Positions 1 through 64,000 of a stretch of DNA of 64,000 nt are shown here, piece after piece. The translations under genes and the position numbers were made by a program. How positions within the stretch are numbered: the stretch's first letter is position 1; every line of letters begins with the position of its first letter. The notes beneath the pieces were generated by a model. The model did no database searches, was not told the origin of the DNA, and worked only from the letters and a program-made list of their open reading frames with translations. This DNA is from an uncultured Verrucomicrobiota bacterium (GTDB lineage: Bacteria > Verrucomicrobiota > Kiritimatiellia > CAIKKV01 > CAITUY01), in the NCBI GenBank assembly GCA_964611575.1, contig CAZTAJ010000006.1, forward strand, positions 2,780 to 66,779. The letters run 5' to 3'.

Positions 1-527
1 CCACCGTCCATCTGGGCATCTGGAACTTGATGCAATTGCCGCAGCCCGGCGAGATGCGGATCCCGGTCGTGTCCAAAGTCAAACCCCGGCTGGTATTCGG
101 GGCGGCATCGCCCGACGAGTTCACCCTCACGCCCCATCTGATTCACTGGCATATGGGCCGGGGGAACGGCGACGCGAAGATCGGGCTCAAAGCCTCGTCT
201 CTGACCGGTCGGGCCGGGTATCTATGCCAAACCCCGTCGGCCGGCCTCTGGAATCTGGTCGTGCGTGACTTCGGGATTGATCCCACCGGCGACTATGTGG
301 ATGCGCTGTGGGAGCCGCCGCACGAAACCGGTTGGGCCTTCCAAGCCTGCTGCATCCGGGACGGCAACGAGCGCTTCAATGAACTTGAATACCATGCGCC
401 AGCGGTGACCGCCCTGGCCGGGCGTAACCGCGGGCAAAACGAATCCCAGGTCTGGGCATTCCGCGGACGGGAAGCTGAGATTGCCGAAGCCGCCGGACTC
501 CTGCTGGACGAGGGCGTCACAAACTGA
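1..527 (+). CDS. hypothetical protein, C-terminal part (gene probably starts upstream of window)
   Basis: The frame of ORF 27..527 stays open back to nt 3 with no stop. No recognisable motif. Confidence 0.4.
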   Translation, partial: TVHLGIWNLMQLPQPGEMRIPVVSKVKPRLVFGAASPDEFTLTPHLIHWHMGRGNGDAKIGLKASSLTGRAGYLCQTPSAGLWNLVVRDFGIDPTGDYVDALWEPPHETGWAFQACCIRDGNERFNELEYHAPAVTALAGRNRGQNESQVWAFRGREAEIAEAAGLLLDEGVTN

Positions 528-551
528 CGCCATGGCGGTTCGGCTCACGCA

Positions 552-1583
552 TCATCGCTTCTTCAGCAAGGCAAGCGTTTCCTTATCGAGCACATCCACC
601 TTGCGGCCGGTCTCCATGGCCTTCACGGCGGCAAAGACCATGCCGACGCTGCGGATGTTGTCCCGCGCCACGGTGCGCGGTTGTTTCCGCGCCTTCACGC
701 AGCGCATGAACTCGTCCAGGACATAACTCTGCGCCGTCAATGGCAGCGCGGTGTGCGTCAGGATCTCCGTCTTCTCGAGTCTGTAGAGTTTGGGCACGTG
801 GTAGACGCGAATCTCTCCGTTCCGGTAGGTCACGGTCCCCTTCTCACATTCGATCTGCCAGTTACCGTTCCAGTCGCAGAACCCGCCCTTGGCGCACCAG
901 CTCGCGTTGTAGAGAATCCTTGCGCCGTTGTTCATCTCGAAGAGCGCCGTGCTGGAGCAATCGCCCTTGTAGTTGGACCAGGGCGGATTCCACGCGGCGC
1001 CGGACACTTTCACCGCGTCCAGCCCGGTCACGAACCGGATCAGGTCGAAGTGGTGGATGGACATGTCGATGATCACCGGAAAGGGCATCTCGTGGCGGAA
1101 TCCGCCTCCAAAGTCGACGCCCAGAAAGAAATCCAGTTTCACCTGCCCGATGGCGCCCAGTTCACCGGACCCGACCACGTTGGCCAGCGTCCACATGGCG
1201 GGCGCATAGCGATAGTTCTGCGAAACGACGTAGGTCCGCCCGGTCTCCGCGGCGGCTTTCAGCATGGCCTTGCAGGAGGCCATGGTATCCGCCATCGGTT
1301 TCTCGCTGATCACGTCCAGACCCGCCCGCATGGCGGTAATCACGTCGTGCTTGTGAAAGGCGGGCGGCGTGGAGGACAACACGGCATCGGCCTCCACGTT
1401 CTTGAGCGCGTCCTCCAGAGACTTGAAGCAGAGATCCTTGCTGTAGCCGCCGACTTCGCACGCCTTCTGGAGGGCTTCCTCCTTGACGTCCACAAGGGCG
1501 ACGACCTTCGCCTCCTTGTTGTCCTTCAGCACCCGCACCCAGCACTGTCCAAACCCGCCCACACCCACATGTATGAATCGCAT
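552..1583 (-). CDS. Gfo/Idh/MocA-family NAD(P)-dependent oxidoreductase
   Basis: N-terminal Rossmann motif MRFIHVGVGGFGQ and the family EKP motif (VISEKPMA). Start trimmed to ATG 1583, which has an AAAGGA RBS 7 nt upstream; the track ORF begins at an upstream TTG. Confidence 0.85.
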   Translation of the reverse strand: MRFIHVGVGGFGQCWVRVLKDNKEAKVVALVDVKEEALQKACEVGGYSKDLCFKSLEDALKNVEADAVLSSTPPAFHKHDVITAMRAGLDVISEKPMADTMASCKAMLKAAAETGRTYVVSQNYRYAPAMWTLANVVGSGELGAIGQVKLDFFLGVDFGGGFRHEMPFPVIIDMSIHHFDLIRFVTGLDAVKVSGAAWNPPWSNYKGDCSSTALFEMNNGARILYNASWCAKGGFCDWNGNWQIECEKGTVTYRNGEIRVYHVPKLYRLEKTEILTHTALPLTAQSYVLDEFMRCVKARKQPRTVARDNIRSVGMVFAAVKAMETGRKVDVLDKETLALLKKR

Positions 1584-1790
1584 CTGTTGTCCTTTCATCC
1601 GTGTCAAGGAAACCCGTCGAACGTCCGGCGCGCTCAACGAACATCCGTTGATCAGCCGTAAGCAGGAGAGTAGAACGCGGCGGCCCGGGAATCAAGGCCG
1701 CACCGACCCGGGAATCGCCCGCACGGGAAAGAGGGGCCACAGCCCGATCCTCCCGCCGGATGCGATAAAAAAACCATCGCATTTCAAACG

Positions 1791-1805
1791 CTTTGCATTG
1801 CAAAG
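1791..1805. promoter_or_regulatory. candidate operator: perfect palindrome CTTTGCA-T-TGCAAAG in AT-rich divergent promoter region
   Basis: Read directly. A third half-site ACTTTGC lies at 1807-1813. It sits between genes starting at 1583 (-) and 1853 (+). Confidence 0.3.
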
Positions 1806-1852
1806 TACTTTGCTCTATGACATGATGTCCTCGTCGAACGGAGGACTGCACG

Positions 1853-2497
1853 ATGATTGCCCGTCATATCCACGATGCCCTGGCGCAAGTCAGACGCCTG
1901 CAGGAACTGGTCCTGGAGAAGCACCGATTCCATGGCTATTCCGGCCGCGCCCGCATCCTCTCGGGAATCACGGCCGTGACCGCCGCCGCCGTCCTCGCCT
2001 CGCCGTGGGTGCCGCGCGATGAACGCGTCCACCTGGCCGGATGGGGACTGGCCCTGGTCGTGGCCGGCCTCTTCAACTACGGCGCATTGGCCTGGTGGTT
2101 TCTCTTCGATCCGGCCGTACGCCGCAACCCGCGCCTGCTGAAGCCGGCCATCGACGCCCTCCCCGCCCTGCTGATCGGGGCCGTGCTGTCGGCGGCGCTG
2201 GTTCAGGCCGGCCAGTATCGCCTGCTGTTCGGGACCTGGATGTCGCTCTATGGCCTGGCGCAGGTCGCCTACCGCCAGTCGCTTCCCCCCGGCATCTACC
2301 GCGTCGGCCTTCTGTATATGGTGTGCGGCGCCGGCTGCCTGCTGGTCCCGGCCGTGTCGTTCACGAACCCCTGGCCCATGGGCCTGACCTTCCTGTTCGG
2401 CGAACTCGCCGGAGGCTGGGTGCTGCTGGAAGGACGAGGAGCGAAGGATGGGGAAGGAAAGGTGGGAGGCGTTTGGTGGGAGGGGGAGAACCAATGA
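1853..2497 (+). CDS. hypothetical multi-pass membrane protein
   Basis: ATG start and 4-5 hydrophobic segments. The C-terminal tail (DGEGKVGGVWWEGENQ) is encoded by a G-rich simple-sequence tract. Confidence 0.55.
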   Translation: MIARHIHDALAQVRRLQELVLEKHRFHGYSGRARILSGITAVTAAAVLASPWVPRDERVHLAGWGLALVVAGLFNYGALAWWFLFDPAVRRNPRLLKPAIDALPALLIGAVLSAALVQAGQYRLLFGTWMSLYGLAQVAYRQSLPPGIYRVGLLYMVCGAGCLLVPAVSFTNPWPMGLTFLFGELAGGWVLLEGRGAKDGEGKVGGVWWEGENQ

Positions 2498-2591
2498 GAC
2501 CAGTGTCTTCAGAGTGGCCTCAACTGGAGGCGAGATCCCTGACTCCTAACACCTACCACCTTTCACCCGCGCCACACCGAGGAGCCTGCCA

Positions 2592-2954
2592 ATGAAACCG
2601 GAGAGTGATCTTCTTGAGCGCCTTTTCCATGAGCCCAACCGCCTGGCCATCATGTCCGCGCTGTGCGCCTCTGACGCCGGGCTGACTTTTGCCGAATTGA
2701 AGGATGCCTGCGAACTGACCGATGGCAATCTGAACCGGCATCTGAAGTCGCTTGAAGACGCTGGCGCCATACAGATCCGGAAGGCGTTTGTCGGCCTTAA
2801 GCCGCGCACCTCTGTCCGCCTCACCCATGCCGGACTGGCCCGATTCCGCGAATATCTGGAGGCACTCGAAGAGGTCCTGGACCGGGCCAAGCAATCCCTG
2901 CCGGCCGCCCGCAAGGCCGCCTCCTTTCTTGCCGTCCGCCCCCTGAAGACTTAA
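2592..2954 (+). CDS. winged-helix transcriptional regulator (HTH_34/ArsR-like, the type often found next to creD)
   Basis: HEPNRLAIMSAL...LTFAELKDACELTDGNLNRHLKSLEDAGAI matches a wHTH recognition helix plus wing. Sits directly upstream of a CreD homolog. Confidence 0.7.
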   Translation: MKPESDLLERLFHEPNRLAIMSALCASDAGLTFAELKDACELTDGNLNRHLKSLEDAGAIQIRKAFVGLKPRTSVRLTHAGLARFREYLEALEEVLDRAKQSLPAARKAASFLAVRPLKT

Positions 2955-2970
2955 CCCTGAGGAGAGATCC

Positions 2971-4395
2971 ATGAACGCCACACCCGACGAACGCGCCCCC
3001 GCCCCACACCTGCCGCCCCCGCTCCCGCGACTGTCGTCTTTCGGGACGAGCACCGTGTTCCGCATGCTCGTCCTCCTGGTGCTGGTCCTGCTCTTCCTGA
3101 TCCCCATCTCCATGATCCAGTCCGTGCTGAGAGAACGACTGTGCCGCCGCAACGAAGCGGTCGCGAACATCACGTCCACCTGGGGCCACTCGCAAACGCT
3201 TTGCGGTCCGGTCCTGATCATTCCGTACCACTATCGCGTCCCCGTCGCCCGCCCCGCGGCCGCGCCGGGCCAGCCGCCTCCGGCGCCCGTCGAAAAGGTC
3301 ATGACCGGCTACGCGACTTTCCTGCCGCTGGATCTGGTCATCACCGGCACCCTCGCTCCCAGCGTGTTGCACCGCGGCATCTACGAAGCGGTCGTCTACA
3401 GCGGGACCGTGGACATCTCAGGGCAGTTCGCCCGCCCGTCGTTCGATGAGTGGCATATCGCCCCCGAGGATATCCTGTGGGACGATGCTCTGCTGACGCT
3501 GGCCATCACCGACCTGCGCGGCGCCAGGCAGACCGTGACCCTCGCCTGGGGCGACCGGCCGGAAGCGCTGCGCCTGGTGCCGGGATCGAAACTCGACGCG
3601 TTCCCCTCCGGCATCCACGCCCGACTCGGCAGGAACGCCTTCACCGGGACCGGCGCCCCCGCGGCATTCAATCTCAAGTTGACGCTCAACGGCAGCACCG
3701 GCATCCGGTTCGCCCCGCTGGGTGAGAAGACGCGGGTGACGCTCACCTCCCCCTGGGCCGATCCGAGTTTCGTCGGCGCCTTCCTGCCGACCGAACGCCA
3801 GGTCGGCCCCACCGGGTTTGAAGCCACCTGGCAAGTCTCCTACTACGGACGGAGTCTGCCCCAACAGTGGATCCAGCAGGACAAGGCCGGCGGCCTGACC
3901 CCGGAGACCCTCCAATCCTCGCTTTTCGGAGTGGACCTGATCACCGTGGTCGACGCCTATCGTTATGTCGAGCGTGGCATCAAGTATGGCGTGCTGTTTC
4001 TCGTGCTCGTGTTCACCGCGTTCTTTCTCTTTGAGGTTCTCGCCGGCATCCGGGTTCATCCGTTCCAGTACACGTTGGTGGGCATGGCGTTGAGCCTGTT
4101 CTTCCTGGCGTGGCTGTCGCTCTCCGAGATCCTGCCCTTCGGCTGGGCCTACCTGGCGGGCAGCGCCGCCTCGACGCTCCTGCTGGCCGGCTACAGCGCC
4201 GCCGTGCTCAAACGCACCTCGCGGGCCCTGATCGTGGCGGCCGAGTTGGTCCTGATCTATGGATTCCTGTTCGTGATCCTGCGCCTTCAGGACTACTCGC
4301 TGCTCTTTGGAACCGTGGGCCTGTTCGCAGCGCTGGCCACCGTCATGTATGTCACCCGCCATATTGACTGGTACGCCCGCGATCGAGGCCAATGA
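2971..4395 (+). CDS. creD: cell envelope integrity / inner membrane protein CreD
   Basis: N-terminal TM then SVLRERLxRRNEA...TxxWG..Q.LCGPVLIIPY, a large periplasmic part and 5 C-terminal TM helices. This is the CreD architecture as I recall it. Confidence 0.8.
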   Translation: MNATPDERAPAPHLPPPLPRLSSFGTSTVFRMLVLLVLVLLFLIPISMIQSVLRERLCRRNEAVANITSTWGHSQTLCGPVLIIPYHYRVPVARPAAAPGQPPPAPVEKVMTGYATFLPLDLVITGTLAPSVLHRGIYEAVVYSGTVDISGQFARPSFDEWHIAPEDILWDDALLTLAITDLRGARQTVTLAWGDRPEALRLVPGSKLDAFPSGIHARLGRNAFTGTGAPAAFNLKLTLNGSTGIRFAPLGEKTRVTLTSPWADPSFVGAFLPTERQVGPTGFEATWQVSYYGRSLPQQWIQQDKAGGLTPETLQSSLFGVDLITVVDAYRYVERGIKYGVLFLVLVFTAFFLFEVLAGIRVHPFQYTLVGMALSLFFLAWLSLSEILPFGWAYLAGSAASTLLLAGYSAAVLKRTSRALIVAAELVLIYGFLFVILRLQDYSLLFGTVGLFAALATVMYVTRHIDWYARDRGQ

Positions 4396-5564
4396 ATGTC
4401 ATGAGCCTGGACAACCATCGCATAGCCGGCAGCATCGCCACCGCAGGCGGCGTGGCCCTGCTCCTCACCTTGCCCCTCGTCGGCGTGACGTGGACGGGAC
4501 ATCCGGTCCGCCAATACCTCGAATTCCCGCCCCTGACCTCGTATGTCACGCCCGCGCCATTCGCCTGGCCAGCCTTCATCGGCCTCGCCACACTCAACGT
4601 CATCTGTCTAGCGCCATTCCTCTGGCGAGTCGTCCGTCACACCCCTCCCACCTCCCCCCTACCACCCACCACCTCCCCCCTCCCACCTTCCACCTTCCCT
4701 CCCTGGGCCTGGTTCGGACTCCTGCTCGGCCTTGTCGCCTGGGTCCTGGCCTGGACGCGTTTCCCATGGTTCGCGCGCTTTCAGGTCTTCACGTTCAGTC
4801 CGCTCTGGTTCGCCTATATCCTGGTCGTCAACGGCCTGACCCTGCGCCGCAGCGGACGCTGCATGCTGACGCACCAGCCGCGCACGTTCTGTCTGCTCTT
4901 CCCGTTAAGCGCGGCGTTCTGGTGGTTCTTCGAGTATCTGAACCGGTTCGTGCAGAACTGGCATTACGTCGGTATCGGGGCCCTGACCCCCGCGGACTAT
5001 GTGCTCTTCGCCACCCTGCCGTTCGCGACCGTGCTGCCCGCCGTGCTGGGCACGCACGAACTACTCGCGACCTTCCCGCGGCTGACGGCAGGCCTGGACC
5101 GGTTTGCTCCCCTCGCGCCCCGCCGTCCCCGCATACTCGCCGCCCTCGCGCTCGGGGTGGCGGCGGCCGGCCTGGCGCTGGTCGGCGTCCGGCCTGACTA
5201 CCTCTTCCCCCTGCTGTGGGTTTCGCCCCTGGTAATCCTCACTGCGCTGCAGACTCTCGCCGGCCGCCCCACGCTCTTCGCCCCGCTCGCACGCGGCGAC
5301 TGGCAGCGCGTCTGGCGGCTCGCTTTGTCCGCCCTGATCTGCGGGTTCTTCTGGGAAATGTGGAATTGCGGGAGCCTGGCCCGATGGGTCTATGCCGTCC
5401 CGTTCGTCCACCGTTTCCAAATCTTCGAGATGCCGTTACTCGGTTATGCCGGCTATCTCCCCTTCGGCCTCGAATGCGCCGTCATAGCCGAAATCGTGTT
5501 CGGGGTTCAGAATTCAGGGTTCAGGGAAGACTTGAACCCCTGGCCCCCAAACCCTGAACCCTAA
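4392..5564 (+). CDS. hypothetical polytopic membrane protein
   Basis: ATGA overlap with the creD stop and many TM segments. Contains a PPTSPLPPTTSPLPPSTFPP insert and a tail (QNSGFREDLNPWPPNPEP), both encoded by heptamer tracts. Confidence 0.6.
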   Translation: MNVMSLDNHRIAGSIATAGGVALLLTLPLVGVTWTGHPVRQYLEFPPLTSYVTPAPFAWPAFIGLATLNVICLAPFLWRVVRHTPPTSPLPPTTSPLPPSTFPPWAWFGLLLGLVAWVLAWTRFPWFARFQVFTFSPLWFAYILVVNGLTLRRSGRCMLTHQPRTFCLLFPLSAAFWWFFEYLNRFVQNWHYVGIGALTPADYVLFATLPFATVLPAVLGTHELLATFPRLTAGLDRFAPLAPRRPRILAALALGVAAAGLALVGVRPDYLFPLLWVSPLVILTALQTLAGRPTLFAPLARGDWQRVWRLALSALICGFFWEMWNCGSLARWVYAVPFVHRFQIFEMPLLGYAGYLPFGLECAVIAEIVFGVQNSGFREDLNPWPPNPEP

Positions 5565-5590
5565 CACCCAACACCTACCACCTTCCCGCA

Positions 5591-6394
5591 ATGCCCTTCA
5601 CCCTCACACATCCCGCAGTTGCCGCACCCCTCGCCCGACACGGCCTGATCCTCTCCGCCGTCGCGGTGGGCAGCATGGCACCGGATTTCGAGTACTACCT
5701 GCGCCTGTCGTTCGACAGTCGCTGGAGCCACACCCTGGCAGCCATACCGGTCTTTACGCTGCCCGCCAGCCTCATTGGCTTGTGGGTCTTCCACGCCTGG
5801 CTCAAGGTGCCCCTGCTCCGCCTGCTGCCGCCGGCCCACCGGCAGAGGCTCGCCCCTTTCAGCGGCCCATTCGCGTTCGGACTCTGGCGGCGATTCGTCC
5901 TCCTGACACTCTCCTGTCTGGCGGGAATCGCCACGCACCTGTTGTTCGATGCGTTCACCCACGAGGAAGGGTTCGTCGTGCAACAATGCCCGTTGCTCCA
6001 CGCCCCCGCTGTGCAAATGCCCGTCTACACCGTCACCCTCTGCGAGGCGTTTCAGTTCGGCCTCACCTTCCTCTTTCTGGCGGCGATCGGCCTCCAATAC
6101 CGGCGTTGGTTCAGGCAACAGCCCGGGCCCGCCACGTTCATCCCCACGTGGCCTGAGTTGCGTCCGCTACTGCCATGGTGGCTCGGCCTCGGCGCCGTCG
6201 TCCTGGGCGCAGCCCTGGGCTACGCCCACATTGCCGTCCCCCACGTCAACGACGCACATGACCTCCGCGCCTTCACCGGACGTGCCATTCTTGCAGGACT
6301 GTCGGCCTTGGTGCTGCTCCTTGGCCCGCTCGGTTGGGCACAACGCCGGACTTCACCCCCCATTACGACAAAGAACGACCAGGAATCGCCATAG
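5591..6394 (+). CDS. DUF4184-family membrane protein
   Basis: N-terminus MPFTLTHPAVAAPL...MAPDFEYYLR, as in DUF4184/YdjM-like membrane hydrolase-fold proteins (recalled). Confidence 0.6.
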   Translation: MPFTLTHPAVAAPLARHGLILSAVAVGSMAPDFEYYLRLSFDSRWSHTLAAIPVFTLPASLIGLWVFHAWLKVPLLRLLPPAHRQRLAPFSGPFAFGLWRRFVLLTLSCLAGIATHLLFDAFTHEEGFVVQQCPLLHAPAVQMPVYTVTLCEAFQFGLTFLFLAAIGLQYRRWFRQQPGPATFIPTWPELRPLLPWWLGLGAVVLGAALGYAHIAVPHVNDAHDLRAFTGRAILAGLSALVLLLGPLGWAQRRTSPPITTKNDQESP

Positions 6395-6488
6395 CGCACC
6401 CCGTTGATTTTGCCGCCCCACATTTCGCATGACAAATTGGCCCATTCTGCGTCACCATCGGTCATGGTCGTATTCCCGAGGAGATCTC

Positions 6489-6872
6489 ATGAGTCATGAA
6501 CGTGTGGAGTCGCCCCGTGCCCCGGCGGCAGTTGGACCATATTCCCAGGCAATCGCCGCAGGTCACCTGGTGTTTTGTTCCGGACAACTGGGACTCGATC
6601 CCGCCACCGGACAACTGGTGTCAGGGGGCCTCGCCGCCGAAACGGACCGTGTCCTGCGCAATCTAGCCGCCGTGCTCGAAGCCGCCGGCGCCTCACTGGG
6701 TACGGTTGTGAAGACCACGGTGTTCATGACCGACCTGTCCGGCTTCAAGGCCATGAATGACGTATACGCCTCCCATTTCCCCAATCCTCCGCCGGCACGG
6801 TCGACCCTTCAGGTCGCCGCCCTGCCCCGTGGCGCTTGTGTCGAAATCGAAGCCATTGCCCTTAAAGGATGA
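6489..6872 (+). CDS. ridA: RidA/YjgF/TdcF-family reactive-intermediate deaminase
   Basis: GPYSQA motif and a C-terminal ARSTLQVAALPRGACVEIEAIA. Start trimmed to ATG 6489. Confidence 0.85.
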   Translation: MSHERVESPRAPAAVGPYSQAIAAGHLVFCSGQLGLDPATGQLVSGGLAAETDRVLRNLAAVLEAAGASLGTVVKTTVFMTDLSGFKAMNDVYASHFPNPPPARSTLQVAALPRGACVEIEAIALKG

Positions 6873-6879
6873 GCCGCCC

Positions 6880-7350
6880 ATGAAAACACTGATCCTGTTC
6901 TACACACGCTCCGGAAACACCGAGGCCATCGCCCGGGCCGTGGCCGAAACGCTGCAGGCCGATGTGGAAGCCCTGTCCGACCCGGTGAGTTACGCCGGCG
7001 CGCTCGGCTACATGCTTGGCGGACGCGACGCCCTGAAGGGCCGCGTGGCGGATATCGCCGCCCTTCAGCACGATCCCGCCGGGTACGAACGGATCGTGAT
7101 TGGCCAGCCCGTCTGGGCCGCCCGTCCCGTGCCGGCCGTGAATGGCCTCGCGAAACGTTACCCCCTGGCCCGACAGGCGCTGGCGTTGTTTGCGACCTTC
7201 GACGGCGGAGGCGCGACCGGCTGCCTCAACCGCACCGCAGCCCTGTTCCCGGACGCCCGTCCCGCCGGGCAGGCCTCATTCCAGCGCGTCGGCAGCCAGC
7301 GCGAGCGAGGCCTGGCCGAAGCGCGGGCCTGGGCGAAAACACTCGGCTGA
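6880..7350 (+). CDS. flavodoxin-like fold protein
   Basis: MKTLILFYTRSGNTEAIA FMN-loop type N-terminus. Start trimmed to ATG 6880. Confidence 0.7.
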   Translation: MKTLILFYTRSGNTEAIARAVAETLQADVEALSDPVSYAGALGYMLGGRDALKGRVADIAALQHDPAGYERIVIGQPVWAARPVPAVNGLAKRYPLARQALALFATFDGGGATGCLNRTAALFPDARPAGQASFQRVGSQRERGLAEARAWAKTLG

Positions 7351-7421
7351 TATCGGCGGCAGCCCGAAGGAAACGTGTTGAGGAATCCGGTTCGCGAGGA
7401 CGCTTCCCGCGGGGCATCCCG

Positions 7422-7769
7422 TCACCGGTAACGCCGCTGCCGGAACCGGCACACCCGCCGCCCGCACGGATGCGAAACGGCCCGGCTCGCCTCGCGCACC
7501 TGCCGCAAATGCCACCGGCTCAAAGACACGCCGTCATCCACATCGTAGGCCCGCTGCCAGTCCCGCGGGTCGTAGGTCCAGCGTATGCCGACGGGGCTCC
7601 TGGCTTCCCCGCCGTGCGAGGCGAAACACCACAGGGCGCCGCAGGCCATGCACATCATCAAGTCCACGCGGTTCCCGAACATGACCCGCCTCAGACTGGC
7701 ACTGCCGTCCAGACAATGCCTGATCGGCACTGGCGGCCCGCACAACGGACATGCTTCCTGCTGCGGCAT
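7422..7769 (-). CDS. hypothetical Cys-rich (zinc-ribbon-like) protein
   Basis: CPLCG...CMACG pairs. Start trimmed to ATG 7769, 28 nt downstream of the kinase stop; the longer track ORF overlaps the kinase. Confidence 0.4.
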   Translation of the reverse strand: MPQQEACPLCGPPVPIRHCLDGSASLRRVMFGNRVDLMMCMACGALWCFASHGGEARSPVGIRWTYDPRDWQRAYDVDDGVSLSRWHLRQVREASRAVSHPCGRRVCRFRQRRYR

Positions 7770-7797
7770 ATGACCCTGCCCCGACTTTTGAAGCGCT

Positions 7798-9009
7798 TCA
7801 ACGGAACGGGCCGAACGGAGGCCCGACGAACTTCGCCAGGTAGTGCTCAAGTTCCCGCCCGTATTCCGTGTCCTTCCCCATGTGAACCAGTTGCTTGTGA
7901 ACGTGGAGCAGGCCCTCGGGCCCGAAGTCCGCATCACTGGTGCTGATGAACCGTTTTGCCGGATCCGGGTCGAGCATGCGCTGCAGCGTTCTCACAAAAC
8001 GCTCGTTGCGGCTGACATACGGCGGCAGCAGGCCCGGCAGCCGCTCGGGCAATTTCAGTTTGAAGCCCAGCAGGTCGCTCTCCTGCGACAGCGACCCCGT
8101 GACGGGATCGCCGCGGAGCATCTCCAACCCGACCAGGCCCGTGCTGTACAGGTCCGACTGCACCGTGGGCGGCTGCCGTCGATGAATCTCCGGCGCCATG
8201 TAGACCGGTGTGCCCAGCAGCCACGTCGACGGATCGCCGATGGAAACCGCGCGCCCGAAGTCGACCAGCTTGATATAGCCCAGCCGGTCAATCATGGTGT
8301 TGGCAGGCTTGACGTCGCCATGCACAAACCCCATCGCATGGAGAGCCTCCAACCCCCGCAACATCATCCGCATGATATAGATGGCAATGCCGGGTTGAAT
8401 GCGCACCGCATCCCCCTCGAGGCGGAAGATCACATCGGTAAAGCGCGCCCATTCATCCCCGGTGGTCCGGTCACGGACCAGCGCCAGGTGACTGCCATCC
8501 AGAAAAGCCCGCAGGTCAAACCCGTCAATGGCCTCCATCTGCAAGTAGCCGATCCCGTAGGTCTCATCGTAACTGTCCCGCGCCACCAGGTTCGGGCTCT
8601 GCATTGTCTGCAGGCGCGACGTCTGCACCGCAATGCGGCCCATGTCCGTCCAGTACTGTTCCGGCGACACATAGTTGGAAGGATCAAACAGTTTGATGCC
8701 GTGGCGCGTCACGCAGCCGCGCGCCCCCTGGCGCAGACCGAGAAACACCACGCCCTGCCGCCCGCGGCCGAGTTCACGAAGGAACTGGTAGGCCACCGGA
8801 TAGAAGATGGCCCGCGCCCGGACGATGGCCGCATAGTTTTCGACCAACTGGGCCTGGGTCATCTGGACGGGCTGCTGGGTATTCTTGACGGGCGCGGGCG
8901 CGGCCGTGTCGACGGAATCCTTCTCGTGGCGCGTCTCCGCGGCAGCCGAAACCATCCGCCCCGCCGGAATGTCCCAGGTGGTTTCGACGGGGTTGTCGAT
9001 GTCCTTCAT
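7798..9009 (-). CDS. Ser/Thr protein kinase (non-RD, HGD catalytic loop)
   Basis: GRGRQGVVF glycine loop, HGDVKPANTMI, DFG and GTPVYMAPE. ATGA overlap with the upstream thioesterase stop. Confidence 0.8.
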   Translation of the reverse strand: MKDIDNPVETTWDIPAGRMVSAAAETRHEKDSVDTAAPAPVKNTQQPVQMTQAQLVENYAAIVRARAIFYPVAYQFLRELGRGRQGVVFLGLRQGARGCVTRHGIKLFDPSNYVSPEQYWTDMGRIAVQTSRLQTMQSPNLVARDSYDETYGIGYLQMEAIDGFDLRAFLDGSHLALVRDRTTGDEWARFTDVIFRLEGDAVRIQPGIAIYIMRMMLRGLEALHAMGFVHGDVKPANTMIDRLGYIKLVDFGRAVSIGDPSTWLLGTPVYMAPEIHRRQPPTVQSDLYSTGLVGLEMLRGDPVTGSLSQESDLLGFKLKLPERLPGLLPPYVSRNERFVRTLQRMLDPDPAKRFISTSDADFGPEGLLHVHKQLVHMGKDTEYGRELEHYLAKFVGPPFGPFR

Positions 9010-9362
9010 CGTGCGCTCACCGTGAGAGACTGTTTGCGTCCGTCCGGGCCGAGGTTGACATACACCAGGGTCGCGGAGCCGATCAGCCTCTTCTGCACCC
9101 AGCCCCGCACCAGCACGCGCACTGACGTCGTCCCCTGGCCACCGAGTTCGGCTTCAAACGTGATGGCGTCACCCAGCGATGCCGGCCGCTCGAAACTGAT
9201 CTCCGCCGCCCGCGTCACGAATGTCCTGGTCCCGAACTCCCGACGCAGCAGGCAGTAAGCCACCGTGTCGATCTCGGCCATCAACGCCCCGCCGAACAGA
9301 TGCCCCTGATGGTTGAGATGCTCGGACCTGACCAGAAACACGCTCTGCAACTTCTTCTTCAT
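9006..9362 (-). CDS. hotdog-fold acyl-CoA thioesterase
   Basis: HLNHQGHLFGGALMAEIDTVA motif of YciA/BFIT-type thioesterases. Start trimmed to ATG 9362 (MKKKLQ). Confidence 0.75.
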   Translation of the reverse strand: MKKKLQSVFLVRSEHLNHQGHLFGGALMAEIDTVAYCLLRREFGTRTFVTRAAEISFERPASLGDAITFEAELGGQGTTSVRVLVRGWVQKRLIGSATLVYVNLGPDGRKQSLTVSAR

Positions 9363-9373
9363 GCGCACGTTCC

Positions 9374-11767
9374 TCAGCAACGGTGCTTGGTGCGGGCGAT
9401 GATGTGTTCCTGCAACTCGCGGTCCACCAGCTTGAATTTCTGGGAGAAGCCGGCGACGCGCACCGGGAGATTGCCGTAGCGTTCCGGGTCCGCCTGGGCC
9501 TGGCGAAGCCGCTCGGCTGTGACCACGTTCCACTGCAACTGGCCGATGCCCATGGTGACGGCGGCGCGGATCAGGGCGACCAGCCGTTGGCGGCCGGCGG
9601 CGCCCTCCACCAGTTTGGGATCAAGGTCGATGATGGCCGCCGAGGCGCCGGCAGCCCGGTGATGCGGCAGGCGGGCCAGCGTGTTCAGCATGGCGGTGAC
9701 GCCCTCTTCATCCCGGCCTTGCTGGGCGGACAACGAATAAGCGATCGGCTCGCCGGCCAGACGGCCATCCGGCGTGGCGCCCAGCGCCTTACCGAAGTGG
9801 AGGTTGCAGAGGAACGAGAAGAGATGCACGAAGTACCGGCCGCCCAGCGGGCTGCGCATGGCGTCCATGAGATCGATGAACTGTTCGTCAACCCGGCGGG
9901 CCAGGGTGTCGACCTCGGGATTGTCGTTCCCGTACTTGGGCGCCTGCTTGAGCAGGAGCTGGCGCAACTCTTCGCGGCCGGCGAAATTGTTCTGCAAGGC
10001 ATCCAGCAGATCCCCGGCCGGAACCTTCTTTTCCTCAAACACCAGTTTCTTCAGCGCCATCAGGGAATCGGCGGCGTTGGCGGTGCCCAGCAGGCACACC
10101 GAGTGGTAGTTGTAGAGGGCTCCCCCGTTGGTGATGTCGCGGCCGCGCTCAATGCAGGCATCGGTCAGCACGCTCCAGCAGGGCAACGGCCCGCGTTCCC
10201 GTTGCATCAATTCGCCACGATTACAGTGATAGACCATGCGCCGGGCCAGGAATTCAACCTGGGCCGTGTAGGCGCGCCAGAAAGCGGCGAAGTCCACCAG
10301 GTCAACCAGGCTGCCGGTGTTCGGCCCGATCTGTTCGCCCGTGCGCGGATCGCGCCCGTCGAAGAGCGCCAGCTCCACACACTTCGCGGCGTTGAACCAA
10401 CCGGAAACCGCATGCGGGTTGGCTTTGCCGGGAATCGTCAGTTCGATGCACCCGATGGGCGCATAGTCACGGGCATCCTCCGGTGAAATACCATGGTCGG
10501 TCAGCGCCGGGATGAAACAGTCGTCGTTGAACAGGAACGGGATGCCGCCGCCGGCCGCAATCAGTTCCGCCGCCAGGTCGAGGAACTCCGTCGGCGTGTC
10601 GTGGTTGATGCGAATCGACACGTCGCGGATGAAATCCACGTTGCGGGTCGCTTCCAGAATGATGTAGCTGAGGTCGTTGACGGCGCAACGGCCGGCTGCG
10701 TCCACGCCGCCCAGCGTGATGGCCTGGACGTCGTAGTCCAGGTACAACTTGCAGGCGAGTTCCTCCATCCATTCGCGCGCGGCATCCCGCGTGACCCGTC
10801 CAGCCGCCAGGTCGGCCGCATAGTAGGGCTGGAGAATCTGATCGAGACGACCGATGGAGTTGGCGTTGATGCCGTCCTCGCCACACGTGAGGATGTGGCT
10901 GAACCACAAACTCTGCACGGCCTCGGTAAAGGTGCGGGCGCCGTGGGCGGGCACGCGATCGCACAGGTCCGCCATGGCCAGCAAACGCGCCCGGTCGTCC
11001 CCCTGCGCGGCCTCGGCCAGCCGCCGCGCCTCCCCGGCGTAGCGCTGTCCCAGCCGAATACCCGCGTCGCAGACCGACAGCGCAGCCCGCCAGAAATTCT
11101 CCTTTTGCGGAAAGCCGGGGTCGGCCAGATCGCCCTTCGAAAGGTACCCTTCGATCTCGGCACGAATGCCGACAAATCCTATGCGCAGCACCTTGGCAAA
11201 GTCGCGGATACTGTGGTTTTCAATCCAACCACCGCTCCAATACACCTTGCTTTCGTGATCACGACTGGACCAGAACCCGCGACCGCGGGAGGAGTCCGTC
11301 ATCGCCTGACCGACCTCGACGTCGGTCGACCCGCCGGGCAATGCGTCCGCCGTCCCGTACCAGACCTTGACCGCCTGGGTCAGGCTGGCGAAATCGGCAT
11401 CGTCCAGGCCGAAGGTCGTCTTCAACGCCGCGATGTCGTCCCGGGACAGGTCGTTCAGCGCCCACGGCTGGAGGGGGCGGAGATGCTCGCCGGCCAGCCG
11501 CCAGTCCGGGCCGATCCCCACCGGTGCCAGGTCCACGAGTTGCGCCAGGAAAGCCGCCCGGCGCTGCACCCGCGATTGGCCGGGCTGTACGGACCGCCAG
11601 AGCGCAACGTCCGTCAGGGAGGGGTTCGAGGCAGAATTCCAGGAACCCCGTTGCGCCATCGCGGTTTCGCGCAAACGGGCCAGACGGGGTCCCAACGCAG
11701 ATTTTGCCACTGTTCTCACGGTGGAGACTCTATCGTCACGTACCGTGTTCCTACGAAATCGGTTCAT
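9374..11767 (-). CDS. glycyl radical enzyme, PFL2/dehydratase-lyase class
   Basis: C-terminal glycyl-radical motif VRVAGFS and a Cys loop PIGCIE (the GCxE of CutC/glycerol-dehydratase/HypD-type eliminases). About 797 aa. Confidence 0.9.
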   Translation of the reverse strand: MNRFRRNTVRDDRVSTVRTVAKSALGPRLARLRETAMAQRGSWNSASNPSLTDVALWRSVQPGQSRVQRRAAFLAQLVDLAPVGIGPDWRLAGEHLRPLQPWALNDLSRDDIAALKTTFGLDDADFASLTQAVKVWYGTADALPGGSTDVEVGQAMTDSSRGRGFWSSRDHESKVYWSGGWIENHSIRDFAKVLRIGFVGIRAEIEGYLSKGDLADPGFPQKENFWRAALSVCDAGIRLGQRYAGEARRLAEAAQGDDRARLLAMADLCDRVPAHGARTFTEAVQSLWFSHILTCGEDGINANSIGRLDQILQPYYAADLAAGRVTRDAAREWMEELACKLYLDYDVQAITLGGVDAAGRCAVNDLSYIILEATRNVDFIRDVSIRINHDTPTEFLDLAAELIAAGGGIPFLFNDDCFIPALTDHGISPEDARDYAPIGCIELTIPGKANPHAVSGWFNAAKCVELALFDGRDPRTGEQIGPNTGSLVDLVDFAAFWRAYTAQVEFLARRMVYHCNRGELMQRERGPLPCWSVLTDACIERGRDITNGGALYNYHSVCLLGTANAADSLMALKKLVFEEKKVPAGDLLDALQNNFAGREELRQLLLKQAPKYGNDNPEVDTLARRVDEQFIDLMDAMRSPLGGRYFVHLFSFLCNLHFGKALGATPDGRLAGEPIAYSLSAQQGRDEEGVTAMLNTLARLPHHRAAGASAAIIDLDPKLVEGAAGRQRLVALIRAAVTMGIGQLQWNVVTAERLRQAQADPERYGNLPVRVAGFSQKFKLVDRELQEHIIARTKHRC

Positions 11768-11844
11768 CACAACTCATCAATGCAGAACAAAGTGCGATAC
11801 GAGACGTGGGGAAGATTGTGCATGAATTTGGTGCCTTCATGCAA

Positions 11845-13785
11845 TCATTCTCGCAACGAGCCCGAACTTGCCGGACCGAAAACATGAAGTTTGCCGTCCA
11901 CGCCAAGGCAGAGCAGGTCGCGGGGATCGGTCCCCAGCCGCGCCGAAAACGCCATCACCTCGCGTCGCGGGTGGCGGCCCCAGAGTCGGGACAGTTCCGG
12001 CAATGCCAGGACGCGTCGGCCGAATCCGTCGTACAGGCCCTGCACGGCGGCGGACGTATTGAACCAGATAAGATCGCGCGACGCGCAGCCCCAGCGCACG
12101 GCACACGACCCCTGCACGACATAATCCGGTTGGGCCGTCCATAACCGATCGCCATGGCCGGACAACAGAGAGCACACACCCATGTTGCCCCAGCGGGAGA
12201 AAGCCAGGACCTGGCGGCCGGGCATATCGTCGCGGAACGTTCCCGCGAAACGTCCCTGCGCATGACCGATCGGATGACGCATCCGCGTCCGCCCGGTCCG
12301 CGCGTCGACCACATAAACGCCCAGGCCCTGGCCGCACAGGAACGCCACCGGATCGCTCTCCGCATCCCCGGCGACATCGCCGATCATCACGGCGTCGTAA
12401 TGATTTTCCCGCACCATGCGTTCCATGTCGTCATGCACCCACAACACGCTGCCGTCCTGGTCGAACAGGACGCCGCCGGCCAGAAGTTCGTCGCGGCCGT
12501 CGCCATCGACATCGCAAAAGTCCAGCGCATCGTGGTGCCCGTAAGCGGCCGGCCCCACCGTTTGTTCCCATAGGGGTTCGAGCTGGCGGTTCCAAGCCCA
12601 GAGGCGGGTCCCGCCGTTGGCGTAGGCCCGGTCCCATTCGCGCAGGACAATGTCCGTGCCTTCGTCACTGCTCAGGCGCGCGGGCCGGGGGGAAAAGTCC
12701 GGCATGTGCAGGGTGGGCGCCATCGCGGGCAAGGCGCGCCGGGCCAGCACAACGCCGTCCCGGCCGCGAATGACCACCATCTCCGCCGCGGTCGTCTCCC
12801 CGGCGAAACCATAAAGCAGCCGCCCTTCGCCCGGCAGGAATTCGGAGAGTACCGGTGTGCTACTGGTCGGCGCCTGTAATCGCACCGGACTCGTCCACAG
12901 CACCGCGCCGTCAGCGGTCAGGGCTTTGAGCGTCTCGCCGATCACGAGCAGGTCGTAACGACCGGCTTCGACGAAATCGCGAAAGATCGGCCTGGCCAGG
13001 GGATCGGCCCGCACCAGGTCAGGCAGCGCATAGGTCCGCACCCATTCCGGCGGGGGCAGTCCGCGCCGCCGCCGGCGTTCCTCCCGGCGTTGGGCGGCCC
13101 GGTATAACTCGTCCCGATCCCGGGCAGCGGTGGTTTGACGGACGCGCACCGAACGCGCAAAAGACCTTCCGATGCCGCGCACCCCGGCCTTGCCGCGGGC
13201 GAAGCGGGTGTCGGTGACAATAAAGGCCACCCCGAGTTCGGCACAGGAGCAGCGCAACCCGTCGCCATCCGTATCCACGGTGAGCGTGACGTACCCGTCC
13301 GGCACCGCCACCGGTTGCTCGGCCAGCACGGTCCACTCGTCGTCGTCGCGCCGGTAGAGCACGGCCCGCCGTTTTGCCTCGATGGCGAAGTGGTAGTAGT
13401 GTCGCGACGTGACGATCCGGAACGCGATTCCCACCAGCGCGACGTCGCGCCCGAGGCGGTCGGAGTGCGCCGGCGCCACCGCGTCGATGGGTTTGATCGA
13501 AGCGTCAACATGCACGTCGCGCAGGTCGGCCGGCCCGGTCACCAACGCCCGTTCCAGATGGAGCGGGGTCCAGGCCAGCACGGTCTCGCCGCCGTCTCGC
13601 GCGACCTCGAAGCCCGAGGGCATCCGGAACGCGTCCCACGGCATCAACGGTGTCTCCCAGCCGCGGAAAAACCGGTCCGCCCGTTCGTCCGGCCAGCCCT
13701 CCTGAGGTTGGAACACGACGCCAGCCGGACAGTCGGCCAGGTCAATCTCGTTGATCACGATTTCCACAGACGCATCTCGTTTCAT
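11845..13785 (-). CDS. hypothetical protein, jelly-roll (LamG/DUF1080-like) N-domain plus FG-GAP/beta-propeller-like C-domain
   Basis: DVDGDGRDELLAGG and GDVAGDAESD Ca-binding FG-GAP-like repeats. ATGA overlap with the upstream gene stop. Confidence 0.55.
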   Translation of the reverse strand: MKRDASVEIVINEIDLADCPAGVVFQPQEGWPDERADRFFRGWETPLMPWDAFRMPSGFEVARDGGETVLAWTPLHLERALVTGPADLRDVHVDASIKPIDAVAPAHSDRLGRDVALVGIAFRIVTSRHYYHFAIEAKRRAVLYRRDDDEWTVLAEQPVAVPDGYVTLTVDTDGDGLRCSCAELGVAFIVTDTRFARGKAGVRGIGRSFARSVRVRQTTAARDRDELYRAAQRREERRRRRGLPPPEWVRTYALPDLVRADPLARPIFRDFVEAGRYDLLVIGETLKALTADGAVLWTSPVRLQAPTSSTPVLSEFLPGEGRLLYGFAGETTAAEMVVIRGRDGVVLARRALPAMAPTLHMPDFSPRPARLSSDEGTDIVLREWDRAYANGGTRLWAWNRQLEPLWEQTVGPAAYGHHDALDFCDVDGDGRDELLAGGVLFDQDGSVLWVHDDMERMVRENHYDAVMIGDVAGDAESDPVAFLCGQGLGVYVVDARTGRTRMRHPIGHAQGRFAGTFRDDMPGRQVLAFSRWGNMGVCSLLSGHGDRLWTAQPDYVVQGSCAVRWGCASRDLIWFNTSAAVQGLYDGFGRRVLALPELSRLWGRHPRREVMAFSARLGTDPRDLLCLGVDGKLHVFGPASSGSLRE

Positions 13786-16700
13786 GGTTTCACCAGCAGG
13801 AACCGGGAGCCGTGGCGCTCGATTTCGAGCGGCACGGACGATGTCTCGGCGATGATCTTGCCTGTCATGATGTCGGTGACCGGGCCTCGCGGTATGTTCT
13901 TCCCCAGAGTCAGGTCAACCTTGACCGGCCCGTCTGTCGGGTTCAGCACCGCCAGCAGCACCGACTTTCTGCCCGGGTTGACGTAGCCGCCCGCCAGCAC
14001 GCGTTTGTCAGACACCTTGAGTTCCTCCGCGTCCTTCGCGTTCCAGTAGCGAAGGTGCCGCACGTCGGGCTCCCAGGCGGAAAGCTCCTCGCTGTCCCGG
14101 ACAGCCCTGACTTCTTTCATCACCCGCGACAGATGGGCCGGATTCCCGGCCCAGAAGGCATCGAAGAGGATTCCGTAAGCCATGCGGATGCCGAATTCCC
14201 GTTCGTCGCGGTCGGTCGTCGTCTCGCCGACGACTCTCACGTTCGAATGGGCTATTGTCATCCCGGAGGCCGTCATCGTAAAGGCGGCGGCAATGGCCGG
14301 CGGCATGCCCTGTTCGATCAGGTCGGGTCCCACGGCTTTCGGGGAAATGACGCCTTCCACAAACCCGACAAAGCCGTAGGAGTTATCCCAGTTGTTGTCG
14401 AAGCTCTGGGCCGGCGGACGCCCGATCAACCACAACGCCGTGGAATACCGGCGGGCGCGCTCGTGAAAGCGCAGCGGGATGGCGAACGGCCTCAGTTGTC
14501 CGTCTTCGCGACGGTAGGCGATGCCGTCGATGTCCGTTTTCACGTTGAACGCTCTGGGCAGGTTCTCGAAATTGTCGTAGCGGGTGCCGTTGACAAAGCT
14601 GTATTTGCCGAGTTGCACCATGTGCCAGAGCCAGCAGTCCACGAAACTGTCGGTCATGGGCCCGGCGACCACGGTAAGCTGCGCATCCGTGGTCCATTTC
14701 ACCGTGCCGCCGAAGTTATACATGTTGATGAATGTCTTATCGACCCTGAAGGGCTGAGATGCGGTGTGAAGCCATCCAGACCCGAAGGTTGGCATTTCGT
14801 GCATGGCCGCATCGAAGAGGAAGGCGCTGCCATACAGCGTTGCGGGATTACCTTTCCGCTGTTTCTCGTTCTTGATCCGATAGCGGGACGCATAGCCCGG
14901 AGGCGCATCTCCCGGGTCCCGGTAATGGGGCGCAAAGCCGTCACTCTCGTAAATGAACTTGCGCAGCGCCTCGTAATCCTCCGGCGTGGAGAGCTGGAAG
15001 CCGTCCACCCCTGCGCCATAGTAACGGTAGCCGGCGCTATCAGGCCCCGAATAGGTTTGCTTCCGATACGCCGCCGCCTTGGGCCTCGTCGGCGAGGCGA
15101 TGAAGGCAAACTCGAGGGTCCGCGGTTTGTCGAGCGCCAGCGGTTTGGCCACGAAGCGGAACTTGAGCGCCAGCTCGCCGTGTTCGCGAACCAGCAGGAC
15201 CTGGTCGTCCGCGTCGTCCACGCTCCAGCCGCGGTCGCTCTCCGCCAGCCAGAACAGGGCATGGTCGTATTGGCCCGCATAGATCACCGGAACGAACGTC
15301 CCGGTCAGCGCCGGATGCGCAGCCATTTGCGAACTCCTGGCCAGCACGCCCTCGCCCTCGGGAATCGCGCCGAGGCACTTGGTGTCGGTGATGCGGTTGA
15401 ACCGATACAAGTCCGAACTCTTGGCCAGCGGCACGGTGAGCGTGAGCGCGTCCAGCCGGGCTGCCTTCTTGGGATCGAGCGTGAGCCGGATCGTGTATAG
15501 CCCGTCGTAGTCGAGCCGGCTTCTGACGGTGACGCCCACCGGCCCGAGGGCGGAATCGGCTTCGATCTCCGCGGCATAGCCGTCGGTTTTTTCCAACTGG
15601 AAATCCTTGCCTGCGACCGGGCATACGTTGGTTGCCAGCTCATATTTTGCGAAATCCGCAGGGAATATCCGGCCCGGAATCAGGGTCACTCGGGGTTTCT
15701 TATCCCCCACCGCGGCCACGGCCTTGCCGTCCACCGTCCCCTCCAGCCGCATCGGGCCGCCGAGCACGTCTTCGCCTTGCGAAATCATGGCCGCCGGCAA
15801 TCCGTTGTTCTGCAGGGCATACGTTCGCCCCCAGCAGGCGAGGACCGTCTGCTCCGATGAAGAAACGGCGGGGACCGCCGTCTCCATGGAGCCGGCCGTC
15901 CCGGCCGGTTGCGCATGGTCTCGCCCATGCCCATCCCGCGACTGACCCCTGAACCCTGAACCCTGAACCCTTGTTACCCCAACCGGCGTCCATGGCGGAA
16001 TGATCACCTTGTCGCGGCCGAGGGTCGTCCTCTCCCACTCGAACTTCTGGCGGACCTGCTGGAACTCCTTCTCGTCCGCCACGGTCTCGCCCTGAACCAG
16101 CGACAGCCGGATCTTATACTTGCCTTCCGGCAGGGGCGACGGCAACTGCGCCACGGCGTTGCCGCCGGCGTTGGTCGCCACCGCGCCGTCGGCGCGGGCG
16201 ATTTCCTTCCCGGCGGCATCCGTTACCGTCACCCGCAGCTTGTCCGCCGCGACGATCGCCTTGGCCTTCTCCAGCGCCTTGCCGACATACAAGCTCGTGT
16301 TGAGCTTGGTGGACACGAGGGAGTCGAGTTTGTCCGTGTAGGGGTCGTAGATGTAGTCGAAGACGGCGTTCGCGGCCATCTCGTAGCTGTGCTCTTTCTT
16401 CCATGCGGCAAGCGCCTCGGCAACCTTCTCGTCCTTCGGGCTGAACGGCACCGCATTGCGGAACAGCAACTGCTCCTTGCCGTCATGCGACGCCTTGACC
16501 TCCACGCGCAGAATGTTCCCATCCGGCAACACGCCTTTAAATTCCTCCCGTGTGCCGATCCTCATCTTCTGGCCCTTGGTCTTGCGTTCCTCCCAGGTCT
16601 TCTCCCAGGTAACCTTCCCGCCTGCCTCGTTGCTCATCGCGATTCTCAGATCCACCGGCTTGTCGTCCGTGCCGGTGCCGGCATAACCTTCCAGTACCAC

Positions 16701-17546
16701 ATTCAGACTTCCCTTGGGATAGAGCCATGAAGGGTCGGACTTGTTCAGCGCGAACGAGAAGAGCAGGTCCGGGTCGAAGGTCACCTGGGGTGCGTTCCGC
16801 CAGTCGTCGGCCTTGACTCCACCCCAACTCAGATACAGCGGCTTGCTCGACCACGCCAGATGGACCTTGGCCGTCTTGCCATCCAACTTGTCCGTCCCCA
16901 GCATCGCCAGCGGAATCCGCAGGTGGCCGATCCAGTAACGCGCACCGTCCAAGCCAACCCACGAACCGCGGCCGATCGCTTTTGTGTCCAGCGGGTGGTT
17001 CTGCCCCTCGAGCGCCTCCATCGTGTAGGCCCAGATCGCGCCGTTGGGGTTCATCGCCAACCGGAAGAAGGGCACCCCGTCCTGCCCGACATTTTCGTCG
17101 AAACCCACCTGCAAGACGATGTGGTCGTCGTCCAGAATCCCCAGGTCGTTGTCCTCCGTCGCCTTGGCGAGGAAGTTCTCGCTGTTGGGATCGACCGTCG
17201 TCAGAATCTTGATACACAGCGCCTGGTCGCTGTAGTTGACATACCAGACCATGTCTTTTCCGGCATAGGGTGCGCCCGGCAGGTTCGCCGCGCGCAGGCC
17301 GGTGAAGGCCGGCGACTGAGGCCAGCCGTGAATGAATTTGCTGTTGAAGGGGGTCCGGTCTTCGCACTTCCCGGCGCGCAGGAAGCACGGCGCGGGTTCG
17401 GCGGCGGCTGCCGGCGGCGCGTCCCTGCCTTCGGCCCCGAAGGCGGCCGTGGATGCGAAGAGCGCCAGGGCCAGGGTGCGGGCGGCGTGGCGGAGGGTTC
17501 CGGCCAGGATCACTGGCCGGATGGGCATGTTGCTATTGCTTGTCAT
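13782..17546 (-). CDS. giant secreted protein, CBM9-like N-domain plus GH123/DUF4091-like C-region (tentative glycan-active)
   Basis: Signal peptide (LALALFASTAAFGAEG). Architecture is paralogous to the next gene. Start chosen at ATG 17546 (AAGGAA RBS); alternatives are GTG 17606 and ATG 17528. Confidence 0.6.
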   Translation of the reverse strand: MTSNSNMPIRPVILAGTLRHAARTLALALFASTAAFGAEGRDAPPAAAAEPAPCFLRAGKCEDRTPFNSKFIHGWPQSPAFTGLRAANLPGAPYAGKDMVWYVNYSDQALCIKILTTVDPNSENFLAKATEDNDLGILDDDHIVLQVGFDENVGQDGVPFFRLAMNPNGAIWAYTMEALEGQNHPLDTKAIGRGSWVGLDGARYWIGHLRIPLAMLGTDKLDGKTAKVHLAWSSKPLYLSWGGVKADDWRNAPQVTFDPDLLFSFALNKSDPSWLYPKGSLNVVLEGYAGTGTDDKPVDLRIAMSNEAGGKVTWEKTWEERKTKGQKMRIGTREEFKGVLPDGNILRVEVKASHDGKEQLLFRNAVPFSPKDEKVAEALAAWKKEHSYEMAANAVFDYIYDPYTDKLDSLVSTKLNTSLYVGKALEKAKAIVAADKLRVTVTDAAGKEIARADGAVATNAGGNAVAQLPSPLPEGKYKIRLSLVQGETVADEKEFQQVRQKFEWERTTLGRDKVIIPPWTPVGVTRVQGSGFRGQSRDGHGRDHAQPAGTAGSMETAVPAVSSSEQTVLACWGRTYALQNNGLPAAMISQGEDVLGGPMRLEGTVDGKAVAAVGDKKPRVTLIPGRIFPADFAKYELATNVCPVAGKDFQLEKTDGYAAEIEADSALGPVGVTVRSRLDYDGLYTIRLTLDPKKAARLDALTLTVPLAKSSDLYRFNRITDTKCLGAIPEGEGVLARSSQMAAHPALTGTFVPVIYAGQYDHALFWLAESDRGWSVDDADDQVLLVREHGELALKFRFVAKPLALDKPRTLEFAFIASPTRPKAAAYRKQTYSGPDSAGYRYYGAGVDGFQLSTPEDYEALRKFIYESDGFAPHYRDPGDAPPGYASRYRIKNEKQRKGNPATLYGSAFLFDAAMHEMPTFGSGWLHTASQPFRVDKTFINMYNFGGTVKWTTDAQLTVVAGPMTDSFVDCWLWHMVQLGKYSFVNGTRYDNFENLPRAFNVKTDIDGIAYRREDGQLRPFAIPLRFHERARRYSTALWLIGRPPAQSFDNNWDNSYGFVGFVEGVISPKAVGPDLIEQGMPPAIAAAFTMTASGMTIAHSNVRVVGETTTDRDEREFGIRMAYGILFDAFWAGNPAHLSRVMKEVRAVRDSEELSAWEPDVRHLRYWNAKDAEELKVSDKRVLAGGYVNPGRKSVLLAVLNPTDGPVKVDLTLGKNIPRGPVTDIMTGKIIAETSSVPLEIERHGSRFLLVKP
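15946..15970. repeat. (GAACCCT)x3 heptamer tract, in-frame inside the 13782..17546 gene
   Basis: Plus strand reads cccctgaaccctgaaccctgaaccc, which encodes GSGFRGQ on the minus strand. Confidence 0.9.
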
Positions 17547-17615
17547 GGCGGTTGTTCCTTGTTGTTCTGTTGTTGGACTAGCGACCCGCGACGCACGGAT
17601 GCTCACGGCGTCGAG

Positions 17616-20600
17616 TCAGCGCAGGCGAAGAACCCGCACGCCGTACACCGGCGGCATGTCCACGGCGAGGGCGCCATCCTTCAGCGCGCCGATCGCCTTG
17701 CCGTTTTCCGCGTCCTCGACGGCGGTTCCCGGCGCGAATCCCAGTGCCTTTGTATCCAGAGTCACCGTCACCGTCTCCGCCTTCTCCGACCAGCTCGCGA
17801 GCACGATCATGACGTCGCGCGTGGCCGGCTTGGCGAAGACAATCCATTTGACCGGCTCGCTGGAGACCGTCAGGACCGGCGGGTCAGCCCAATAGCTGTG
17901 CACCTTCACGTCGTCCGTCCCATACCCGAAGTCCACGGCCACCTTCTCCAGCGCCCGGGCCGCGATCGCGGCCGGTTGATTGGTTTCGACCGCCTCCGGT
18001 GGCATGCGCTTGCTCAATTCGTGCACCATGCTCATGCCCCAGGTGGCGCGGCCGGGCCACTCGGGATGCTGCTTTTCGTATTCGAGCATGAGCGGATTCG
18101 TGAGGCCCCAGAGCGTCCGATGGCAATGGCCGTATACCCCCGTCTGCCGGCCCATCGTGGTGGTGCGGATCTCGGCGGGAGGAAACGGCTGGCCGTAACG
18201 CCCGCTCCATTCCAGGTCCAGACTCCCCGTCGCCCAGCCGTCCAGGGGAAGAATCTGGGTATTCGTCCGGTGGATGCACCATTCGATCTCGTCCGGCTGA
18301 TGCCGTTTCCAGTACTGGAGCAGGTTCCAGGTGCGCTTCTTGTATTCACGCTGGTTCCAGAGCGTGATCGCCGGCTGGATCGCTCCGTTCTCCGTGAGAT
18401 ACGCCGCAGTGGTGCGCGGGTTGTTCGAGAGTTTGGGATTGCAGTTGTCCCAGTACAGGCTGACGCCGCGCTTGAGCCATTCGTTGTGAATCGAAAGCGC
18501 GTAGTCCTGATACGAACGCGGATAGGTCGTGCTTGCGCCGCCGCCGTTCGGTCCTTTGCGGAACTCCTCGTCGGTCAGGCATTTCCGCTGGGTGAACGCG
18601 CGCATGCCCGTCCATTCGTCCTGGAAGGTCCACCACGGCGGCTGGTACGCGCAGGCGGCCATCTCCTCGGCGTAGACCATGGCCGGCCGCGGCCGGCGCG
18701 GCACGGCCCACTTGTTCACGAACTTGCGGATGCTGTCAGCCCAGTTCCAGGTTCCCTGAACCGGCGGCGGGTTGTATTGCGCCACGTAGTTGGTCAGCCA
18801 GGCCTCGTCCAGTTGCCCGGTCTTGTGGGCCGCGCAAATGCGGTCCACCACCGTCCAGTCGCCCCGATACGGCCCCTTGTACGAGCAACTCAGGCCGCCC
18901 CAGGGATTCACCGGTCCGGAAATGCTGGGCATGAGGTTGGCCTTGGCCCGCCACCCGTCCGGCATCGGTTTCACCGGCGAGGCCTGCAGGCCGAAGACCA
19001 GCTCATGCCGCGCGGCGATGACCGACGGCGTGTTGACCAGGTAGACCCGCAGCGTCAGGCGGTCGCCCTCGCGCACAAGGTCCTGCACGGGTGCCTTGCC
19101 GCCGTCCTTGGCCGTGAACCAGCCGCGGTCGTTTTCCGCAAACCACGCCAGGCCGCGCTCCTCAGCGCCGAACCAGAGGTAGCTGCAGAAACTGTTCTGC
19201 CACTCCCGGCCCCGCCGGGGCGCTTTGCCGCTGTTCCACACCTCGCCGTCGCCCGTCGGCGTCGGCCCGGCGGGATTACCGCGCAAGCTATCCACGAACG
19301 TGTGGTAGAGCGGCGCCTCGCGGTCCTTGATCGGGATTTCGATCCACAGGCGGGTAATCTCGGGTTTTGGGTTTCGGGTTTTGGGTTCCGAGTTTCGGGT
19401 TTCGGGTTTGCCCGGCGCGAGGGCCATCGCGACTTTCATGCAGCCGTCGAATTCGAGGGTGGACACGGCCTCGATGCGGACCGCCCCGCTTTCCGCCGCG
19501 GCGGCAAACACCGCCGCCTGCGGCGAGGCGGACCGCAAGGCCACCGACGATGTGGCCCAACGGCCCTCGCCGTCCGCCGTCTCGAATCGCACCGTCATCG
19601 GCCCGGCCAGCAGTTCGCGCCCCTGGCTGACAACCGAATCCCACAGGCCAAAGCCGTTCATCGTCTGCTCGCGGTCGACGACGGAGACCTTGCGCCCGTC
19701 CACCTTCACCGGCGTGAAGGGCGGATAGACCTCCTCGGTGATGCCCAGCGTATTGCCCTCCCAGGAAAAGACCTCGCGCCGCAACGGCTTCTCCAGCACC
19801 GTCGTCCCGGCGAGCCCTTCCAGGGTGAATTGAACCTTGTATTCTCCGCGTAACGGCGGGACTTCCAGCCGGGACTCCGGGGCCGCGCCGTCTTTCAGCG
19901 CGAGGCGCGCCTCCGCCAGCGGCTTGGCGCTCGGGTCGGCGGCCAGCAGGCGGACGACCGCGCCGGTATAGGCGCGGCCCGCCGCGGAGGCGGCGCGGTC
20001 GCGGACCATGAGGCGGCTGAAGTCCGCCGCGAGGTAAAGAAGATTTCTGGAGGGCTGGTAGGCGAAGAGGCAACCTCTCGCGAGCGCCGCCTTTCGGCGC
20101 TCCTCCTCGCTTTGTTTCGGAGCCGCCGCGCCGCCTATCGGTGCGACCCGGATGTCGTCTATATCAAGGCATTCGGGGCTGATCTGCGGGCTCCACCCGC
20201 TCTGCAAAGCGATCACGCCCTGGCCGATGCGGGTATCGCGGACCCGCGCGTGGAAATCGCCGTCGAGAAAGGTGGTGGCGGTGTCGCCGTTGACCGTCAC
20301 GGCAAAGGTGTGCCAGTTCGTGTCGGCCTTGCCGCCGGCGGGACCGGTCTCGTCACGCGCGTCGAGCGGTGACGGATTTCCATCCGTCTGAAAGTGAGGG
20401 CCCGACAATTCCCAGATCTTGCTGCGCTTATCCCAGCGTACCTCCATGACGTAGGCTTCGTACGGGTTGTCTTCCGCCGGATTCACCCGCCAGAGGATGC
20501 GAAGAAGAACGGCCCTGCCGCGCACCTGGACCGGCAGGTCGGGGATCCGGCCGGCGCGGAAGCGGAAACTCAGGGTGTAATCGCTCCAGGCCTCAAGTTT

Positions 20601-20951
20601 GTCGCCAAGTGTGGCGGTTTTCTTCCAGTCGCCCGGTTTCACCCAGGGCCCGGCGAGCATCTGCCCCCCCGCGGTGAAGCGAGCTACCAGATTGCCCTTT
20701 GGTGGCTCGTTTGTTGCGGTTTTTCCTTGTACGACATCGTCCTTGAGGTCGATGCCGTTGTCCAGGGCGGAAGTCAGGTCCGGCAGTTCCATTTTTTCTG
20801 GAACGATTTCGATGCCCGGGGAAACCAGGGCCCAGTTCGGGTTGAAGCCGTTCTGGAACGTATCTTCGAGAAGCGGCGGCGGCGCATCGCCCGCCCGGGC
20901 GGTCGCCATCGCCAGAATGAATAGTCCAACATACGCTGCCGTTTTCTTCAT
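17616..20951 (-). CDS. giant secreted protein, LamG/DUF1080-like N-domain plus GH123/DUF4091-like C-region (tentative glycan-active)
   Basis: Signal peptide MKKTAAYVGLFILAMATARA and an AAGGAG RBS before ATG 20951. The C-terminal region is similar in layout to the 13782..17546 product. Confidence 0.6.
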   Translation of the reverse strand: MKKTAAYVGLFILAMATARAGDAPPPLLEDTFQNGFNPNWALVSPGIEIVPEKMELPDLTSALDNGIDLKDDVVQGKTATNEPPKGNLVARFTAGGQMLAGPWVKPGDWKKTATLGDKLEAWSDYTLSFRFRAGRIPDLPVQVRGRAVLLRILWRVNPAEDNPYEAYVMEVRWDKRSKIWELSGPHFQTDGNPSPLDARDETGPAGGKADTNWHTFAVTVNGDTATTFLDGDFHARVRDTRIGQGVIALQSGWSPQISPECLDIDDIRVAPIGGAAAPKQSEEERRKAALARGCLFAYQPSRNLLYLAADFSRLMVRDRAASAAGRAYTGAVVRLLAADPSAKPLAEARLALKDGAAPESRLEVPPLRGEYKVQFTLEGLAGTTVLEKPLRREVFSWEGNTLGITEEVYPPFTPVKVDGRKVSVVDREQTMNGFGLWDSVVSQGRELLAGPMTVRFETADGEGRWATSSVALRSASPQAAVFAAAAESGAVRIEAVSTLEFDGCMKVAMALAPGKPETRNSEPKTRNPKPEITRLWIEIPIKDREAPLYHTFVDSLRGNPAGPTPTGDGEVWNSGKAPRRGREWQNSFCSYLWFGAEERGLAWFAENDRGWFTAKDGGKAPVQDLVREGDRLTLRVYLVNTPSVIAARHELVFGLQASPVKPMPDGWRAKANLMPSISGPVNPWGGLSCSYKGPYRGDWTVVDRICAAHKTGQLDEAWLTNYVAQYNPPPVQGTWNWADSIRKFVNKWAVPRRPRPAMVYAEEMAACAYQPPWWTFQDEWTGMRAFTQRKCLTDEEFRKGPNGGGASTTYPRSYQDYALSIHNEWLKRGVSLYWDNCNPKLSNNPRTTAAYLTENGAIQPAITLWNQREYKKRTWNLLQYWKRHQPDEIEWCIHRTNTQILPLDGWATGSLDLEWSGRYGQPFPPAEIRTTTMGRQTGVYGHCHRTLWGLTNPLMLEYEKQHPEWPGRATWGMSMVHELSKRMPPEAVETNQPAAIAARALEKVAVDFGYGTDDVKVHSYWADPPVLTVSSEPVKWIVFAKPATRDVMIVLASWSEKAETVTVTLDTKALGFAPGTAVEDAENGKAIGALKDGALAVDMPPVYGVRVLRLR
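19362..19410. repeat. seven tandem heptamers (coding strand AAACCCG-type), in-frame inside the 17616..20951 gene
   Basis: Plus strand reads gggtttt gggtttc gggtttt gggttcc gagtttc gggtttc gggtttg, which encodes KPETRNSEPKTRNPKPEI. Confidence 0.9.
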
Positions 20952-21133
20952 GTCGTCCTGACTCCTTTCGCCGGTATTCCTCGTATTCCCAATGCTAATC
21001 CTAATCGTAATCCATACCCTGGACCCTGTCGCCTTCCGACGGGTGGCGGGGTTCACCGAACGTAGATCACGCTGCCTTTGGCCGGCACGGAGATCGATAC
21101 GTCCTGCGGGGCGACATACCAGTTACTGCTTCC

Positions 21134-22252
21134 TCAAAGCCTCATCGCGCCCACAGCCTCTTCCGCCGACTCCACCACCGCGTCCCCATTTCCATCGGGG
21201 ATGAACGCGCAGGGCAGTACGGCCGCCTTCGGCGGGAGCGTCTCGCCCCGCATGAGGCGCGCCATGGCGTCCGCCACACCCGCGGCCAGCGCCTCGGGAT
21301 CCATCTCGATGCGAGCGACGGGAAAAGGCGAGCGCAACGCGATGCCGCGGGCGGTCATGACCACGAGCATCAACTGCTCGGGGACGCGGATCCGCAGTTC
21401 CTGCACGGCCTGCACGAGATCGCGGAACAGCACGTCGTCGGTCACGATCAACGCGTCCGGCTTCTCGGTCCGCGCCACCCACAGTTCGCGAAAAGCCTCC
21501 CAGCCGGCGCCGCCGTCCAGAGGATGGAACGCTTGGGCACACCGGCGCTCGTCGTACTCCAGCCCCGCCCGCTCCAGCGCCTCGCGTATGGGATACGGGC
21601 ACGCGGCTCGCTCGGGACTCGGATCGCGCCGCTGAGCCCACTCGAGCACCGCAACGCGGCGCCTGCCTGCCGCCGCCAGCCAGGCTGCGGCCTGACGGAG
21701 GGCCGTTTCGGTGTCGAACCGCGCGGGGTACGGTGCGTCTTCGCCCCCGATTTGGGGGATTTGCAGTTGGCGGATCGCGTCCAACCATCGGGCATGGAGG
21801 CGGCCGTTGACCGCGATGACCCCGCCCAGTTCGCCGTTCTGCAAGTCGTTGAGCAGGTCCGGAGCATCGCTCTCGGAAAGATCGCCTCGCGGATCGCGCG
21901 TCCTCAGGTAGAGCCGCGCGCGCAGTCCGTTACGGTGAAGGGCGATCTGCAAGTGCTGCAGAAGCAGGAGGGAGAAATCCGAGAAATAGGTGCGGGTCAC
22001 GTCGGCCTTGGCGACCAGCGCCACGGGCCTCGTTTCCCGGCGTGCGTTCACATAGATGCCGCTGCCGTGGCGCACCGCGATAAGCCCCTGCTGCTTGAGA
22101 GAGGCCAGCGCTTCGCGCACGGTGATGACGCTCACGCCATGCAGGCGGGCGAGTTCCCGTACGGTCGGTAATCGTCCTTCACCGAACCCGCCCTGACCGA
22201 TTTTCCGCCGAAGTCGATCCGCCAGTTGTCCGCTGAGCGATTGTCTGTTCAT
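21134..22252 (-). CDS. GntR-type wHTH regulator fused to a LacI/PBP-like sugar-binding domain
   Basis: LPTVRELARLHGVSVITVREALASLKQQGLI wHTH followed by a roughly 290-aa periplasmic-binding-fold-like region. Confidence 0.8.
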   Translation of the reverse strand: MNRQSLSGQLADRLRRKIGQGGFGEGRLPTVRELARLHGVSVITVREALASLKQQGLIAVRHGSGIYVNARRETRPVALVAKADVTRTYFSDFSLLLLQHLQIALHRNGLRARLYLRTRDPRGDLSESDAPDLLNDLQNGELGGVIAVNGRLHARWLDAIRQLQIPQIGGEDAPYPARFDTETALRQAAAWLAAAGRRRVAVLEWAQRRDPSPERAACPYPIREALERAGLEYDERRCAQAFHPLDGGAGWEAFRELWVARTEKPDALIVTDDVLFRDLVQAVQELRIRVPEQLMLVVMTARGIALRSPFPVARIEMDPEALAAGVADAMARLMRGETLPPKAAVLPCAFIPDGNGDAVVESAEEAVGAMRL

Positions 22253-22274
22253 GCGCCTTCCAGTGCTCTAAGAA

Positions 22275-22295
22275 GTGATATGATGACCATATCAC
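22275..22295. promoter_or_regulatory. candidate operator GTGATATG-N5-CATATCAC
   Basis: Perfect 8-bp inverted repeat in an AT-rich patch 23 bp upstream of the GntR-type regulator start. Confidence 0.35.
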
Positions 22296-22429
22296 TACAT
22301 TTAAGACGCTCCATTGTCAATAGGATCGTTCTGTTGAAGGCGCCGACAGCGCACTGGCAGCCTGTCGGACTTACGTTTCGGCGGTCACCCGCAACCGCCA
22401 CTGGCCCGGGGCGGCCGAGTTTATCCCAG

Positions 22430-22816
22430 CTAAGCGTTTGTCTGCGAGCTCGTCGCCTGGTCCACGCAACGATCACCCTGGGTGATCTTCATCCACCAGG
22501 TTTCCGAGGTCAGCCGGCGAATGCCGCACAGTCCCACGGCGATGTACACGAACCCCAGCGTCAGCAGGACGATGGCGTTGTAGGGGGGCGGAAGCAGGGC
22601 GAACAGGCCCACATGCACCAGGATAACACCCGTCAGCGCCAGGAGCAGACAGGCAGCCAATGCCACCAGGGACCGGCATATTTCCCGGGCCACCTGCACG
22701 CCCCGCAGATAGAGCATCGTGGCATGGATCTTGATCAGATCCAGCCACGTCCGCCGGTACTGCCCTATCACCCAGGCCGAAATGCCGCCCAGGGCCGCTT
22801 TGAAAAAACCATTCAT
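22430..22816 (-). CDS. YqjE-like (DUF1469/holin-X family) two-TM membrane protein
   Basis: Amphipathic N-terminus plus two TM helices. Positioned directly downstream of a YqjD/ElaB homolog, as in the E. coli yqjD-yqjE arrangement. Confidence 0.5.
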   Translation of the reverse strand: MNGFFKAALGGISAWVIGQYRRTWLDLIKIHATMLYLRGVQVAREICRSLVALAACLLLALTGVILVHVGLFALLPPPYNAIVLLTLGFVYIAVGLCGIRRLTSETWWMKITQGDRCVDQATSSQTNA

Positions 22817-22848
22817 GTCATACGGTTATCACGAACAGACATCCACGG

Positions 22849-23178
22849 CTATTTCTTACGGCCGAGGATGTAGCCCAGGAGCAGGCCCGTCAACGCCGCG
22901 CCGCCGATGTAGGCCCACGGGTTCTCATGAACGTGTTCGTCGACAGCCTTGGCCTTCTCCTCGCCAATTTCCTTGGCATGGCGTAAAGCCTCTGCGGCAC
23001 GCTTCTGCGCCGCCACGAGCGAATCGGCAACCGCATGCTCGCTGTCCACCAGCACGCTCTTCAAATGGCCATACTTGCTGGCGACCATGCCCTTGAGCTC
23101 GTCCTTTTTCTCCCGTGCCGCTTCCTCCAGCAGTTTCAGGGCCTCTGCGATCTTCTCGTTTCCGTGTGTCGTGTCCAT
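22849..23178 (-). CDS. YqjD/ElaB-family (DUF883) tail-anchored membrane protein
   Basis: Helical N-part and a C-terminal ENPWAYIGGAALTGLLLGYILGRKK anchor. Start trimmed to ATG 23178 with a GGGAGG RBS. Confidence 0.75.
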   Translation of the reverse strand: MDTTHGNEKIAEALKLLEEAAREKKDELKGMVASKYGHLKSVLVDSEHAVADSLVAAQKRAAEALRHAKEIGEEKAKAVDEHVHENPWAYIGGAALTGLLLGYILGRKK

Positions 23179-23284
23179 AACAGCCTCCCTTCTTCTGTCC
23201 GGATTGTGCCCCCGCCGCCCCACGCCGTCCAGCAAAACCTTTTGCACCTGAACCCGGAACACTGGCGTCCCATAGGGACGCCAA

Positions 23285-23314
23285 GGCTGAAGCGGTTTAG
23301 GCTGAAGGCTATTA
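23285..23314. repeat. 30-bp perfect direct repeat, copy 1 (ggctgaagcggtttaggctgaaggctatta)
   Basis: Identical to 23614..23643. An inverted partial copy (taggctgaaggct) lies at 23728..23745. Confidence 0.95.
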
Positions 23315-23377
23315 ACACCTTACGAATTGAATTCGTCGCATCGTGGTCATAATTGCAGACGGGAACGAGAAGATGCG

Positions 23378-23602
23378 CCACGGAGGCACGGAGAAGAGAA
23401 CCCGTGAAGGCGAACGACCTTCCTTTCTGTGGACTCGACAACCCGGTGTTGCGCGAATGGGGCGCAGGGCCGGGGTCTCCATGCCGCCGGATGTGTGCCT
23501 GTAATGACCGAGGCCCTGTGCCCCATTCGCGCAACGTCTTCTCGGGAGGAAGAGGGGAGCATGAAGGAGACGGGTCTTCTCCGTGCTTCCGTGTCTCCGT
23601 GG
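23378..23602 (+). other. 225-nt imperfect palindrome: candidate structured RNA (6S-like rod with internal loop) or MITE/ERIC-like element
   Basis: The outer arms 23378-23405 and 23570-23602 pair in 8+12+5 bp blocks. The inner arms 23448-23471 and 23512-23535 pair over 24 bp, where the only non-Watson-Crick position is G opposite T on the plus strand. The internal loops are 42 and 34 nt and the apical loop is 40 nt. Confidence 0.4.
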
Positions 23603-23613
23603 TGGGACGCTGA

Positions 23614-23643
23614 GGCTGAAGCGGTTTAGGCTGAAGGCTATTA
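23614..23643. repeat. 30-bp perfect direct repeat, copy 2
   Basis: Identical to 23285..23314. Confidence 0.95.
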
Positions 23644-23827
23644 GGTGAAATGGCAGGAAGTCGCTCTCCCAATGTCGTAAATGCCCTGGAGTGGAAACGA
23701 GTAGAAATGCACGCATTCCCTAACAGTCTTCAGCCTTCAGCCTATCAACCTGCATCCTGTGGGATGCCAATGAACCCGGAAGGCTTGCCTTTGGCTGCCA
23801 TCAGCGCAATACTCGCGTCCAGACACC

Positions 23828-24484
23828 ATGAATGCCAACCTTCATGCCCGGTGGACGGGACTGAGAACCGGATTCCTCAGTCTGGCCCTCATCGCCGTCT
23901 CAGGCCCGTTTGCGGCGGGCGCCGAATCCTCGGAACCCGCCGTCAACCGCGGCGACACCACCGACGAGGTCGTCGCCAAACTCGGCCTCCCGAGGGGTAA
24001 GATCGAGCGCAAGAATCAGATCACCTATTCCTACGACCGCGGCATGGTTAATTTCATCGACGGCCGGGTGGTCAACGCATTTCTGGTGACGCCCGAGGAG
24101 GGGGAACGCCGGAAGGCCGAGCAGGATCGGGCGGCCGAGGCCGCACGCCGGCGGGTTGACCTGCAGCAACAACGCTACCTCGCCAGCGTCAGCTCAAACT
24201 TGGCGGCGCCCCAGGCTGCCGCCGCGGCGGTGGCCACCCGCCCGACAGACCGGGATGAACTGAAGATCCTGTCAGCCCGCCTCGAGGTGATTCAGGCGCG
24301 GCGCAAAGAACTGGATGCCGCCTTCGCCGCCTCCCTCGCGAACTGGAAACGCAAGGAAATCGATCTCGAGCGGGCCAAACTCGCCACGGAGTTCGATGAG
24401 TGCCTGCGGCGCCTGGCCGAACGCCAGAACACGACCCCCGTTGTCACCTCGAACGCCGCCGCCGCAACGGCGACCGGACGATGA
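23828..24484 (+). CDS. hypothetical secreted coiled-coil protein
   Basis: Signal peptide (FLSLALIAVSGPFAAGA) and a charged helical C-half. ATGA overlap with the dus start. Confidence 0.55.
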   Translation: MNANLHARWTGLRTGFLSLALIAVSGPFAAGAESSEPAVNRGDTTDEVVAKLGLPRGKIERKNQITYSYDRGMVNFIDGRVVNAFLVTPEEGERRKAEQDRAAEAARRRVDLQQQRYLASVSSNLAAPQAAAAAVATRPTDRDELKILSARLEVIQARRKELDAAFAASLANWKRKEIDLERAKLATEFDECLRRLAERQNTTPVVTSNAAAATATGR

Positions 24485-25491
24485 CCCGCCCGTTTCCCCC
24501 ACCCCTGACCCTGCGCGGCATACGGTTCGAGCCGCCGTTGTTCTGCGCGCCCATGGCGGGCATCACCCACAGCGCCTTCCGTCGATTGCTGGCTGACTTC
24601 GGCGGTTATGGCGCCCTGTTCACCGAAATGCTGTCCGCTCGCGCCATCGTCGGCGAGGATATCCGGCAGTCGCCGTGGCTCAAGCGACGCCCCGCCGAAG
24701 GCCGCGTGATTTATCAACTGCTGGCTGAAAGCGCCGATCGACTGCCGGAAGCGCTTGAACGCCTGGCGCCCCTCGCGCCTGATGGCATCGACCTTAATAG
24801 CGCCTGCCCGGCCCCGACGGTGCGTCAGAAAGGCGGCGGAGCCGACCTCTTCGAGGATGCCGACCGCCTGCGCGACATTGTGAGAACATTGCGCGCCCAT
24901 GTCGCCGGCCCGCTGACGGTCAAAATCCGGCTCGGCCGCCAGGGTCCCTCCTGGCGCGAACGCCTGAGCGAGCGCCTGCGCCTGCTCGTGGATGAAGGGG
25001 TGGACGCCCTGACGGTACATCCCCGCTTTTCCGGCGAGAACCTGAGCCGGGTTCCCCGGCACGATCTCTACGCCGAACTGGCCGATGAGACGCGTCTCCC
25101 GATCATTGCCAACGCCGACATCACCGGCGTGGAGGACTGGCGCCGCCGCTCGGCGCCGTATGCGCCCGTGGCCGGCTTGATGATCGGCCGCATGGCCGCC
25201 GTGCGCCCATGGGTGTTCGCCCGATGGCTCGACCCGGACTTGATCGTCGACCCGGCCGAGGTATGGACCCGGCTGTTCGGGTACATCCTTGACGACTTCC
25301 CTCGAGCCGGCCAGGCCCTGGCGCGCGTCAAGATCTTCACGAGCTACTTCGCCCGCAATTTCGTCTTCGGCCACACGCTCTTCGTGGCGGTGCAGTCCGC
25401 GCCCGACCTCGAGGCGGCCCGAACCCGCGCCCTGCAGTTCTTCGCCGGGTCCCCTGCCCTCACGCAACATCCGTCAATCAACGGGATATGA
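24481..25491 (+). CDS. dus: tRNA-dihydrouridine synthase family protein
   Basis: FCAPMAGITHSAFR, DLNSACPAP and TVKIRLG motifs. Start trimmed to ATG 24481. Confidence 0.85.
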   Translation: MTRPFPPPLTLRGIRFEPPLFCAPMAGITHSAFRRLLADFGGYGALFTEMLSARAIVGEDIRQSPWLKRRPAEGRVIYQLLAESADRLPEALERLAPLAPDGIDLNSACPAPTVRQKGGGADLFEDADRLRDIVRTLRAHVAGPLTVKIRLGRQGPSWRERLSERLRLLVDEGVDALTVHPRFSGENLSRVPRHDLYAELADETRLPIIANADITGVEDWRRRSAPYAPVAGLMIGRMAAVRPWVFARWLDPDLIVDPAEVWTRLFGYILDDFPRAGQALARVKIFTSYFARNFVFGHTLFVAVQSAPDLEAARTRALQFFAGSPALTQHPSINGI

Positions 25492-26479
25492 CCGGCTCCG
25501 CCTCGCATTGGCCGAAGGCCTTCCAGGCGCGGATCATGGCGCGGTAGTTCTCCATCGGCACTTCAGCCTGGACGGCATTGGAAGCGCCCAGGACCAGGCC
25601 CCCTTCATCCTTGCACGTGGCCAGCAAACTCCGGGTTGACTCATAGACCTCATCGGGACGGCCCCGGAGCAGCAGGCCGCAGTCGATGTTGCCGCACAGA
25701 CAGAGCCGACGCCCGACGACGTCCATCGTCTTGCGCATATCCATGCCGGCAATCGGATCGATCGCCTGGATGGCATCCAGTCCCGTCGAGGCAATGGCAT
25801 CCATGTACTTCGTGAGATTACCGTCGGAATGCAGAATGGAGTACAGACCCATCTCCCGGATCGCGTCCGACCACTGGGTCAGGTACGGCAGCACCCAGCG
25901 GTCCATCTGTGCGGGACTGAAGAACGGCCCGGAATTATCGGCCATGTCCGAGGCCGAGACAACCGCTTCCGCGCCACAGTCCTGGAATCGTTTGGCGGTC
26001 GCCAGGGCATTGCGGAGGCCGTCCCGCGCACTTTGGTCAACCCCCTCCGGATCGTCCACCAGGCGATAGCAGAACTCAGGCGAATAGTTCGCCCCGATGA
26101 TACCCCCCGTGATCGCGATGAGCATGAGGTCGGGCGGGGCCAGTTCCCGCAGAACGGCCGTTTGCCGGAAGCGGGTGTCGCCAGGCAGGCAGTAGTACGC
26201 CAGTTCGCCCGGCGAATGGTTCCAGTACGCGTTGGGAACCGTCAGGGCCGCATAGTTCATGTCCGCCGAGACGGAGAGCAGGATCTCGGCGTTGGCATAC
26301 AGGGCACTCTCTTGTTCAACCGGCGAAAGTGCTTCAAACTCGCGACCGAGCACCACGTGCCTGCCGGACGCCGCATCCCAGGCCTGGAATTCGATTTCCC
26401 ACACAGGCACCGAGACCGCGGGAATTCGCCGTGACAATGCGGCGATCATGTCATCTTTCTTCGTCACACCTTGCTCCAC
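25478..26479 (-). CDS. uroporphyrinogen decarboxylase (URO-D) family protein, paralog 1
   Basis: URO-D/MtaA-like TIM barrel recalled from SILHSDGN...DAIQAIDP...LCLCGNID. GTG 26479 (alternative ATG 26449). Confidence 0.7.
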   Translation of the reverse strand: MEQGVTKKDDMIAALSRRIPAVSVPVWEIEFQAWDAASGRHVVLGREFEALSPVEQESALYANAEILLSVSADMNYAALTVPNAYWNHSPGELAYYCLPGDTRFRQTAVLRELAPPDLMLIAITGGIIGANYSPEFCYRLVDDPEGVDQSARDGLRNALATAKRFQDCGAEAVVSASDMADNSGPFFSPAQMDRWVLPYLTQWSDAIREMGLYSILHSDGNLTKYMDAIASTGLDAIQAIDPIAGMDMRKTMDVVGRRLCLCGNIDCGLLLRGRPDEVYESTRSLLATCKDEGGLVLGASNAVQAEVPMENYRAMIRAWKAFGQCEAEPVISR

Positions 26480-27447
26480 TCGTCATAGACGGCCTCGCAG
26501 TTTTCGATGCGATGATCGATCCCTCCGAAGCATTGCCCCACCACGCCGGTTCGTCGTCCCTGCAGGAACGCCCTGGCCACTCGACGCACCGCTTCCCGGA
26601 CTTCCCGGGGTGTGCCGGAGGTGAGCAGTCGCTGCCGGTCGATCTCGCCCCAGAAGCAGATCCGCCCGGCGAACTGCCTGGCGACGTCCTCGATGGGCAT
26701 GCAGAACAGTTGCGCATTGATGGCGTTGACGCCGATCTCAATCAGGTCGGGGAGGATGGGCACAATGTAGCCGTCGGAGTGCATGAGCACATACTTGCCG
26801 TGGGCATGAGCCAGATCGCAGTAGTCCTTGTAGAGGGGCTTGAAGAACGCCCGCCACAACACCGGCGAAATCAGGAACGCCTGCTGCGCCCCCCAGTCGT
26901 CGGCGATGTGAACGGCGTCGACATCGGTCTTCACCCACAAGTCCATCTGCTTCATGAAATACTCGTGAATCATGTCGCGTAGCAGATAGACCTCCGGCTC
27001 CAGGCAGGCCAGATCCATGTAAAGCTGTTCAGGCCCGCGAAGGTGCTGCATGCGTTCGAAGGGGTTGGGCATGCTGGACCACATCGAGATCATGAATGTC
27101 TCCGATGCGGCGCAGGCCGGGTTGACCCCGGACAAGTCGGCGCCCGCCAGGACCTCCCAGGGCGGCTTGAAGGTCTTGAGCCGACTCCAATCATCCCGCA
27201 AGGGGGATTCCTTCACTTCGCCACAGACCCCGTCCTCGCCTGCTTCCCAGGTGCATCCCCAGATATCCATGCGCCGACCGCGCTTGGTCCAATCACCCCA
27301 ACCGCGTCCAGGCGGATAGCTGTAGGGTGGCGCAGCCACATCACTGGGGTGCTTCCTCTGCAGATCCCCCCCGAATCCGTTCTCGATGGGAATCCGATCC
27401 ACTTCCTCAAAACGAAGGGCTCTTGTGACTCGTTCTCGTGATGTCAT
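26464..27447 (-). CDS. uroporphyrinogen decarboxylase (URO-D) family protein, paralog 2
   Basis: RALRFEEVDRIPI...VLMHSDGYI...INAQL...ICFWGEID pattern. Start at ATG 27447 (the track ORF starts at 27483). Confidence 0.7.
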   Translation of the reverse strand: MTSRERVTRALRFEEVDRIPIENGFGGDLQRKHPSDVAAPPYSYPPGRGWGDWTKRGRRMDIWGCTWEAGEDGVCGEVKESPLRDDWSRLKTFKPPWEVLAGADLSGVNPACAASETFMISMWSSMPNPFERMQHLRGPEQLYMDLACLEPEVYLLRDMIHEYFMKQMDLWVKTDVDAVHIADDWGAQQAFLISPVLWRAFFKPLYKDYCDLAHAHGKYVLMHSDGYIVPILPDLIEIGVNAINAQLFCMPIEDVARQFAGRICFWGEIDRQRLLTSGTPREVREAVRRVARAFLQGRRTGVVGQCFGGIDHRIENCEAVYDEWSKV

Positions 27448-27651
27448 GCGGGCCTGTCTTGCCGGTTCAGGCCGGCACCCCATCGCTGAACGATCACGCC
27501 CCGGATATTGACCCGGGTTGAGATGAACGCTTCGAGATTAAGTCCTCGACTCGTCATCGCCCCTGATGGGGCTCTTCATTCGCGGAAATGTGCCAGAGCA
27601 GAACCCGAAATGCAATCACGACGGCGGACAGAATCCACGAGCGATGACTGC

Positions 27652-27679
27652 TTTTCCCTTGTGCTGGGGTCCCGGGCTT
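27652..27679. promoter_or_regulatory. shared intergenic motif copy A (ttttcccttgtgctggggtcccgggctt)
   Basis: About 25 of 28 positions, with two 1-2 nt indels, match 29484..29512. The two copies bracket the 27706..29388 gene. Confidence 0.3.
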
Positions 27680-27705
27680 AACTGTAGGGTGGCGCACCCA
27701 ATCCA

Positions 27706-29388
27706 TCAGTCGGCCATCCAGGGAACCTCCAAGAGCGTGATCGATCGGGGCGGCAGCAAGAGCGGTTGATCCAATGCCGACAGCGGACAAGTTGTGGCCG
27801 TCTCTTCGACTCGCAAGTCGGCGTCTTTTTCCTCGCCGCGCAGCGCGAACTGCATCGAGACCCGCCGCCACTCGCCCTGCTTGCTGAGTTTGGCGGGCAG
27901 TACGAACCTGCACGGCGCCTCCCGAGTCCGCGCAGTGTTAATGGCGAAGATGCGCAACGATCGCTCGTCGCGCATCGCCACGACGTCAACGGCCGCGGCG
28001 CGCCCCGTCGGCGCGCCGGCTTTCCCGGTGAACAGGCCCAGGTCGAAGACATTGCCGCCGGATGAAACGGTGGTCGCCAGAAGAAAGCGGGCATGGTGGC
28101 GGCGATAGAAGTCCGTGGCGCGCAGAGAGGGAAAGAGCACGGGCTCGCGGTCCGAATCCGGGAAGACGCGAATGCCGGTTATGCCCCACGACCGGCCCAC
28201 CAGCATGGATTGGGTCGCCAACCGGAAGAGATTCCCATGGCGCAGCATGGCGTGCAGCATCACCGCCGCGCCCACCCCGCCGGCGCCGTAGCCGGGATAG
28301 CGGGAGGGGGGCGAGCCGTCCCACCAGCCGTTCAGGTTCCATTCCGTCATGACCATGGGATGTCCCAAAGCAAGGGCCTGATCGATCGCCTTGTCCGCCC
28401 AGCGCGCCTGCCCCTGCTCGTCGGTCTCGGTGCAGTGAACCACGGCGTCCCAGATCGCCTCGTCAGCCACGTTCGTCCAGGCCAGTTCCCGGCCGTCGGC
28501 GCCGAACGCTCGGGAAATGCCCATGGGATGATAGCGGTGCAGGGTGAATAGCAAGGGGCCATCTTCAGCCGTCAGCCGGGCGGAGACCTCAAGCGGGTAC
28601 TCATCCGTGACGATCTGGGCCTTGGGCGCCAGCTCGCGAATGTCGCGAATGCAGGCGCGCAAGACCTTGACCCAGGCGTCCTCCCAGCCATCGCCATATC
28701 GCTTCTTCGCTTCCCCGGCAAAGAACCAGGTCTCGTTGCCGATCTGCACGTAGTCCGGACGGTAGGGCTGCGGGTGACCGTTGGCGGCGCGCCGCTTTGC
28801 CCATTCGCCGTCGGGCGCGGTCAAGTAGCGCAGCAGGTCGGTTTCCCGTTCAACCGCGGCCGCCAGGTTCGTTTCCAGAAGGCCGCTTCTGAAGTTCAAC
28901 ACCAGAAGGGTCTTCCACTTCATATCCCCGGCCAGACGGAAGAACTCGTCGTAGCCGAAGCGATTCGTCAGCCGCGTGTCGGCATTCCCCCGGTAGAGCG
29001 TGACGGCGCGCCCGGTCTTCTCCCCATGCCCGTTCTCGATCAGGTCGCGCCAGTCAATGTAATCCACGCTGGTTCCGCCGGGAAATCGCACCACGGGAAT
29101 CAGCAGCCCGGCCAGCAGGTCGCGCACCGGTTTGACGATAGCGCCAGAAGCGTCCACCGCCGCCTCGGGACCGGTTTCCCCGCCTGCCGCGCGTTCCATG
29201 AATTGGCCGAACAGTTCCGGTCGAATCTCCGCGATCGTCCGATCGCTCACGTCCACGCGCATGACGTCACGGGATTCCCGCGCCGCTTCACTGCCGCCGC
29301 ACAGTCTGGCGCCGGCACCTGACAGCAGAATAACCGCCGCGAATCGACGGCAGCGTTTCGATGCGATGCAGGCCTGTGTCGTGAGCAT
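27706..29388 (-). CDS. secreted clan GH-A glycoside hydrolase (GH51/GH79-like, tentative)
   Basis: Signal peptide, VVRFPGGTSVDYIDW, acid/base YVQIGNETW and nucleophile-like VMTEWN. AAGGAG RBS. Confidence 0.65.
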   Translation of the reverse strand: MLTTQACIASKRCRRFAAVILLSGAGARLCGGSEAARESRDVMRVDVSDRTIAEIRPELFGQFMERAAGGETGPEAAVDASGAIVKPVRDLLAGLLIPVVRFPGGTSVDYIDWRDLIENGHGEKTGRAVTLYRGNADTRLTNRFGYDEFFRLAGDMKWKTLLVLNFRSGLLETNLAAAVERETDLLRYLTAPDGEWAKRRAANGHPQPYRPDYVQIGNETWFFAGEAKKRYGDGWEDAWVKVLRACIRDIRELAPKAQIVTDEYPLEVSARLTAEDGPLLFTLHRYHPMGISRAFGADGRELAWTNVADEAIWDAVVHCTETDEQGQARWADKAIDQALALGHPMVMTEWNLNGWWDGSPPSRYPGYGAGGVGAAVMLHAMLRHGNLFRLATQSMLVGRSWGITGIRVFPDSDREPVLFPSLRATDFYRRHHARFLLATTVSSGGNVFDLGLFTGKAGAPTGRAAAVDVVAMRDERSLRIFAINTARTREAPCRFVLPAKLSKQGEWRRVSMQFALRGEEKDADLRVEETATTCPLSALDQPLLLPPRSITLLEVPWMAD

Positions 29389-29483
29389 GATGCACTCCTT
29401 GTGAGCACCGAGTTCGGGGCTATCCTCCCATGTTTTGGACTGCCGTCACACCCCATTTTCTGCGGGGCCGAACGGGCTGCTCA

Positions 29484-29512
29484 TTTCCCCCTTGTACTGG
29501 GGTCCCCGGCTT
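29484..29512. promoter_or_regulatory. shared intergenic motif copy B (tttcccccttgtactggggtccccggctt)
   Basis: See copy A. Lies in the divergent region between gene starts 29388 (-) and 29560 (+). Confidence 0.3.
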
Positions 29513-29559
29513 GTCTACTTTCACGTGCGACACAGGCATCCGATGAGCAACCGAACTCC

Positions 29560-30897
29560 ATGACCCCGCTTACCCGCATCCTCAAGCGCAACGGCAACAT
29601 CGTGGCGTATGACCGCGAACGGATCGTCATCGCCATCTACAAGGCGACCGCGTCCACCGGCCCGGCCGACCGCGCCCTGGCCGAGCGCATGGCGGAACGG
29701 GTCGAAGCGGCCCTCACCCAGGCCTACACCGGCAACATGCTGCCATCCGTCGAGGACATTCAGGACATCGTCGAGCAGGTGCTCCTCAACAAACAGCACA
29801 CCGACCTGGCGCGCAACTACACCGCCTACCGCCGGCAGCGCGCCATGCTGCGCGCCACCCGCGCCACGTCCTTCGAGATCACGGATAACATCCCCTATAA
29901 GAAGATCTACGAGGTACTGCTCTGGAACATGGCGCATCACTGCGAGGATGTCGAGGGGCTGAACGCCCTCGTGACCGGCGGCGGGCTGCCGGACCTGATC
30001 ACGGCTGCCGAGCAACGCTACGCCGACGAGTGCGCCGTGGCGGCCGAGGCGATGCTGGCCCGCGCCGGGGAGTTGAAACTGGTCATCGTCGCGGGCCCCT
30101 CCTCTTCCGGAAAGACCACGACCACGATCAAGATCGGCGAGCATCTGGCCGCCGCGGGCCTCAAACTCAAGGCCCTGAACATCGACAACTACTTCTTCGA
30201 CCTGGTCCGCCACCCGCGCGACGAATTTGGCGACTACGACTATGAATCGCCGCAGTCCCTCGACCTCGACCTCATCGACCGCCACCTCGGCGACCTCCTG
30301 GCGGGACGCCGCATCCGGACGCCGTCCTACAACTTCAAGACGGGCATCCGGACCCTGGACCATGCGGACTTTCATTTGGCGGATGACGAGATCCTGCTGC
30401 TCGACAGCCTGCATGGCCTCTACGACGACATGACCCGGTCCGTGCCCGCGGCGCGCAAGTACCGCCTCTACGTGGAAACCCTCGGGCAGCTTCGCGCGGC
30501 AGACGGCACCCTCATGCGCTGGGCCGACAACCGGCTGCTGCGACGCATGATCCGCGACCACGCCCACCGCAATCTGCAGCCGATGGAAACGCTGACGCAC
30601 TGGCACTACGTGCGCCGCAGCGAACTCAAACACATCATCCCGTTCATCGGTCAGGCGGACTTCGTGTTGAACACGGCCCTGCCGTTCGAATTGCCGATTC
30701 TCAAGGCCAGAGTGTGGTCGTATTTCCCCGCCGCCATGGAGCGCTTCCGCAGCGACCCGCACCGGCAGGACGCCTACGTGCGGGCCAAGCGCATCCACGA
30801 TCTGCTCCAGCCGGTGGCGCCCCTCGCCGACGATGCCTGCGTCCCCCCCACCTCCCTGCTCCGGGAATTCATCGGCGGCAGCACCTACCGGTACTGA
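29560..30897 (+). CDS. ATP-cone domain fused to a uridine-kinase/PRK-like P-loop kinase
   Basis: ATP-cone (ILKRNGNIVAYDRERIVIAIYKA) then Walker A AGPSSSGKTTT. Start trimmed to ATG 29560. Confidence 0.7.
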   Translation: MTPLTRILKRNGNIVAYDRERIVIAIYKATASTGPADRALAERMAERVEAALTQAYTGNMLPSVEDIQDIVEQVLLNKQHTDLARNYTAYRRQRAMLRATRATSFEITDNIPYKKIYEVLLWNMAHHCEDVEGLNALVTGGGLPDLITAAEQRYADECAVAAEAMLARAGELKLVIVAGPSSSGKTTTTIKIGEHLAAAGLKLKALNIDNYFFDLVRHPRDEFGDYDYESPQSLDLDLIDRHLGDLLAGRRIRTPSYNFKTGIRTLDHADFHLADDEILLLDSLHGLYDDMTRSVPAARKYRLYVETLGQLRAADGTLMRWADNRLLRRMIRDHAHRNLQPMETLTHWHYVRRSELKHIIPFIGQADFVLNTALPFELPILKARVWSYFPAAMERFRSDPHRQDAYVRAKRIHDLLQPVAPLADDACVPPTSLLREFIGGSTYRY

Positions 30898-30910
30898 GTC
30901 GCGGGGCGCG

Positions 30911-31942
30911 CTACCGCTGATAGATGGGCAACTGACGATAGGAAACGCTCAGGGCCAGGATCGCCATGCTGGTGCAGTACTGGGGATTCGATTCATTGCC
31001 GCCCGTGGACCAGGAGCCGTCGGCGGTCTGGAGTTTCAGGATGGTATCGTACAGCGTGGGCGCGAACGCCTCCCATTCCTGGCCGCCAAGCTGGAACATT
31101 CCGTTGGCGCTGTAATACAGCGCGTAGTACTTGTGCTCGCCCTGGAAGGGATTGCCCTTCGTGAACCGCTCGGCAATGTACTGTCCGGCCTTGAGCGTCA
31201 CGTCGTCCCGGTGCCGCCCGGCGAGTTCGAGGCAGAGCAACCCGATGCCGGTCCGCGCGACGCCCGCCCCGCCTCCCGGCTGATAGGCGAACCCACCGTC
31301 CTGCGTGCGACAGCGCAGGATGAACTTGACGGCCCGTTCGATCGCCTCCCCGGGAATGGGCGCCCCGTTGTTTCGCGCCGACCGCAAAGCCATAAGCGCC
31401 CAGCCGGAATGGGAAATGTCACTGTCGGCGCTGCCGGGCTGATACCGCCAGCCGCCCTCCTGCGCCTCGGGTTTCCGCACGTCCTGCGCCGCCAGGATGA
31501 GCCGGGTGGCGAGCGGCAGAACCGCGTCGATCCGCGACTGGCGCTCCGGCTCCACCATGCCGGACACTTCCGACAGCATGAGTGCCGAGATGTTGTGGCT
31601 GTACATCTGGCCGCCGTTCCCCATCAGGGAGCCATTGGCGGAGGGCATGGACAGGATGTAGTCGACGCCGCGGTTGATCACATCGCCGTGGGGCGGAAGA
31701 CCAGGCGCCTGGCCGCGCGCCAGGAAGGCCATGATCGCCAGTGAGGTGATGGCCGGCGTATTGCCGCCGATCGAGCCGTCGGCCTGCTGCGAGCGGGCCA
31801 GGAAGTCGAGCCCCCTGTCCACGGCCTCGTCAAAGGCACGCTGATACTTGGCATCCTCTATGGCGGCCGGTGCGCCCCACCCCGCCGCCGGACACAACAG
31901 GCAGGCGCAGGCCAGTCCGATGAACGCAGCCGTCTTCATCAT
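30911..31942 (-). CDS. secreted prenyltransferase/squalene-oxidase-repeat (alpha/alpha-toroid) protein
   Basis: Signal or lipoprotein-like N-terminus. Repeated QW-type motifs are present: SQQADGSIGG, EGGWRYQPG, QDGGFAYQPG and TADGSWSTGG. ATGA overlap with the upstream stop. Confidence 0.75.
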   Translation of the reverse strand: MMKTAAFIGLACACLLCPAAGWGAPAAIEDAKYQRAFDEAVDRGLDFLARSQQADGSIGGNTPAITSLAIMAFLARGQAPGLPPHGDVINRGVDYILSMPSANGSLMGNGGQMYSHNISALMLSEVSGMVEPERQSRIDAVLPLATRLILAAQDVRKPEAQEGGWRYQPGSADSDISHSGWALMALRSARNNGAPIPGEAIERAVKFILRCRTQDGGFAYQPGGGAGVARTGIGLLCLELAGRHRDDVTLKAGQYIAERFTKGNPFQGEHKYYALYYSANGMFQLGGQEWEAFAPTLYDTILKLQTADGSWSTGGNESNPQYCTSMAILALSVSYRQLPIYQR

Positions 31943-34900
31943 TCCTCCCCCCCGTGGCCGGAGACTTCGCGGAAGTAGCGCTTGATGAGGGGCCGGTATT
32001 CCTCGGGCCCCTCGCTGCCCGAGGCCTGCAGGACGTCTTCCTTTAACTCACCGTGAAGTCGAAGCCAGTCCTGCAGTTTCATACCCAACCGCCGGGCGAA
32101 GGTCGGAATGTCCTCGGATGCCTGGGCGTCCTCATTCAATCCCCCGCCGCCGGAAGCGGCCGTCTCCAGGGTGGCCGGGCGGGCGTTTGCGCCCAGGGCT
32201 TTTGCCTCGGCGGCGGCCTGGTCGGCGGCCTGCGCCAGTTGCGCCGCCGTTTGGGCGGCATCGATCGCCTTCCCGCTCATGGCGGTCTGGCGGGCGTCCT
32301 CATACGCCTTGGCCAGCGCTTCCCGGGTGGCCGGCGATACCGGCGCCGCACCGGCGGGCGTTGTCGGCGGGGTGGCGGGGATAACCATGGCCTGGGCGGC
32401 GTTCTGAAGATTCCGGGCCGCCTGTTGAAGGGTCTGCGCAGCGCCCTGCTGGGCTTGCCGGATGGTTTCCGCCGCCTGCTGCAGGTTTTGCGCAGATCGT
32501 TTTGCCGGATCCTCGCTTCGCCTGGCGACCTGCTCCATCTGCTGCGCGGCCTGGTCGGCCGCTTGCGCCGCCTGCGCCATCTCCCGCGCCGCCTGCCCGG
32601 CCGGAGGCCCCGCTGGCGAGCGCGCGAGCACCTCCTCGGTCTGCTCACGAATCACCGTGGCGGCCTGCGCCAGCGCGGCGACTTCAGCGGACAACGCCTG
32701 TTGCTGCTTCGCAAGCCGTCCCGAGAACGGGTCGCCGAGACCGTCTTCCTTTCCCTCTTTCCCGGCCAGAAGCGCGGCGGACTGGCGGCGCAGCACCTCC
32801 TGCTGGGTTGCCAGGTCCGACAGCCTGACCGCCGCCAGTTGCTCTTGCGCCCACTTGGCGGATGCGTTCGCCCTGGCAGCCGCATCGACGGCCACCTGGG
32901 CCTTTTCGATGGACGCCTGCGCCGCCTGCCCGGCATCGAGCCTGCCCTTTTGCGCGGCCTGCGGCGCCGCAGTTGCCGCCGCCTGCTGGGCTTGCTGGGC
33001 GGCTTGCTGGGCCGCTTGGGCGGACTGCTGGGAGGCCTGGGCCGCCTGCTGGGATTCCTGGGCGGACTGCTGGGTCTGCTGGGCGGCCTGCTGGGTTTGC
33101 TGGGCGACACGTTGCGCGCCGGTTTCGCTCTCTTTCGCCAACTGCGCGGCCTGGCGGGCGGCTTGCGCCCGGCGCGCTGTCTCCGCCTGCTCGGGCTTGC
33201 CCTTGCTCTGTTGAGCCTCCTTTTCCGCCTGCTCGGCGACCTGCGCGGATTGCCCGGCTGCCTGGCGGATCGCCGCCGCTTGTTGCGCTGTCTGTTGGGC
33301 GGCTTCGCCCGCCTTCTGGGCGGCCTGCTGGGCAGACTGGGCGGCTTGTTGGGCGATCTGCTGGGCGTCCTGCGCCTGGCGGGCCGATTGCTGGGCTTCA
33401 CCGGCAACAGCCGCCGCCGTGGGTTTCGGACCGGCGACCTCCTTGGCCTTCTCTGCGATGGCCCTGACTTGCTCGGCCTTCGCGCCCGCCTCCTGGGCGG
33501 CCTGTTCAACATTCCTGACCTGGCCGTTGGCCCCGGTTTGGCCGGCTTGCCGCTCGGCGTCGGAAGCCTTCTCGGCGGCCTGACGGGATGCCGCCGCCAT
33601 CGTCTGGGCAGTGTCGGCCAAGGCCTGGACCCGCTCGGCCTGTTCACGGGCGTTCCTTGATTTCTGACCGGTGCTCTGGGCGAGATCGTTCTGCCCGGTT
33701 TTCCAGACCCGCTCGGCCAGACGCCGGGCCTCGGCGGAGGGTCGGGTCATGCTCTGCGCTTCCTTTTGCACGGCGGCCGCCGCCTGTTCCGCCTGGGCAG
33801 CCTGTCGGGCCGCCTGTTGCGCGGCGCGCATGGCACGTTCGCGGGCCGACCGCGGCGTCTGGGTGGCCTCATCGGCGAGACGAGCCTGTTCGGCCGCGCG
33901 CCATGCCGCTTGCTGGGCGGCTTCGGATGCGGTCTCCGCCGCCTCGGCGTGGCCCTTCAGGGCCGCCAGGGGTTGTTCCCCGAAAGTCTTGTCGGTTGCC
34001 TGTTGTGCCACCTGCGCTTCCTCGCGCGCCTGGCGCGCCTCCTGGCGTGACTTCGCCGCCGCCTCCCCGGCCGCATCCGCCCGGGCTCGAGCCTCGGCTG
34101 CTTTGCCGCTGGATTCCTGAACCTGTCGCGGTGATGCCCCATTGACAAGCGCCTGATCCGTCTGCTTCTCAGCCTGCCCAGCTTCCTGCCGGGCGCGTTC
34201 CGCCGTCACTCCCGCCTTCAGGGCGGATTGGCTGGCTTCCCTCGCGGCATCGAGTGCCCGCTCCTCGGCCTGTACCGCGCGTTCCTGCGGGGACCCGCGT
34301 TCCACACCATTCACGTTCGCCTGGTGGGCGGCGGTGCGCGCGGCTTCCGCCAGTTGCTCGACCTGTTCCGCGGCATGAACCGCCTGTGCGGCAGCCGCGC
34401 GCCGGGCGGGTTCGGGCTGGTCCTCCCGCCCCGCCTGCTTCGCGGCATTCCGGGTTTCGGCCGCCGCCCGCTTGGCCTGGTCGGCCGCCTGCCCCGCCAC
34501 CTGACTCCATTGGCTGGCATCCTTGGCGGCCTGACGACTCTCGGCGGCCCGGCCTGTCATGTCCTTCACAAGATCCTGCTGCTTCGTCGTCTCCGCCCGC
34601 TTGACCAGGGCAGCGTCGGTGTCGGCCCGCATCTGCGCGCGTTCAGCGCCTTGTTCCGCGCGTTCGGCCGACTGGCGGGCCAGTTGCAGGCCGTCGTCGG
34701 CTTTCTGCAAGGCGGATGCCGCCATCCGGCCAGGGTCATCCGCACCCTGAACCGGATTCGGCGTCTCCATCCGCCGGTCGGCATCCTTCCGCAAGGCGTC
34801 CGCCACCCCGGTCTGGGCTTGTACGGCCGGCTCGGTATTCCCGGCGGCGAGTTCCTTGGCGGCCTGCTGCATGGGCGCACCTTGAAGCGCCGACAGGGGC

Positions 34901-37332
34901 TCACGGCGTGCAAGCGCCGCCAACTGGTCCTGGCGGGCGGCGAGTTCGCGCCCTTCGCGTTCCTGGTTTTGGAGACGATCCGTTTGCTGCCGGGTCAGGG
35001 CGGCTAGTTCGCCCTGGCGGGCCGCCAGTTCCGATGCCTGGCTGGCGGCGCTCACGGCAAGGTTGCTCGTGGCGACGGCCACCTGTTCCGGGGTTCCCGG
35101 CGCCTCCCGCGCCAGGGCGGCGAGACGATCAGCCACCTGGTCCTGGGCTTTCCGCCAGTCATTCGAGGCGGCGGCCGCCTGGGCAACGGCAACGCTGTTG
35201 CTGGCAGGTGGAGGAGCGGCCTGCTCCTGCGTCTGCCGGGTTTGCGCCAGGACGGTCTGCTTGTCCGTCAACCGATCCAGTTCCACCGCGCGTCGCACGG
35301 CGGAACGGGCAATATCGTGGTCCAGGATGGCGTGTTCGACCGCACGCAGCGAGGTCTCGATTTCGGCCGTGAGATTGCTGTTGATGTCCGTCCGCTCGGC
35401 AGGACGATCGACCAGCCTGAGTTGTCCGGCCATGTTCTCGGCTTTGCTGACATGATCATCCGCGAGCGCGATGAGATTGGTCGCGAGCGCCGCGAAGAAT
35501 CCCTTGTCGACATCGACGGCGATGTCGCGCAGGGAATGGTCCGCGGAGGCCAACGCATCCTGCAGGGCATCGATCTTCCGGGCGGTGTCGGCGCTCGGCG
35601 CCGCCTGTTGCGCGAGGGGCGCGTCCAGGGCGCGGGCCTGCTCTCGGGCCGAGGCGAGTTTTTGCTGCACTTGCTTGAGCCCCTGCTGGGCACGCTCCTC
35701 CTGGCTGGTCAGCACCTGCTCCTTCCAGGAAGCCGCCCGCTCATCGAGGAGGATGGTCACCGTGGCCGAATCCCCGGACTGGGGTCCCCCGAGCGGGCCC
35801 GGCAGGTTGTCCGTGGCGCGGAGCCGGAATGCGATGCGCGCCGCGCCGGCGAACAACGGGTCATCGAGCGCAATCTGCGTTTCGCCCTGCATCGCCTTGA
35901 CGCCCTGCTCCGCCTGGGCGGGCAGCGGCAGGGGCCGGATCGTTTCGTTGGACATCCCGGCGATGGTGAACACCAGGGCCAGGCCGGTCAGGCCCAGATC
36001 GTCCTCGGCGGAATAGGCGACCGGGAGACGGGCGTCACGGTTCAAACGCAATTCCCGCTGGCGGGGGTTGACGACAACCGCCACAGGCGGATTGTCCGGA
36101 ATCGACTGGATGGCGTATTCGAAAGGCGCATTGCGTAACCCGATCTCATCGACCAGGTTGAGGGTCCAGCTCCCGTTCAACTGCCGGGGCAGTGTCAGCG
36201 AAAAATCGTAAACCACACCCTGAGCCGCGCCCCGGGAAACGCCCTTGATGGTGTTGGTCGAGGAGGTTCTATCGATGAGCATGACCGCGGATGGCACGGC
36301 CTTGTTGACCGTCGCGGAAACGGTGATCTCGGAGCCGGCCAGCGCGCGGAGGGTGCCGGATCCGTCCCGGACCTGCGTGGCCACGAGCCGGGAGTATTCC
36401 GGGGGCCGACAGCGGACATCGAGATGCTCGATGATCGGCGGGATGGCCACCCGGACCGTGAAATAGCGGGTGAGCGCGTCGCCCGCATGGATGCGATACT
36501 GGAAGCCGGTCAGGACCGCGGGCAGGGTCACCGCAAAGGTCCGGCCCGTCCCGTTGGTGGACGCCGGCACCGCCACCATGTCCGTCACCGTTTCACGGCC
36601 CAGGCGATCCCGTTGCCGCAGGCGGGCCGAGGTGACGGCCGGACTGGCGGCCTGGATCGAAATCCTCAGGCGTGAGCCGGAGGCGATGAGCGTATCGCCC
36701 GGTTCGACGTGGAGGTCGGCGGCATACACATTGGGCAGATTCAGGAAAGGGGCCACGGCCCGCGCCAGCAGGAAGCGCGTCTGGCGGGGCCTGGCCAGCC
36801 ACACGGCGGCCAGCAGGGCAAGCACGAGGCCTGCGGTGACCGCGAACGGAATGGCGGCCCGGAACGAAATCTCATGCTGCGGCTTGAGCCGCACGGCGTC
36901 GCGCACGGCCTCTTCCGTCAACGCGCCGATCAGCACATCGGATCCGCGGATGGACGGCACGTCCCGGCTGCCGAGAAGTTCGACCACGGAACTCAGGCGT
37001 TCCTGGAGTTCGGGATGATGCGCCTCGATCAGGCGGGCGATGCCGGCCAGCGTGAAGGAACGCGCCAGCGGCCGGATCAGGAACCAGAAGAGCGACCCCG
37101 CCCAGATGGAGTAGGCCGTGCCGGTCATCACCCAGCGGGGCCAGCGCGCCAGGAGCGTAAAACCGGCATCGATCGACATGATGACCAGGAACGCCCCGAC
37201 GCCGGCCGCCCAGGCGGCGCAGAGCCCGCGGAGCATAATCAGGCACCGCGCACGGCCAATCAGCCGGCGCAGGGCCTGGATGATGGACGCCGGCAGAACC
37301 AGGGAGCCGTCGAGGGGCGTGTCGGCATTCAT
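31939..37332 (-). CDS. DUF4175-type giant membrane-anchored protein (1797 aa) with a ~1100-aa Ala/Gln/Glu/Arg-rich helical region
   Basis: N-terminal TM helices, a beta-rich region and then a very long low-complexity segment. The C-terminus reads EEYRPLIKRYFREV. Start at ATG 37332, sharing 1 nt with the upstream stop (TGATG). Confidence 0.7.
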   Translation of the reverse strand: MNADTPLDGSLVLPASIIQALRRLIGRARCLIMLRGLCAAWAAGVGAFLVIMSIDAGFTLLARWPRWVMTGTAYSIWAGSLFWFLIRPLARSFTLAGIARLIEAHHPELQERLSSVVELLGSRDVPSIRGSDVLIGALTEEAVRDAVRLKPQHEISFRAAIPFAVTAGLVLALLAAVWLARPRQTRFLLARAVAPFLNLPNVYAADLHVEPGDTLIASGSRLRISIQAASPAVTSARLRQRDRLGRETVTDMVAVPASTNGTGRTFAVTLPAVLTGFQYRIHAGDALTRYFTVRVAIPPIIEHLDVRCRPPEYSRLVATQVRDGSGTLRALAGSEITVSATVNKAVPSAVMLIDRTSSTNTIKGVSRGAAQGVVYDFSLTLPRQLNGSWTLNLVDEIGLRNAPFEYAIQSIPDNPPVAVVVNPRQRELRLNRDARLPVAYSAEDDLGLTGLALVFTIAGMSNETIRPLPLPAQAEQGVKAMQGETQIALDDPLFAGAARIAFRLRATDNLPGPLGGPQSGDSATVTILLDERAASWKEQVLTSQEERAQQGLKQVQQKLASAREQARALDAPLAQQAAPSADTARKIDALQDALASADHSLRDIAVDVDKGFFAALATNLIALADDHVSKAENMAGQLRLVDRPAERTDINSNLTAEIETSLRAVEHAILDHDIARSAVRRAVELDRLTDKQTVLAQTRQTQEQAAPPPASNSVAVAQAAAASNDWRKAQDQVADRLAALAREAPGTPEQVAVATSNLAVSAASQASELAARQGELAALTRQQTDRLQNQEREGRELAARQDQLAALARREPLSALQGAPMQQAAKELAAGNTEPAVQAQTGVADALRKDADRRMETPNPVQGADDPGRMAASALQKADDGLQLARQSAERAEQGAERAQMRADTDAALVKRAETTKQQDLVKDMTGRAAESRQAAKDASQWSQVAGQAADQAKRAAAETRNAAKQAGREDQPEPARRAAAAQAVHAAEQVEQLAEAARTAAHQANVNGVERGSPQERAVQAEERALDAAREASQSALKAGVTAERARQEAGQAEKQTDQALVNGASPRQVQESSGKAAEARARADAAGEAAAKSRQEARQAREEAQVAQQATDKTFGEQPLAALKGHAEAAETASEAAQQAAWRAAEQARLADEATQTPRSARERAMRAAQQAARQAAQAEQAAAAVQKEAQSMTRPSAEARRLAERVWKTGQNDLAQSTGQKSRNAREQAERVQALADTAQTMAAASRQAAEKASDAERQAGQTGANGQVRNVEQAAQEAGAKAEQVRAIAEKAKEVAGPKPTAAAVAGEAQQSARQAQDAQQIAQQAAQSAQQAAQKAGEAAQQTAQQAAAIRQAAGQSAQVAEQAEKEAQQSKGKPEQAETARRAQAARQAAQLAKESETGAQRVAQQTQQAAQQTQQSAQESQQAAQASQQSAQAAQQAAQQAQQAAATAAPQAAQKGRLDAGQAAQASIEKAQVAVDAAARANASAKWAQEQLAAVRLSDLATQQEVLRRQSAALLAGKEGKEDGLGDPFSGRLAKQQQALSAEVAALAQAATVIREQTEEVLARSPAGPPAGQAAREMAQAAQAADQAAQQMEQVARRSEDPAKRSAQNLQQAAETIRQAQQGAAQTLQQAARNLQNAAQAMVIPATPPTTPAGAAPVSPATREALAKAYEDARQTAMSGKAIDAAQTAAQLAQAADQAAAEAKALGANARPATLETAASGGGGLNEDAQASEDIPTFARRLGMKLQDWLRLHGELKEDVLQASGSEGPEEYRPLIKRYFREVSGHGGEE
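32975..33400. repeat. degenerate 9/12-nt coding repeats (NNN)CTGCTGGGC, encoding (A/S)QQ(A/S) runs
   Basis: Read directly, for example 32981-33105 ctgctgggcttgctgggcggcttgctgggccgcttgggcggactgctggga... Confidence 0.8.
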
Positions 37333-40300
37333 CAGGGCAACCTCACTCTCTTGCGCAGCACCCATTCGGCGGTCAGGAGCGCCAGGATCAGGATGAACCA
37401 CGGCCAGGAGTCCCACAGATCCATCTGGCGGCGCTCCACATGGGAGACCACCGCGGGACCCAGCCGTTTGACCAGGGACTCGAGCTCAATGGGCTCCAGA
37501 ACCCTGCCGGCGGTCAGCGCGGCCATGCGGGTCAGCAGCCCGCGGTCTGCCGCCAGTTCGACACACTCGGCATCCATCGCGGCGGTGACGGAGAACTCGG
37601 CGGAGACCGGTTGCGCCAGCGAGGCGCCCCACTCGCCGAGGTCGGCGTTGTCCAGTTCGACGCGGTACCGGCCTTCGGGCAGGGAACCAACTTCGGCGGC
37701 ATAGATGCCGGGCGATTCGGGCCGGTAGATCAATTGCCGGCGCAACACCTGCCGGTCGCCGGCCCGGATCGTGGCATGGGGGGCGGCATTGACGATCGGC
37801 ATGAACTGCGGCGTGGCAAGTCGGGCCAGGATGCGCACCGGGCTGCCGGACGGGTAGCGCGGCCGCGTGGTCCCGATGCGGATCGAGGACGATCCGGCGG
37901 CGATCCGGTCGGCGGTGGCCCAGCGGAGAATCTGCCCCCAGAACTTGTGGTGATACAAGTCACCCTTCCGGTAACGCAGCCGCCAGGTATGGTCGAACCC
38001 GAACATCAGCACGGAGCCGAAGCCGGCATGGTGCGTCACCAGGAGGGCATTGTCCCGTTCGAACTGCTGCTGTTTAAGAAGAGACTCGGCGTCGGGCACC
38101 TGGGCCATCCGCTCGACGCCAGGCGCCTGGGGGATGGACGCATAGGCCAGCACCGACGCTCCTTCCTTGGCGGTCAGGAACCCGTGCCGCCAATGGAGGT
38201 CGGGCATGTCATTCCAGGCCTCCAGATTCCGCGCGGCGTCATCGTCGAGTTTCATGAACACCGTGTTCCGGCCCTGCGCGGTCAGGGTCAGCCTGAAGTC
38301 CGGCTCGGGCGCAGTCAGCAGCGGACGGCTGGAGGACTTGAAGACCACCGGCAGGATCTCCGCCAGCGGGCTGCGGGCATAGGCGTGGGGCATGTGCCGG
38401 CTGCCTGCAATCACGATCAGAGACCCGCCCCGGTCCACCACGTATCTCCGGAGGATGTCCAGATTCTCGCGCCCGAGTTCCTGCGGATCCACGTCGCCCA
38501 GGATGATCACATCGAACTTCATCCATTCCGCTTCATTCTCGGGCGGCAGCGTGGCCTCCGCCCCGGCCGGGTCGCCCGCCACAGAGGCCGGCCGCGGCGT
38601 CGGGTTGGTGATTCCGCCAACCCGGTCGGGATGGAAGAGCAGATACTGGAGCCTGACGTTGCGATCCCGTTCCATGAAGAGGTTCTTGAGATAGCGGAAT
38701 TCCCAGCGGGGATAGCCGTCGATCAGCAGGACTTTGACCGGGTCGCCGCTGACCAGCACCGGCACGTGGCAGACGTTGTTGCTGACATCGACTTCGGAGG
38801 GGAAAGCCTGGATCGCCACGCGGTAGGCGTGCAGCCCGTTGGTCCTGGGAACATCGGACAGCAGAAGCGGCTGCCGGAAGGCTGCGGCATTGGGCCTGAC
38901 CGTGTTGGACGCCACCGCGTCGAGCCCGTCGAAGAGGGTCACCGTCACGTTGGTCCCGGACAGTCCATCCAGTTTCAACTCCAGGTTGAAGGAGACCCGG
39001 TCATTGGTGCTGACGGACTCGGGCGCATCGACGGCGGCCACCGCCGCATCCGTCGGGGGCACGCGGTTGCCGCCGAACACCACGGGAAAAATCGGGACGC
39101 GTTGAACGCCAAGCTTGCGGGCCGTCGGCTCCACCGACTCGGCGGCGTTGTGCCGGCCGTCGGTCAGGAGGACGATGCCGGCGGTGTGTTCCGGCAGGAG
39201 GTCGGCGGCAACCTTTTCCAGGGCGGCGGCAAGATCGGTGCCCTGCCGCTGTTTGACAGGCGGCGCCCCGATCCTGGCCGCGGCGGCCGGGGCGACCATG
39301 TCGGCTACCCGCCATTCCGTCGGGAAGGCCCCGATGGTGTAGAGCATGACGCCGTATTCACGGTCCAGGGTCTCCAGCAGGCCGACCTTGGCCGGCTTGC
39401 CGCCCGGCTTGACCGGCCCGTCGTCCCCGCCCACCAGCAGACGGCGCGCCACGAGGCTACGGCGAAGGGAGACCACCCCGTCGATGGCCTTGCGATCCGC
39501 CTCCGACAGGGACTGGTAGAAGCCCGCGTCAACCGCATCCGCCACCGTCGCCAGATGGCCCTCACAGACCGCGAGGGTCGCCCCGGCTTTTTGCAGCGCC
39601 TGCCGCACCGTTTCATATGCCGGGCCGCTGTTGGTCGAGGACGCCCGCCACTCGCCGGTGAGTTTGCCGGCTTCTTCGAGCGGCGCCTCCGCTTCCGAGG
39701 CCAGTTGTTCCGCCAGGCGTTTCAGGTCCGCCAGAATGCCGCTCTCCTTCTGAAGAAACGGGACCCCGGCGGCCGTGCGCAGAGCGTGGGCCGTGTCCGT
39801 CACCGTTTCGCGGATGCGGTGGAGAGCCTTGCGCTGGGAGCGCGCGTTGCGCTCCAACTGGCGGACGCGGAGCGTGGTTTCGGTTTCGGCCAGCGCATTC
39901 AGCCCGTCGGCCTGGGCGAGCAGATCCTGCCCGGCCTCCCTCAACCCGATGGCGGTTCGATCGAGTTGCAGGGTGCGCCGCGCCGCAGGCACGCCGAGGG
40001 CTTCGGCCAGACGCACCTTCTCGGCAGGGGTCAGGTTGTTGTCGGGGACCTGCATGGAGGCGCTGACGTCGAGCAGCACCACCACACGGCGTTGAATCTT
40101 GCGGAGGGTGTTGAAGACCAGCACCGGCTGGCACAGCATGACGACCACGCTCAGCACAATGGCGGCGCGCAGCGCCGAGAGGGCGATGCCGGCCCGGCGG
40201 GAGACGAGCTGTCGCTCGACCCGGCCCAGGGCAATGACGCCCTCGGCGAGCATGGCGCCGCCGAGCAACAGCGGCCAGATCCGCCAGTGTGTCGCAAACA

Positions 40301-40514
40301 CGACAACATGCCCGGCCGCCTCGACGGCACTGAGCAGGGTCAGGAAACCCAGCGCCGTGCGTCCGGCGAAGGCCGGGATCTGCCACGCCCTGACCAGGCT
40401 CCGGCTCCAGACATGGGATCGCACCCAGATGGCCAGCAGCAGGATGACCGCCGGCAACAGGACGATCAAGGGCATCTCAGGCGTCATGACGGTCTGGAGT
40501 GTGTCAGCGTCCAT
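37332..40514 (-). CDS. TM protein with an interrupted vWA domain and a class-I glutamine-amidotransferase-like domain (Bat-operon type)
   Basis: Several N-terminal TMs, MIDAS VVVLLDVSASM, and a distant GIVLLTDGRHN. Then VKVLLIDGYPRWEFRY...FDVIILGD...GGSLIVIAG and a C-terminal TM. 11-nt overlap with the upstream gene. Confidence 0.65.
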   Translation of the reverse strand: MDADTLQTVMTPEMPLIVLLPAVILLLAIWVRSHVWSRSLVRAWQIPAFAGRTALGFLTLLSAVEAAGHVVVFATHWRIWPLLLGGAMLAEGVIALGRVERQLVSRRAGIALSALRAAIVLSVVVMLCQPVLVFNTLRKIQRRVVVLLDVSASMQVPDNNLTPAEKVRLAEALGVPAARRTLQLDRTAIGLREAGQDLLAQADGLNALAETETTLRVRQLERNARSQRKALHRIRETVTDTAHALRTAAGVPFLQKESGILADLKRLAEQLASEAEAPLEEAGKLTGEWRASSTNSGPAYETVRQALQKAGATLAVCEGHLATVADAVDAGFYQSLSEADRKAIDGVVSLRRSLVARRLLVGGDDGPVKPGGKPAKVGLLETLDREYGVMLYTIGAFPTEWRVADMVAPAAAARIGAPPVKQRQGTDLAAALEKVAADLLPEHTAGIVLLTDGRHNAAESVEPTARKLGVQRVPIFPVVFGGNRVPPTDAAVAAVDAPESVSTNDRVSFNLELKLDGLSGTNVTVTLFDGLDAVASNTVRPNAAAFRQPLLLSDVPRTNGLHAYRVAIQAFPSEVDVSNNVCHVPVLVSGDPVKVLLIDGYPRWEFRYLKNLFMERDRNVRLQYLLFHPDRVGGITNPTPRPASVAGDPAGAEATLPPENEAEWMKFDVIILGDVDPQELGRENLDILRRYVVDRGGSLIVIAGSRHMPHAYARSPLAEILPVVFKSSSRPLLTAPEPDFRLTLTAQGRNTVFMKLDDDAARNLEAWNDMPDLHWRHGFLTAKEGASVLAYASIPQAPGVERMAQVPDAESLLKQQQFERDNALLVTHHAGFGSVLMFGFDHTWRLRYRKGDLYHHKFWGQILRWATADRIAAGSSSIRIGTTRPRYPSGSPVRILARLATPQFMPIVNAAPHATIRAGDRQVLRRQLIYRPESPGIYAAEVGSLPEGRYRVELDNADLGEWGASLAQPVSAEFSVTAAMDAECVELAADRGLLTRMAALTAGRVLEPIELESLVKRLGPAVVSHVERRQMDLWDSWPWFILILALLTAEWVLRKRVRLP

Positions 40515-43020
40515 GCAACGACCTCTCCATCAATCCCGACAGGCGGGCCTTCATGGCTCGAATGTTCTCGGCGGGGGATCGCAGGACCACCGGGTCCGCC
40601 TGGTGGAGTCGCCGGTGGACCGTGATCCAGCGGGTCAGCGCGACCTCGGCCACCCACGTCAGCAGCGCGCACAGGGCCAGGATCTTCCACAGTTCCTGTC
40701 CCGGCACCTTGCCGGAGAAGGACATGACGAGTTCGTCAAGGCTCTCCGGGAGGAACAGGTCGACGTGGCTGCGGATCGCCGCGAGATCGGCATCCGTCAA
40801 CAGCGTGAGGGCGCTTTCGTCAGGCTGATGATTCACCGTGAAGAGCGCCTCGGGAGCGCCGTTCGTGCCGATCCCCGCCGCCATGGCCAGCGCCGCGGGC
40901 AGGCGCATCCGGCACAGGCCGGGTTCGCGGGTTTCCGAGAATCGAACCATGAACCGGCCATTCCTCCGCTCAACCCGGGCCGGGCGGGTTTCGCCAAACG
41001 GCAGGACCACCGTCACGGGATCGGCGTCCGACCCGGTGGGCGACCCCGCCGGCAAGGTGCCCGACAACGCCCATTCCGTGCCCGGCCGGATGTTGCAGTC
41101 CACCAAGGTCGGCGCCGCCAGGAAGTACACAAGCTCGTGGATCAGGGGCACAAAGCACTTCAGGGACGACAGGTTGCTGTCGCGTCGATCGAAGGCCATG
41201 GGCGTCATGAGGACAATGCCCTTGCCTAGTTGACGCTCCACCAGCCAGGGCTCCTGCGAATCGAACTGACCGCCGATCCGGGCCTGGGAGGACAACCGGT
41301 CCACGGTCATCTTCCAGTAAGCCGACACCAGGCTGAACCGCGCGTCCGACTGATCCGGTTGCGCCACCAGGCGCAGGGCGGGATGGGTGAATGACTTGAG
41401 GTCGAGACGGAGCGGTTCGGCGAGGACCACGCGCTCCTTCAGTTCGGCGGGGGTCACGGCCTCGCCCGACGGCGCCTGCCAGGCATTGTAGAAGCCCGGC
41501 TCCGCACGGCCGCCCGGCGCAATCAGCAGCCCGCCGCCGGCCTTGACGAAGGCGCTCAGGCGATCCGCCACGGCGGAAGGCAGGCGGGGGACATCGGCAA
41601 GGATGACGACCCGGTAGGGCGACAGGTCGGTGACGGCGACAACGCTGGCGGCCTCCACGATCGTTGGGTTCACCAGGAACGACGGTTCCGCCAGGGAAGG
41701 CTCCGTGTCGCGGGCCGCCTCGCGCGGGGTCAGCGCGGACCGGATGAGGCTGGACGTCTTGCGGAAGAAGAACCGCTCGGTTGAGGCGCCCTCGACCAGG
41801 AGCACCGGCAGGCGGTCCAGGACATGGACGACCCGTTCGAGCGTATTGTCCGCAACCAGGTCGTCCTCCACGGCCACCTGTGCCTTCAGGACACGGTATC
41901 CCGGCTGCTCGAACGTGTGGTTGAAATGGAACACCTCGGCCGTCTGCGGCAGCAGATCCTTCACGAGGGGGATCCGCTCGACCCGCTGACCGTCGACCAG
42001 CAACTCCACGGCGGCGGGTTGCAGGGGACCCTGGCCGGCATTGACGAGGGTGACATCCACCTTGACCGGGCGGTCGGTGCCGACGACATCGCGCGAGAGG
42101 CGGATCTCCGAGACCAGCGCATTACGAAATGACTTCGGGACCGGCAGCCGCCGGCAGACGACCCGCGGCGGCGAGGGCAGCGCCTTGAAGCCGGCGGCCA
42201 CGAACTGCCAGCGGGCCTCGGCCTGCGGGTCCCATCCCGTCGCATGTCCATCGGTGAAGATCACCACCGTCTTGGCGGCGTTGGGTCCCTCGGCCAGCAG
42301 GCCCGCGGCCAGGTTCAGGGCTTCCAGCGTGGCCATGCTCCCGCCGGCGGGCCGGCACTCCGGGCTCTTCAGGGCCCGCTGCAACTCACGCCGGTCGGAG
42401 GTCGGGCGGCGGACCAGCGGTTGCGGAACGGGGCCGCCCAGGATGAGGGCGCAGGCATCGCCGGGGCGCGAGGCCTCGATGAGCGCGCGGGCTTCTTCCA
42501 CGGCGCGGCTGAAATTGCTCCGGCCCTCCACGGCAAGCGTCATGGACAGCGACGCGTCCAGGATGATCACCGTATCGCCACCGCCCGCCGTCAGCCAGCG
42601 GCGCGCCTGGATCCACCGTTCCAGCAGGGACACCAGCACCGCGACCACCAGCACCGTGAGGGCGATCCCCAGCAGCCGCCGGCGGAGGACTTCGTTCGTC
42701 CACAACACGGTGGCGATCCCGGCGCAGAGCACGGCGAGCAGGATGGCAGGCAGAATCAGCACCCAGGGAATCGCCGACAGGCTGGGCAGGAACGGGCGGG
42801 CCATGGCCAGCGCAAGCAGCGCCAGGCCGAGGCAGCGGACACACAGCAGGATGCCATCCTCGATCTGCACGCGCCGGCTGCGCGCGGCGATGGAGGCGAC
42901 CAGGAACTGCATGGCGCCCCAAGGGATCGGACGCGGTTTGCTGCGGTTCAACAGGTGAATGACGATCGGGATCGCGATGGCCGCGAACCCGAGCAACATG
43001 GATACTTTCAAGAACGTCAC
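40504..43020 (-). CDS. BatA_N (aerotolerance-regulator N-terminal) + vWA + GATase1-like domain protein
   Basis: MLLGFAAIAIPIVIHLLNRSK double-TM N-terminus, MIDAS VIILDASLSM and VVIFTDGHATG. A GATase1-like segment follows: LPVLLVEG...VVILADV...GGGLLIAPG. GTG start. Confidence 0.8.
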   Translation of the reverse strand: MTFLKVSMLLGFAAIAIPIVIHLLNRSKPRPIPWGAMQFLVASIAARSRRVQIEDGILLCVRCLGLALLALAMARPFLPSLSAIPWVLILPAILLAVLCAGIATVLWTNEVLRRRLLGIALTVLVVAVLVSLLERWIQARRWLTAGGGDTVIILDASLSMTLAVEGRSNFSRAVEEARALIEASRPGDACALILGGPVPQPLVRRPTSDRRELQRALKSPECRPAGGSMATLEALNLAAGLLAEGPNAAKTVVIFTDGHATGWDPQAEARWQFVAAGFKALPSPPRVVCRRLPVPKSFRNALVSEIRLSRDVVGTDRPVKVDVTLVNAGQGPLQPAAVELLVDGQRVERIPLVKDLLPQTAEVFHFNHTFEQPGYRVLKAQVAVEDDLVADNTLERVVHVLDRLPVLLVEGASTERFFFRKTSSLIRSALTPREAARDTEPSLAEPSFLVNPTIVEAASVVAVTDLSPYRVVILADVPRLPSAVADRLSAFVKAGGGLLIAPGGRAEPGFYNAWQAPSGEAVTPAELKERVVLAEPLRLDLKSFTHPALRLVAQPDQSDARFSLVSAYWKMTVDRLSSQARIGGQFDSQEPWLVERQLGKGIVLMTPMAFDRRDSNLSSLKCFVPLIHELVYFLAAPTLVDCNIRPGTEWALSGTLPAGSPTGSDADPVTVVLPFGETRPARVERRNGRFMVRFSETREPGLCRMRLPAALAMAAGIGTNGAPEALFTVNHQPDESALTLLTDADLAAIRSHVDLFLPESLDELVMSFSGKVPGQELWKILALCALLTWVAEVALTRWITVHRRLHQADPVVLRSPAENIRAMKARLSGLMERSLHGR

Positions 43021-43036
43021 ACCCCGCCCCTGCCCT

Positions 43037-44026
43037 TCACTTGATCAGACTCCGCCGGTGCGCCAGGTAAGTCGCCAGCGCCATATCGAACTCCTGGCGG
43101 GTCGAGAAAGGCACGTAGTCGATTCGCATCTCCCCGCACCCCTTTTCAATGGCCGCGAGAAACGCGCGCACCTCGCCGAGGTACGCGGAACGCAGGGACT
43201 CGGGGTCGAGGTCCAGGTGGTGCCCGGCTTGTTCGAGATCCTTGAACTGGCTCCAGCGCTTGAAGGGAAACGTCAATTCCTCGTCGGCCATGACATGCAT
43301 GAGGATGACGTCGTGCTTGCGGAAACGGAAATGATGCAGCGCCTTGAGAAGATCCTCGGCGCGGTCGAAGAGATCGGAAATCACGATCAGCAGGCCGCGG
43401 CGGTGCACCCGCTCGGCGATGTCGTGGAGCACCGGCGCCAGCGCCGTCTCCTCGCCCGGTTCCGTCTGAAACAGCTCGTCCAGCAGAACGCTCATGTGAT
43501 TGGCCCGGCACCGGGAGGGCAGGTAGCGGCGGATCGCGGCGTCAAAGGTCACCAGGCCCACGGCATCCTGCTGGTTGAGGAGGAGTCGGACGAGCGAGGC
43601 GGCCAGGAAACGGGCATACTCGAATTTGCTGAGCGGGTTGCCCTTGTGGCGGGCCGCGTTCTCCCCGCGATAGGCCATTGACCCGGACGCATCCAGCAGG
43701 ATGGTCGCCCGCAGATTCGTCTCCTCGATGTACTGCTTGATGTAGTACCGGTCGGACTTGGCGTACGCCCGCCAGTCCAGGTCGCGCAGGTCATCGCCCG
43801 GCGCATAGGCGCGATGTTCCGCGAACTCCACGGAGAAGCCGCGATACGGGCTGCGATGGCGGCCGGAAATGAAACCCTCCACCGGGTGGCGGGCCAGCAA
43901 CTCGACCCGGCTGATCTTGGCCATCGCCTCGGGATCCAGCAGTTGGAGATAGGCCGGAGCGGAAGACGACCGGGGACCGGAACGGTCCGCGACCGCCTGG
44001 CAATGGAGGCTTGCTAACGTATCCAC
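43037..44026 (-). CDS. DUF58 domain protein (vWA-like, MoxR partner)
   Basis: GRHRSPYRGFSVEFAEHRAYAPGDDLRDLDWRAYAKSD...ILLDASGSM. Confidence 0.85.
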   Translation of the reverse strand: MDTLASLHCQAVADRSGPRSSSAPAYLQLLDPEAMAKISRVELLARHPVEGFISGRHRSPYRGFSVEFAEHRAYAPGDDLRDLDWRAYAKSDRYYIKQYIEETNLRATILLDASGSMAYRGENAARHKGNPLSKFEYARFLAASLVRLLLNQQDAVGLVTFDAAIRRYLPSRCRANHMSVLLDELFQTEPGEETALAPVLHDIAERVHRRGLLIVISDLFDRAEDLLKALHHFRFRKHDVILMHVMADEELTFPFKRWSQFKDLEQAGHHLDLDPESLRSAYLGEVRAFLAAIEKGCGEMRIDYVPFSTRQEFDMALATYLAHRRSLIK

Positions 44027-44046
44027 GTGTTCATCCCGGCGCGGGT

Positions 44047-45099
44047 TCAGGCGAGGCGGTCCGGCGCGGACGGTTGGATCTCCTCAAGGAGACGATGGAC
44101 GATCTGGTCGGTCGAGATGCCGGCGGCATCGGCATTGAAGGTGGGGACGATGCGATGGCGCAGAATGGCCACCGCCATCTCACGGACATCCTCCGTCGTG
44201 GCGTGATAGCGGCCGTGGAGAATGGCGCGCGCCTTCGCCGCCAGCATCATGTTGATGGTCGCCCGGGGGCCGGCCCCCCACTGGACGAGTTCACGGATGA
44301 AAGCCGGCGAGGAGGGGCCCGGCCGGCTGGCGCGCGCCAGGTCACGGGCATACTCGAAGACGTGGTCGGCCGCCGGAACGCGGCGGACAATGTGCTGCAG
44401 CTTGACGATGTCGTCGCCGGACAGGACCGTCGTGAGCTCCGCCTCGTAAGTCCCGGTGACTTTCTTGGCAATGTCGAGTTCCTCGGCGGCGGAGGGGTAG
44501 TCCACCTTGATCATGAACATGAACCGGTCCAACTGCGCCTCGGGCAGCGGGTACGTGCCTTCCTGTTCGATGGGATTCTGCGTGGCCAGCACAAAGAAGG
44601 GATCCGGCAGTTTGAAGTCGGCATCGCCCACGGTGACGATCCGTTCCTGCATGGCCTCCAGCAGGGCGGCCTGGGTCTTCGGCGGTGTGCGGTTGATTTC
44701 GTCGGCCAGCACCATGTTGGCAAACAGGGGGCCGCGGACGAACCGGAAGACGCGCTTGCCGGTGGTGCGGTCCTCCTCAAGCACATCCGTGCCGGTGATG
44801 TCGGCGGGCATCAGGTCGGGAGTGAACTGGACGCGCTTGAACGTCAGGTGCATGACCCGGGACAGGGTGCTCACGAGCAGCGTCTTCGCGAGGCCGGGAA
44901 CGCCGACCAGCAAGGCGTGGCTGCGGCAGAAGATGGCGACGAGGACCTGCTCGATGACCTGGTCCTGCCCGACGATGGCCAGCCGCAGTTGCTCGGTCAT
45001 CTTCAGATACGCCGCATTCAGCGCCTTGACCGTTTCGATATCGCCCTGGGGCTCCAGTGCCGGCAGGATGGAAGAGTGTTGTTGCACGTCGCGTTGCAT
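44047..45099 (-). CDS. moxR: MoxR-family AAA+ ATPase
   Basis: Walker A GVPGLAKT, Walker B VLADEINR and TQNPIEQEGTYPLPEAQLDRF. GGAGG RBS before ATG 45099. Confidence 0.9.
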   Translation of the reverse strand: MQRDVQQHSSILPALEPQGDIETVKALNAAYLKMTEQLRLAIVGQDQVIEQVLVAIFCRSHALLVGVPGLAKTLLVSTLSRVMHLTFKRVQFTPDLMPADITGTDVLEEDRTTGKRVFRFVRGPLFANMVLADEINRTPPKTQAALLEAMQERIVTVGDADFKLPDPFFVLATQNPIEQEGTYPLPEAQLDRFMFMIKVDYPSAAEELDIAKKVTGTYEAELTTVLSGDDIVKLQHIVRRVPAADHVFEYARDLARASRPGPSSPAFIRELVQWGAGPRATINMMLAAKARAILHGRYHATTEDVREMAVAILRHRIVPTFNADAAGISTDQIVHRLLEEIQPSAPDRLA

Positions 45100-45155
45100 T
45101 CGGCCTCCGTTTACCTCTGTGGAAACTGGTCAAGTGTCATCTTGATGAATCATAA

Positions 45156-45171
45156 TGCATAATCCATGCCA
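45156..45171 (-). promoter_or_regulatory. candidate sigma54 (-24/-12) promoter TGGCATGGATTATGCA for the moxR operon
   Basis: The minus-strand read matches TGGCACG-N4-TTGCW with correct GG/GC spacing and two mismatches. It lies 57-72 nt upstream of the moxR ATG. Confidence 0.5.
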
Positions 45172-45255
45172 CAACGGCGCCCGGCGCAGACAAGGCTGAA
45201 ATGGGCCGGTTTTTGACGTTTTCAACCGTTGGCCGGCGCAGCCCCGGGCGAACCG

Positions 45256-45271
45256 TGCATCCCAGTATGCA
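45256..45271. promoter_or_regulatory. candidate enhancer (UAS) inverted repeat TGCAT-N6-ATGCA
   Basis: Lies about 85-100 bp upstream of the -24 element. Further ATGCA-like motifs occur at 45155-45160 and 45297-45303. Confidence 0.25.
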
Positions 45272-45357
45272 GGTTGTCCGGCCAGGCGTATTCAAGTGTA
45301 TGCACATGCCTGTTGACCCGCGGGGGTCGGGTGAAGTAGCCTCCCCGCTCACAACCC

Positions 45358-46749
45358 ATGGCCAACGAAGACACAACCATCCAGCGCGCCGGCAAGGGCG
45401 GATCGCACACCGTGATGCTCACCCGCAAGGGAACGCCGCGCTCGCTGTTGCTGCAGAAGTCGAAGCTCCTGATCATCAACGGGCCCGAGCAGGGGCGCGA
45501 GGTGCTGATCGACAAGGATAGCTTCACGATCGGGGCCGGGTCGCAGAACGACCTGATCGTGCCCGACCCGGCGGCCTCACGCCGCCATTGCGAGATCCAG
45601 CAGCGCGTCGAGGGCTTCCTGCTGCGCGACCTGGGCAGCACCAACGGGACCACCGTCCAGGGCGTGCGGGTGTGCGAGGTGTACCTGACGCAGGGCGTCG
45701 AGTTCCAGGTGGGAACGACCCGGCTGGTGTTCTGTCCTTTGCAGGAGACGGTGTCCTATCCCCTGAGCGCCCGCGAGAGTTTCGGGCGTTTGAACGGGCG
45801 GAGCACGGCGATGCGGCGGGTGTTCCACCTGGCCGAAACGTATGCCCGCACCGATGCGGCCGTGTTGATCCAGGGCGAAACGGGGACGGGGAAGGAACTC
45901 CTGGCGGATGCCCTGCATGCGCACAGCCCGCGAAGCAAGAAACCGTTCGTGGTGATCGACTGCGGCGCGCTGGCCAAGGGCGTGATCGAAAGCGAGTTGT
46001 TCGGGCACGCCAAGGGCTCGTTCACGGGGGCCGGCGCCGAACGCATCGGCGCCTTCGAACATGCCCACGGGGGCACGGTCTTCCTGGACGAAATCGGGGA
46101 GTTGGAACTGCACCTGCAACCGAAACTGCTGCGCGCGCTGGAGAAGAAGGAAGTGCGGCGGCTGGGCGCCAACACGGTGCGGCATGTCGACGTCCGGATC
46201 ATCGCGGCAACGAACCGGAATTTGGAAAGGGAAGTGCGCGAGGGGCGGTTCCGCGAGGATCTCTATTACCGGTTGTCGATCGTGAAGATCGAGATGCCGC
46301 CCTTGCGCCAGCGCAAGGATGACATCCCCCTGCTGGTGCAGTGTTTCCTGAAGGAGTTCACGGGATCCGGCGAACCGACGGCCTGGCCCGATTTCGAACG
46401 GAGCATGATGCTGTTCCGACAGCACGAATGGCCCGGCAACGCCCGGGAACTGCGGAATGTGATCGAGATGGCCGTGCACGGATCGGCGGGACGGATCGAT
46501 CTCGGCGCCTGCCTGACCTTGGGCCGCATCAGCGAAGCGGAAGCCGGCGCCGAGCCGGCCGAGTCGTCCGACATGCCCTTCAAGCTGGCGAAGAACCAGT
46601 TGGTGGATCACTTTGAGAAGGACTATATCGAGAAGCTTCTGGAACGGAACGGGGGCAACATCTCCCGCGCCGCCCGCGAGGCGCAGATTGAGCGCGCCTA
46701 CCTCCAGCGACTGGTCCGCAAACACGGGCTGAACCCGCGCGACCGGTAG
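45358..46749 (+). CDS. FHA-domain sigma54-dependent transcriptional activator (bEBP, Fis-type HTH)
   Basis: N-terminal FHA (FTIGAGSQNDLIVPDPAASRRHCEI...GSTNGT). AAA+ core with Walker A GETGTGKE and a GAFTGA-type loop KGSFTGA. C-terminal HTH GGNISRAAREAQIERAYLQRL. Confidence 0.9.
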   Translation: MANEDTTIQRAGKGGSHTVMLTRKGTPRSLLLQKSKLLIINGPEQGREVLIDKDSFTIGAGSQNDLIVPDPAASRRHCEIQQRVEGFLLRDLGSTNGTTVQGVRVCEVYLTQGVEFQVGTTRLVFCPLQETVSYPLSARESFGRLNGRSTAMRRVFHLAETYARTDAAVLIQGETGTGKELLADALHAHSPRSKKPFVVIDCGALAKGVIESELFGHAKGSFTGAGAERIGAFEHAHGGTVFLDEIGELELHLQPKLLRALEKKEVRRLGANTVRHVDVRIIAATNRNLEREVREGRFREDLYYRLSIVKIEMPPLRQRKDDIPLLVQCFLKEFTGSGEPTAWPDFERSMMLFRQHEWPGNARELRNVIEMAVHGSAGRIDLGACLTLGRISEAEAGAEPAESSDMPFKLAKNQLVDHFEKDYIEKLLERNGGNISRAAREAQIERAYLQRLVRKHGLNPRDR

Positions 46750-46760
46750 GGCACGCACAG

Positions 46761-46784
46761 GTGTGAGGTGGGAGGTGGGAGGTG
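46761..46784. repeat. (GGTGGGA)-type heptamer tract gtgtgaggtgggaggtgggaggtg
   Basis: Read directly, between the convergent stops at 46749 (+) and 46795 (-). Confidence 0.8.
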
Positions 46785-46794
46785 TTTCCCCCGC

Positions 46795-49038
46795 TCAGTG
46801 CTCCTCGAAGATCGCGCGCTCCCACACGCCGGCGTACCGTTCCAGGATTCCCCTCAACGGCGTGTGGGCATGCAGCCAGTAGACGGGCCGGTAGAGGGCT
46901 CGCAAGGTGTCGACCGGGACCGCCGTGGTCGCCCCGCGATTCGACAGGCCGCGGAAAGCAGGGCCGATACTGAGCCCGTAGAAGAGGGCAGCGCAAACCA
47001 ACCCCACCCCCCAGGTGACGGCGGTGCGAATGCGACGACGCAGCCGGATGCGATCCAGCATCTGCCGGGCGGCGACCGAGTCGTGTTTGAGCCGGCTGAG
47101 CACGTCACGGACCATGCGTTCCGCCACGCGCAGATGCCCCTCACTCAGCGCCAGATCGGCCTGCGCGAGAAGCTTGTCGATCTGCTCAACTTGGGCGGCG
47201 GCCTTCTTCATCATGGCGTCGGTCGGCGAGGGCTCCGTCGTCATATCGCGAAGCGCCTCACAGGCCCTCACACATCCCTCGAAGTCCTGGGCTTTCAACG
47301 CCTGGCCGGCCTCCTGCGTCAGGCTCTCCATCCGCTGTTGCGCCGCATCCAGTTCCGCCTTCAGTTTTTCGGCGTCTTTGGACAGCGCAACCACCGCCTT
47401 GGCGTATTCGCTGGGTTCGACGCCGGGCTGCGTGCCGTCGGGCAGGGTCAGGGCGCCCTTGAGCGAGGGGAACTGGGATTCGAGCCGGCTGACGGACAGC
47501 AGCCGGTCCTCGATGCCCGCCAGCGATTTCTGCGCCTCCCGCGGCTGCTTCTTGACCAGCAGTTGCCGGGCGCGGTTCAACTCGGTCCGGAGGGCAAGGA
47601 TGTTGCGTTCCGCAATGCGCCAGGGAATCTCGCTGCGCAGGCCCTGATACTCGGGGCCGTCGTCGAGCACCCCGTATTCGTTGAGCCGCTCGCGGACCTC
47701 CTCGTAGTTCTGCCGGTCCAACTCCACGGCGATGGACTGGGTCAGCTCGTCCTTGCGCTGAAGCGCCCAGGTGGCCGTCTCGCCGAGTTCGAGGATCTCG
47801 CGCTTGAGTTCCTGGCCCTTCCCCCCGCGGGGATGGAAGTGATCGATGCCGTCCATGGCGTCCTTGATCCGCCCGAAATCCTTCTGGCGGCGGTATTCCC
47901 GCAACCGGCTGAGCATGGCCCGCATGTCCTCGAAGGTCTTGATGTCCGTCGAACACTGGCCGCAGAACCGGACGCCCACCCGGGTCTCGCCATCGCACTC
48001 GGGACACCGCTCCATCCCGTCCCAGTTGCAGTGCGAACAATAGCGGTTGGCCACGGGGCTGAGCGCATTGCACCATTTGCAGCGCCACATGCCGGGATCG
48101 GTGAGCGGCGACAGGAAGTCGCCGGCCGATTGGGCGAGGACCTCCGCAAAGTCGTGGGCGGATGGCCAGCGCTGCCTGGGATCCTGTTCCAGCGCTTTCA
48201 GCAGCATGGGGCGCAGGTAGTCGGGAACCCGGCTGTCCCGGAAGAACCGCGGATTTTCGCCGGTCAGGCAGAAATACAGGATGCCGCCCAGGCTGTAGAC
48301 ATCGGACCGCGCATCGGCCAGGCCGGAATCGGTTTCCTGCTCGGGCGCGGCATACCCCAGGGAAAGCATCCGGGTCCCGGTCATGGTGAGCTTGGCGGCA
48401 TCGGACGCGGTCTGGCGCGCGATGCCGAAGTCCACAATGCGCGGTTCGCCGTGCTCGTCGAGGAGGATGTTGGAGGGCTTGAGGTCACGGTGAATCACGC
48501 CGTGCCGGTGGGCGTAGTCAATGGCGGAGCAGAGCTTCTTGACCAGGACCACCGACGCGCGAAGCATGAGGGGGCCGCCGTTCTGCTCCAGCTTCTGCTC
48601 CAGGTTGAGGGAGGGCGCCGGCCAGTCGGGGGCGGGCGGCTTGCCGGGGCCCGCCACATACTCCATGACAATGTGCGGTTCAGCCCGTTCGGTGTCGAAG
48701 TCGTACAGTTTGACGATGTAGATGTGGTTGAGGGAGGCGATCAACTGCGCCTCCCGTGAAAACCTTTCCCTCATCGGGGCGTCGGCCAGGAAGGCGCGAC
48801 TGAGACGCTTGATTGCGACGAAGCGGCCCAGCTTCACATCCTTGGCGAGATAGACCACGCTCATCCCGCCGCGCCCGATCTCGCTGAGGATCCGGTAAGG
48901 GGAGACCGGCTCCTCGCCCGGTGGCGGGGCATCGTCCGACAGGGCCCCCGGCACCAGCAGCGTGGGCGTCTCACGCCCCATGTGCGTCGTCAGCGGCGGA
49001 TCGTCCCCGCTCGGTCTGGCGCTGGTTGTCGTCTGCAT
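46795..49038 (-). CDS. Ser/Thr protein kinase with double zinc-ribbon, long coiled coil and C-terminal TM
   Basis: GRGGMSVVY, VAIKRL, HRDLKPSNIL, DFG and APE motifs. These are followed by CKWC...CSHC...CPEC...CGQC zinc ribbons, a helical region and a TM helix GVGLVCAALFYGLSIGPAF. Confidence 0.85.
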   Translation of the reverse strand: MQTTTSARPSGDDPPLTTHMGRETPTLLVPGALSDDAPPPGEEPVSPYRILSEIGRGGMSVVYLAKDVKLGRFVAIKRLSRAFLADAPMRERFSREAQLIASLNHIYIVKLYDFDTERAEPHIVMEYVAGPGKPPAPDWPAPSLNLEQKLEQNGGPLMLRASVVLVKKLCSAIDYAHRHGVIHRDLKPSNILLDEHGEPRIVDFGIARQTASDAAKLTMTGTRMLSLGYAAPEQETDSGLADARSDVYSLGGILYFCLTGENPRFFRDSRVPDYLRPMLLKALEQDPRQRWPSAHDFAEVLAQSAGDFLSPLTDPGMWRCKWCNALSPVANRYCSHCNWDGMERCPECDGETRVGVRFCGQCSTDIKTFEDMRAMLSRLREYRRQKDFGRIKDAMDGIDHFHPRGGKGQELKREILELGETATWALQRKDELTQSIAVELDRQNYEEVRERLNEYGVLDDGPEYQGLRSEIPWRIAERNILALRTELNRARQLLVKKQPREAQKSLAGIEDRLLSVSRLESQFPSLKGALTLPDGTQPGVEPSEYAKAVVALSKDAEKLKAELDAAQQRMESLTQEAGQALKAQDFEGCVRACEALRDMTTEPSPTDAMMKKAAAQVEQIDKLLAQADLALSEGHLRVAERMVRDVLSRLKHDSVAARQMLDRIRLRRRIRTAVTWGVGLVCAALFYGLSIGPAFRGLSNRGATTAVPVDTLRALYRPVYWLHAHTPLRGILERYAGVWERAIFEEH

Positions 49039-49066
49039 CGCGCTTGATAACCCCGCCGGCTCGCCC

Positions 49067-50461
49067 CTATGGCATCACCGGCGCCTGTTTCGGGTTCACA
49101 ACGGCGCCGTGGGTCCGGATCACCTCCCGGTACCATTCGGCCGAATCCTTGAGCGTGCGCTTCCCGGTGGCGTAGTCCACGTAAATGATGCCGAAGCGCT
49201 GCTTGTACCCTTCGGCCCATTCGAAATTGTCCATGATGGACCAGGTGAAATAGCCTTTGACCGGGATCCCGTCGTGGCAAGCCCGGCGAAGTTCCGAAAG
49301 GTATCGCTCCATGAAGTCGATGCGCTGCGGGTCATGGACCTTGCCGTCGAGTGACACCCAGTCCGCGTTTGCCAACCCGTTCTCCGTGACCACCACGGGA
49401 AGCTGATAGCGCTCGTGCAGGAAACGGGGCCCCCAATAAAGGGCGGAGGGAGTCACCTTCCACAGGAACATCGTGTGCGGGTAGCCGGGACGCAGGGGGA
49501 CGTTCTCGGGGGCCCCGTCGGCGCCGGCGCGGACGACCGTGCCGTGGTAGATGTTGGCCCCGTAAAAGTCCAGCGGTTGACGGATGAGGTCCATGTCGCC
49601 GGACTGCACGGTCGGGGCGTCATCCCCGAACAGGCTCAACCCGTCTTCCGGGTAACGCCCGAACAGAACGGGGTCCGCCCACCACGTGTTGTTCCAGTAA
49701 TCTTTCGTGCGAACGCTGCACGTGGCCGTTCGGGCGGCCTGGATGTCGGCGGGACTGTCGCTGGCGGGAATGAACGTGACGCCCACCGGCGCCCAGCCGA
49801 TGGACGCCGGTTTCCGGGTTGCGGCCCGGATGACCTGGACGGCCTTGCCGTGGGCCATGAGGGTGTGATGGCCGGCGGTCAGCATTTCCTTCAATCCGAG
49901 TTTGTCGCCGGGCGCATGGATGCCGTCGCGCAGCCCGAGCCCGATGAAGCACTGGGGCTCGTTCAACGTCATCCAGTTCGACACCCGGTCCGAGAGTTTG
50001 CGGGCAACCACGTCGGCGTAGTCGCCGAACCAGTTGACGCTGTCGCGATTCAGCCACCCGCCGCGGAGATACAGGTCGTAGGGCAAGTCCCAATGGAACA
50101 GCGTCACCCACGGTTCCACGCCGGCCTCCAGCAGTCCATCGACGAGTTGGTCATAGAACGCCAGACCGCGCGCGTTGACCGCCCCGGTCCCGGCGGGCAT
50201 GACACGCGGCCAGGCGATGGACAGACGGTAGGCCTTGAGTCCAATGGACTTCATCAAGGCCACGTCCTCTTTCCAGCGGTGGTAATGGTCGCAGGCAACA
50301 TCGCCGGTGTGACCCTCCCAGACCCGTCCCGGAGCCCGGCAGAACATATCCCACACGGAGGGGCCGCGCCCGTCGACGCGGGTGGCTCCTTCCACCTGGT
50401 ACGAGGCAGCCGCCGCGCCCCACGTGAAGTCCGCCGGAAAGGTCAGCGTGTCAGTCTTCAT
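49067..50461 (-). CDS. GH1 beta-glucosidase
   Basis: FTWGAAAASYQVEG, acid/base MTLNEP and nucleophile VVTENG. Start trimmed to ATG 50461. Confidence 0.9.
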   Translation of the reverse strand: MKTDTLTFPADFTWGAAAASYQVEGATRVDGRGPSVWDMFCRAPGRVWEGHTGDVACDHYHRWKEDVALMKSIGLKAYRLSIAWPRVMPAGTGAVNARGLAFYDQLVDGLLEAGVEPWVTLFHWDLPYDLYLRGGWLNRDSVNWFGDYADVVARKLSDRVSNWMTLNEPQCFIGLGLRDGIHAPGDKLGLKEMLTAGHHTLMAHGKAVQVIRAATRKPASIGWAPVGVTFIPASDSPADIQAARTATCSVRTKDYWNNTWWADPVLFGRYPEDGLSLFGDDAPTVQSGDMDLIRQPLDFYGANIYHGTVVRAGADGAPENVPLRPGYPHTMFLWKVTPSALYWGPRFLHERYQLPVVVTENGLANADWVSLDGKVHDPQRIDFMERYLSELRRACHDGIPVKGYFTWSIMDNFEWAEGYKQRFGIIYVDYATGKRTLKDSAEWYREVIRTHGAVVNPKQAPVMP

Positions 50462-50483
50462 GCGATGCTTCCCCTCACGCTCG

Positions 50484-51386
50484 TCAGACCGGGTTCGCCA
50501 CAAACGAGCCGCCCCGGCACTGTTTCAGATGGTTCAAGGCGTGGACCTGCCCGGTCATCTCGAGGTCGCCGCAATAGATGGGGTCGTGCCAGCCTTCGAT
50601 ATCGATCGAGCCCTTGAATCCGCCGATGCGCAAGTCCGAGATGATGTCGGTCCAGTTCGAATCGCCGAAACCCGGCGTCCGGTGGAAGGCGAACCGCTTG
50701 GGCCCGGTGACGCCGTATTCACGCACAACGTCCCAATGAATCGTGCAGTCCTTGCCGTGGACGTGAAAGATCTTCTTCACCCACCGGCGGAGCTGGGGCA
50801 TCGGATCGATGAGCTTGACCATCTGGTGGCAGGGTTCCCATTCCAGTCCGACGTTGTCGGCGGGCAGTTCATTGAACATCATCTCCCAGGCGGCGGGATA
50901 TTGGGCGATGTTCCAGTCGCCGGTGGCCCAGGTGCCGCCCATGTCGCAGTTCTCGAAGGCCAGCCGCACCCCCTTGTCGGCCGCGCGCCGGGACAGGGGG
51001 CCGAACACCTTCTTATACGCCTTCATCGAGGCATCGATCGGTTTGTTGCGCAGACGGCCGGCGAATCCCGTCACCAGGTCGGTGCCGAAGAGAGGCGCAT
51101 GGTCGATCAGCGCCTTCCATCCGTCGCGCGTCTTCTGGTCGTCGGGTTGGGAATCCAGGGGATTGCCGAAGATGCTGACGCTGCTGATGGTCACCCCGGA
51201 ATCGCCCAGCACGTCCTTGACCTCCCGCGCGAGTTTCTTGAGATCGGTGTCGCCCAGCGTCTTCCAGAAGGTCAGCGAGAAACTCTCGAAGCCGTGAGGC
51301 AGGATCTGCTTGATGTAGGCGGGCGCGTTCGGGCCGGAGACCAGCGTTCCAATACGGATCGTTTCCTTCGCAAGGGAGGTATTCAT
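50484..51386 (-). CDS. sugar phosphate isomerase/epimerase (xylose-isomerase-like TIM barrel)
   Basis: Length and pattern (RLAFENC..., HVHGKD..., IDIEGWHD) recalled for the AP_endonuc_2 family. Confidence 0.75.
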   Translation of the reverse strand: MNTSLAKETIRIGTLVSGPNAPAYIKQILPHGFESFSLTFWKTLGDTDLKKLAREVKDVLGDSGVTISSVSIFGNPLDSQPDDQKTRDGWKALIDHAPLFGTDLVTGFAGRLRNKPIDASMKAYKKVFGPLSRRAADKGVRLAFENCDMGGTWATGDWNIAQYPAAWEMMFNELPADNVGLEWEPCHQMVKLIDPMPQLRRWVKKIFHVHGKDCTIHWDVVREYGVTGPKRFAFHRTPGFGDSNWTDIISDLRIGGFKGSIDIEGWHDPIYCGDLEMTGQVHALNHLKQCRGGSFVANPV

Positions 51387-51398
51387 TGACGGTCCTTT

Positions 51399-52667
51399 CT
51401 ACAGTTGGGTGACAGGGACAATTTCCACGACGTGTGCTTGCATGACCAGCGTCTTCCGGATCGCTTCAAAGAGTTCCGGCATCCTGGCCAGACGCTCCTG
51501 CAGCGCGGCGTCGCGCTTGGCGTCGACGTCCTCGACCTTGATGCCCAGGTAGTCGGGAATCTCTATTCTGGAGAGAACGATCCCGCGGAAGATCTTGTTG
51601 TGGTAGTAACTGTTCTTGGCCCTCACGGCCGTCCAGACCGCCTTCACCTGGTCGGCAATCGGCCCCCCAGCCAGAACAGCCGCCGCCAGGTTGACGCCGT
51701 CATTGAGCGCCGCACTGGAATAGACGCCGACGTTCGTGCCGCCAAGGCGCACGTCGTACTGGCCGGCCTTGAGGCCCGTCACTTTCAAGTGGTAGTCGTT
51801 AAGGTCATCCAGGATGGGCGCCCACTCCAGGACGCTTTTGGCCTCTTCCGGAAAGAAGGGAAGCGCGTCGTCCTTCTGTTTGAATTCCACTTTGCCGGTC
51901 GCATCCACCTTCAAACCGTCAATCGCGCAGTTGACGTTCTTGACGACCTTGCCGGAGGCGGCGTCAATCTCGACGGAGGCGACGACGGGCGGAAAACTCA
52001 TGCCCTTGAGGATGGACCAGGCCATGATGGACTGGCCGGCGGGGCCGGGATGGACCGCGTCGCCGCTGAGGCGGTTTGTCGGAGCGCCGGCGCGGACTCT
52101 GTCGATGAGCGCGACGAACGGATGGAACTGATCGACAAACAAGGCGTTCCCGTTCGTGGCGGCGATCTGTTTGACGCCCTCCGAGTACTTCTCCAGGGTC
52201 TCGTTGTAGCCTTGCATCGCCGGACCCGCTTCGTTCTTCTCAACGGGACTGGGGGTGCACCAGGCCACGCGGATGCCGGCCGCCTTGGCCTGGTCGGCGA
52301 TCCCCTGCAGTCCGCCCATATAGGTCTTGAAGGCGCCCTCGTCAAAAGCCCGGTACCCGCCATCGTTCATGCCGAAGTCGACTGTCATCGCGGTGGGGGT
52401 GTGGGACAGGACGTCACGCTTGAAACGGGAATGTCCCCCGGTGGACCGGTCGCCGCTGATGCCGACATTGATGAAGGTGATGTTCCAGGCGGGAAAGCGG
52501 GTGAGGGTCCAGGCTTCCACGTAACTGCTGTAGAGATACTGTTCCGTGATGCTGTCGCCCATCATCACCACCTTGTCGCCGTCCCTGAAGAAGAACTCGG
52601 CGCCGTTCACTGCACATGAGGCGACAACGATGGCCAGTGCAATGAGTGAGGATCTGAAACGCTTCAT
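51399..52667 (-). CDS. secreted SGNH/GDSL hydrolase family protein
   Basis: Signal peptide, block I VVMMGDSITE, block III FGMNDG and block V DAVHP. Start trimmed to ATG 52667. Confidence 0.75.
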   Translation of the reverse strand: MKRFRSSLIALAIVVASCAVNGAEFFFRDGDKVVMMGDSITEQYLYSSYVEAWTLTRFPAWNITFINVGISGDRSTGGHSRFKRDVLSHTPTAMTVDFGMNDGGYRAFDEGAFKTYMGGLQGIADQAKAAGIRVAWCTPSPVEKNEAGPAMQGYNETLEKYSEGVKQIAATNGNALFVDQFHPFVALIDRVRAGAPTNRLSGDAVHPGPAGQSIMAWSILKGMSFPPVVASVEIDAASGKVVKNVNCAIDGLKVDATGKVEFKQKDDALPFFPEEAKSVLEWAPILDDLNDYHLKVTGLKAGQYDVRLGGTNVGVYSSAALNDGVNLAAAVLAGGPIADQVKAVWTAVRAKNSYYHNKIFRGIVLSRIEIPDYLGIKVEDVDAKRDAALQERLARMPELFEAIRKTLVMQAHVVEIVPVTQL

Positions 52668-52792
52668 CCTGCTGATTCCTTTGTCATACAAGTTGTGCTG
52701 TCGCGACCGGCAGCGCTCCCATAGCGCCGCCGTCAAATCAAAGATAATGCATCCCCCACCCCCTCAAACGCAACTGACAAAAGTTTCCACTT

Positions 52793-53181
52793 CAGGGCAA
52801 ACGCATCTAAATTCGGCCTTTCTCTACTTCTTCTGGGTTTTCAAGCGTGGTGCGGCTGGGTGGGTGCGCCGAATTCGTGACTGGCGGATGATTTCATCGG
52901 CGTATTGCTGCGTCAGTTGGGTGAATCGCGCAAACCCGGCGATGGCGTGCTGGAGGTCGGCGACATCCTCCCTGACGACATAGCGCACGACATTGCGACC
53001 GGCCTCCCACGTCGGATGGTTCCGGGATAAGGATCGCTGGGAGGGGCTGCGCGGCATCGGCATGGTCGAGTCGGTGCGCGACGTCGGCGGGATACGCTCC
53101 TGCGAACGCCGTTGTTTCTTGGTCAGTATGGAGCCATGCCTACCTGCTGACAGTCTTGGGACTTTAGATGCGTTTGCCCTG
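52793..53181. mobile_element. 389-bp IS remnant / MITE-like element bounded by perfect 19-bp inverted repeats, carrying an ISAs1 (H-repeat)-like transposase fragment
   Basis: IRs are cagggcaaacgcatctaaa (52793-52811) and its exact reverse complement (53163-53181). Plus-strand 53017-53127 encodes W..DKDRWEGLRGIGMVESVRDVGGIRSCERRCFLVS..LPAD. This resembles the W.GLKS...VES.R......ERRYFISSLPAD block of ISAs1 transposases (recalled). Confidence 0.5.
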
Positions 53182-53247
53182 GACCGCGCAATGTCGTCCT
53201 CTGGAAGACGTAACTCCGTCTCCCGTGCGGGGGTGACGCACGGCGCC

Positions 53248-54408
53248 CTACCGGGCCAACGCCGCATGCGCTTCCTTGAGTTGCTCGCGAATGGGAATTT
53301 TCTGCGGGCATTTCGCTTCGCACTCCCCGCAGCCGACGCAGGCATCGCCCCGTTTCCCGGGCAGCCAGGGAAGAGTGCCGAGCACTTTGTAGACACGGCG
53401 CGCGTCATCCCACAGCCCGTAGACGCGTCCCCGGTTGTAAAGATCAAAGATCGTGGCGATGGCGACCTCATGCGGACAGGGCTGGCAATACCCGCACCCC
53501 GTGCAATACAGGTTCGCCATGGCCTTGAGCCGGCTCATCTGTTCGCCGAGCAGCGCCAGATCCTCGCCCGTCAGTGTTTCGGACGACGACGCCACCCGCA
53601 GGTTCTCCTCCACGTGCTCCAGGGCGCTCATGCCGGACAACGCCACGCTCACGTGGGGATTGCCCAGCACAAACCGCAAGGCCAGTTCGGGAACCCGTTT
53701 GACGGCGGGCATCAATTGCTGAAACACATCGCTCGCGCCGCCGAGGCGGCCGCCAGCGACGGGGCCCATCACCACGACCCCGATCCCCTTCGCATGAGCC
53801 AGCGCCATCCCCTCCTCCAACTGGCGGTCGAGCAGGTTGTATTGCAACGTGATCACCTCGGGATAGCCGGTCTCGACCACTTTCTTCAGCGCGTCGTTGG
53901 TGTCATGAAACGAACAACAGATGTGCCGCACCAGGCCCTGGTCGCGCGCCTTTGTGATCCACCGGCTCAGACGCGGCTCAACAGCCTCCGTCCATAATTT
54001 CCAGTTCAACCCGTGGTGGTTGTAGATGTCGATATACTGGACCTGCAGCCGTTCCAGGCTGTTCTCCAGGTTTGTCCACCAGGCCTTCTCGTCCTCGCCG
54101 TAGTTGGGGTTCTTCGTGGAGAGAATGACCTTGTCGCGCCAGCCTTTGAGCGCTTCGCCCACCGCCCTCTGGCTGTCCTGATTGCAGTAGCCGACGGCCG
54201 TGTCGATGTAGTTCACGCCACCCTCGAAGGCCCGGTGGATCATGGGGATGGCCAGTTCCCGGTTCACGCGCGCGTCCGCGCCCTCCCCGGTCATCGGGAA
54301 GCGCATGGCGCCGAACCCCAATTGCGAAACCTTCAATCCCGTCTTGCCCAGTTGTCGATAGATCACGATGTGACTCCCCTCCGCATCAATCGTTTGAGTA
54401 TACGGCAT
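53248..54408 (-). CDS. aldo/keto reductase with C-terminal 4Fe-4S dicluster domain
   Basis: YRQLGKTGLKVSQLGFGAMRF AKR N-terminus, then CTGCGYCQPCP and CVGCGECEAKCP. Start trimmed to ATG 54408. Confidence 0.85.
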   Translation of the reverse strand: MPYTQTIDAEGSHIVIYRQLGKTGLKVSQLGFGAMRFPMTGEGADARVNRELAIPMIHRAFEGGVNYIDTAVGYCNQDSQRAVGEALKGWRDKVILSTKNPNYGEDEKAWWTNLENSLERLQVQYIDIYNHHGLNWKLWTEAVEPRLSRWITKARDQGLVRHICCSFHDTNDALKKVVETGYPEVITLQYNLLDRQLEEGMALAHAKGIGVVVMGPVAGGRLGGASDVFQQLMPAVKRVPELALRFVLGNPHVSVALSGMSALEHVEENLRVASSSETLTGEDLALLGEQMSRLKAMANLYCTGCGYCQPCPHEVAIATIFDLYNRGRVYGLWDDARRVYKVLGTLPWLPGKRGDACVGCGECEAKCPQKIPIREQLKEAHAALAR

Positions 54409-54496
54409 CCCGGCATGCGCCGCCAGCGGGGAATGCGGCCCGCGCTTGCCCTGAGTCGTCGCCAGCCTTATCATGCGGCGTATTGGAGGACTCCCC

Positions 54497-55312
54497 ATGG
54501 ACCTGCTGAAGACATGCCGTATTGATTCGGGCTCAAGGGTCGCGCTCAAGAGTTTCGACCCCGAGGCGACTTCTGGCATGGCGACGAAGGAAGAGGCCTT
54601 GAAGGCCATGACCCGCAATATCGAGCGCCTGGCCAAGCTTCAGTACAGCCTCTACGCCGAGAACCGCCGCTCCGTCCTGATCGTGCTGCAGGCCATGGAC
54701 GCAGCCGGCAAGGACGGTGTCATCCGTCACGTCCTGTCGGGCCTCAATCCCCAGGGATGCCGCGTGACGTCCTTCAAGGTGCCCTCCGGCGAAGAACTCG
54801 CCCACGATTTCCTCTGGCGCATCCACAAACAAACCCCGGCGTGCGGCGAAATCGGCGTGTTCAACCGCTCCCATTACGAAGACGTGCTGGTGGTACGCGT
54901 TCACAAACTGATCTCGGAATCCGAGTGCAAGGCGCGCTACGACCACATCAATGCGTTCGAGAAGTTGCTGGCCGACAGCGGCGTCACGATCTGCAAGTTC
55001 TTTCTGAATGTCAGCCGGAAGGAGCAGAAACGCCGGCTCGACGCACGACTGAACGATCCCGACCGCAACTGGAAGGTGTCCGAGGCCGACTTCATCGAGC
55101 GCCAGTACTGGAACGATTATCGCAAGGCCTACGGCGACGCGCTTTCGCGATGCAGCAAGCCGTGGGCGCCCTGGTACGTGATCCCCGCGGACAACAAGTG
55201 GTACCGGAACTACCTCGTTTCCGAGATCCTCCGGCGCACCATGGAATCCATGGACATTCGATTGCCGAAACCCAAGGTCGACATTGCCGCCCTGAAACGG
55301 ACGTACGAATGA
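54497..55312 (+). CDS. ppk2: polyphosphate kinase 2 (PPK2) family protein
   Basis: VLIVLQAMDAAGKDG Walker-A-like motif and FNRSHYEDVLVVRV. GGAGGA RBS before ATG 54497. Confidence 0.85.
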   Translation: MDLLKTCRIDSGSRVALKSFDPEATSGMATKEEALKAMTRNIERLAKLQYSLYAENRRSVLIVLQAMDAAGKDGVIRHVLSGLNPQGCRVTSFKVPSGEELAHDFLWRIHKQTPACGEIGVFNRSHYEDVLVVRVHKLISESECKARYDHINAFEKLLADSGVTICKFFLNVSRKEQKRRLDARLNDPDRNWKVSEADFIERQYWNDYRKAYGDALSRCSKPWAPWYVIPADNKWYRNYLVSEILRRTMESMDIRLPKPKVDIAALKRTYE

Positions 55313-56391
55313 CGCCGAGGCTTCGCGTGTATGTCTCGTGCGGCGGCACGGGCGGTCACATGTTCCCCGGCCTGGCCACCGCCCAGACCCTGCTGAGCCG
55401 CCGGCATGCGGTCACCCTTCTGATCGGCGGGAAACGCATCGAAGCGTCGACCCGCCAGGCCTGGACGGGCCCCGTTGTGGTCGTGCCGGCCGAAGGACTT
55501 TCCGCCCATCCGCTCCGTCTGCCCCGCTCCCTCGTGGTGCTGGCCCGCGTGTACCGCCAGTGCCTCCGGGAGTTCCAGCAGCACCGGCCCGACGTCCTGC
55601 TGGCCATGGGCAGCTACTCGTCCGTGGGGCCTGTCCTGGCCGCGCGCCGCCTGCGCATTCCCGTGGTCCTGCACGAGGCCAACGTCATTCCCGGCCGTGC
55701 GATCGGGTGGCTGTCCCGTCTTGCGACCGTCATCGCGATCAGTTTCGATGAGACCCGGCGCTATCTTCGCCATCCCCGGCTCGAATTGACGGGGATTCCC
55801 CTCCGGCGTGAACTGGCCGCCGCCGCCCAGGCCACGGAGGAACCGCCCGTCTTCACCGTTCTGGTCATGGGCGGCAGCCAGGGCGCCCAACGCCTGAACC
55901 AGGTGGTCCCCGCCGCGCTCGCGCGCTTGCCGGGCACGAGCCGACCGGTGCGGGTCATCCATCTCGCCGGCGAGAGGGATCGCGCCGCCGTGGCAGCGAT
56001 CTACGCCGGGCATCACATCGATGGCGGGGTCCACGGATTTCTCGCCGACATGGCTTCCGCTTACCGGGAGTCCACGGTCGCGGTGTGCCGTTCGGGCGCC
56101 GCCTCGTGCGCGGAACTGGCATTGTTCGGCATCCCCGCCATCCTGGTTCCCTACCCCCAGGCGGCCCGGGACCACCAACGCGCCAATGCCCTCGCCCTTC
56201 AGTCCACCCAGGCGGCAATCCTGCTCGACCAGGTCGACCTGACGCCCGAGAGCCTGGGCGATGCGCTGCTGTCGCTGGCCGCCGATCCGGCACTGCGCGC
56301 CGCCATGCGGCAGGCCGCCCACGCCCGGGCGCTCCCCCAGGCCGACCGGAATCTCGCGGATTTGGTTGAACGCGCCGCGGCAAGTCGCTAG
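55309..56391 (+). CDS. murG: undecaprenyldiphospho-muramoylpentapeptide beta-N-acetylglucosaminyltransferase MurG
   Basis: CGGTGGHMFPG, HEANVIPG and MGGSQGA motifs. ATGA overlap with the ppk2 stop; the track ORF 54757..56391 is an artefactual 5' extension. Confidence 0.9.
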   Translation: MTPRLRVYVSCGGTGGHMFPGLATAQTLLSRRHAVTLLIGGKRIEASTRQAWTGPVVVVPAEGLSAHPLRLPRSLVVLARVYRQCLREFQQHRPDVLLAMGSYSSVGPVLAARRLRIPVVLHEANVIPGRAIGWLSRLATVIAISFDETRRYLRHPRLELTGIPLRRELAAAAQATEEPPVFTVLVMGGSQGAQRLNQVVPAALARLPGTSRPVRVIHLAGERDRAAVAAIYAGHHIDGGVHGFLADMASAYRESTVAVCRSGAASCAELALFGIPAILVPYPQAARDHQRANALALQSTQAAILLDQVDLTPESLGDALLSLAADPALRAAMRQAAHARALPQADRNLADLVERAAASR

Positions 56392-56402
56392 CTTTGACGC
56401 CT

Positions 56403-57191
56403 ATGACGCCAACTGCCATGCATGTTGAAGACGGCCAGGTCATGGCGCACGAACCGGTGGGCGCTTCCTACCGGCTCCTGACGCTGGCCCTTCCGGCGAT
56501 CGCCGCACTCGCGCGCCCCGGCCAATTCGTGCACCTGCGCCTCGCCATGTTGCAGGACGCCGTCCTCCGCCGCCCCTTCAGCATTTACCGCGTCGAGGGC
56601 GCGCATCTGTCCCTCCTCTACAAGTCGGTGGGCCGCGGCACCGCCGCGATGAAGGACCTGCACCCGGGCGCCGTGCTCAGCGCCATCGGGCCCCTGGGCA
56701 ACGGGTTTCCGCAACCCGATGCCGCCTCCGTCCCCGTGTGCGTGGCCGGCGGCTATGGCGTCGCCCCCCTCTCCTTTTTCGCACGCCGGCTCGGGCGCCC
56801 CGGCGTGCTCTTCGTCGGCGGCGCCGGCGGACACGACATCCTCTGCCTGGAGGATTTCAACGCTTTGGGCTGGGATATTCATGTGGCCACCGAAGATGGT
56901 TCGATCGGCACCCGCGGCCTGGTAACCGCGCCCCTGGATGCCTGGCTGGCCGGGCGGCAGGACGCCATCGAGTTCTTCGCCTGCGGGCCGAACGGCCTCC
57001 TCAAGGCCGTCGGGGAGCGGGCCTTGCGCGGCAACTGGAAAGCCTGGCTGTCCATCGACCGGCATATGGGCTGCGGTGTGGGCGCCTGCCTGGCCTGCGT
57101 CCAGAAGATCCGCAAAGACGGCGTCGAAGTCCTCCTGCGTGTCTGCAAGGAAGGCCCCGTATTCGAGGCGCAGACCGTGGTATGGGAGTAG
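56403..57191 (+). CDS. pyrK: dihydroorotate dehydrogenase electron-transfer subunit PyrK
   Basis: FAD/NAD-binding fold pattern (RRPFSI, GPLGNGF) and a C-terminal 2Fe-2S motif CGVGACLAC. First ATG is 56403; alternatives are TTG 56394 and ATG 56418. Confidence 0.85.
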   Translation: MTPTAMHVEDGQVMAHEPVGASYRLLTLALPAIAALARPGQFVHLRLAMLQDAVLRRPFSIYRVEGAHLSLLYKSVGRGTAAMKDLHPGAVLSAIGPLGNGFPQPDAASVPVCVAGGYGVAPLSFFARRLGRPGVLFVGGAGGHDILCLEDFNALGWDIHVATEDGSIGTRGLVTAPLDAWLAGRQDAIEFFACGPNGLLKAVGERALRGNWKAWLSIDRHMGCGVGACLACVQKIRKDGVEVLLRVCKEGPVFEAQTVVWE

Positions 57192-57197
57192 ACCGGC

Positions 57198-58115
57198 ATG
57201 ACAACCCCGCAACTGGAGATCCAACTGGCCGGCATCCGGATGAAGAATCCGGTCATGGTGGCGTCGGGCACCTTCGGCTACGGTCCCGAATACGCCGACC
57301 TGGTCGACCTCAACCAACTCGGCGCCATCGTGGTCAAGGGCATCAGTCTCGAACCCTGGGGCGGCAACCGCACCCCGCGCCTGGTGGAAGTGCCGGGTGG
57401 ACTGCTCAACGCCATCGGCCTCCAGAACCCGGGCGTGCAGGGATTCATCGATAAGTACATGCCCTTTCTCCGCCGTCACGACGTACCGGTCATCGTCAAT
57501 ATCTGGGGCAAGACGGCCGAAGAGTATGCCGAGGTCGCCGCCCGTTTCGATCAGGTGGACGGGGTGGCCGGCCTGGAAATCAACATCTCGTGCCCCAATC
57601 TCAAAGCCGGCGGCAGTGCGTTCGGCACGAACCTGGACGCGACGGCCCGCGTCGTGTCGGCGGTCCGCAAGCGAACCCGGCTGCCGATTATTCCCAAACT
57701 CGCGCCGAACGTGTCGGATATCGCCGCCTTTGCGCGCGTGTGCGTGGACAACGGCGCCGATGCCTTGTCCCTCATCAATTCGTTTCCGGCCATGGCGATC
57801 GACATCGAAACCCGGCGCCCGCTCCTGGCCAACGTCACGGGCGGCCTGAGCGGTCCGGCGATTCATCCGATTGCCGTGAAGCTGGTGTACGAGACGGCCC
57901 GGGCGGTCAAGATTCCGCTGATCGCCCTCGGCGGCATCACGCAGGCGCAGCAGGCGATCGAGTTCATGATCGCCGGCGCCACGGCGGTCGCCGTGGGCAC
58001 TGCCAACTTCACCGAGCCCCAGACGGCCATCCGGGTGATTCACGGTCTGCAACGCTACCTTGAATCGCACCACCTGGCGTCCGCCGGGGCGCTGACCGGC
58101 ACGGTGCGCCTGTGA
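57198..58115 (+). CDS. pyrD: dihydroorotate dehydrogenase catalytic subunit (class 1B) PyrD
   Basis: ASGTFGYG, GLQNPG, EINISCPN and GGLSGPAI motifs. Confidence 0.9.
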   Translation: MTTPQLEIQLAGIRMKNPVMVASGTFGYGPEYADLVDLNQLGAIVVKGISLEPWGGNRTPRLVEVPGGLLNAIGLQNPGVQGFIDKYMPFLRRHDVPVIVNIWGKTAEEYAEVAARFDQVDGVAGLEINISCPNLKAGGSAFGTNLDATARVVSAVRKRTRLPIIPKLAPNVSDIAAFARVCVDNGADALSLINSFPAMAIDIETRRPLLANVTGGLSGPAIHPIAVKLVYETARAVKIPLIALGGITQAQQAIEFMIAGATAVAVGTANFTEPQTAIRVIHGLQRYLESHHLASAGALTGTVRL

Positions 58116-59746
58116 CTGCCGTCCGCCGCATGACCTTCTGGTCGCTGCTGGCGGCGGGGGTCGTCGCGTTTTTCGTCTGGCTGGTGTACGTCCCCTACCG
58201 GCCGGAGAAAGTGTTCGAAACCATTCCCGCCTCGGCTGCCTGGGTCAGCGTTCACCCTCGTCTCGCCGACGAATGGCCGGCCCTCATCCGCAACCCCGCC
58301 CTCACCAACCTGCTCATCGCGGCCGGGGTCAAGCCGGAGGACACCGGCAAGCTCGGAGCCGACCCGGTCCTCCAGGCGTGGATCCGGAAACTGGCCGGGC
58401 GCGAGACGGTCATCGCCTACGTCCCCGTCATGGGATATCAGAACCAGCCGGCCTGGGTGTTCGCCACCTGGATCGGGTCGCAAAGCATCACTCTCCGGCT
58501 CAGGCTCCCGTTCATCCGGTCGTCCGGGTTGCGGCGGGTGCCCGTGGAAAATGGCCGCACGGTCTATATCGCCCGCACCGCTTTTGCGCAGCCTGGCCAG
58601 AAACTCTCCCTGGCCTTGATGGACGGCGTGCTGGTGGGTTGCCTTTCGGCCGATCCCGTGGGCGTCCGCTGGCTGCTGGAAACCGGCGACCGCTATCCCT
58701 GGAAACCGTCCTTGCGGACCTCCGGCCAACTCGATCGGGCGCGGGGGCTGCTGGCAGCAACCCCTCCCCCCCATTGGGGTTGGTTCTCCCTGCCGACGGC
58801 GGGCGATGCCGGCATGGTCGCCTACACGCTGGAGCTCGGCTCCGACCGTCGCCTGGAAGCCCGGATGGTCACGGCGACTCCCGTGCCCGGCGCCGCCATG
58901 CCGCTATCGGCCCCCGCGCTGGCCTCCATGACCGACTTGCTGGGCGAAAGTCCCGACCTGATCGCCGTCCTGCCCCTGGCCTCCGTCGCGCCGCTGGCGC
59001 TCCGCTCGGAAACGCCGCTCTGGACGGCGACGGCCAGGGCCCTGTTGTCCCCCGCCAACCTGCCGTCGAATGCGCTCGCCGTGGTGGCCGTCCTGGATCA
59101 GGCGCATTGCAGCCGGATCCGCGGTCCGCTCGGTCCCGTCCTGGGCCCGCTCATGAAAGGCCTGAAACTGCCGACCCTGGTCCTGGGGTACGAGGTCGGC
59201 TCATCCGACGAGGCTGATGCGCGCATCGACCAGGCGCTTGACCAACTGAATGTCCGGTATAGCACCGGTCTCATTCGACACACGGTGCCCGCGGGATCCC
59301 GCACCATCACCCTAATCGAGGAGACCCGGTCGGGCTTCTACTCCAAGTTCGAGCCCGACGAACGCGTGGCGTATGTCGTTTGCGACGGCTGGCTCTTCCT
59401 CTGCAGCAACGCAACGGTGCTCAAAAAGCGGCTGGCCGACCACGAGGCCCGCGGCGACCAGCCCGCCCCTCCGGCGCCATGGTTCGCAGCGGCCCTGCGC
59501 ACTCCCGCAACCGCGGCCGCCTGGATGGACCTCACCGCCGGGGCGAAGACCGTCAAGGACCTGGCCGGCGCCGCCCAGTTGATCACCCTGATGGTCAATA
59601 CAAAGGATTCCAGCAAACTGCGCGAAACGCTGACCGGCTGGCGCAAGGCGGCGGACCTGTTGAAACCCTTCGAAACGGCGGAGGCCACGCTGAGTTGCAG
59701 TAACGGCCTGACGCACTTGAACGTCGTCCTCGGCGCAACCCGCTGA
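58112..59746 (+). CDS. hypothetical N-terminally anchored protein
   Basis: GTGA overlap with the pyrD stop (alternative ATG 58130), a single N-terminal TM and no motif recognised. Confidence 0.5.
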   Translation: MTAVRRMTFWSLLAAGVVAFFVWLVYVPYRPEKVFETIPASAAWVSVHPRLADEWPALIRNPALTNLLIAAGVKPEDTGKLGADPVLQAWIRKLAGRETVIAYVPVMGYQNQPAWVFATWIGSQSITLRLRLPFIRSSGLRRVPVENGRTVYIARTAFAQPGQKLSLALMDGVLVGCLSADPVGVRWLLETGDRYPWKPSLRTSGQLDRARGLLAATPPPHWGWFSLPTAGDAGMVAYTLELGSDRRLEARMVTATPVPGAAMPLSAPALASMTDLLGESPDLIAVLPLASVAPLALRSETPLWTATARALLSPANLPSNALAVVAVLDQAHCSRIRGPLGPVLGPLMKGLKLPTLVLGYEVGSSDEADARIDQALDQLNVRYSTGLIRHTVPAGSRTITLIEETRSGFYSKFEPDERVAYVVCDGWLFLCSNATVLKKRLADHEARGDQPAPPAPWFAAALRTPATAAAWMDLTAGAKTVKDLAGAAQLITLMVNTKDSSKLRETLTGWRKAADLLKPFETAEATLSCSNGLTHLNVVLGATR

Positions 59747-59778
59747 GAGAAACGGCACTCGCATAAGAGCGGCCAACC

Positions 59779-60441
59779 ATGAGTAGTCAGGTCATCTCCA
59801 AACAACGGGTCGCCGATCACGGCGAGGTGTTGACCGCCAAGCGCGAGGTCAACGCCATGCTCGATCTGGTGAAGCAGGAGACGGAACGGATCGAATCCCG
59901 CTTCCTCGAACCCGCTTGCGGCAACGGGAACTTCCTGACCGCGATTCTGGATCGGAAACTGGCCGTGGTGGAGAAACGCTACGGCAAGTCGCAACTGGAA
60001 TTTGAACGGAATGCCGTCATCGCCGTGTCGAGCCTCTATGGCATCGACATCCTTTCGGACAATGTGTCGCAATGCCGGGAGCGTCTTTTCGGCGTCTTCG
60101 ACGAGGTCTATGAGCGGCTCTTTCCCGGGACCTCCAAAGCCGGATGTCGCGACGCGGTTCGGTTCATCCTTATCCGCAACATCGTCTGGGGCGACGCCCT
60201 GACCCTCAAGACGGTTGATGAGGAGCCCGGCAACATCGTCTTCTCCGAATGGTCGCCGGTCAATGGGAGTCTGCTCAAACGGCGGGACTTCACCTTTCAC
60301 GGTCTGTTGTCGCACGAGGGCATGAAGCAATTGCCGCTCTTCTCCGACCTGGGCGAGGATGTGTTCATCCCCACGCCCGAGAAGGAGTATCCCCCGGTCC
60401 ACTTCCTGGAGATCGCCCATGTCCAGCAGCAGCGGGTATAA
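59779..60441 (+). CDS. DNA-methyltransferase-like protein with the N-terminal half only (SAM motif I, no NPPY)
   Basis: [15 protein letters not shown], motif [17 protein letters not shown] and NIVWGDAL, as in Eco57I/PglX-type enzymes. It ends before any (D/N)PP(Y/F). 23-nt overlap with the next gene. Confidence 0.6.
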
Positions 60442-61999
60442 CCCCGACGTCCTCTCCTGTATCGCCAACCTGAGCAGCGACGAGGTGTTCACCCCACCGC
60501 AACTGGCGAACCGGATTCTGGACCTGCTCCCGGCGAAACTCTGGAGCGACAAGAAGGCCACGTTCCTCGATCCCGGCTGTAAGTCGGGCGTGTTCCTGCG
60601 GGAGATTGCCAAACGTCTGGACAAGGGCCTGGAAAAACAGATCCCCGACCGCCAGAAGCGGTTGAACCACATCTTCAAGAACCAACTCTACGGACTCGCG
60701 ATCACGGAATTGACCTCCTTGCTTTCGCGCCGATCCGTGTACTGCTCCAAGACTGCCAACGGGAAGTATTCCGTTTGCGAGGCATTCGACACCCCCGAAG
60801 GCAATATCCACTTTGGCCGCGTGGAACACGCATGGGAGAATGGGTGCTGCTCTTACTGCGGGGCCAACGAGGAGAACTACGAAAGGGGTGGGGAACTTGA
60901 AAGTCACGCCTACGCGTTCATCCATGCCGAAAAGCCGAAGGAGATATTCAATATGAAATTCGACGTTATTATCGGCAATCCCCCTTACCAGTTGAGCGAT
61001 GCTGGTTTTGGAGAGAGCGCCCGTCCGCTCTACCACTTGTTCGTTGAACGGGCAAAGAAGCTGAACCCGCGATTCCTGACCATGATTATTCCCTCTCGTT
61101 GGTTCGCGGGTGGAAAGGGCTTAGATGAGTTCCGAGAGTCGATGCTCACCGATGACCGATTGCGCTCGATTGACGACCATCTCAGCGCCTCGGACGTCTT
61201 TCCGGGCGTGGGTCTCAAGGGCGGCGTTTGCTACTTCCTATGGGACCGCGACAACCCCGGACCCTGTCAAGTCACCACTCATTTCAAGGACTGGCCTGTT
61301 TCGATTGCCACCCGTCCGCTTCTTGAAAAGGGAATTGACGTGTTCGTTCGCTTCAATGAAGGCCTGTCGATCCTCAAGAAGGTCGTTGCTGTCGAGAGAG
61401 GAAAGACCGACTCGCTTTCGCTGCCTGAAAGCAAGCGTTTCGACCGATTAGTCAGCTCCAGAAAGCCGTTCGCTCTGGAGACCACGTTTAAGGGCAAAGT
61501 TGCCAAGAGTGCCGGTGACATCTTGGTTTATCAGAACGGCGGCACGGGATACGTCTCCAGAAGCTCGATTTCGACGGGCACCGAACTCATCGATAAATGG
61601 AAACTGTTCACAGGCCGGGCTGCTCCCGGGACCGGGAACAAAGACACCTACCCGCACAGGATCATAAGCACGCCGTTCCTTGGAGAGCCGGGCACCATCT
61701 CTTCGGAGACCTATCTCTGCATTGGCCCGTTCGACTCCAAGAAACAGGCTGAAAGCGTGTTGTCCTACCTCACTTGTCGGCTAACTCGGCTCCTGATTCT
61801 TCTGCATAAACCATCCCAAGACACGACTCGCAAGGTCTACTCCTTCGTGCCAACCCAGAAGTGGACAAGACGTTGGACGGACGGGGACCTTTACGAGAAA
61901 TATGGCATCTCCGCTGGTGAGATTGCGTTCATCGAAAAGGTTGTCCGCCCGATGCCTGCCGATAGTGACAAGGCGGGCGGGGAGGCGGGCGATGAGTAG
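60419..61999 (+). CDS. Eco57I-family N6-adenine DNA methyltransferase with TaqI-like C-terminal target-recognition region
   Basis: [14 protein letters not shown], motif [13 protein letters not shown] and motif [11 protein letters not shown]. Has a Cys-rich insert (CEAF...CCSYCG). Start at ATG 60419. Confidence 0.85.
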
Positions 62000-62014
62000 G
62001 CGAATAAGTCAGTC

Positions 62015-62031
62015 GGTGACAAACTGTCACC
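62015..62031. promoter_or_regulatory. palindrome GGTGACA-AAC-TGTCACC upstream of the Bro-N gene
   Basis: Read directly. Lies 36 nt upstream of ATG 62067 with no T-run after it. Confidence 0.25.
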
Positions 62032-62066
62032 AACTGAAGATACCAGATGAATAAAGGGCAACGACT

Positions 62067-62900
62067 ATGGAAAACGAGCGCGCATTGGTGGCATTTGAAA
62101 AGCATCCGATCCGCCGATTCTACGATGAATCGCGGGAGATGTGGTATTTCTCGGTGGTTGACGTGGTGGCGGCGCTGACAGAGAGCGCGAATCCGGCGGT
62201 TTACTGGCGAGTGCTGAAAAAGCGTCTAAAAGACGAAGGCGCAAATGAAACCGTTACAAAATGTAACGCTTTGAAAATGCCATCGGCTGATGGGAAGTCG
62301 CGGCTGACCGATATGGCCGACACGGAGACTCTGCTTCGCCTGATCCAATCCATCCCATCCCCCAAGGCCGAACCGTTCAAACAGTGGTTGGCGAAGGTCG
62401 GGTATGAGCGTATTCAGGATATGAGCGATCCCGCCCGGTCGCTCGACCGCGCCCGGGAATACTGGCAACAGCACGGCCGCAGCGAGAAATGGATTCAGCA
62501 GCGGATGATGGGGCAGGAGACACGCAATAAACTGACCGATTACTGGAAGGATCACGAGATTAAGGGTGAGGATGAGTACGCGATCCTGACCAACATCATT
62601 CATCAGGAATGGAGCGACGTCCCGGTCAAAGAGCACAGACGGATGAAGGGCCTGAAAACCCAGAACCTGCGCGATCACATGAGCGAGGCGGAGTTGATCT
62701 TCACCGCGCTGGCGGAGCTTTCCACGCGCCAGATTGCCGAGAGCGTCGCGGCCACCGGCATGCCGGAAAACGCGGAGGCCGGAAAGAAGGGCGGCAGAAT
62801 CGCCAAGGGAGCGCGGCTCCAACTGGAACAGAAGACCGGAAAGAGCGTGGTTACCGGCGAGAATTTCCTGCCGCCGGGACATGGGAAGGTGCTGAAGTGA
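62067..62900 (+). CDS. Bro-N domain protein (DinD/antirepressor-like)
   Basis: N-terminus FEKHPIRRFYDESREMWYFSVVDVVAALT is typical of Bro-N. The remainder is helical, like DinD-type proteins (recalled). Confidence 0.7.
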   Translation: MENERALVAFEKHPIRRFYDESREMWYFSVVDVVAALTESANPAVYWRVLKKRLKDEGANETVTKCNALKMPSADGKSRLTDMADTETLLRLIQSIPSPKAEPFKQWLAKVGYERIQDMSDPARSLDRAREYWQQHGRSEKWIQQRMMGQETRNKLTDYWKDHEIKGEDEYAILTNIIHQEWSDVPVKEHRRMKGLKTQNLRDHMSEAELIFTALAELSTRQIAESVAATGMPENAEAGKKGGRIAKGARLQLEQKTGKSVVTGENFLPPGHGKVLK

Positions 62901-63019
62901 CCGATGCCCTGTTTGAAAATGTCGGCGCACTGGTCGGGCAGATAAAGGGTCTCGCCCGGCAGGCGCACGCCGAGTATTCAATCTGGGATGACAAGAGAAG
63001 GGAGGAAGAGCGTGAGTAA
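62897..63019 (+). CDS. possible 40-aa micro-ORF
   Basis: GTG overlaps the Bro-N stop (GTGA) and the ORF ends 8 nt inside the next gene. The coupling geometry is the only support. Confidence 0.2.
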   Translation: MTDALFENVGALVGQIKGLARQAHAEYSIWDDKRREEERE

Positions 63020-64000
63020 CGAGTTCTTCCCGCCGCGCCCGGCCTCGCGGCCCACGGTCTACGCCTACGAGGATACGAACCCGCAGTATGCCGGCCTTCT
63101 TAAGGTCGGCTACACGACCGTGGACGCGCAGAACCGTGTCGCGCAGCAGTATCCCACGTTGCGCCCAGGTAAATCGCCGTACCGGATCGTTCTGGAAGAA
63201 CCCGCCATGCGCAGCGACGGTACGGTATTCACCGACCGCGACGTACACCGAATGCTGCGCGTCAACGGCGTCAAGAATCCGAGCGGTGAGTGGTTCCAGG
63301 GCACGGTCGCCCAGGTCAAAACGGCCATCATCGCCGTCCGGACCGGCCAACTGAATGAGGAAAACCGGTCGCTGGATTTCAAGATGCGCCCGGAACAGGA
63401 AGCGGCGGTCGAGAAGACGGCGGTGTACTTCGGCAGTTGGCGTAAAGAGAAGGGCAACCGGAACAAATCGCCCCACTTCCTCTGGAACGCCAAAATGCGC
63501 TTCGGCAAGACCTTCGCCGCCTACCAGTTGGCGAAGCAGATGGGCTGGCGCAAGGTGCTGGTCCTCACGTTCAAGCCAGCGGTGCAATGCGCCTGGGAAG
63601 AGGACTTGAAATGCCACGTGGACTTCAAGGGCTGGCAGTTCATTTCCCCCGGCGGACTCTCCTACGAGGAGGCCGACAAGAAGAAGCCGTTCGTCTGTTT
63701 CGGGTCGTTTCAGGACTACCTGGGCCGGAATCCCAGCACCGGCGGCATCAAGACCAAGAACGAGTGGGTCCACTCGACGCACTGGGATTGCGTGATTCTG
63801 GACGAATACCACTACGGCGCATGGCGGGAGAACGCGAAGGAACTGTTTGAGGCAGAGGACGAGAAAGAGGTGAAGTTCGGCCAGGGGGAAGGTATCGAGG
63901 ACTTCGACGAAGACATCATGCCGATCACCACGGACGGCTACCTCTACCTCTCAGGCACACCGTTCCGGGCCATTGCCTCCGGCGAGTTCATCGAGGAGCA
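63012..64000 (+). CDS. GIY-YIG/T5orf172-like nuclease domain fused to an SF2 (ResIII/DEAH) helicase; partial, runs off window
   Basis: My own translation, as this ORF is not in the track; the frame stays open to nt 64000. GTG 63012 follows a GGGAGGAAG RBS. N-terminal VYAYED...LLKVGYTT...GEWF, Walker A MRFGKT and motif II ILDEYH. Confidence 0.75.
   Translation, partial: MSNEFFPPRPASRPTVYAYEDTNPQYAGLLKVGYTTVDAQNRVAQQYPTLRPGKSPYRIVLEEPAMRSDGTVFTDRDVHRMLRVNGVKNPSGEWFQGTVAQVKTAIIAVRTGQLNEENRSLDFKMRPEQEAAVEKTAVYFGSWRKEKGNRNKSPHFLWNAKMRFGKTFAAYQLAKQMGWRKVLVLTFKPAVQCAWEEDLKCHVDFKGWQFISPGGLSYEEADKKKPFVCFGSFQDYLGRNPSTGGIKTKNEWVHSTHWDCVILDEYHYGAWRENAKELFEAEDEKEVKFGQGEGIEDFDEDIMPITTDGYLYLSGTPFRAIASGEFIEE

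Follow-up and report, generated by a model that had tools for sequence, protein, structure and literature searches.

The 258-bp region between the divergent genes for moxR and an FHA-type sigma-54 enhancer-binding protein (bEBP) is predicted to be a bidirectional control region, in which a minus-strand sigma-54 promoter and two bEBP sites serve a six-gene moxR operon of the MoxR/Bat envelope type. It lies in a 64-kb window, by which we mean the whole stretch of DNA that was analysed, from an uncultured bacterium that belongs to the Planctomycetes–Verrucomicrobia–Chlamydiae (PVC) group and is probably related to Kiritimatiellota. In the proposed mechanism, the promoter would drive the operon and would stay silent until the FHA-bEBP acts. 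Dimers of the bEBP would bind two palindromes that lie three helical turns from each other, ~118 and 151 nt 5′ of the start site, then form an ATPase ring, loop across a probably bent spacer and open the promoter; the neighbouring tail-anchored kinase most likely sets bEBP activity via the N-terminal FHA module. Taken together, that is, a promoter and two sites that control the moxR operon through a bEBP most likely governed by its FHA domain with kinase input, we consider this account probable. The promoter–activator module within it is well supported and of a fairly ordinary regulatory kind. Every sequence feature named in the original prediction was found where it had been placed. The elements and the two regulatory genes are as follows.

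45104..45108, minus strand: moxR ribosome-binding site GGAGG, 5–9 nt before the ATG; GGAG block kept in alignment A4
45156..45171, minus strand: predicted sigma-54 promoter TGGCATGGATTATGCA, from a motif match and columns invariant in 10 orthologous intergenic regions
45210..45222, no strand assigned: phased A/T tracts (TTTTTGACGTTTT) between activator sites and promoter, read from the sequence
45254..45271, minus strand: proximal candidate activator site B, TGCATACTGGGATGCACG; matrix score 15.4; conserved block in alignment A4
45287..45304, minus strand: distal candidate activator site A, TGCATACACTTGAATACG; matrix score 19.4
45313..45342, plus strand: predicted sigma-70-type promoter of the bEBP gene, TTGACC-N18-TAGCCT, in conserved blocks
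45358..46749, plus strand: FHA-type bEBP, 463 aa, from profile matches
46795..49038, minus strand: Hanks-type Ser/Thr kinase, 747 aa; Pkinase profile E=5e-41

The predicted target is a run of six co-directional genes extending from 45099 down to 30911, with gaps of at most 20 bp or overlaps. The last of these is probably the toroid gene, which overlaps the gene for the 1825-aa protein by 4 nt.

44047..45099, minus strand: moxR, operon gene 1, AAA_3 MoxR ATPase (E=1.7e-61)
43037..44026, minus strand: DUF58/VWA protein (profile match)
40504..43020, minus strand: 838-aa protein with a BatA N-terminal double-transmembrane domain and VWA
37332..40514, minus strand: 1060-aa protein with weak VWA_2/DUF7408 matches below Pfam cut-offs; kept in loci L006, L089 and L170
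31939..37416, minus strand: 1825-aa protein, membrane segment at the N terminus, long coiled-coil-like region rich in Ala, Gln and Glu; no match in a family search
30911..31942, minus strand: 343-aa protein, prenyltransferase/squalene-cyclase-like alpha-alpha toroid

The −24/−12 motif proposed originally holds up on inspection: TGGCATGGATTATGCA, 57–72 nt 5′ of the moxR ATG (45099), fits TGGCACG-N4-TTGCW with GG and GC 10 bp apart. These elements fall at −25/−24 (45170-45169) and −13/−12 (45158-45157) of a predicted start site at ~45145, with a leader of 46 nt. Although this is the single match to TGGCAY-N6-TGCW in the window, it has no window-wide significance, because 0.38 matches are expected per window with both strands counted, and at least one match arose in 29 of 100 shuffles; for the 258 bp between the two genes, correct strand only, scaling gives an expectation of ~8e-4. 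Related loci back the promoter–activator part of the model. Each of the 12 non-redundant related loci examined had TGG(C/T)AY-N6-TGC 40–80 nt 5′ of moxR, and each of the 10 non-redundant orthologous intergenic regions had a correctly oriented −24/−12 element at that distance from the moxR ATG; the loci are often close kin, and such counts are not counts of independent events. In the alignment of the 10 orthologous regions, the TGG.A and TGC columns were invariant against a mean column identity of 47%. Loci L170 and L171 have equivalent promoters too, with the bEBP gene at a distance of ~10 kb in the former and 2.3 kb in the latter. No rpoN gene was found in the window or in any locus retrieved. 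Upstream, the A/T tracts may represent an intrinsic bend or an integration host factor (IHF) site, a weak assignment; comparable A-tracts are found in most orthologous regions.

The inverted repeat TGCAT-N6-ATGCA reported previously is present at 45256-45271 and forms part of a longer, 18-bp site (B) that had gone unnoticed, as had a second site (A) at 45287-45304. Both are 18-bp imperfect palindromes of the form TGYATAC-N4-nnRYRCA, and they are the only matrix matches in the window. Site B is centred ~118 nt 5′ of the predicted moxR start, with 93 bp, or 8.9 helical turns, between it and the GG element; site A is centred ~151 nt 5′ of that start, 33 bp from site B, and directly adjoins the −35 element of the promoter for the bEBP gene. 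Centre-to-centre spacing of the two sites was 32–34 bp in 11 loci. Between loci, the distance from site B to GG takes values of 53, 73, 85–86 or 93–96 bp, which correspond to 5.05, 6.95, 8.1–8.2 or 8.9–9.1 helical turns; helical phase has thus been kept across insertions and deletions.

The site matrix yielded 12.6 matches per 100 kb in family loci compared with 1.4 in unrelated loci. Of 52 independent family loci, none of which had been used in building the matrix, 42 carried a site between −250 and +30 relative to the bEBP start, and site density near the bEBP start was 3.7 per kb compared with 0.013 per kb elsewhere (~275-fold enrichment). On the basis of this association, the motif looks like the operator of this FHA-type bEBP, in agreement with the invariant helix–turn–helix (HTH) segment IERAYLQRL of the protein, and the neighbouring FHA-bEBP most likely binds both sites. 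The direct evidence thus covers the elements themselves, how well they are conserved, how they are arranged, and the link between site and bEBP across the family. The predicted site-plus-promoter module also fronts other neighbouring genes in L004 and in L124/L131/L132/L139/L153. In the window, the sites lie just 5′ of the sigma-70-type promoter of the bEBP gene and therefore suggest probable feedback on bEBP expression. This second promoter, whose TTGAC and TAGCCT blocks are kept in alignment A4, L089 and L006, would give a leader of ~8–15 nt that lacks a Shine-Dalgarno sequence.

Sites also occur 5′ of the bEBP gene where no sigma-54 promoter is nearby, such that those in the window could serve autoregulation alone. 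In its full form, this alternative holds that the sigma-54-like motif is non-functional, that a sigma-70-type holoenzyme transcribes moxR and that the true sigma-54 targets of the bEBP lie elsewhere. The presence of the operator in most family loci, regardless of a sigma-54 promoter, and the unremarkable window-wide motif count are both compatible with this idea, which we nevertheless consider very improbable, as −24/−12 is invariant in 12 loci amid diverged DNA, the helical phasing between sites and promoter is kept, and a search of the moxR strand found no sigma-70 consensus promoter. Locus L171 also argues against a role in autoregulation only: an insertion there has split moxR from the bEBP gene, and the sites and promoter remained with moxR. 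Moreover, an outgroup moxR operon from Planctomycetota (MoxR 78% identical) that is without this bEBP has neither the sigma-54 promoter nor the activator sites, and instead carries a clear TTGACT-N16-TATATT. Comparison therefore strongly supports one part of the circuit originally proposed, the predicted sigma-54 promoter and its connection to the divergently encoded FHA-bEBP; the kinase step, based on gene neighbourhood, is circumstantial.

As the original prediction had it, the divergent gene encodes FHA (E=5e-16; residues ~35–127), Sigma54_activat (E=4e-69; 146–376) and HTH_8 (E=3e-7; Fis-type, 419–450, with the invariant IERAYLQRL) domains. The AAA+ core is canonical, with the two predicted motifs, GETGTGKE (Walker A) at residue 173 and GSFTGA at 220, as well as FLDE at 242, and is a close match to the ZraR, FleQ, NtrC1 and PspF structures; no NCBIfam equivalog reached its cut-off for the protein. 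The convergent gene likewise encodes a Hanks-type kinase with VAIK, HRDLKPSN, DFG and APE motifs. Its kinase domain (48–265) is followed by a double zinc ribbon (320–362; four CxxC pairs, although the Pfam DZR score, 24.1 bits, does not reach the gathering score of 27.3), a helical region of ~300 aa, one hydrophobic transmembrane segment at 673–691, consistent with the predicted membrane anchor, and a conserved 56-aa C-terminal tail. Kinase homologues occurred only beside the bEBP gene in the 873 kb of family loci covered, and in two arrangements: convergent in the clade of the window, L007 and L171, and divergent in L132/L139/L153/L161. In L093 and L095, a gene has been inserted between the two, and the kinase is still nearby.

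Calling this FHA domain an established phospho-threonine reader, as was done before, overstates the case for this bEBP family. The canonical phosphate-binding Arg, set by alignment to GarA and present in every characterised pThr-binding FHA, is absent, a point that had been missed: all 117 family members have Ala or Ser there. The Arg of this 'GR' motif is also Ala or Ser in most other FHA-bEBPs retrieved, whereas stand-alone FHA proteins in the same scan retained it, and the Pfam model Yop-YscD_cpl, an FHA-fold family, slightly outscores the FHA model on the bEBP. Furthermore, no kinase lies beside the bEBP in the close relatives L006, L091 and L094, in L008 or in most family members at 50–60% identity. 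These observations would fit a bEBP that activates the moxR promoter with an FHA that reads no phospho-threonine and takes no input from the kinase; without its Arg, this domain would then be a phospho-independent regulatory or oligomerisation domain, and might keep the AAA+ domain inactive until another protein or a ligand binds. We regard this as possible but doubtful. The rest of the phosphate pocket (Ser74, Arg/Lys75, His77, Thr95 and Asn96) is invariant or nearly so, which is hard to explain without a phospho-ligand, and the kinase–bEBP neighbourhood recurs in two arrangements and survives insertions.

A more specific version of kinase input, which we rate as unlikely, is a GarA/OdhI-like switch in cis, whereby the kinase phosphorylates Thr18 of the bEBP and the FHA pocket binds pThr18 within the molecule or between subunits, altering the FHA–AAA+ contact to permit or block ring assembly. 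All 102 sequences that cover this part of the otherwise variable N-terminal tail have Thr18. Three hydrophobic residues come next (T-V-M-L), and position +3 is L, I, M or V, as FHA domains classically prefer in their ligands. Distant FHA-bEBPs show a comparable Thr-hydrophobic motif, and the closest solved FHA domains are those of GarA and OdhI (E=1.6e-11 to 1e-10). However, AlphaFold places residues 17–21 in a beta strand (pLDDT ~54–76), so the conservation of Thr18 could be structural, and the missing Arg again weighs against the idea. More generally, because the kinase is absent in some close relatives and the FHA lacks its Arg, signalling from kinase to pThr to FHA is only plausible. For the account we favour, bEBP binding, sigma-54 dependence in vivo and kinase input are what we infer.

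Among known systems, NtrC at glnAp2 and other classical bEBP/sigma-54 promoters are closely similar. Shared features are the GG-N10-GC promoter, two imperfect palindromes for dimer binding that are spaced by about three helical turns and lie 100–150 bp upstream, and an activator whose AAA+ domain is canonical, has a GAFTGA-type loop and is followed by a C-terminal Fis-type HTH. The NtrC sites are near −108 and −140. Here, by contrast, an FHA takes the place of a receiver domain as sensory module, the HTH contains IERAYLQRL and goes with the recognition sequence TGYATAC-N4-nnRYRCA, and the target is a MoxR/Bat-type operon. FHA-domain enhancer-binding proteins were reportedly described in Myxococcus xanthus by Jelsbak, Givskov and Kaiser in 2005, a study cited as reference 91 of PMC12288465; these share the order FHA, sigma-54 AAA+, HTH and the notion of Ser/Thr kinases acting on sigma-54 activators by way of FHA. 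Full-length alignments with FHA-bEBPs of Myxococcota and Deltaproteobacteria show 35–50% identity. The present system differs from that of M. xanthus in phylum (PVC), operator and targets, in having a kinase gene as a conserved neighbour and in cis elements that can be read directly. GarA and OdhI of Actinobacteria, which use a pThr-tail/FHA cis switch, also have an N-terminal tail with a conserved Thr before the FHA, but are single-domain metabolic regulators with the canonical Arg, unlike the FHA–AAA+ fusion with Ala described here.

EmbR–PknH pairs an FHA-containing transcription regulator with a Ser/Thr kinase (PMC8636726) and resembles the predicted route from a Hanks-type kinase to a DNA-binding regulator via FHA. 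EmbR is, however, a SARP-family sigma-70-type activator with a canonical C-terminal FHA, whereas the bEBP is an AAA+ sigma-54 activator. Our literature search found no report of sigma-54/bEBP regulation for Bat/MoxR–VWA operons. Such operons, known from Bacteroides, Leptospira and Borrelia (PMC3557215, PMC5700661), have in common with the operon in the window a MoxR AAA_3 ATPase, DUF58 and BatA-type VWA membrane proteins; the operon in the window differs in that it also encodes two very large proteins, of 1060 and 1825 aa, and a toroid protein, and in its predicted regulation by sigma-54 and a bEBP.

The genes proposed as the target of the circuit form an operon-like array of six open reading frames on the same strand, overlapping or separated by gaps of at most 20 bp, as originally predicted:

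44047-45099 (-), moxR, AAA_3 match at E=2e-61
43037-44026 (-), DUF58 gene, DUF58 match at E=5e-42
40504-43020 (-), gene for a BatA-VWA protein, BatA match at E=2e-15 together with VWA_2 and the TIGR02226 double-transmembrane domain
37332-40514 (-), gene for a 1060-aa protein
31939-37416 (-), gene for a 1825-aa protein with an N-terminal membrane segment
30911-31942 (-), gene for a 343-aa prenyltransferase-like toroid protein

A MoxR/Bat (aerotolerance-type) gene set is present: first a MoxR AAA_3 ATPase, next DUF58, then BatA/VWA membrane proteins. The 1825-aa protein carries, after its membrane segment, more than 1,000 residues of Ala/Gln/Glu-rich, coiled-coil-like low-complexity sequence, and its coding region (31939-37416) has a GC content of 0.71, an AT skew of -0.43 and a 21-bp tandem repeat at 32981-33106.

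A 258-bp intergenic region separates moxR from a divergent gene for a 463-aa bacterial enhancer-binding protein (bEBP) of the FHA type. The predicted regulatory elements and the bEBP gene are:

45156-45171 (-), candidate sigma-54 promoter TGGCATGGATTATGCA, with GG (-24) and GC (-12) elements 10 bp apart, 57-72 nt from the moxR ATG
45254-45271, site B, the proximal predicted activator site, 18 bp, TGCATACTGGGATGCACG, enclosing an inverted repeat noted previously
45287-45304, site A, the distal predicted activator site, 18 bp, TGCATACACTTGAATACG, 33 bp upstream of site B
45358-46749 (+), bEBP gene, encoding FHA, Sigma54_activat and HTH_8 domains, divergent from moxR

The original prediction of a TGGCAC-N5-TTGCW-like element with the right GG/GC spacing and orientation before moxR was confirmed. 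This element is the single match to TGGCAY-N6-TGCW in the 64-kb window, where 0.38 are expected, and by that count alone it is not significant; scaled to the correct strand of the 258-bp intergenic region, the expectation is ~8e-4. No sigma-70 consensus was found on the moxR strand of the window. Scans against Rfam and for tRNAs gave zero matches in the window, so the moxR leader contains no known RNA element. A search for an RpoN box found none in the window or in any fetched family locus (that is, a locus with a relative of the window bEBP). Two further motifs were rejected as second sigma-54 targets. One, TGGCATGGATCTTGAT at 22720-22735 (+), has a good -24 element but GA for GC at -12 and no operator sites, and is probably not functional; the other, TGGGATGGTTTATGCA at 61803, is likewise without operator sites.

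To assess conservation, relatives were gathered by exact-protein look-ups and by scanning metagenomes for IERAYLQR, an HTH peptide specific to the family (loci fetched for comparison carry L numbers). In 10 of 10 non-redundant divergent moxR-bEBP loci, with bEBP identities of 77-100%, TGG(C/T)AY-N6-TGC(A/T/G) occurs 40-80 nt before the moxR ATG. Mean column identity across the 10 aligned intergenic regions was 47%, and invariant columns were confined to five blocks, comprising the promoter TGG.A and TGC, two TGYATAC motifs, the bEBP promoter elements TTGAC and TAGCCT, and the moxR ribosome-binding site. The sigma-54 motif is absent before a Planctomycetota moxR operon (MoxR 78% identical; no such bEBP nearby), which has TTGACT-N16-TATATT in its place.

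Sites A and B are centred near -151 and -118 relative to the predicted start at ~45145. The inverted repeat TGCAT-N6-ATGCA that had been singled out at 45256-45271 is present inside site B, but its left arm is not conserved in two relatives (L089 and L006); the symmetric repeat was therefore rejected as the unit in favour of the conserved 18-bp TGYATAC-N4-nnRYRCA. Paired sites were found in all moxR-linked loci at a centre spacing of 32-34 bp. Site B lies 53, 73, 85-86 or 93-96 bp from the GG element, equivalent to 5.05, 6.95, 8.1-8.2 and 8.9-9.1 helical turns; with these near-whole distances, helical phase has been kept through the indels. A matrix trained on 20 such sites gave 12.6 matches per 100 kb in family loci versus 1.4 in unrelated loci, with sites A and B the sole matches across the whole window. 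Among 52 independent family loci that had contributed no sites to the matrix, 42 have a site between -250 and +30 relative to the bEBP start; site density in this interval is 3.7 per kb versus 0.013 per kb elsewhere, an enrichment of ~275-fold. Together with the invariant HTH segment of the protein, this enrichment upstream of bEBP genes identifies the 18-bp motif as the putative operator of this bEBP family.

Because the operator usually fronts the bEBP gene itself, its occurrence in the window could be due to autoregulation alone. A locus in which the two genes have been parted bears on this point. In L171 (3536-6001; bEBP 65% identical), a two-gene insertion, encoding a product with DruA and DDE_Tnp_1_assoc matches and a 153-aa ORF, lies between bEBP and moxR; the paired sites, 33 bp apart and 95 bp from the GG element, have remained beside the moxR promoter, and the bEBP gene has none left. 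This arrangement argues against an autoregulation-only reading of the window sites. In L170/L007 (bEBP 68% identical), six genes spanning ~10 kb lie between bEBP and moxR, and in these loci as in L171 a candidate sigma-54 promoter is kept ~40 nt upstream of moxR despite the separation. The bEBP's own promoter, TTGACC-N18-TAGCCT within 45313-45357, leaves only ~8-15 nt to the ATG and no Shine-Dalgarno sequence, and in L089 the -10 element is merely 8 nt from the ATG; the bEBP mRNA is thus probably leaderless or nearly so.

In other relatives, the same combination of operator sites and sigma-54 promoter fronts different predicted targets near the bEBP. In L004 (6200-9810; Kiritimatiellae MAG GCA_028716365.1), three candidate sigma-54 promoters, each with paired sites ~115-150 bp upstream, precede paralogous secreted Thr-rich proteins of 176-191 aa that are divergent from the bEBP. 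Six loci (L124 5186-7480, L153 10187-12500, L131, L132, L139 and L156) have a candidate sigma-54 promoter 16-34 bp past the bEBP stop codon, preceding a polytopic membrane protein of 741-755 aa. A Pfam search of the alternative target proteins from L153 and L004 gave no match. Most loci of the clade at 50-60% bEBP identity have no sigma-54 promoter within 10 kb of the bEBP, indicating that moxR is neither a neighbour nor a target across the family as a whole. In the Planctomycetota loci L172/L173 (4480-5000), sigma-70-type promoters stand before a close relative of the moxR-DUF58-BatA operon, in which the BatA-VWA protein has a PA14 domain; a prenyltransferase-like gene also lies upstream. These promoters suggest that control of this operon type differs among PVC lineages.

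The bEBP has the AAA+ core and HTH that the original prediction described as intact. Sigma54_activat (PF00158) matches at E=4e-69, with GETGTGKE at residue 173, GSFTGA at 220 and the Walker B motif FLDE at 242, and HTH_8 matches at E=3e-7. Structure matches for the AAA+ domain include ZraR, FleQ, NtrC1 and PspF (E=1e-52 to 1e-73), and no NCBIfam equivalog names this protein. Named members of the family come from Kiritimatiellae/Kiritimatiellia and Lentisphaerae MAGs, placing the source organism in the PVC group.

The proposed input to the bEBP is encoded immediately beyond it:

46795-49038 (-), Hanks-type Ser/Thr kinase gene, convergent with the bEBP gene, Pkinase match at E=5e-41

The gene product fits the description of a membrane-anchored Hanks-type kinase, with all catalytic motifs (VAIK at 74, HRDLKPSN at 183, DFG at 203 and APE at 231), four CxxC pairs and one hydrophobic segment at 673-691. 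After this single transmembrane segment, a 56-residue tail (residues 692-747; 46795-46965) is conserved in orthologues (VY.PV.WLH..T.L...LE.YA..W) and could serve for sensing or docking as a small element outside the cytoplasm. By our own count, the kinase adjoins the bEBP in ~12 of 16 non-redundant loci with at least 64% bEBP identity. It is convergent and downstream in the window clade, L007 and L171, and is still nearby after insertion of an aminotransferase (L095) or a sulfatase (L093) between the two genes. In L132, L139, L153 and L161, a kinase homologue with a zinc-ribbon region, 51% identical in the kinase domain, is divergent and upstream of the bEBP. Homologues of the kinase domain were found only as bEBP neighbours in the family loci, which total 873 kb, bar one weak 27% match far off in the window. 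The kinase is absent in L006, L091, L094 and L008 and in most members at 50-60% bEBP identity. Neighbourhood thus provides good but not conclusive evidence for functional pairing, and the kinase is a plausible input to the bEBP.

How such an input might be received depends on the FHA domain (within bEBP residues 1-130, 45358-45750), which had been described as an established phospho-threonine reader. The fold itself is borne out by a PF00498 match (E=5e-16), by GarA and OdhI structure matches at E=1e-11 and by an AlphaFold model in which the domain is a beta sandwich with pLDDT around 90. Characterised FHA domains contact phosphate through their GR-motif Arg. That Arg is missing from the G-R...S-x-x-H...N signature in 117 of 117 family members, which have Ala (58), Ser (55), Thr (2) or Leu (2) at this position; Ala60 of the window bEBP aligns with the GarA Arg. 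The signature residues G59, S74, H77 and N96 are invariant, and the further pocket residues Arg/Lys75 and Thr95 are invariant or nearly so. Phospho-threonine reading is not established for this domain, which departs from canonical FHA domains in one defining feature. When reference genomes were scanned with the FHA segment, keyed on the generic peptide RDL[GN]STNGT, unrelated FHA proteins (L009-L088) were returned; unsuited to synteny, they served instead as controls and to sample other FHA-bEBPs (observations from L009-L083). Most full-length FHA-bEBPs in this sample, which come chiefly from Myxococcota and Deltaproteobacteria, likewise lack the Arg, but the sample is biased by its selection for similarity to the window bEBP. 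Stand-alone FHA proteins from the same scan retain the Arg.

The variable N-terminal tail of the bEBP contains a second conserved feature:

45409-45420 (+), Thr18-Val-Met-Leu of the bEBP, a T-hydrophobic-hydrophobic-L/I motif

Thr18 is invariant in all 102 sequences that cover the region and is followed by three hydrophobic residues, with Leu, Ile, Met or Val at +3; similar motifs are recognisable in distant FHA-bEBPs. One scenario is that FHA-bEBPs of PVC bacteria and Myxococcota use a non-canonical phospho-switch, in which the partner kinase would phosphorylate Thr18, the Arg-less pocket (retaining Ser-Arg-x-His and Thr-Asn) would capture phospho-Thr18 in cis or between subunits, and this capture would gate assembly of the AAA+ ring. 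We consider this scenario unlikely. AlphaFold predicts a beta strand at residues 17-21 with modest confidence (pLDDT ~54-76), and the role of Thr18 could therefore be purely structural. Were the phospho-switch correct, it would represent a GarA-like switch grafted onto sigma-54 activators and, in this lineage, would link the expression of a MoxR/VWA envelope machine to a kinase anchored in the envelope.

Collectively, the promoter-plus-activator part of the model is well supported by conservation, geometry and the negative control. Judged from sequence, the module is of the classical bEBP/sigma-54 enhancer kind, its sensory domain is of the FHA type, and its predicted target is a MoxR/Bat-type operon. 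Our literature search found no paper tying sigma-54 to MoxR or Bat operons, nor any on rpoN in Kiritimatiella. Inducible, kinase-linked, sigma-54-dependent expression of the operon would suggest a role in responding to stress or in an envelope response. Myxococcota and PVC bacteria commonly have FHA-type sigma-54 activators, for most of which, to our knowledge, no kinase, operator or target has been assigned. At this locus a candidate kinase and an activator occur together with an 18-bp operator motif, a tandem enhancer in helical phase and a defined target operon. The conservation of these parts across uncultured relatives makes the circuit directly testable, and the locus gives a first clue to how a MoxR/Bat-type operon may be regulated.

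The main value of the locus lies in this testable circuit and in the atypical pocket and invariant N-terminal Thr of FHA-bEBPs, which together caution against presuming canonical phospho-threonine reading in such proteins. A subclass of bEBPs with FHA sensory domains is already known from Myxococcus (reference 91 in PMC12288465). The Thr18 motif resembles both the FHA ligand pT-x-x-L/I and the cis switch of GarA and OdhI: the conserved tail Thr with a hydrophobic residue at +3 is shared with that switch, whereas the FHA pocket here lacks the canonical Arg.

Follow-up and report, generated by a model that had tools for sequence, protein, structure and literature searches.

What is the AT-richer stretch that closes this window, a 64,000-nucleotide piece of DNA from an uncultured Verrucomicrobiota bacterium, a freshwater member of the PVC group? 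From the letters alone, it had been read as an atypical, ATP-dependent restriction-modification-like system outside the textbook types. Its compositional break near 59.75 kb, at that stage judged by eye, is borne out by the computed GC profile. In 1-kb windows, GC drops from about 0.68 to 0.555 at this point: it is 0.669-0.690 between 57.5 and 59.5 kb, 0.609 between 59.5 and 60.5 kb and 0.553-0.576 between 60 and 63 kb, with a partial rise to about 0.605 afterwards. From 59,750 to the end of the contig (C6) GC is 0.578, against 0.652 in the rest of C6 and 0.636 in the genome. We place the island at 59,750-64,000 of the window, with its left boundary at about 59,747-59,778.

The truncation of the system at the window edge is real: C6 stops 231 nt further on, inside the gene for the restriction subunit R. 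The end of a second contig, C58, carries another 0.96 kb of the island, separated from C6 by a gap of about 357 nt; by tblastn, a Rhizobium R protein aligns to C6 through its residues 3-422 and to C58 through residues 543-845. Because the end of C58 holds the R C-terminus followed by housekeeping genes, the island measures about 7.3 kb and contains four genes only. Its flanks are pyrK-pyrD-hyp544 on the left and tyrA-hisC-pheA on the right (C58), housekeeping genes on both sides. No tRNA and no integrase ORF was found at the island, nor any direct repeat of 7 nt or longer at its junctions.

We assign the island, with a probability of roughly 85%, to a horizontally acquired DrdVI-family operon, M1-M2-(passenger)-R, set amid housekeeping genes and presumably Type ISP-like in its mechanism. 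By the standard that the sequence-only reading had set for itself, its claim of a system outside the known types is refuted: the M1-M2-R core is catalogued, matching DrdVI in REBASE (PMC6430315, PMC4996451, PMC10113651). The prototype M1-2.DrdVI, encoded on pDrdVI, forms m6A at GCAGCC and is typed IIG; its methyltransferases were cloned in E. coli (PMC6430315). The DrdVI R protein was described as GIY-YIG plus "fused translocase and REase" (PMC4996451), and M1-M2.MaeIV of Methanococcus aeolicus is a relative with the site GCACY (PMC10113651). The target of these prototypes is short and asymmetric, and M1 and M2 jointly methylate a single adenine of it (PMC6430315, PMC10113651). Plasmid pDrdVI (CP031164; Deinococcus wulumuqiensis NEB 479; locus L004) holds the same three-gene cassette, collinear and all on one strand: M1 is small and devoid of NPPY, M2 is of Eco57I type and has the Cys/His insert as well as a recognition domain at its C-terminus, and R, about 850 residues long, joins an N-terminal GIY-YIG domain to an SF2 motor. 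The two copies differ in that ours is chromosomal whereas DrdVI is plasmid-borne, in the Bro-N gene and relics found here between M2 and R, and in the incomplete assembly of our R gene. The M2 recognition domain is also another one, and the site would therefore be another as well. At the level of sequence, the idea of an ATP-dependent restriction-modification-like gene set is supported.

The family is widespread, and its distribution and composition speak for horizontal transfer. Relatives occur in at least 586 species genomes, the best 80 of them span many phyla, and R matches at E<=1e-30 fall into 1155 clusters (clustering at 50% identity). The order M1-M2-R is conserved in the 77 loci with a readable M2-R junction, to which our gene-order counts refer. 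Within the same class, R was present in only 6 of the 61 genomes searched, the present one counted, and a relative of the same genus has no R. The cassettes of related loci keep a GC of about 0.46-0.59 while that of their flanks spans 0.41-0.69. In relatives on Enterococcus plasmids R and M2 are fused and M1 stays separate; one of them (L007) combines an M1-like protein with an R-M2 fusion of 1466 residues that has the Type ISP domain order. The fused PADLOC model PDLC03626 likewise matches both M2 and R.

M1 (59,779-60,441, plus strand, 220 aa) resembles a methyltransferase in its N-terminal part only (Pfam MmeI_Mtase, 2.6e-5), where the MmeI_Mtase/N6 motif I region is found; NPPY is absent and an invariant FSEWS loop stands in its place. 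Its motifs, namely X (DHGEVLT), a canonical motif I, YGIDIL and NIVWGDAL, are conserved in 62 of 62 homologues. Its identity to M1.DrdVI is 43% over residues 5-213, and to the M1 proteins of the 80 loci 58-88%. The AF2 model of M1 (pLDDT 81) can be superposed on the CamA, MmeI, BsaXI and LlaGI methyltransferases over no more than about 100 residues, in their SAM-binding half, and no full-fold match emerged from this structural comparison. The "half-methyltransferase" is not an oddity of this locus; M1 is a subunit conserved across the DrdVI family.

M2 (60,419-61,999, plus strand, 526 aa), whose reading frame overlaps that of M1 by 23 nt, is an Eco57I-family N6-adenine methyltransferase with NPPY and a Cys-rich insert, as had been recognized before (Pfam Eco57I, 7.7e-37; PADLOC MTase_II, 2e-50, and REase_MTase_IIG, 6.5e-41). 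It presents motif X, a variant motif I (FLDPxCKSGVFL), the Cys/His insert and motif IV NPPY; this order of motifs (X, I, ..., IV) and the Pfam Eco57I/N6_Mtase matches are those of the gamma class. NPPY and K55 of motif I occur in 64 of 64 homologues. Residues C109, H137, C144, C147, H163 and H169 are invariant or nearly so, which makes the Cys/His insert a family-wide trait. Conservation across the 64 homologues is 0.6-0.87 in the N-terminal part but 0.28-0.5 over residues 250-480; judging by this variability, the C-terminal region (about residues 250-480) is the predicted target-recognition domain. R and M1, by contrast, show strong conservation. Overall, M2 is 63% identical to M2.DrdVI.

The R gene (62,988-64,000, plus strand, running off the window) encodes a GIY-YIG/T5orf172 nuclease domain (about 63,060-63,332) placed N-terminally to an SF2 helicase, an arrangement read correctly from the start (Pfam T5orf172, 1.4e-9; ResIII, 2.1e-6; GKT and DEYH motifs). 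Translation probably begins at the GTG at 63,012, preceded by GGGAGGA; relatives begin to align at residues 6-9. The protein shares 75-90% identity with R of the best 80 loci and, with DrdVI R, 51% in its N-terminal and 64% in its C-terminal part. Motifs of an SF2 dsDNA translocase are present (I, RFGKT; II, DEYH; III, SGTP). Homologues show no variation in helicase motifs I, II, III and VI, and the Y, KxG, R and E of GIY-YIG are invariant or nearly so; in the assembled R, both sets are intact. The AF2 model of a 90% identical R (L009; pLDDT 79) ends in a helical domain of about 250 residues. With this model, Foldseek finds Snf2-type translocases, ZorD, LlaBIII and SauUSI at E values of about 1e-10 to 1e-8. 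LlaBIII (E=7e-10, TMq 0.32-0.37) scores no better than eukaryotic Snf2 remodellers and ZorD; the predicted similarity is one shared by SF2/Snf2 motors at large (TM ~0.3). By sequence, a phmmer search of the PDB with R came back empty and a profile search of the PDB retrieved RapA alone (E=0.003); neither reached a motor of Type ISP, Type I or Type III. REBASE labels the DrdVI family Type IIG, a label that speaks against ATP-coupled cleavage: classically, Type IIG enzymes need no ATP, unite restriction and modification in one polypeptide and cut at a fixed distance. The make-up of the genes does not fit a classical Type IIG identity, R and M being separate proteins and R carrying a complete set of SF2 ATPase motifs.

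Between M2 and R lies the Bro-N gene that had been claimed there (62,067-62,900, plus strand; Pfam Bro-N, 7.7e-10). Its DinD-like product of 277 residues matches PHROG 15286 (2e-90) and the PADLOC profile PDC-S13 (E=1.2e-122, residues 1-270 on 1-269 of 286), a candidate single-gene defence. Its relatives form more than 8000 clusters, several of them named "DNA-damage-inducible protein D" by JGI. In 52 of the 77 loci, prototype DrdVI included, M2 and R are adjacent; a full Bro-N gene occupies the junction in 12 and a partial one in 4, and the remaining 9 hold other inserts: RhuM, YhcG/DUF1016, AbiEi/AbiEii or HARE-HTH. The complete order M1-M2-BroN-R thus recurs in these 12 loci, and also in a Kiritimatiellae MAG. 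In the window, M2 and Bro-N are separated by 67 nt and Bro-N and R by 87 nt, spacers that hold relics; with the Bro-N gene and these relics in between, there is no translational coupling of R to M2. At 62,007-62,054 (plus strand), a stretch shared with related loci is the relic of a second, short Bro-N gene, 15 codons long (SQSVTNCHQLKIPDE, then a stop), which includes the 17-nt palindrome GGTGACAAACTGTCACC (62,015-62,031). The same stretch lies directly upstream of a full Bro-N gene in four loci (L055, L066, L068 and L092), in frame with a Bro-N-like tail (...EGSQSVTNCHQLK..); in L018, full mini-ORFs of this kind reach 90-106 aa. As for the possible 40-aa ORF, an open frame of 40 codons does exist between Bro-N and R (62,897-63,019, plus strand). 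It is probably not a gene, since it is conserved in none of the related loci searched: no counterpart stands at the matching position, and the similarity of a DUF1016 N-terminus to it is weak and inconsistent. The "two extra genes" of the system hence come down to one optional passenger (Bro-N, PDC-S13) and one non-conserved open frame.

Could the Bro-N/DinD-like protein still be a functional subunit of a four-component defence system, or a coupled second-line effector? It might then act as a sensor, or set off abortive infection once restriction is blocked. In most Bro-N-bearing loci the gene shares nucleotides with the end of M2 and the beginning of R, in a manner resembling translational coupling; it recurs at a single slot (12 to 16 of the 77 loci), its family is listed by PADLOC as a defence candidate, and the slot is also filled by genes with an established or suspected role in defence or as toxins (AbiE, YhcG, RhuM). 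Moreover, Type I systems contain dinD homologues, either as fusions or as embedded genes (PMC4996451, PMC9881135). We nevertheless hold such integration to be unlikely: the 52 loci without any insert include the prototype, a Bro-N protein 79-81% identical to ours also occurs alone, far from DrdVI genes, and the relic-bearing spacers on both sides look more like turnover than integration. Type I restriction-modification operons offer a parallel, with dinD/Bro-N, RhuM, DUF1016/YhcG, Fic and GIY-YIG passengers sitting between hsd genes: the same kinds of genes fill an internal junction, except that here a DrdVI-type operon is the host and insertion takes place between M2 and R. This junction has received inserts repeatedly, and Bro-N is one of its optional passengers; most likely the gene is an accessory independent of the system, a candidate for defence or regulation, that uses the expression of the operon.

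It is similarly improbable that what we see is a locus in decay or already inactive, in which the methyltransferase pair stands alone and R is truly broken at the contig end by an IS element or a deletion. R does lie on two contigs, with its N-terminal 414 residues on C6, its C-terminal 319 on C58 and about 119 unassembled between them. Broken R genes are also met in relatives (a frameshift in L022; L035 and L078; about 2 kb inserted in L038; an in-frame TGA in G053), and the relics near Bro-N attest to past rearrangement at the locus. Against this, both parts of R keep an open frame and match an intact homologue at 91-94% identity, the missing stretch equals the constant 357-nt spacing of intact R genes, and nothing is broken in M1, M2 or Bro-N. 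In four metagenomes, the Logan unitigs break up and branch sideways all along Bro-N and R, a pattern to be expected of near-identical mobile genes present in several organisms.

We therefore keep to an operon of DrdVI type and compare it with better-known systems. In classical Type III enzymes, Res places a PD-(D/E)xK nuclease C-terminal to the helicase and Mod is a beta-class methyltransferase with a central recognition domain. The locus resembles EcoP15I Mod/Res in having a specificity-carrying modification subunit separate from an ATPase-nuclease subunit, and Pfam ResIII matches the R motor; it differs in methyltransferase class, in the position of the recognition domain, in the family and position of the nuclease and in the presence of M1. 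The misfit with classical Type III that the sequence-only reading had pointed out is confirmed, and this identity is ruled out by the N-terminal GIY-YIG domain and the gamma-class, Eco57I-type M2 with its C-terminal recognition domain. Even an atypical Type III-like enzyme, a Mod and a Res with swapped nuclease relying on 1D diffusion after an ATP-triggered switch and not on true translocation, is very doubtful: ResIII is indeed the best Pfam helicase match of R and the one-strand m6A at an asymmetric site of the DrdVI prototype (PMC6430315) is a Type III rule too, but the class of M2 and the placement of its recognition domain and of the R nuclease all disagree with it, EcoP15I Res was not found by profile search, Foldseek gives Snf2-type motors and LlaBIII at the top and no Type III Res among the 50 best matches listed, and M1 has no Type III counterpart.

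The closer likeness is to Type ISP enzymes (LlaGI and LlaBIII; PDB 4XQK and 5FFJ), which combine a nuclease, an SF2 dsDNA translocase, a gamma-class m6A methyltransferase and a recognition domain. Their domain order, helical linker included, is exactly kept in the fused relatives (L007); the DrdVI prototype shares the asymmetric site and one-strand methylation, and LlaBIII is among the top Foldseek matches of R, at a TM of only about 0.3. In contrast to the N-terminal Mrr-type PD-(D/E)xK nuclease of Type ISP, the nuclease here is GIY-YIG/T5orf172; three polypeptides in permuted gene order (M before R) replace a single one, and the M1 pseudo-methyltransferase is additional. Neither phmmer nor profile searches detected sequence similarity of the system to LlaBIII or LlaGI.

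By analogy, ATP-driven translocation followed by GIY-YIG cleavage is the likely mode of action. The variable domain of M2 would read the site and M2, through NPPY, would methylate one strand, with the obligatory help of a non-catalytic M1; M1 may also be regulatory and not obligate, because M2 has a motif X/I region of its own. On unmodified DNA, the M1/M2 complex would recruit or activate R, whose SF2 motor would pump double-stranded DNA at the expense of ATP and whose GIY-YIG domain would cut at a distance from the site, the trigger probably being stalled translocation or an encounter of two complexes. The logic would be that of Type ISP, but with another nuclease and split subunits, and restriction would not depend on the Bro-N/DinD-like protein. 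As no biochemical description of DNA cleavage by DrdVI-type enzymes was found in the searchable literature, we infer the coupling of translocation to cleavage. Altogether, the island is real yet largely ordinary: it belongs to the REBASE-catalogued DrdVI "split methylase" family and carries a common Bro-N/DinD-like passenger.

M1, a small methyltransferase-like protein of 220 aa (59779-60441, forward strand), opens the low-GC island and matches only the N-terminal part of Pfam MmeI_Mtase. The overlapping gene for M2 (60419-61999, forward; 526 aa, in a frame open from 60359) encodes an adenine methyltransferase of the Eco57I family (Pfam Eco57I, 7.7e-37). Next come a Bro-N gene (62067-62900, forward; 277 aa; Pfam Bro-N, 7.7e-10) and R, a nuclease-translocase that was called from 62988 to beyond the window end on the same strand (Pfam T5orf172, 1.4e-9, and ResIII, 2.1e-6). 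ORF calls and Pfam agree with the gene content and order of the sequence-only reading: products of 220, 526 and 277 aa, then an open-ended frame. NCBIfam assigned none of the four proteins to a meaningful family.

A tblastn search with the R fragment revealed a recurring three-gene plasmid cassette that encodes two methylases, one small ('N-6 DNA methylase') and one with an Eco57I domain, and a GIY-YIG/DEAD-box protein with a length of about 850 aa. Its carriers are plasmids in Rhizobium phaseoli and Variovorax, and plasmid pDrdVI of Deinococcus wulumuqiensis NEB 479, source of the REBASE prototype DrdVI. The proteins of the window are 43% (M1), 63% (M2) and 51% (N-terminal part of R) or 64% (C-terminal part of R) identical to those of DrdVI; the system therefore belongs to a family already named in REBASE. 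Its earlier description as ATP-dependent, restriction-modification-like and distinct from classical Type III stands, and its placement outside the catalogued types gives way to the DrdVI match. The locus is thus a further copy of a known, very widespread restriction-modification family and carries an optional passenger gene that is itself common.

The compositional break judged by eye at about 59.75 kb is present in the GC profile. In 1-kb windows, GC content is 0.669-0.690 at 57.5-59.5 kb, 0.609 at 59.5-60.5 kb and 0.553-0.576 between 60 and 63 kb. From 59750 to the end of the contig (C6) it is 0.578, compared with 0.652 in the rest of C6 and 0.636 in the whole genome (4.77 Mb in 319 contigs). 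As had been noted, the locus is cut at the window edge: the window covers C6:2780-66779, and C6 itself stops 231 nt further on. The C-terminal part of R lies at the end of another contig of the same genome, C58; by tblastn, residues 3-422 of the full-length homologue on a Rhizobium plasmid match C6 and residues 543-845 match C58. Since the spacing between the two parts is constant at 357 nt in intact relatives, about 119 codons of R must be unassembled and the protein is expected to reach about 850 aa. This gap of about 357 nt is still unclosed with Logan contigs from four runs, where the region is fragmented. In these four freshwater metagenomes the locus falls into numerous short fragments that branch sideways throughout Bro-N and R. 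Such branching would be expected of near-identical mobile genes in several organisms per sample, which explains the break in C6.

On C58, a convergent tyrA lies 78 nt past the stop of R, followed by hisC, pheA and scpB, and GC content returns to 0.64-0.69. On the left, the island begins 32 nt past a gene for a 544-aa protein, itself downstream of pyrK and pyrD. Altogether, the island spans about 7.3 kb and contains these four genes only. Neither a tRNA, an integrase nor junction direct repeats of at least 7 nt were found at it. A promoter scan gave no sigma-70-like sites, and terminator-like sites occur at chance level. The pair of pyrD and the 544-aa gene (57198-59746) is syntenic in all five relatives examined (L102-L106), with different genes downstream. 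We searched these five for an empty site; tyrA follows in none of them, and no empty site was shown. The corresponding contig of the same genus stops about 700 nt past the 544-aa gene.

Relatives of R were found in at least 586 species genomes in a scan of one genome per species. The best 80 of these are 75-90% identical and belong to Acidobacteriota, Desulfobacterota, Chloroflexota, Planctomycetota, Verrucomicrobiota, Nitrospirota, Actinomycetota, Elusimicrobiota and others. An exhaustive HMMER search placed R relatives in 1155 clusters at 50% identity (E<=1e-30), and at 90% identity the relatives of M1 fill more than 8000 clusters, as do those of Bro-N. Within the class, R is carried by six of the 61 genomes searched, this one included; we count its absence from the other 55, and from the same-genus relative, as evidence of acquisition. 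Where long flanks are available, cassette GC content is 0.46-0.59 and flank GC content 0.41-0.69, the cassette being poorer in GC than GC-rich hosts and richer than AT-rich ones. This steady composition, the patchy presence within the class and the many phyla together argue for frequent horizontal transfer, with which the compositional break at this island is consistent. In this freshwater bacterium of the PVC group, the cassette is horizontally acquired.

The nearest homologue of R (90% identity) is encoded by an 8-kb contig labelled Candidatus Woesearchaeota archaeon (L009, CAYGZP010000008.1), which represents either a cross-domain transfer or a mis-binned mobile element. Besides a full DrdVI-type R (87% identical), the same-class relative G054 (C3:12206-14065) encodes a distant paralogue of 37% identity; this second copy lies in an open frame of 1425 aa and is probably a fused R-M2 form. 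R genes are disrupted in several relatives (L038, about 9330-11540; L022, about 3610; L035; L078; G053:C91) by some 2 kb of inserted sequence, by frameshifts or truncations, or by a TGA within the frame. Among relatives, it seems common for M1 and M2 to outlast the nuclease-motor.

Conservation is highest in R (75-90%), followed by M1 (about 69%). In M2 it reaches 0.6-0.87 over the first 240 residues, as opposed to 0.28-0.5 over residues 250-480; this hypervariable stretch bears the signature of a swappable target-recognition domain. M1 has a canonical motif I, FLEPACGxGNFL, in 62 of 62 sequences, and at the position of motif IV an invariant E-W within an FSEWS loop. Its AlphaFold2 model (pLDDT 81) matches the SAM-binding half of DNA adenine methyltransferases, with no complete-fold match; we regard M1 as catalytically incomplete. 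M2 keeps NPPY in all 64 sequences, and its motif I reads FLDPxCKSGVFL, the lysine being present in 64/64. The Cys-rich insert of M2 (residues 109-169, window about 60743-60925) follows motifs II/III and precedes motif IV. Its residues C109, H137, C144, C147, H163 and H169 are invariant or almost so, which suggests a structural zinc site typical of the family.

Across R sequences, little or no variation is seen in Y, KxG, R and E of the GIY-YIG domain or in the helicase motifs I (RFGKT), II (DEYH), III (SGTP) and VI. The AlphaFold2 model of a 90%-identical R (pLDDT 79, pTM 0.76) resolves into a GIY-YIG domain, a pair of RecA lobes and, at the C-terminus, a helical domain of some 250 aa. Foldseek matches it, at E-values of 1e-10 to 1e-8, to Snf2-type dsDNA translocases, ZorD, the Type ISP enzyme LlaBIII and SauUSI. 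By phmmer, R and M2 had no match in the PDB, and a 31-sequence profile retrieved RapA only (E=0.003). On Enterococcus plasmids, an M1-like gene precedes a 1466-aa R-M2 fusion, in which helicase and methyltransferase follow the same order as in Type ISP enzymes. The first 140 residues or so of this fusion are 32% identical to the GIY-YIG region here, and Pfam does not detect T5orf172 in them. The fused PADLOC model PDLC03626 matches both M2 and R.

The start of R is probably the GTG at 63012, 5 nt past GGGAGGA, rather than the ATG at 62988, because relatives align only from residue 6-9 onward. This proposed start is overlapped by the end, GTGAGTAA, of a 40-codon frame (62897-63019) that had been considered a possible gene; it has no counterpart in the other loci searched. 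Nor do we claim it as a relic of a DUF1016 N-terminus, which found support in one of three comparisons (4 of 500 shuffles against L032).

In all, 77 loci had a readable M2-R junction. M2 and R are adjacent or overlapping in 52; a full Bro-N homologue, 73-88% identical, occupies exactly this junction in 12, Bro-N fragments in four and other inserts in nine. By Pfam, the latter include RhuM, YhcG/DUF1016, an AbiEi/AbiEii pair and a HARE-HTH protein (L045, 6373-8013; L049, 2844-3911; L052, 6720-8000; L058, 6989-8002; L072, 7105-8022). The identical order M1-M2-BroN-R also occurs in a Kiritimatiellae MAG. The Bro-N protein matches the PADLOC candidate profile PDC-S13 over its full length (1.2e-122); we found no literature on 'PDC-S13'. 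JGI names close homologues 'DNA-damage-inducible protein D', a possible link to E. coli DinD. Genes for dinD, RhuM and DUF1016 were noted previously inside Type I operons (PMC4996451; PMC9881135), whose passenger set matches the inserts of DrdVI-type sister loci. Bro-N also stands alone, outside the DrdVI context. Its occupancy of 12 in 77 junctions, its solitary occurrence and the Type I precedent mark it as an optional passenger that enters a repeatedly used slot and lies outside the core system.

Most loci that carry Bro-N have it overlapping both the stop of M2 and the start of R; in this window, spacers of 67 and 87 nt are found instead. The upstream spacer holds 15 codons (62007-62054; SQSVTNCHQLKIPDE, then a stop) of a short Bro-N paralogue. 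L055, L066, L068 and L092 have this stretch too, immediately 5' of their full Bro-N gene, and complete mini-genes of this kind, 90-106 aa long, are present in L018. A perfect 17-nt inverted repeat inside it (62015-62031) was considered as a C-protein-like operator and dropped; it is better read as part of the coding relic.

We now propose a mechanism for these enzymes, in which the methylation step is the one with experimental support, from the prototypes. M2 together with M1 would methylate one adenine of a short asymmetric site, picked by the C-terminal domain of M2. At an unmodified site, the M1/M2 complex would engage R, whose motor may then translocate double-stranded DNA at the expense of ATP. 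Cleavage by the GIY-YIG domain would take place away from the site, in the fashion of Type ISP enzymes, and would probably be triggered by a collision or a stall. No cleavage mechanism of DrdVI-type enzymes was found in the searchable literature.

REBASE labels DrdVI as Type IIG, the classical definition of which this system does not fit. Nor is it Type III, since the family and position of the nuclease, the class of methyltransferase and the M1 subunit all differ. With a chance of roughly one in three, the DrdVI family, this locus included, is mechanistically a class of its own among ATP-dependent restriction enzymes, rather than a variant of Type IIG. Its members would resemble a Type ISP enzyme split into subunits, with a GIY-YIG nuclease carried along by an Snf2-like dsDNA translocase. 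M1 (canonical SAM-binding motif I, and an invariant E-W loop in place of NPPY) and M2 (NPPY, and an invariant lysine in motif I) would be complementary paralogues that work only as a pair. At the M2/R junction, accessory defence genes (Bro-N/DinD-like, RhuM, YhcG, AbiE) would replace one another repeatedly in a slot reserved for cargo, an exchange that the relics flanking Bro-N would record.

Taken alone, this copy carries little weight, as it belongs to a very common and already named family. That family is under-studied for its abundance, and the remaining interest lies in its unpublished cleavage mechanism, the M1/M2 pairing and the cargo slot at the M2/R junction. Biochemistry of any member could provide tools to predict specificity from the M2 recognition domain.
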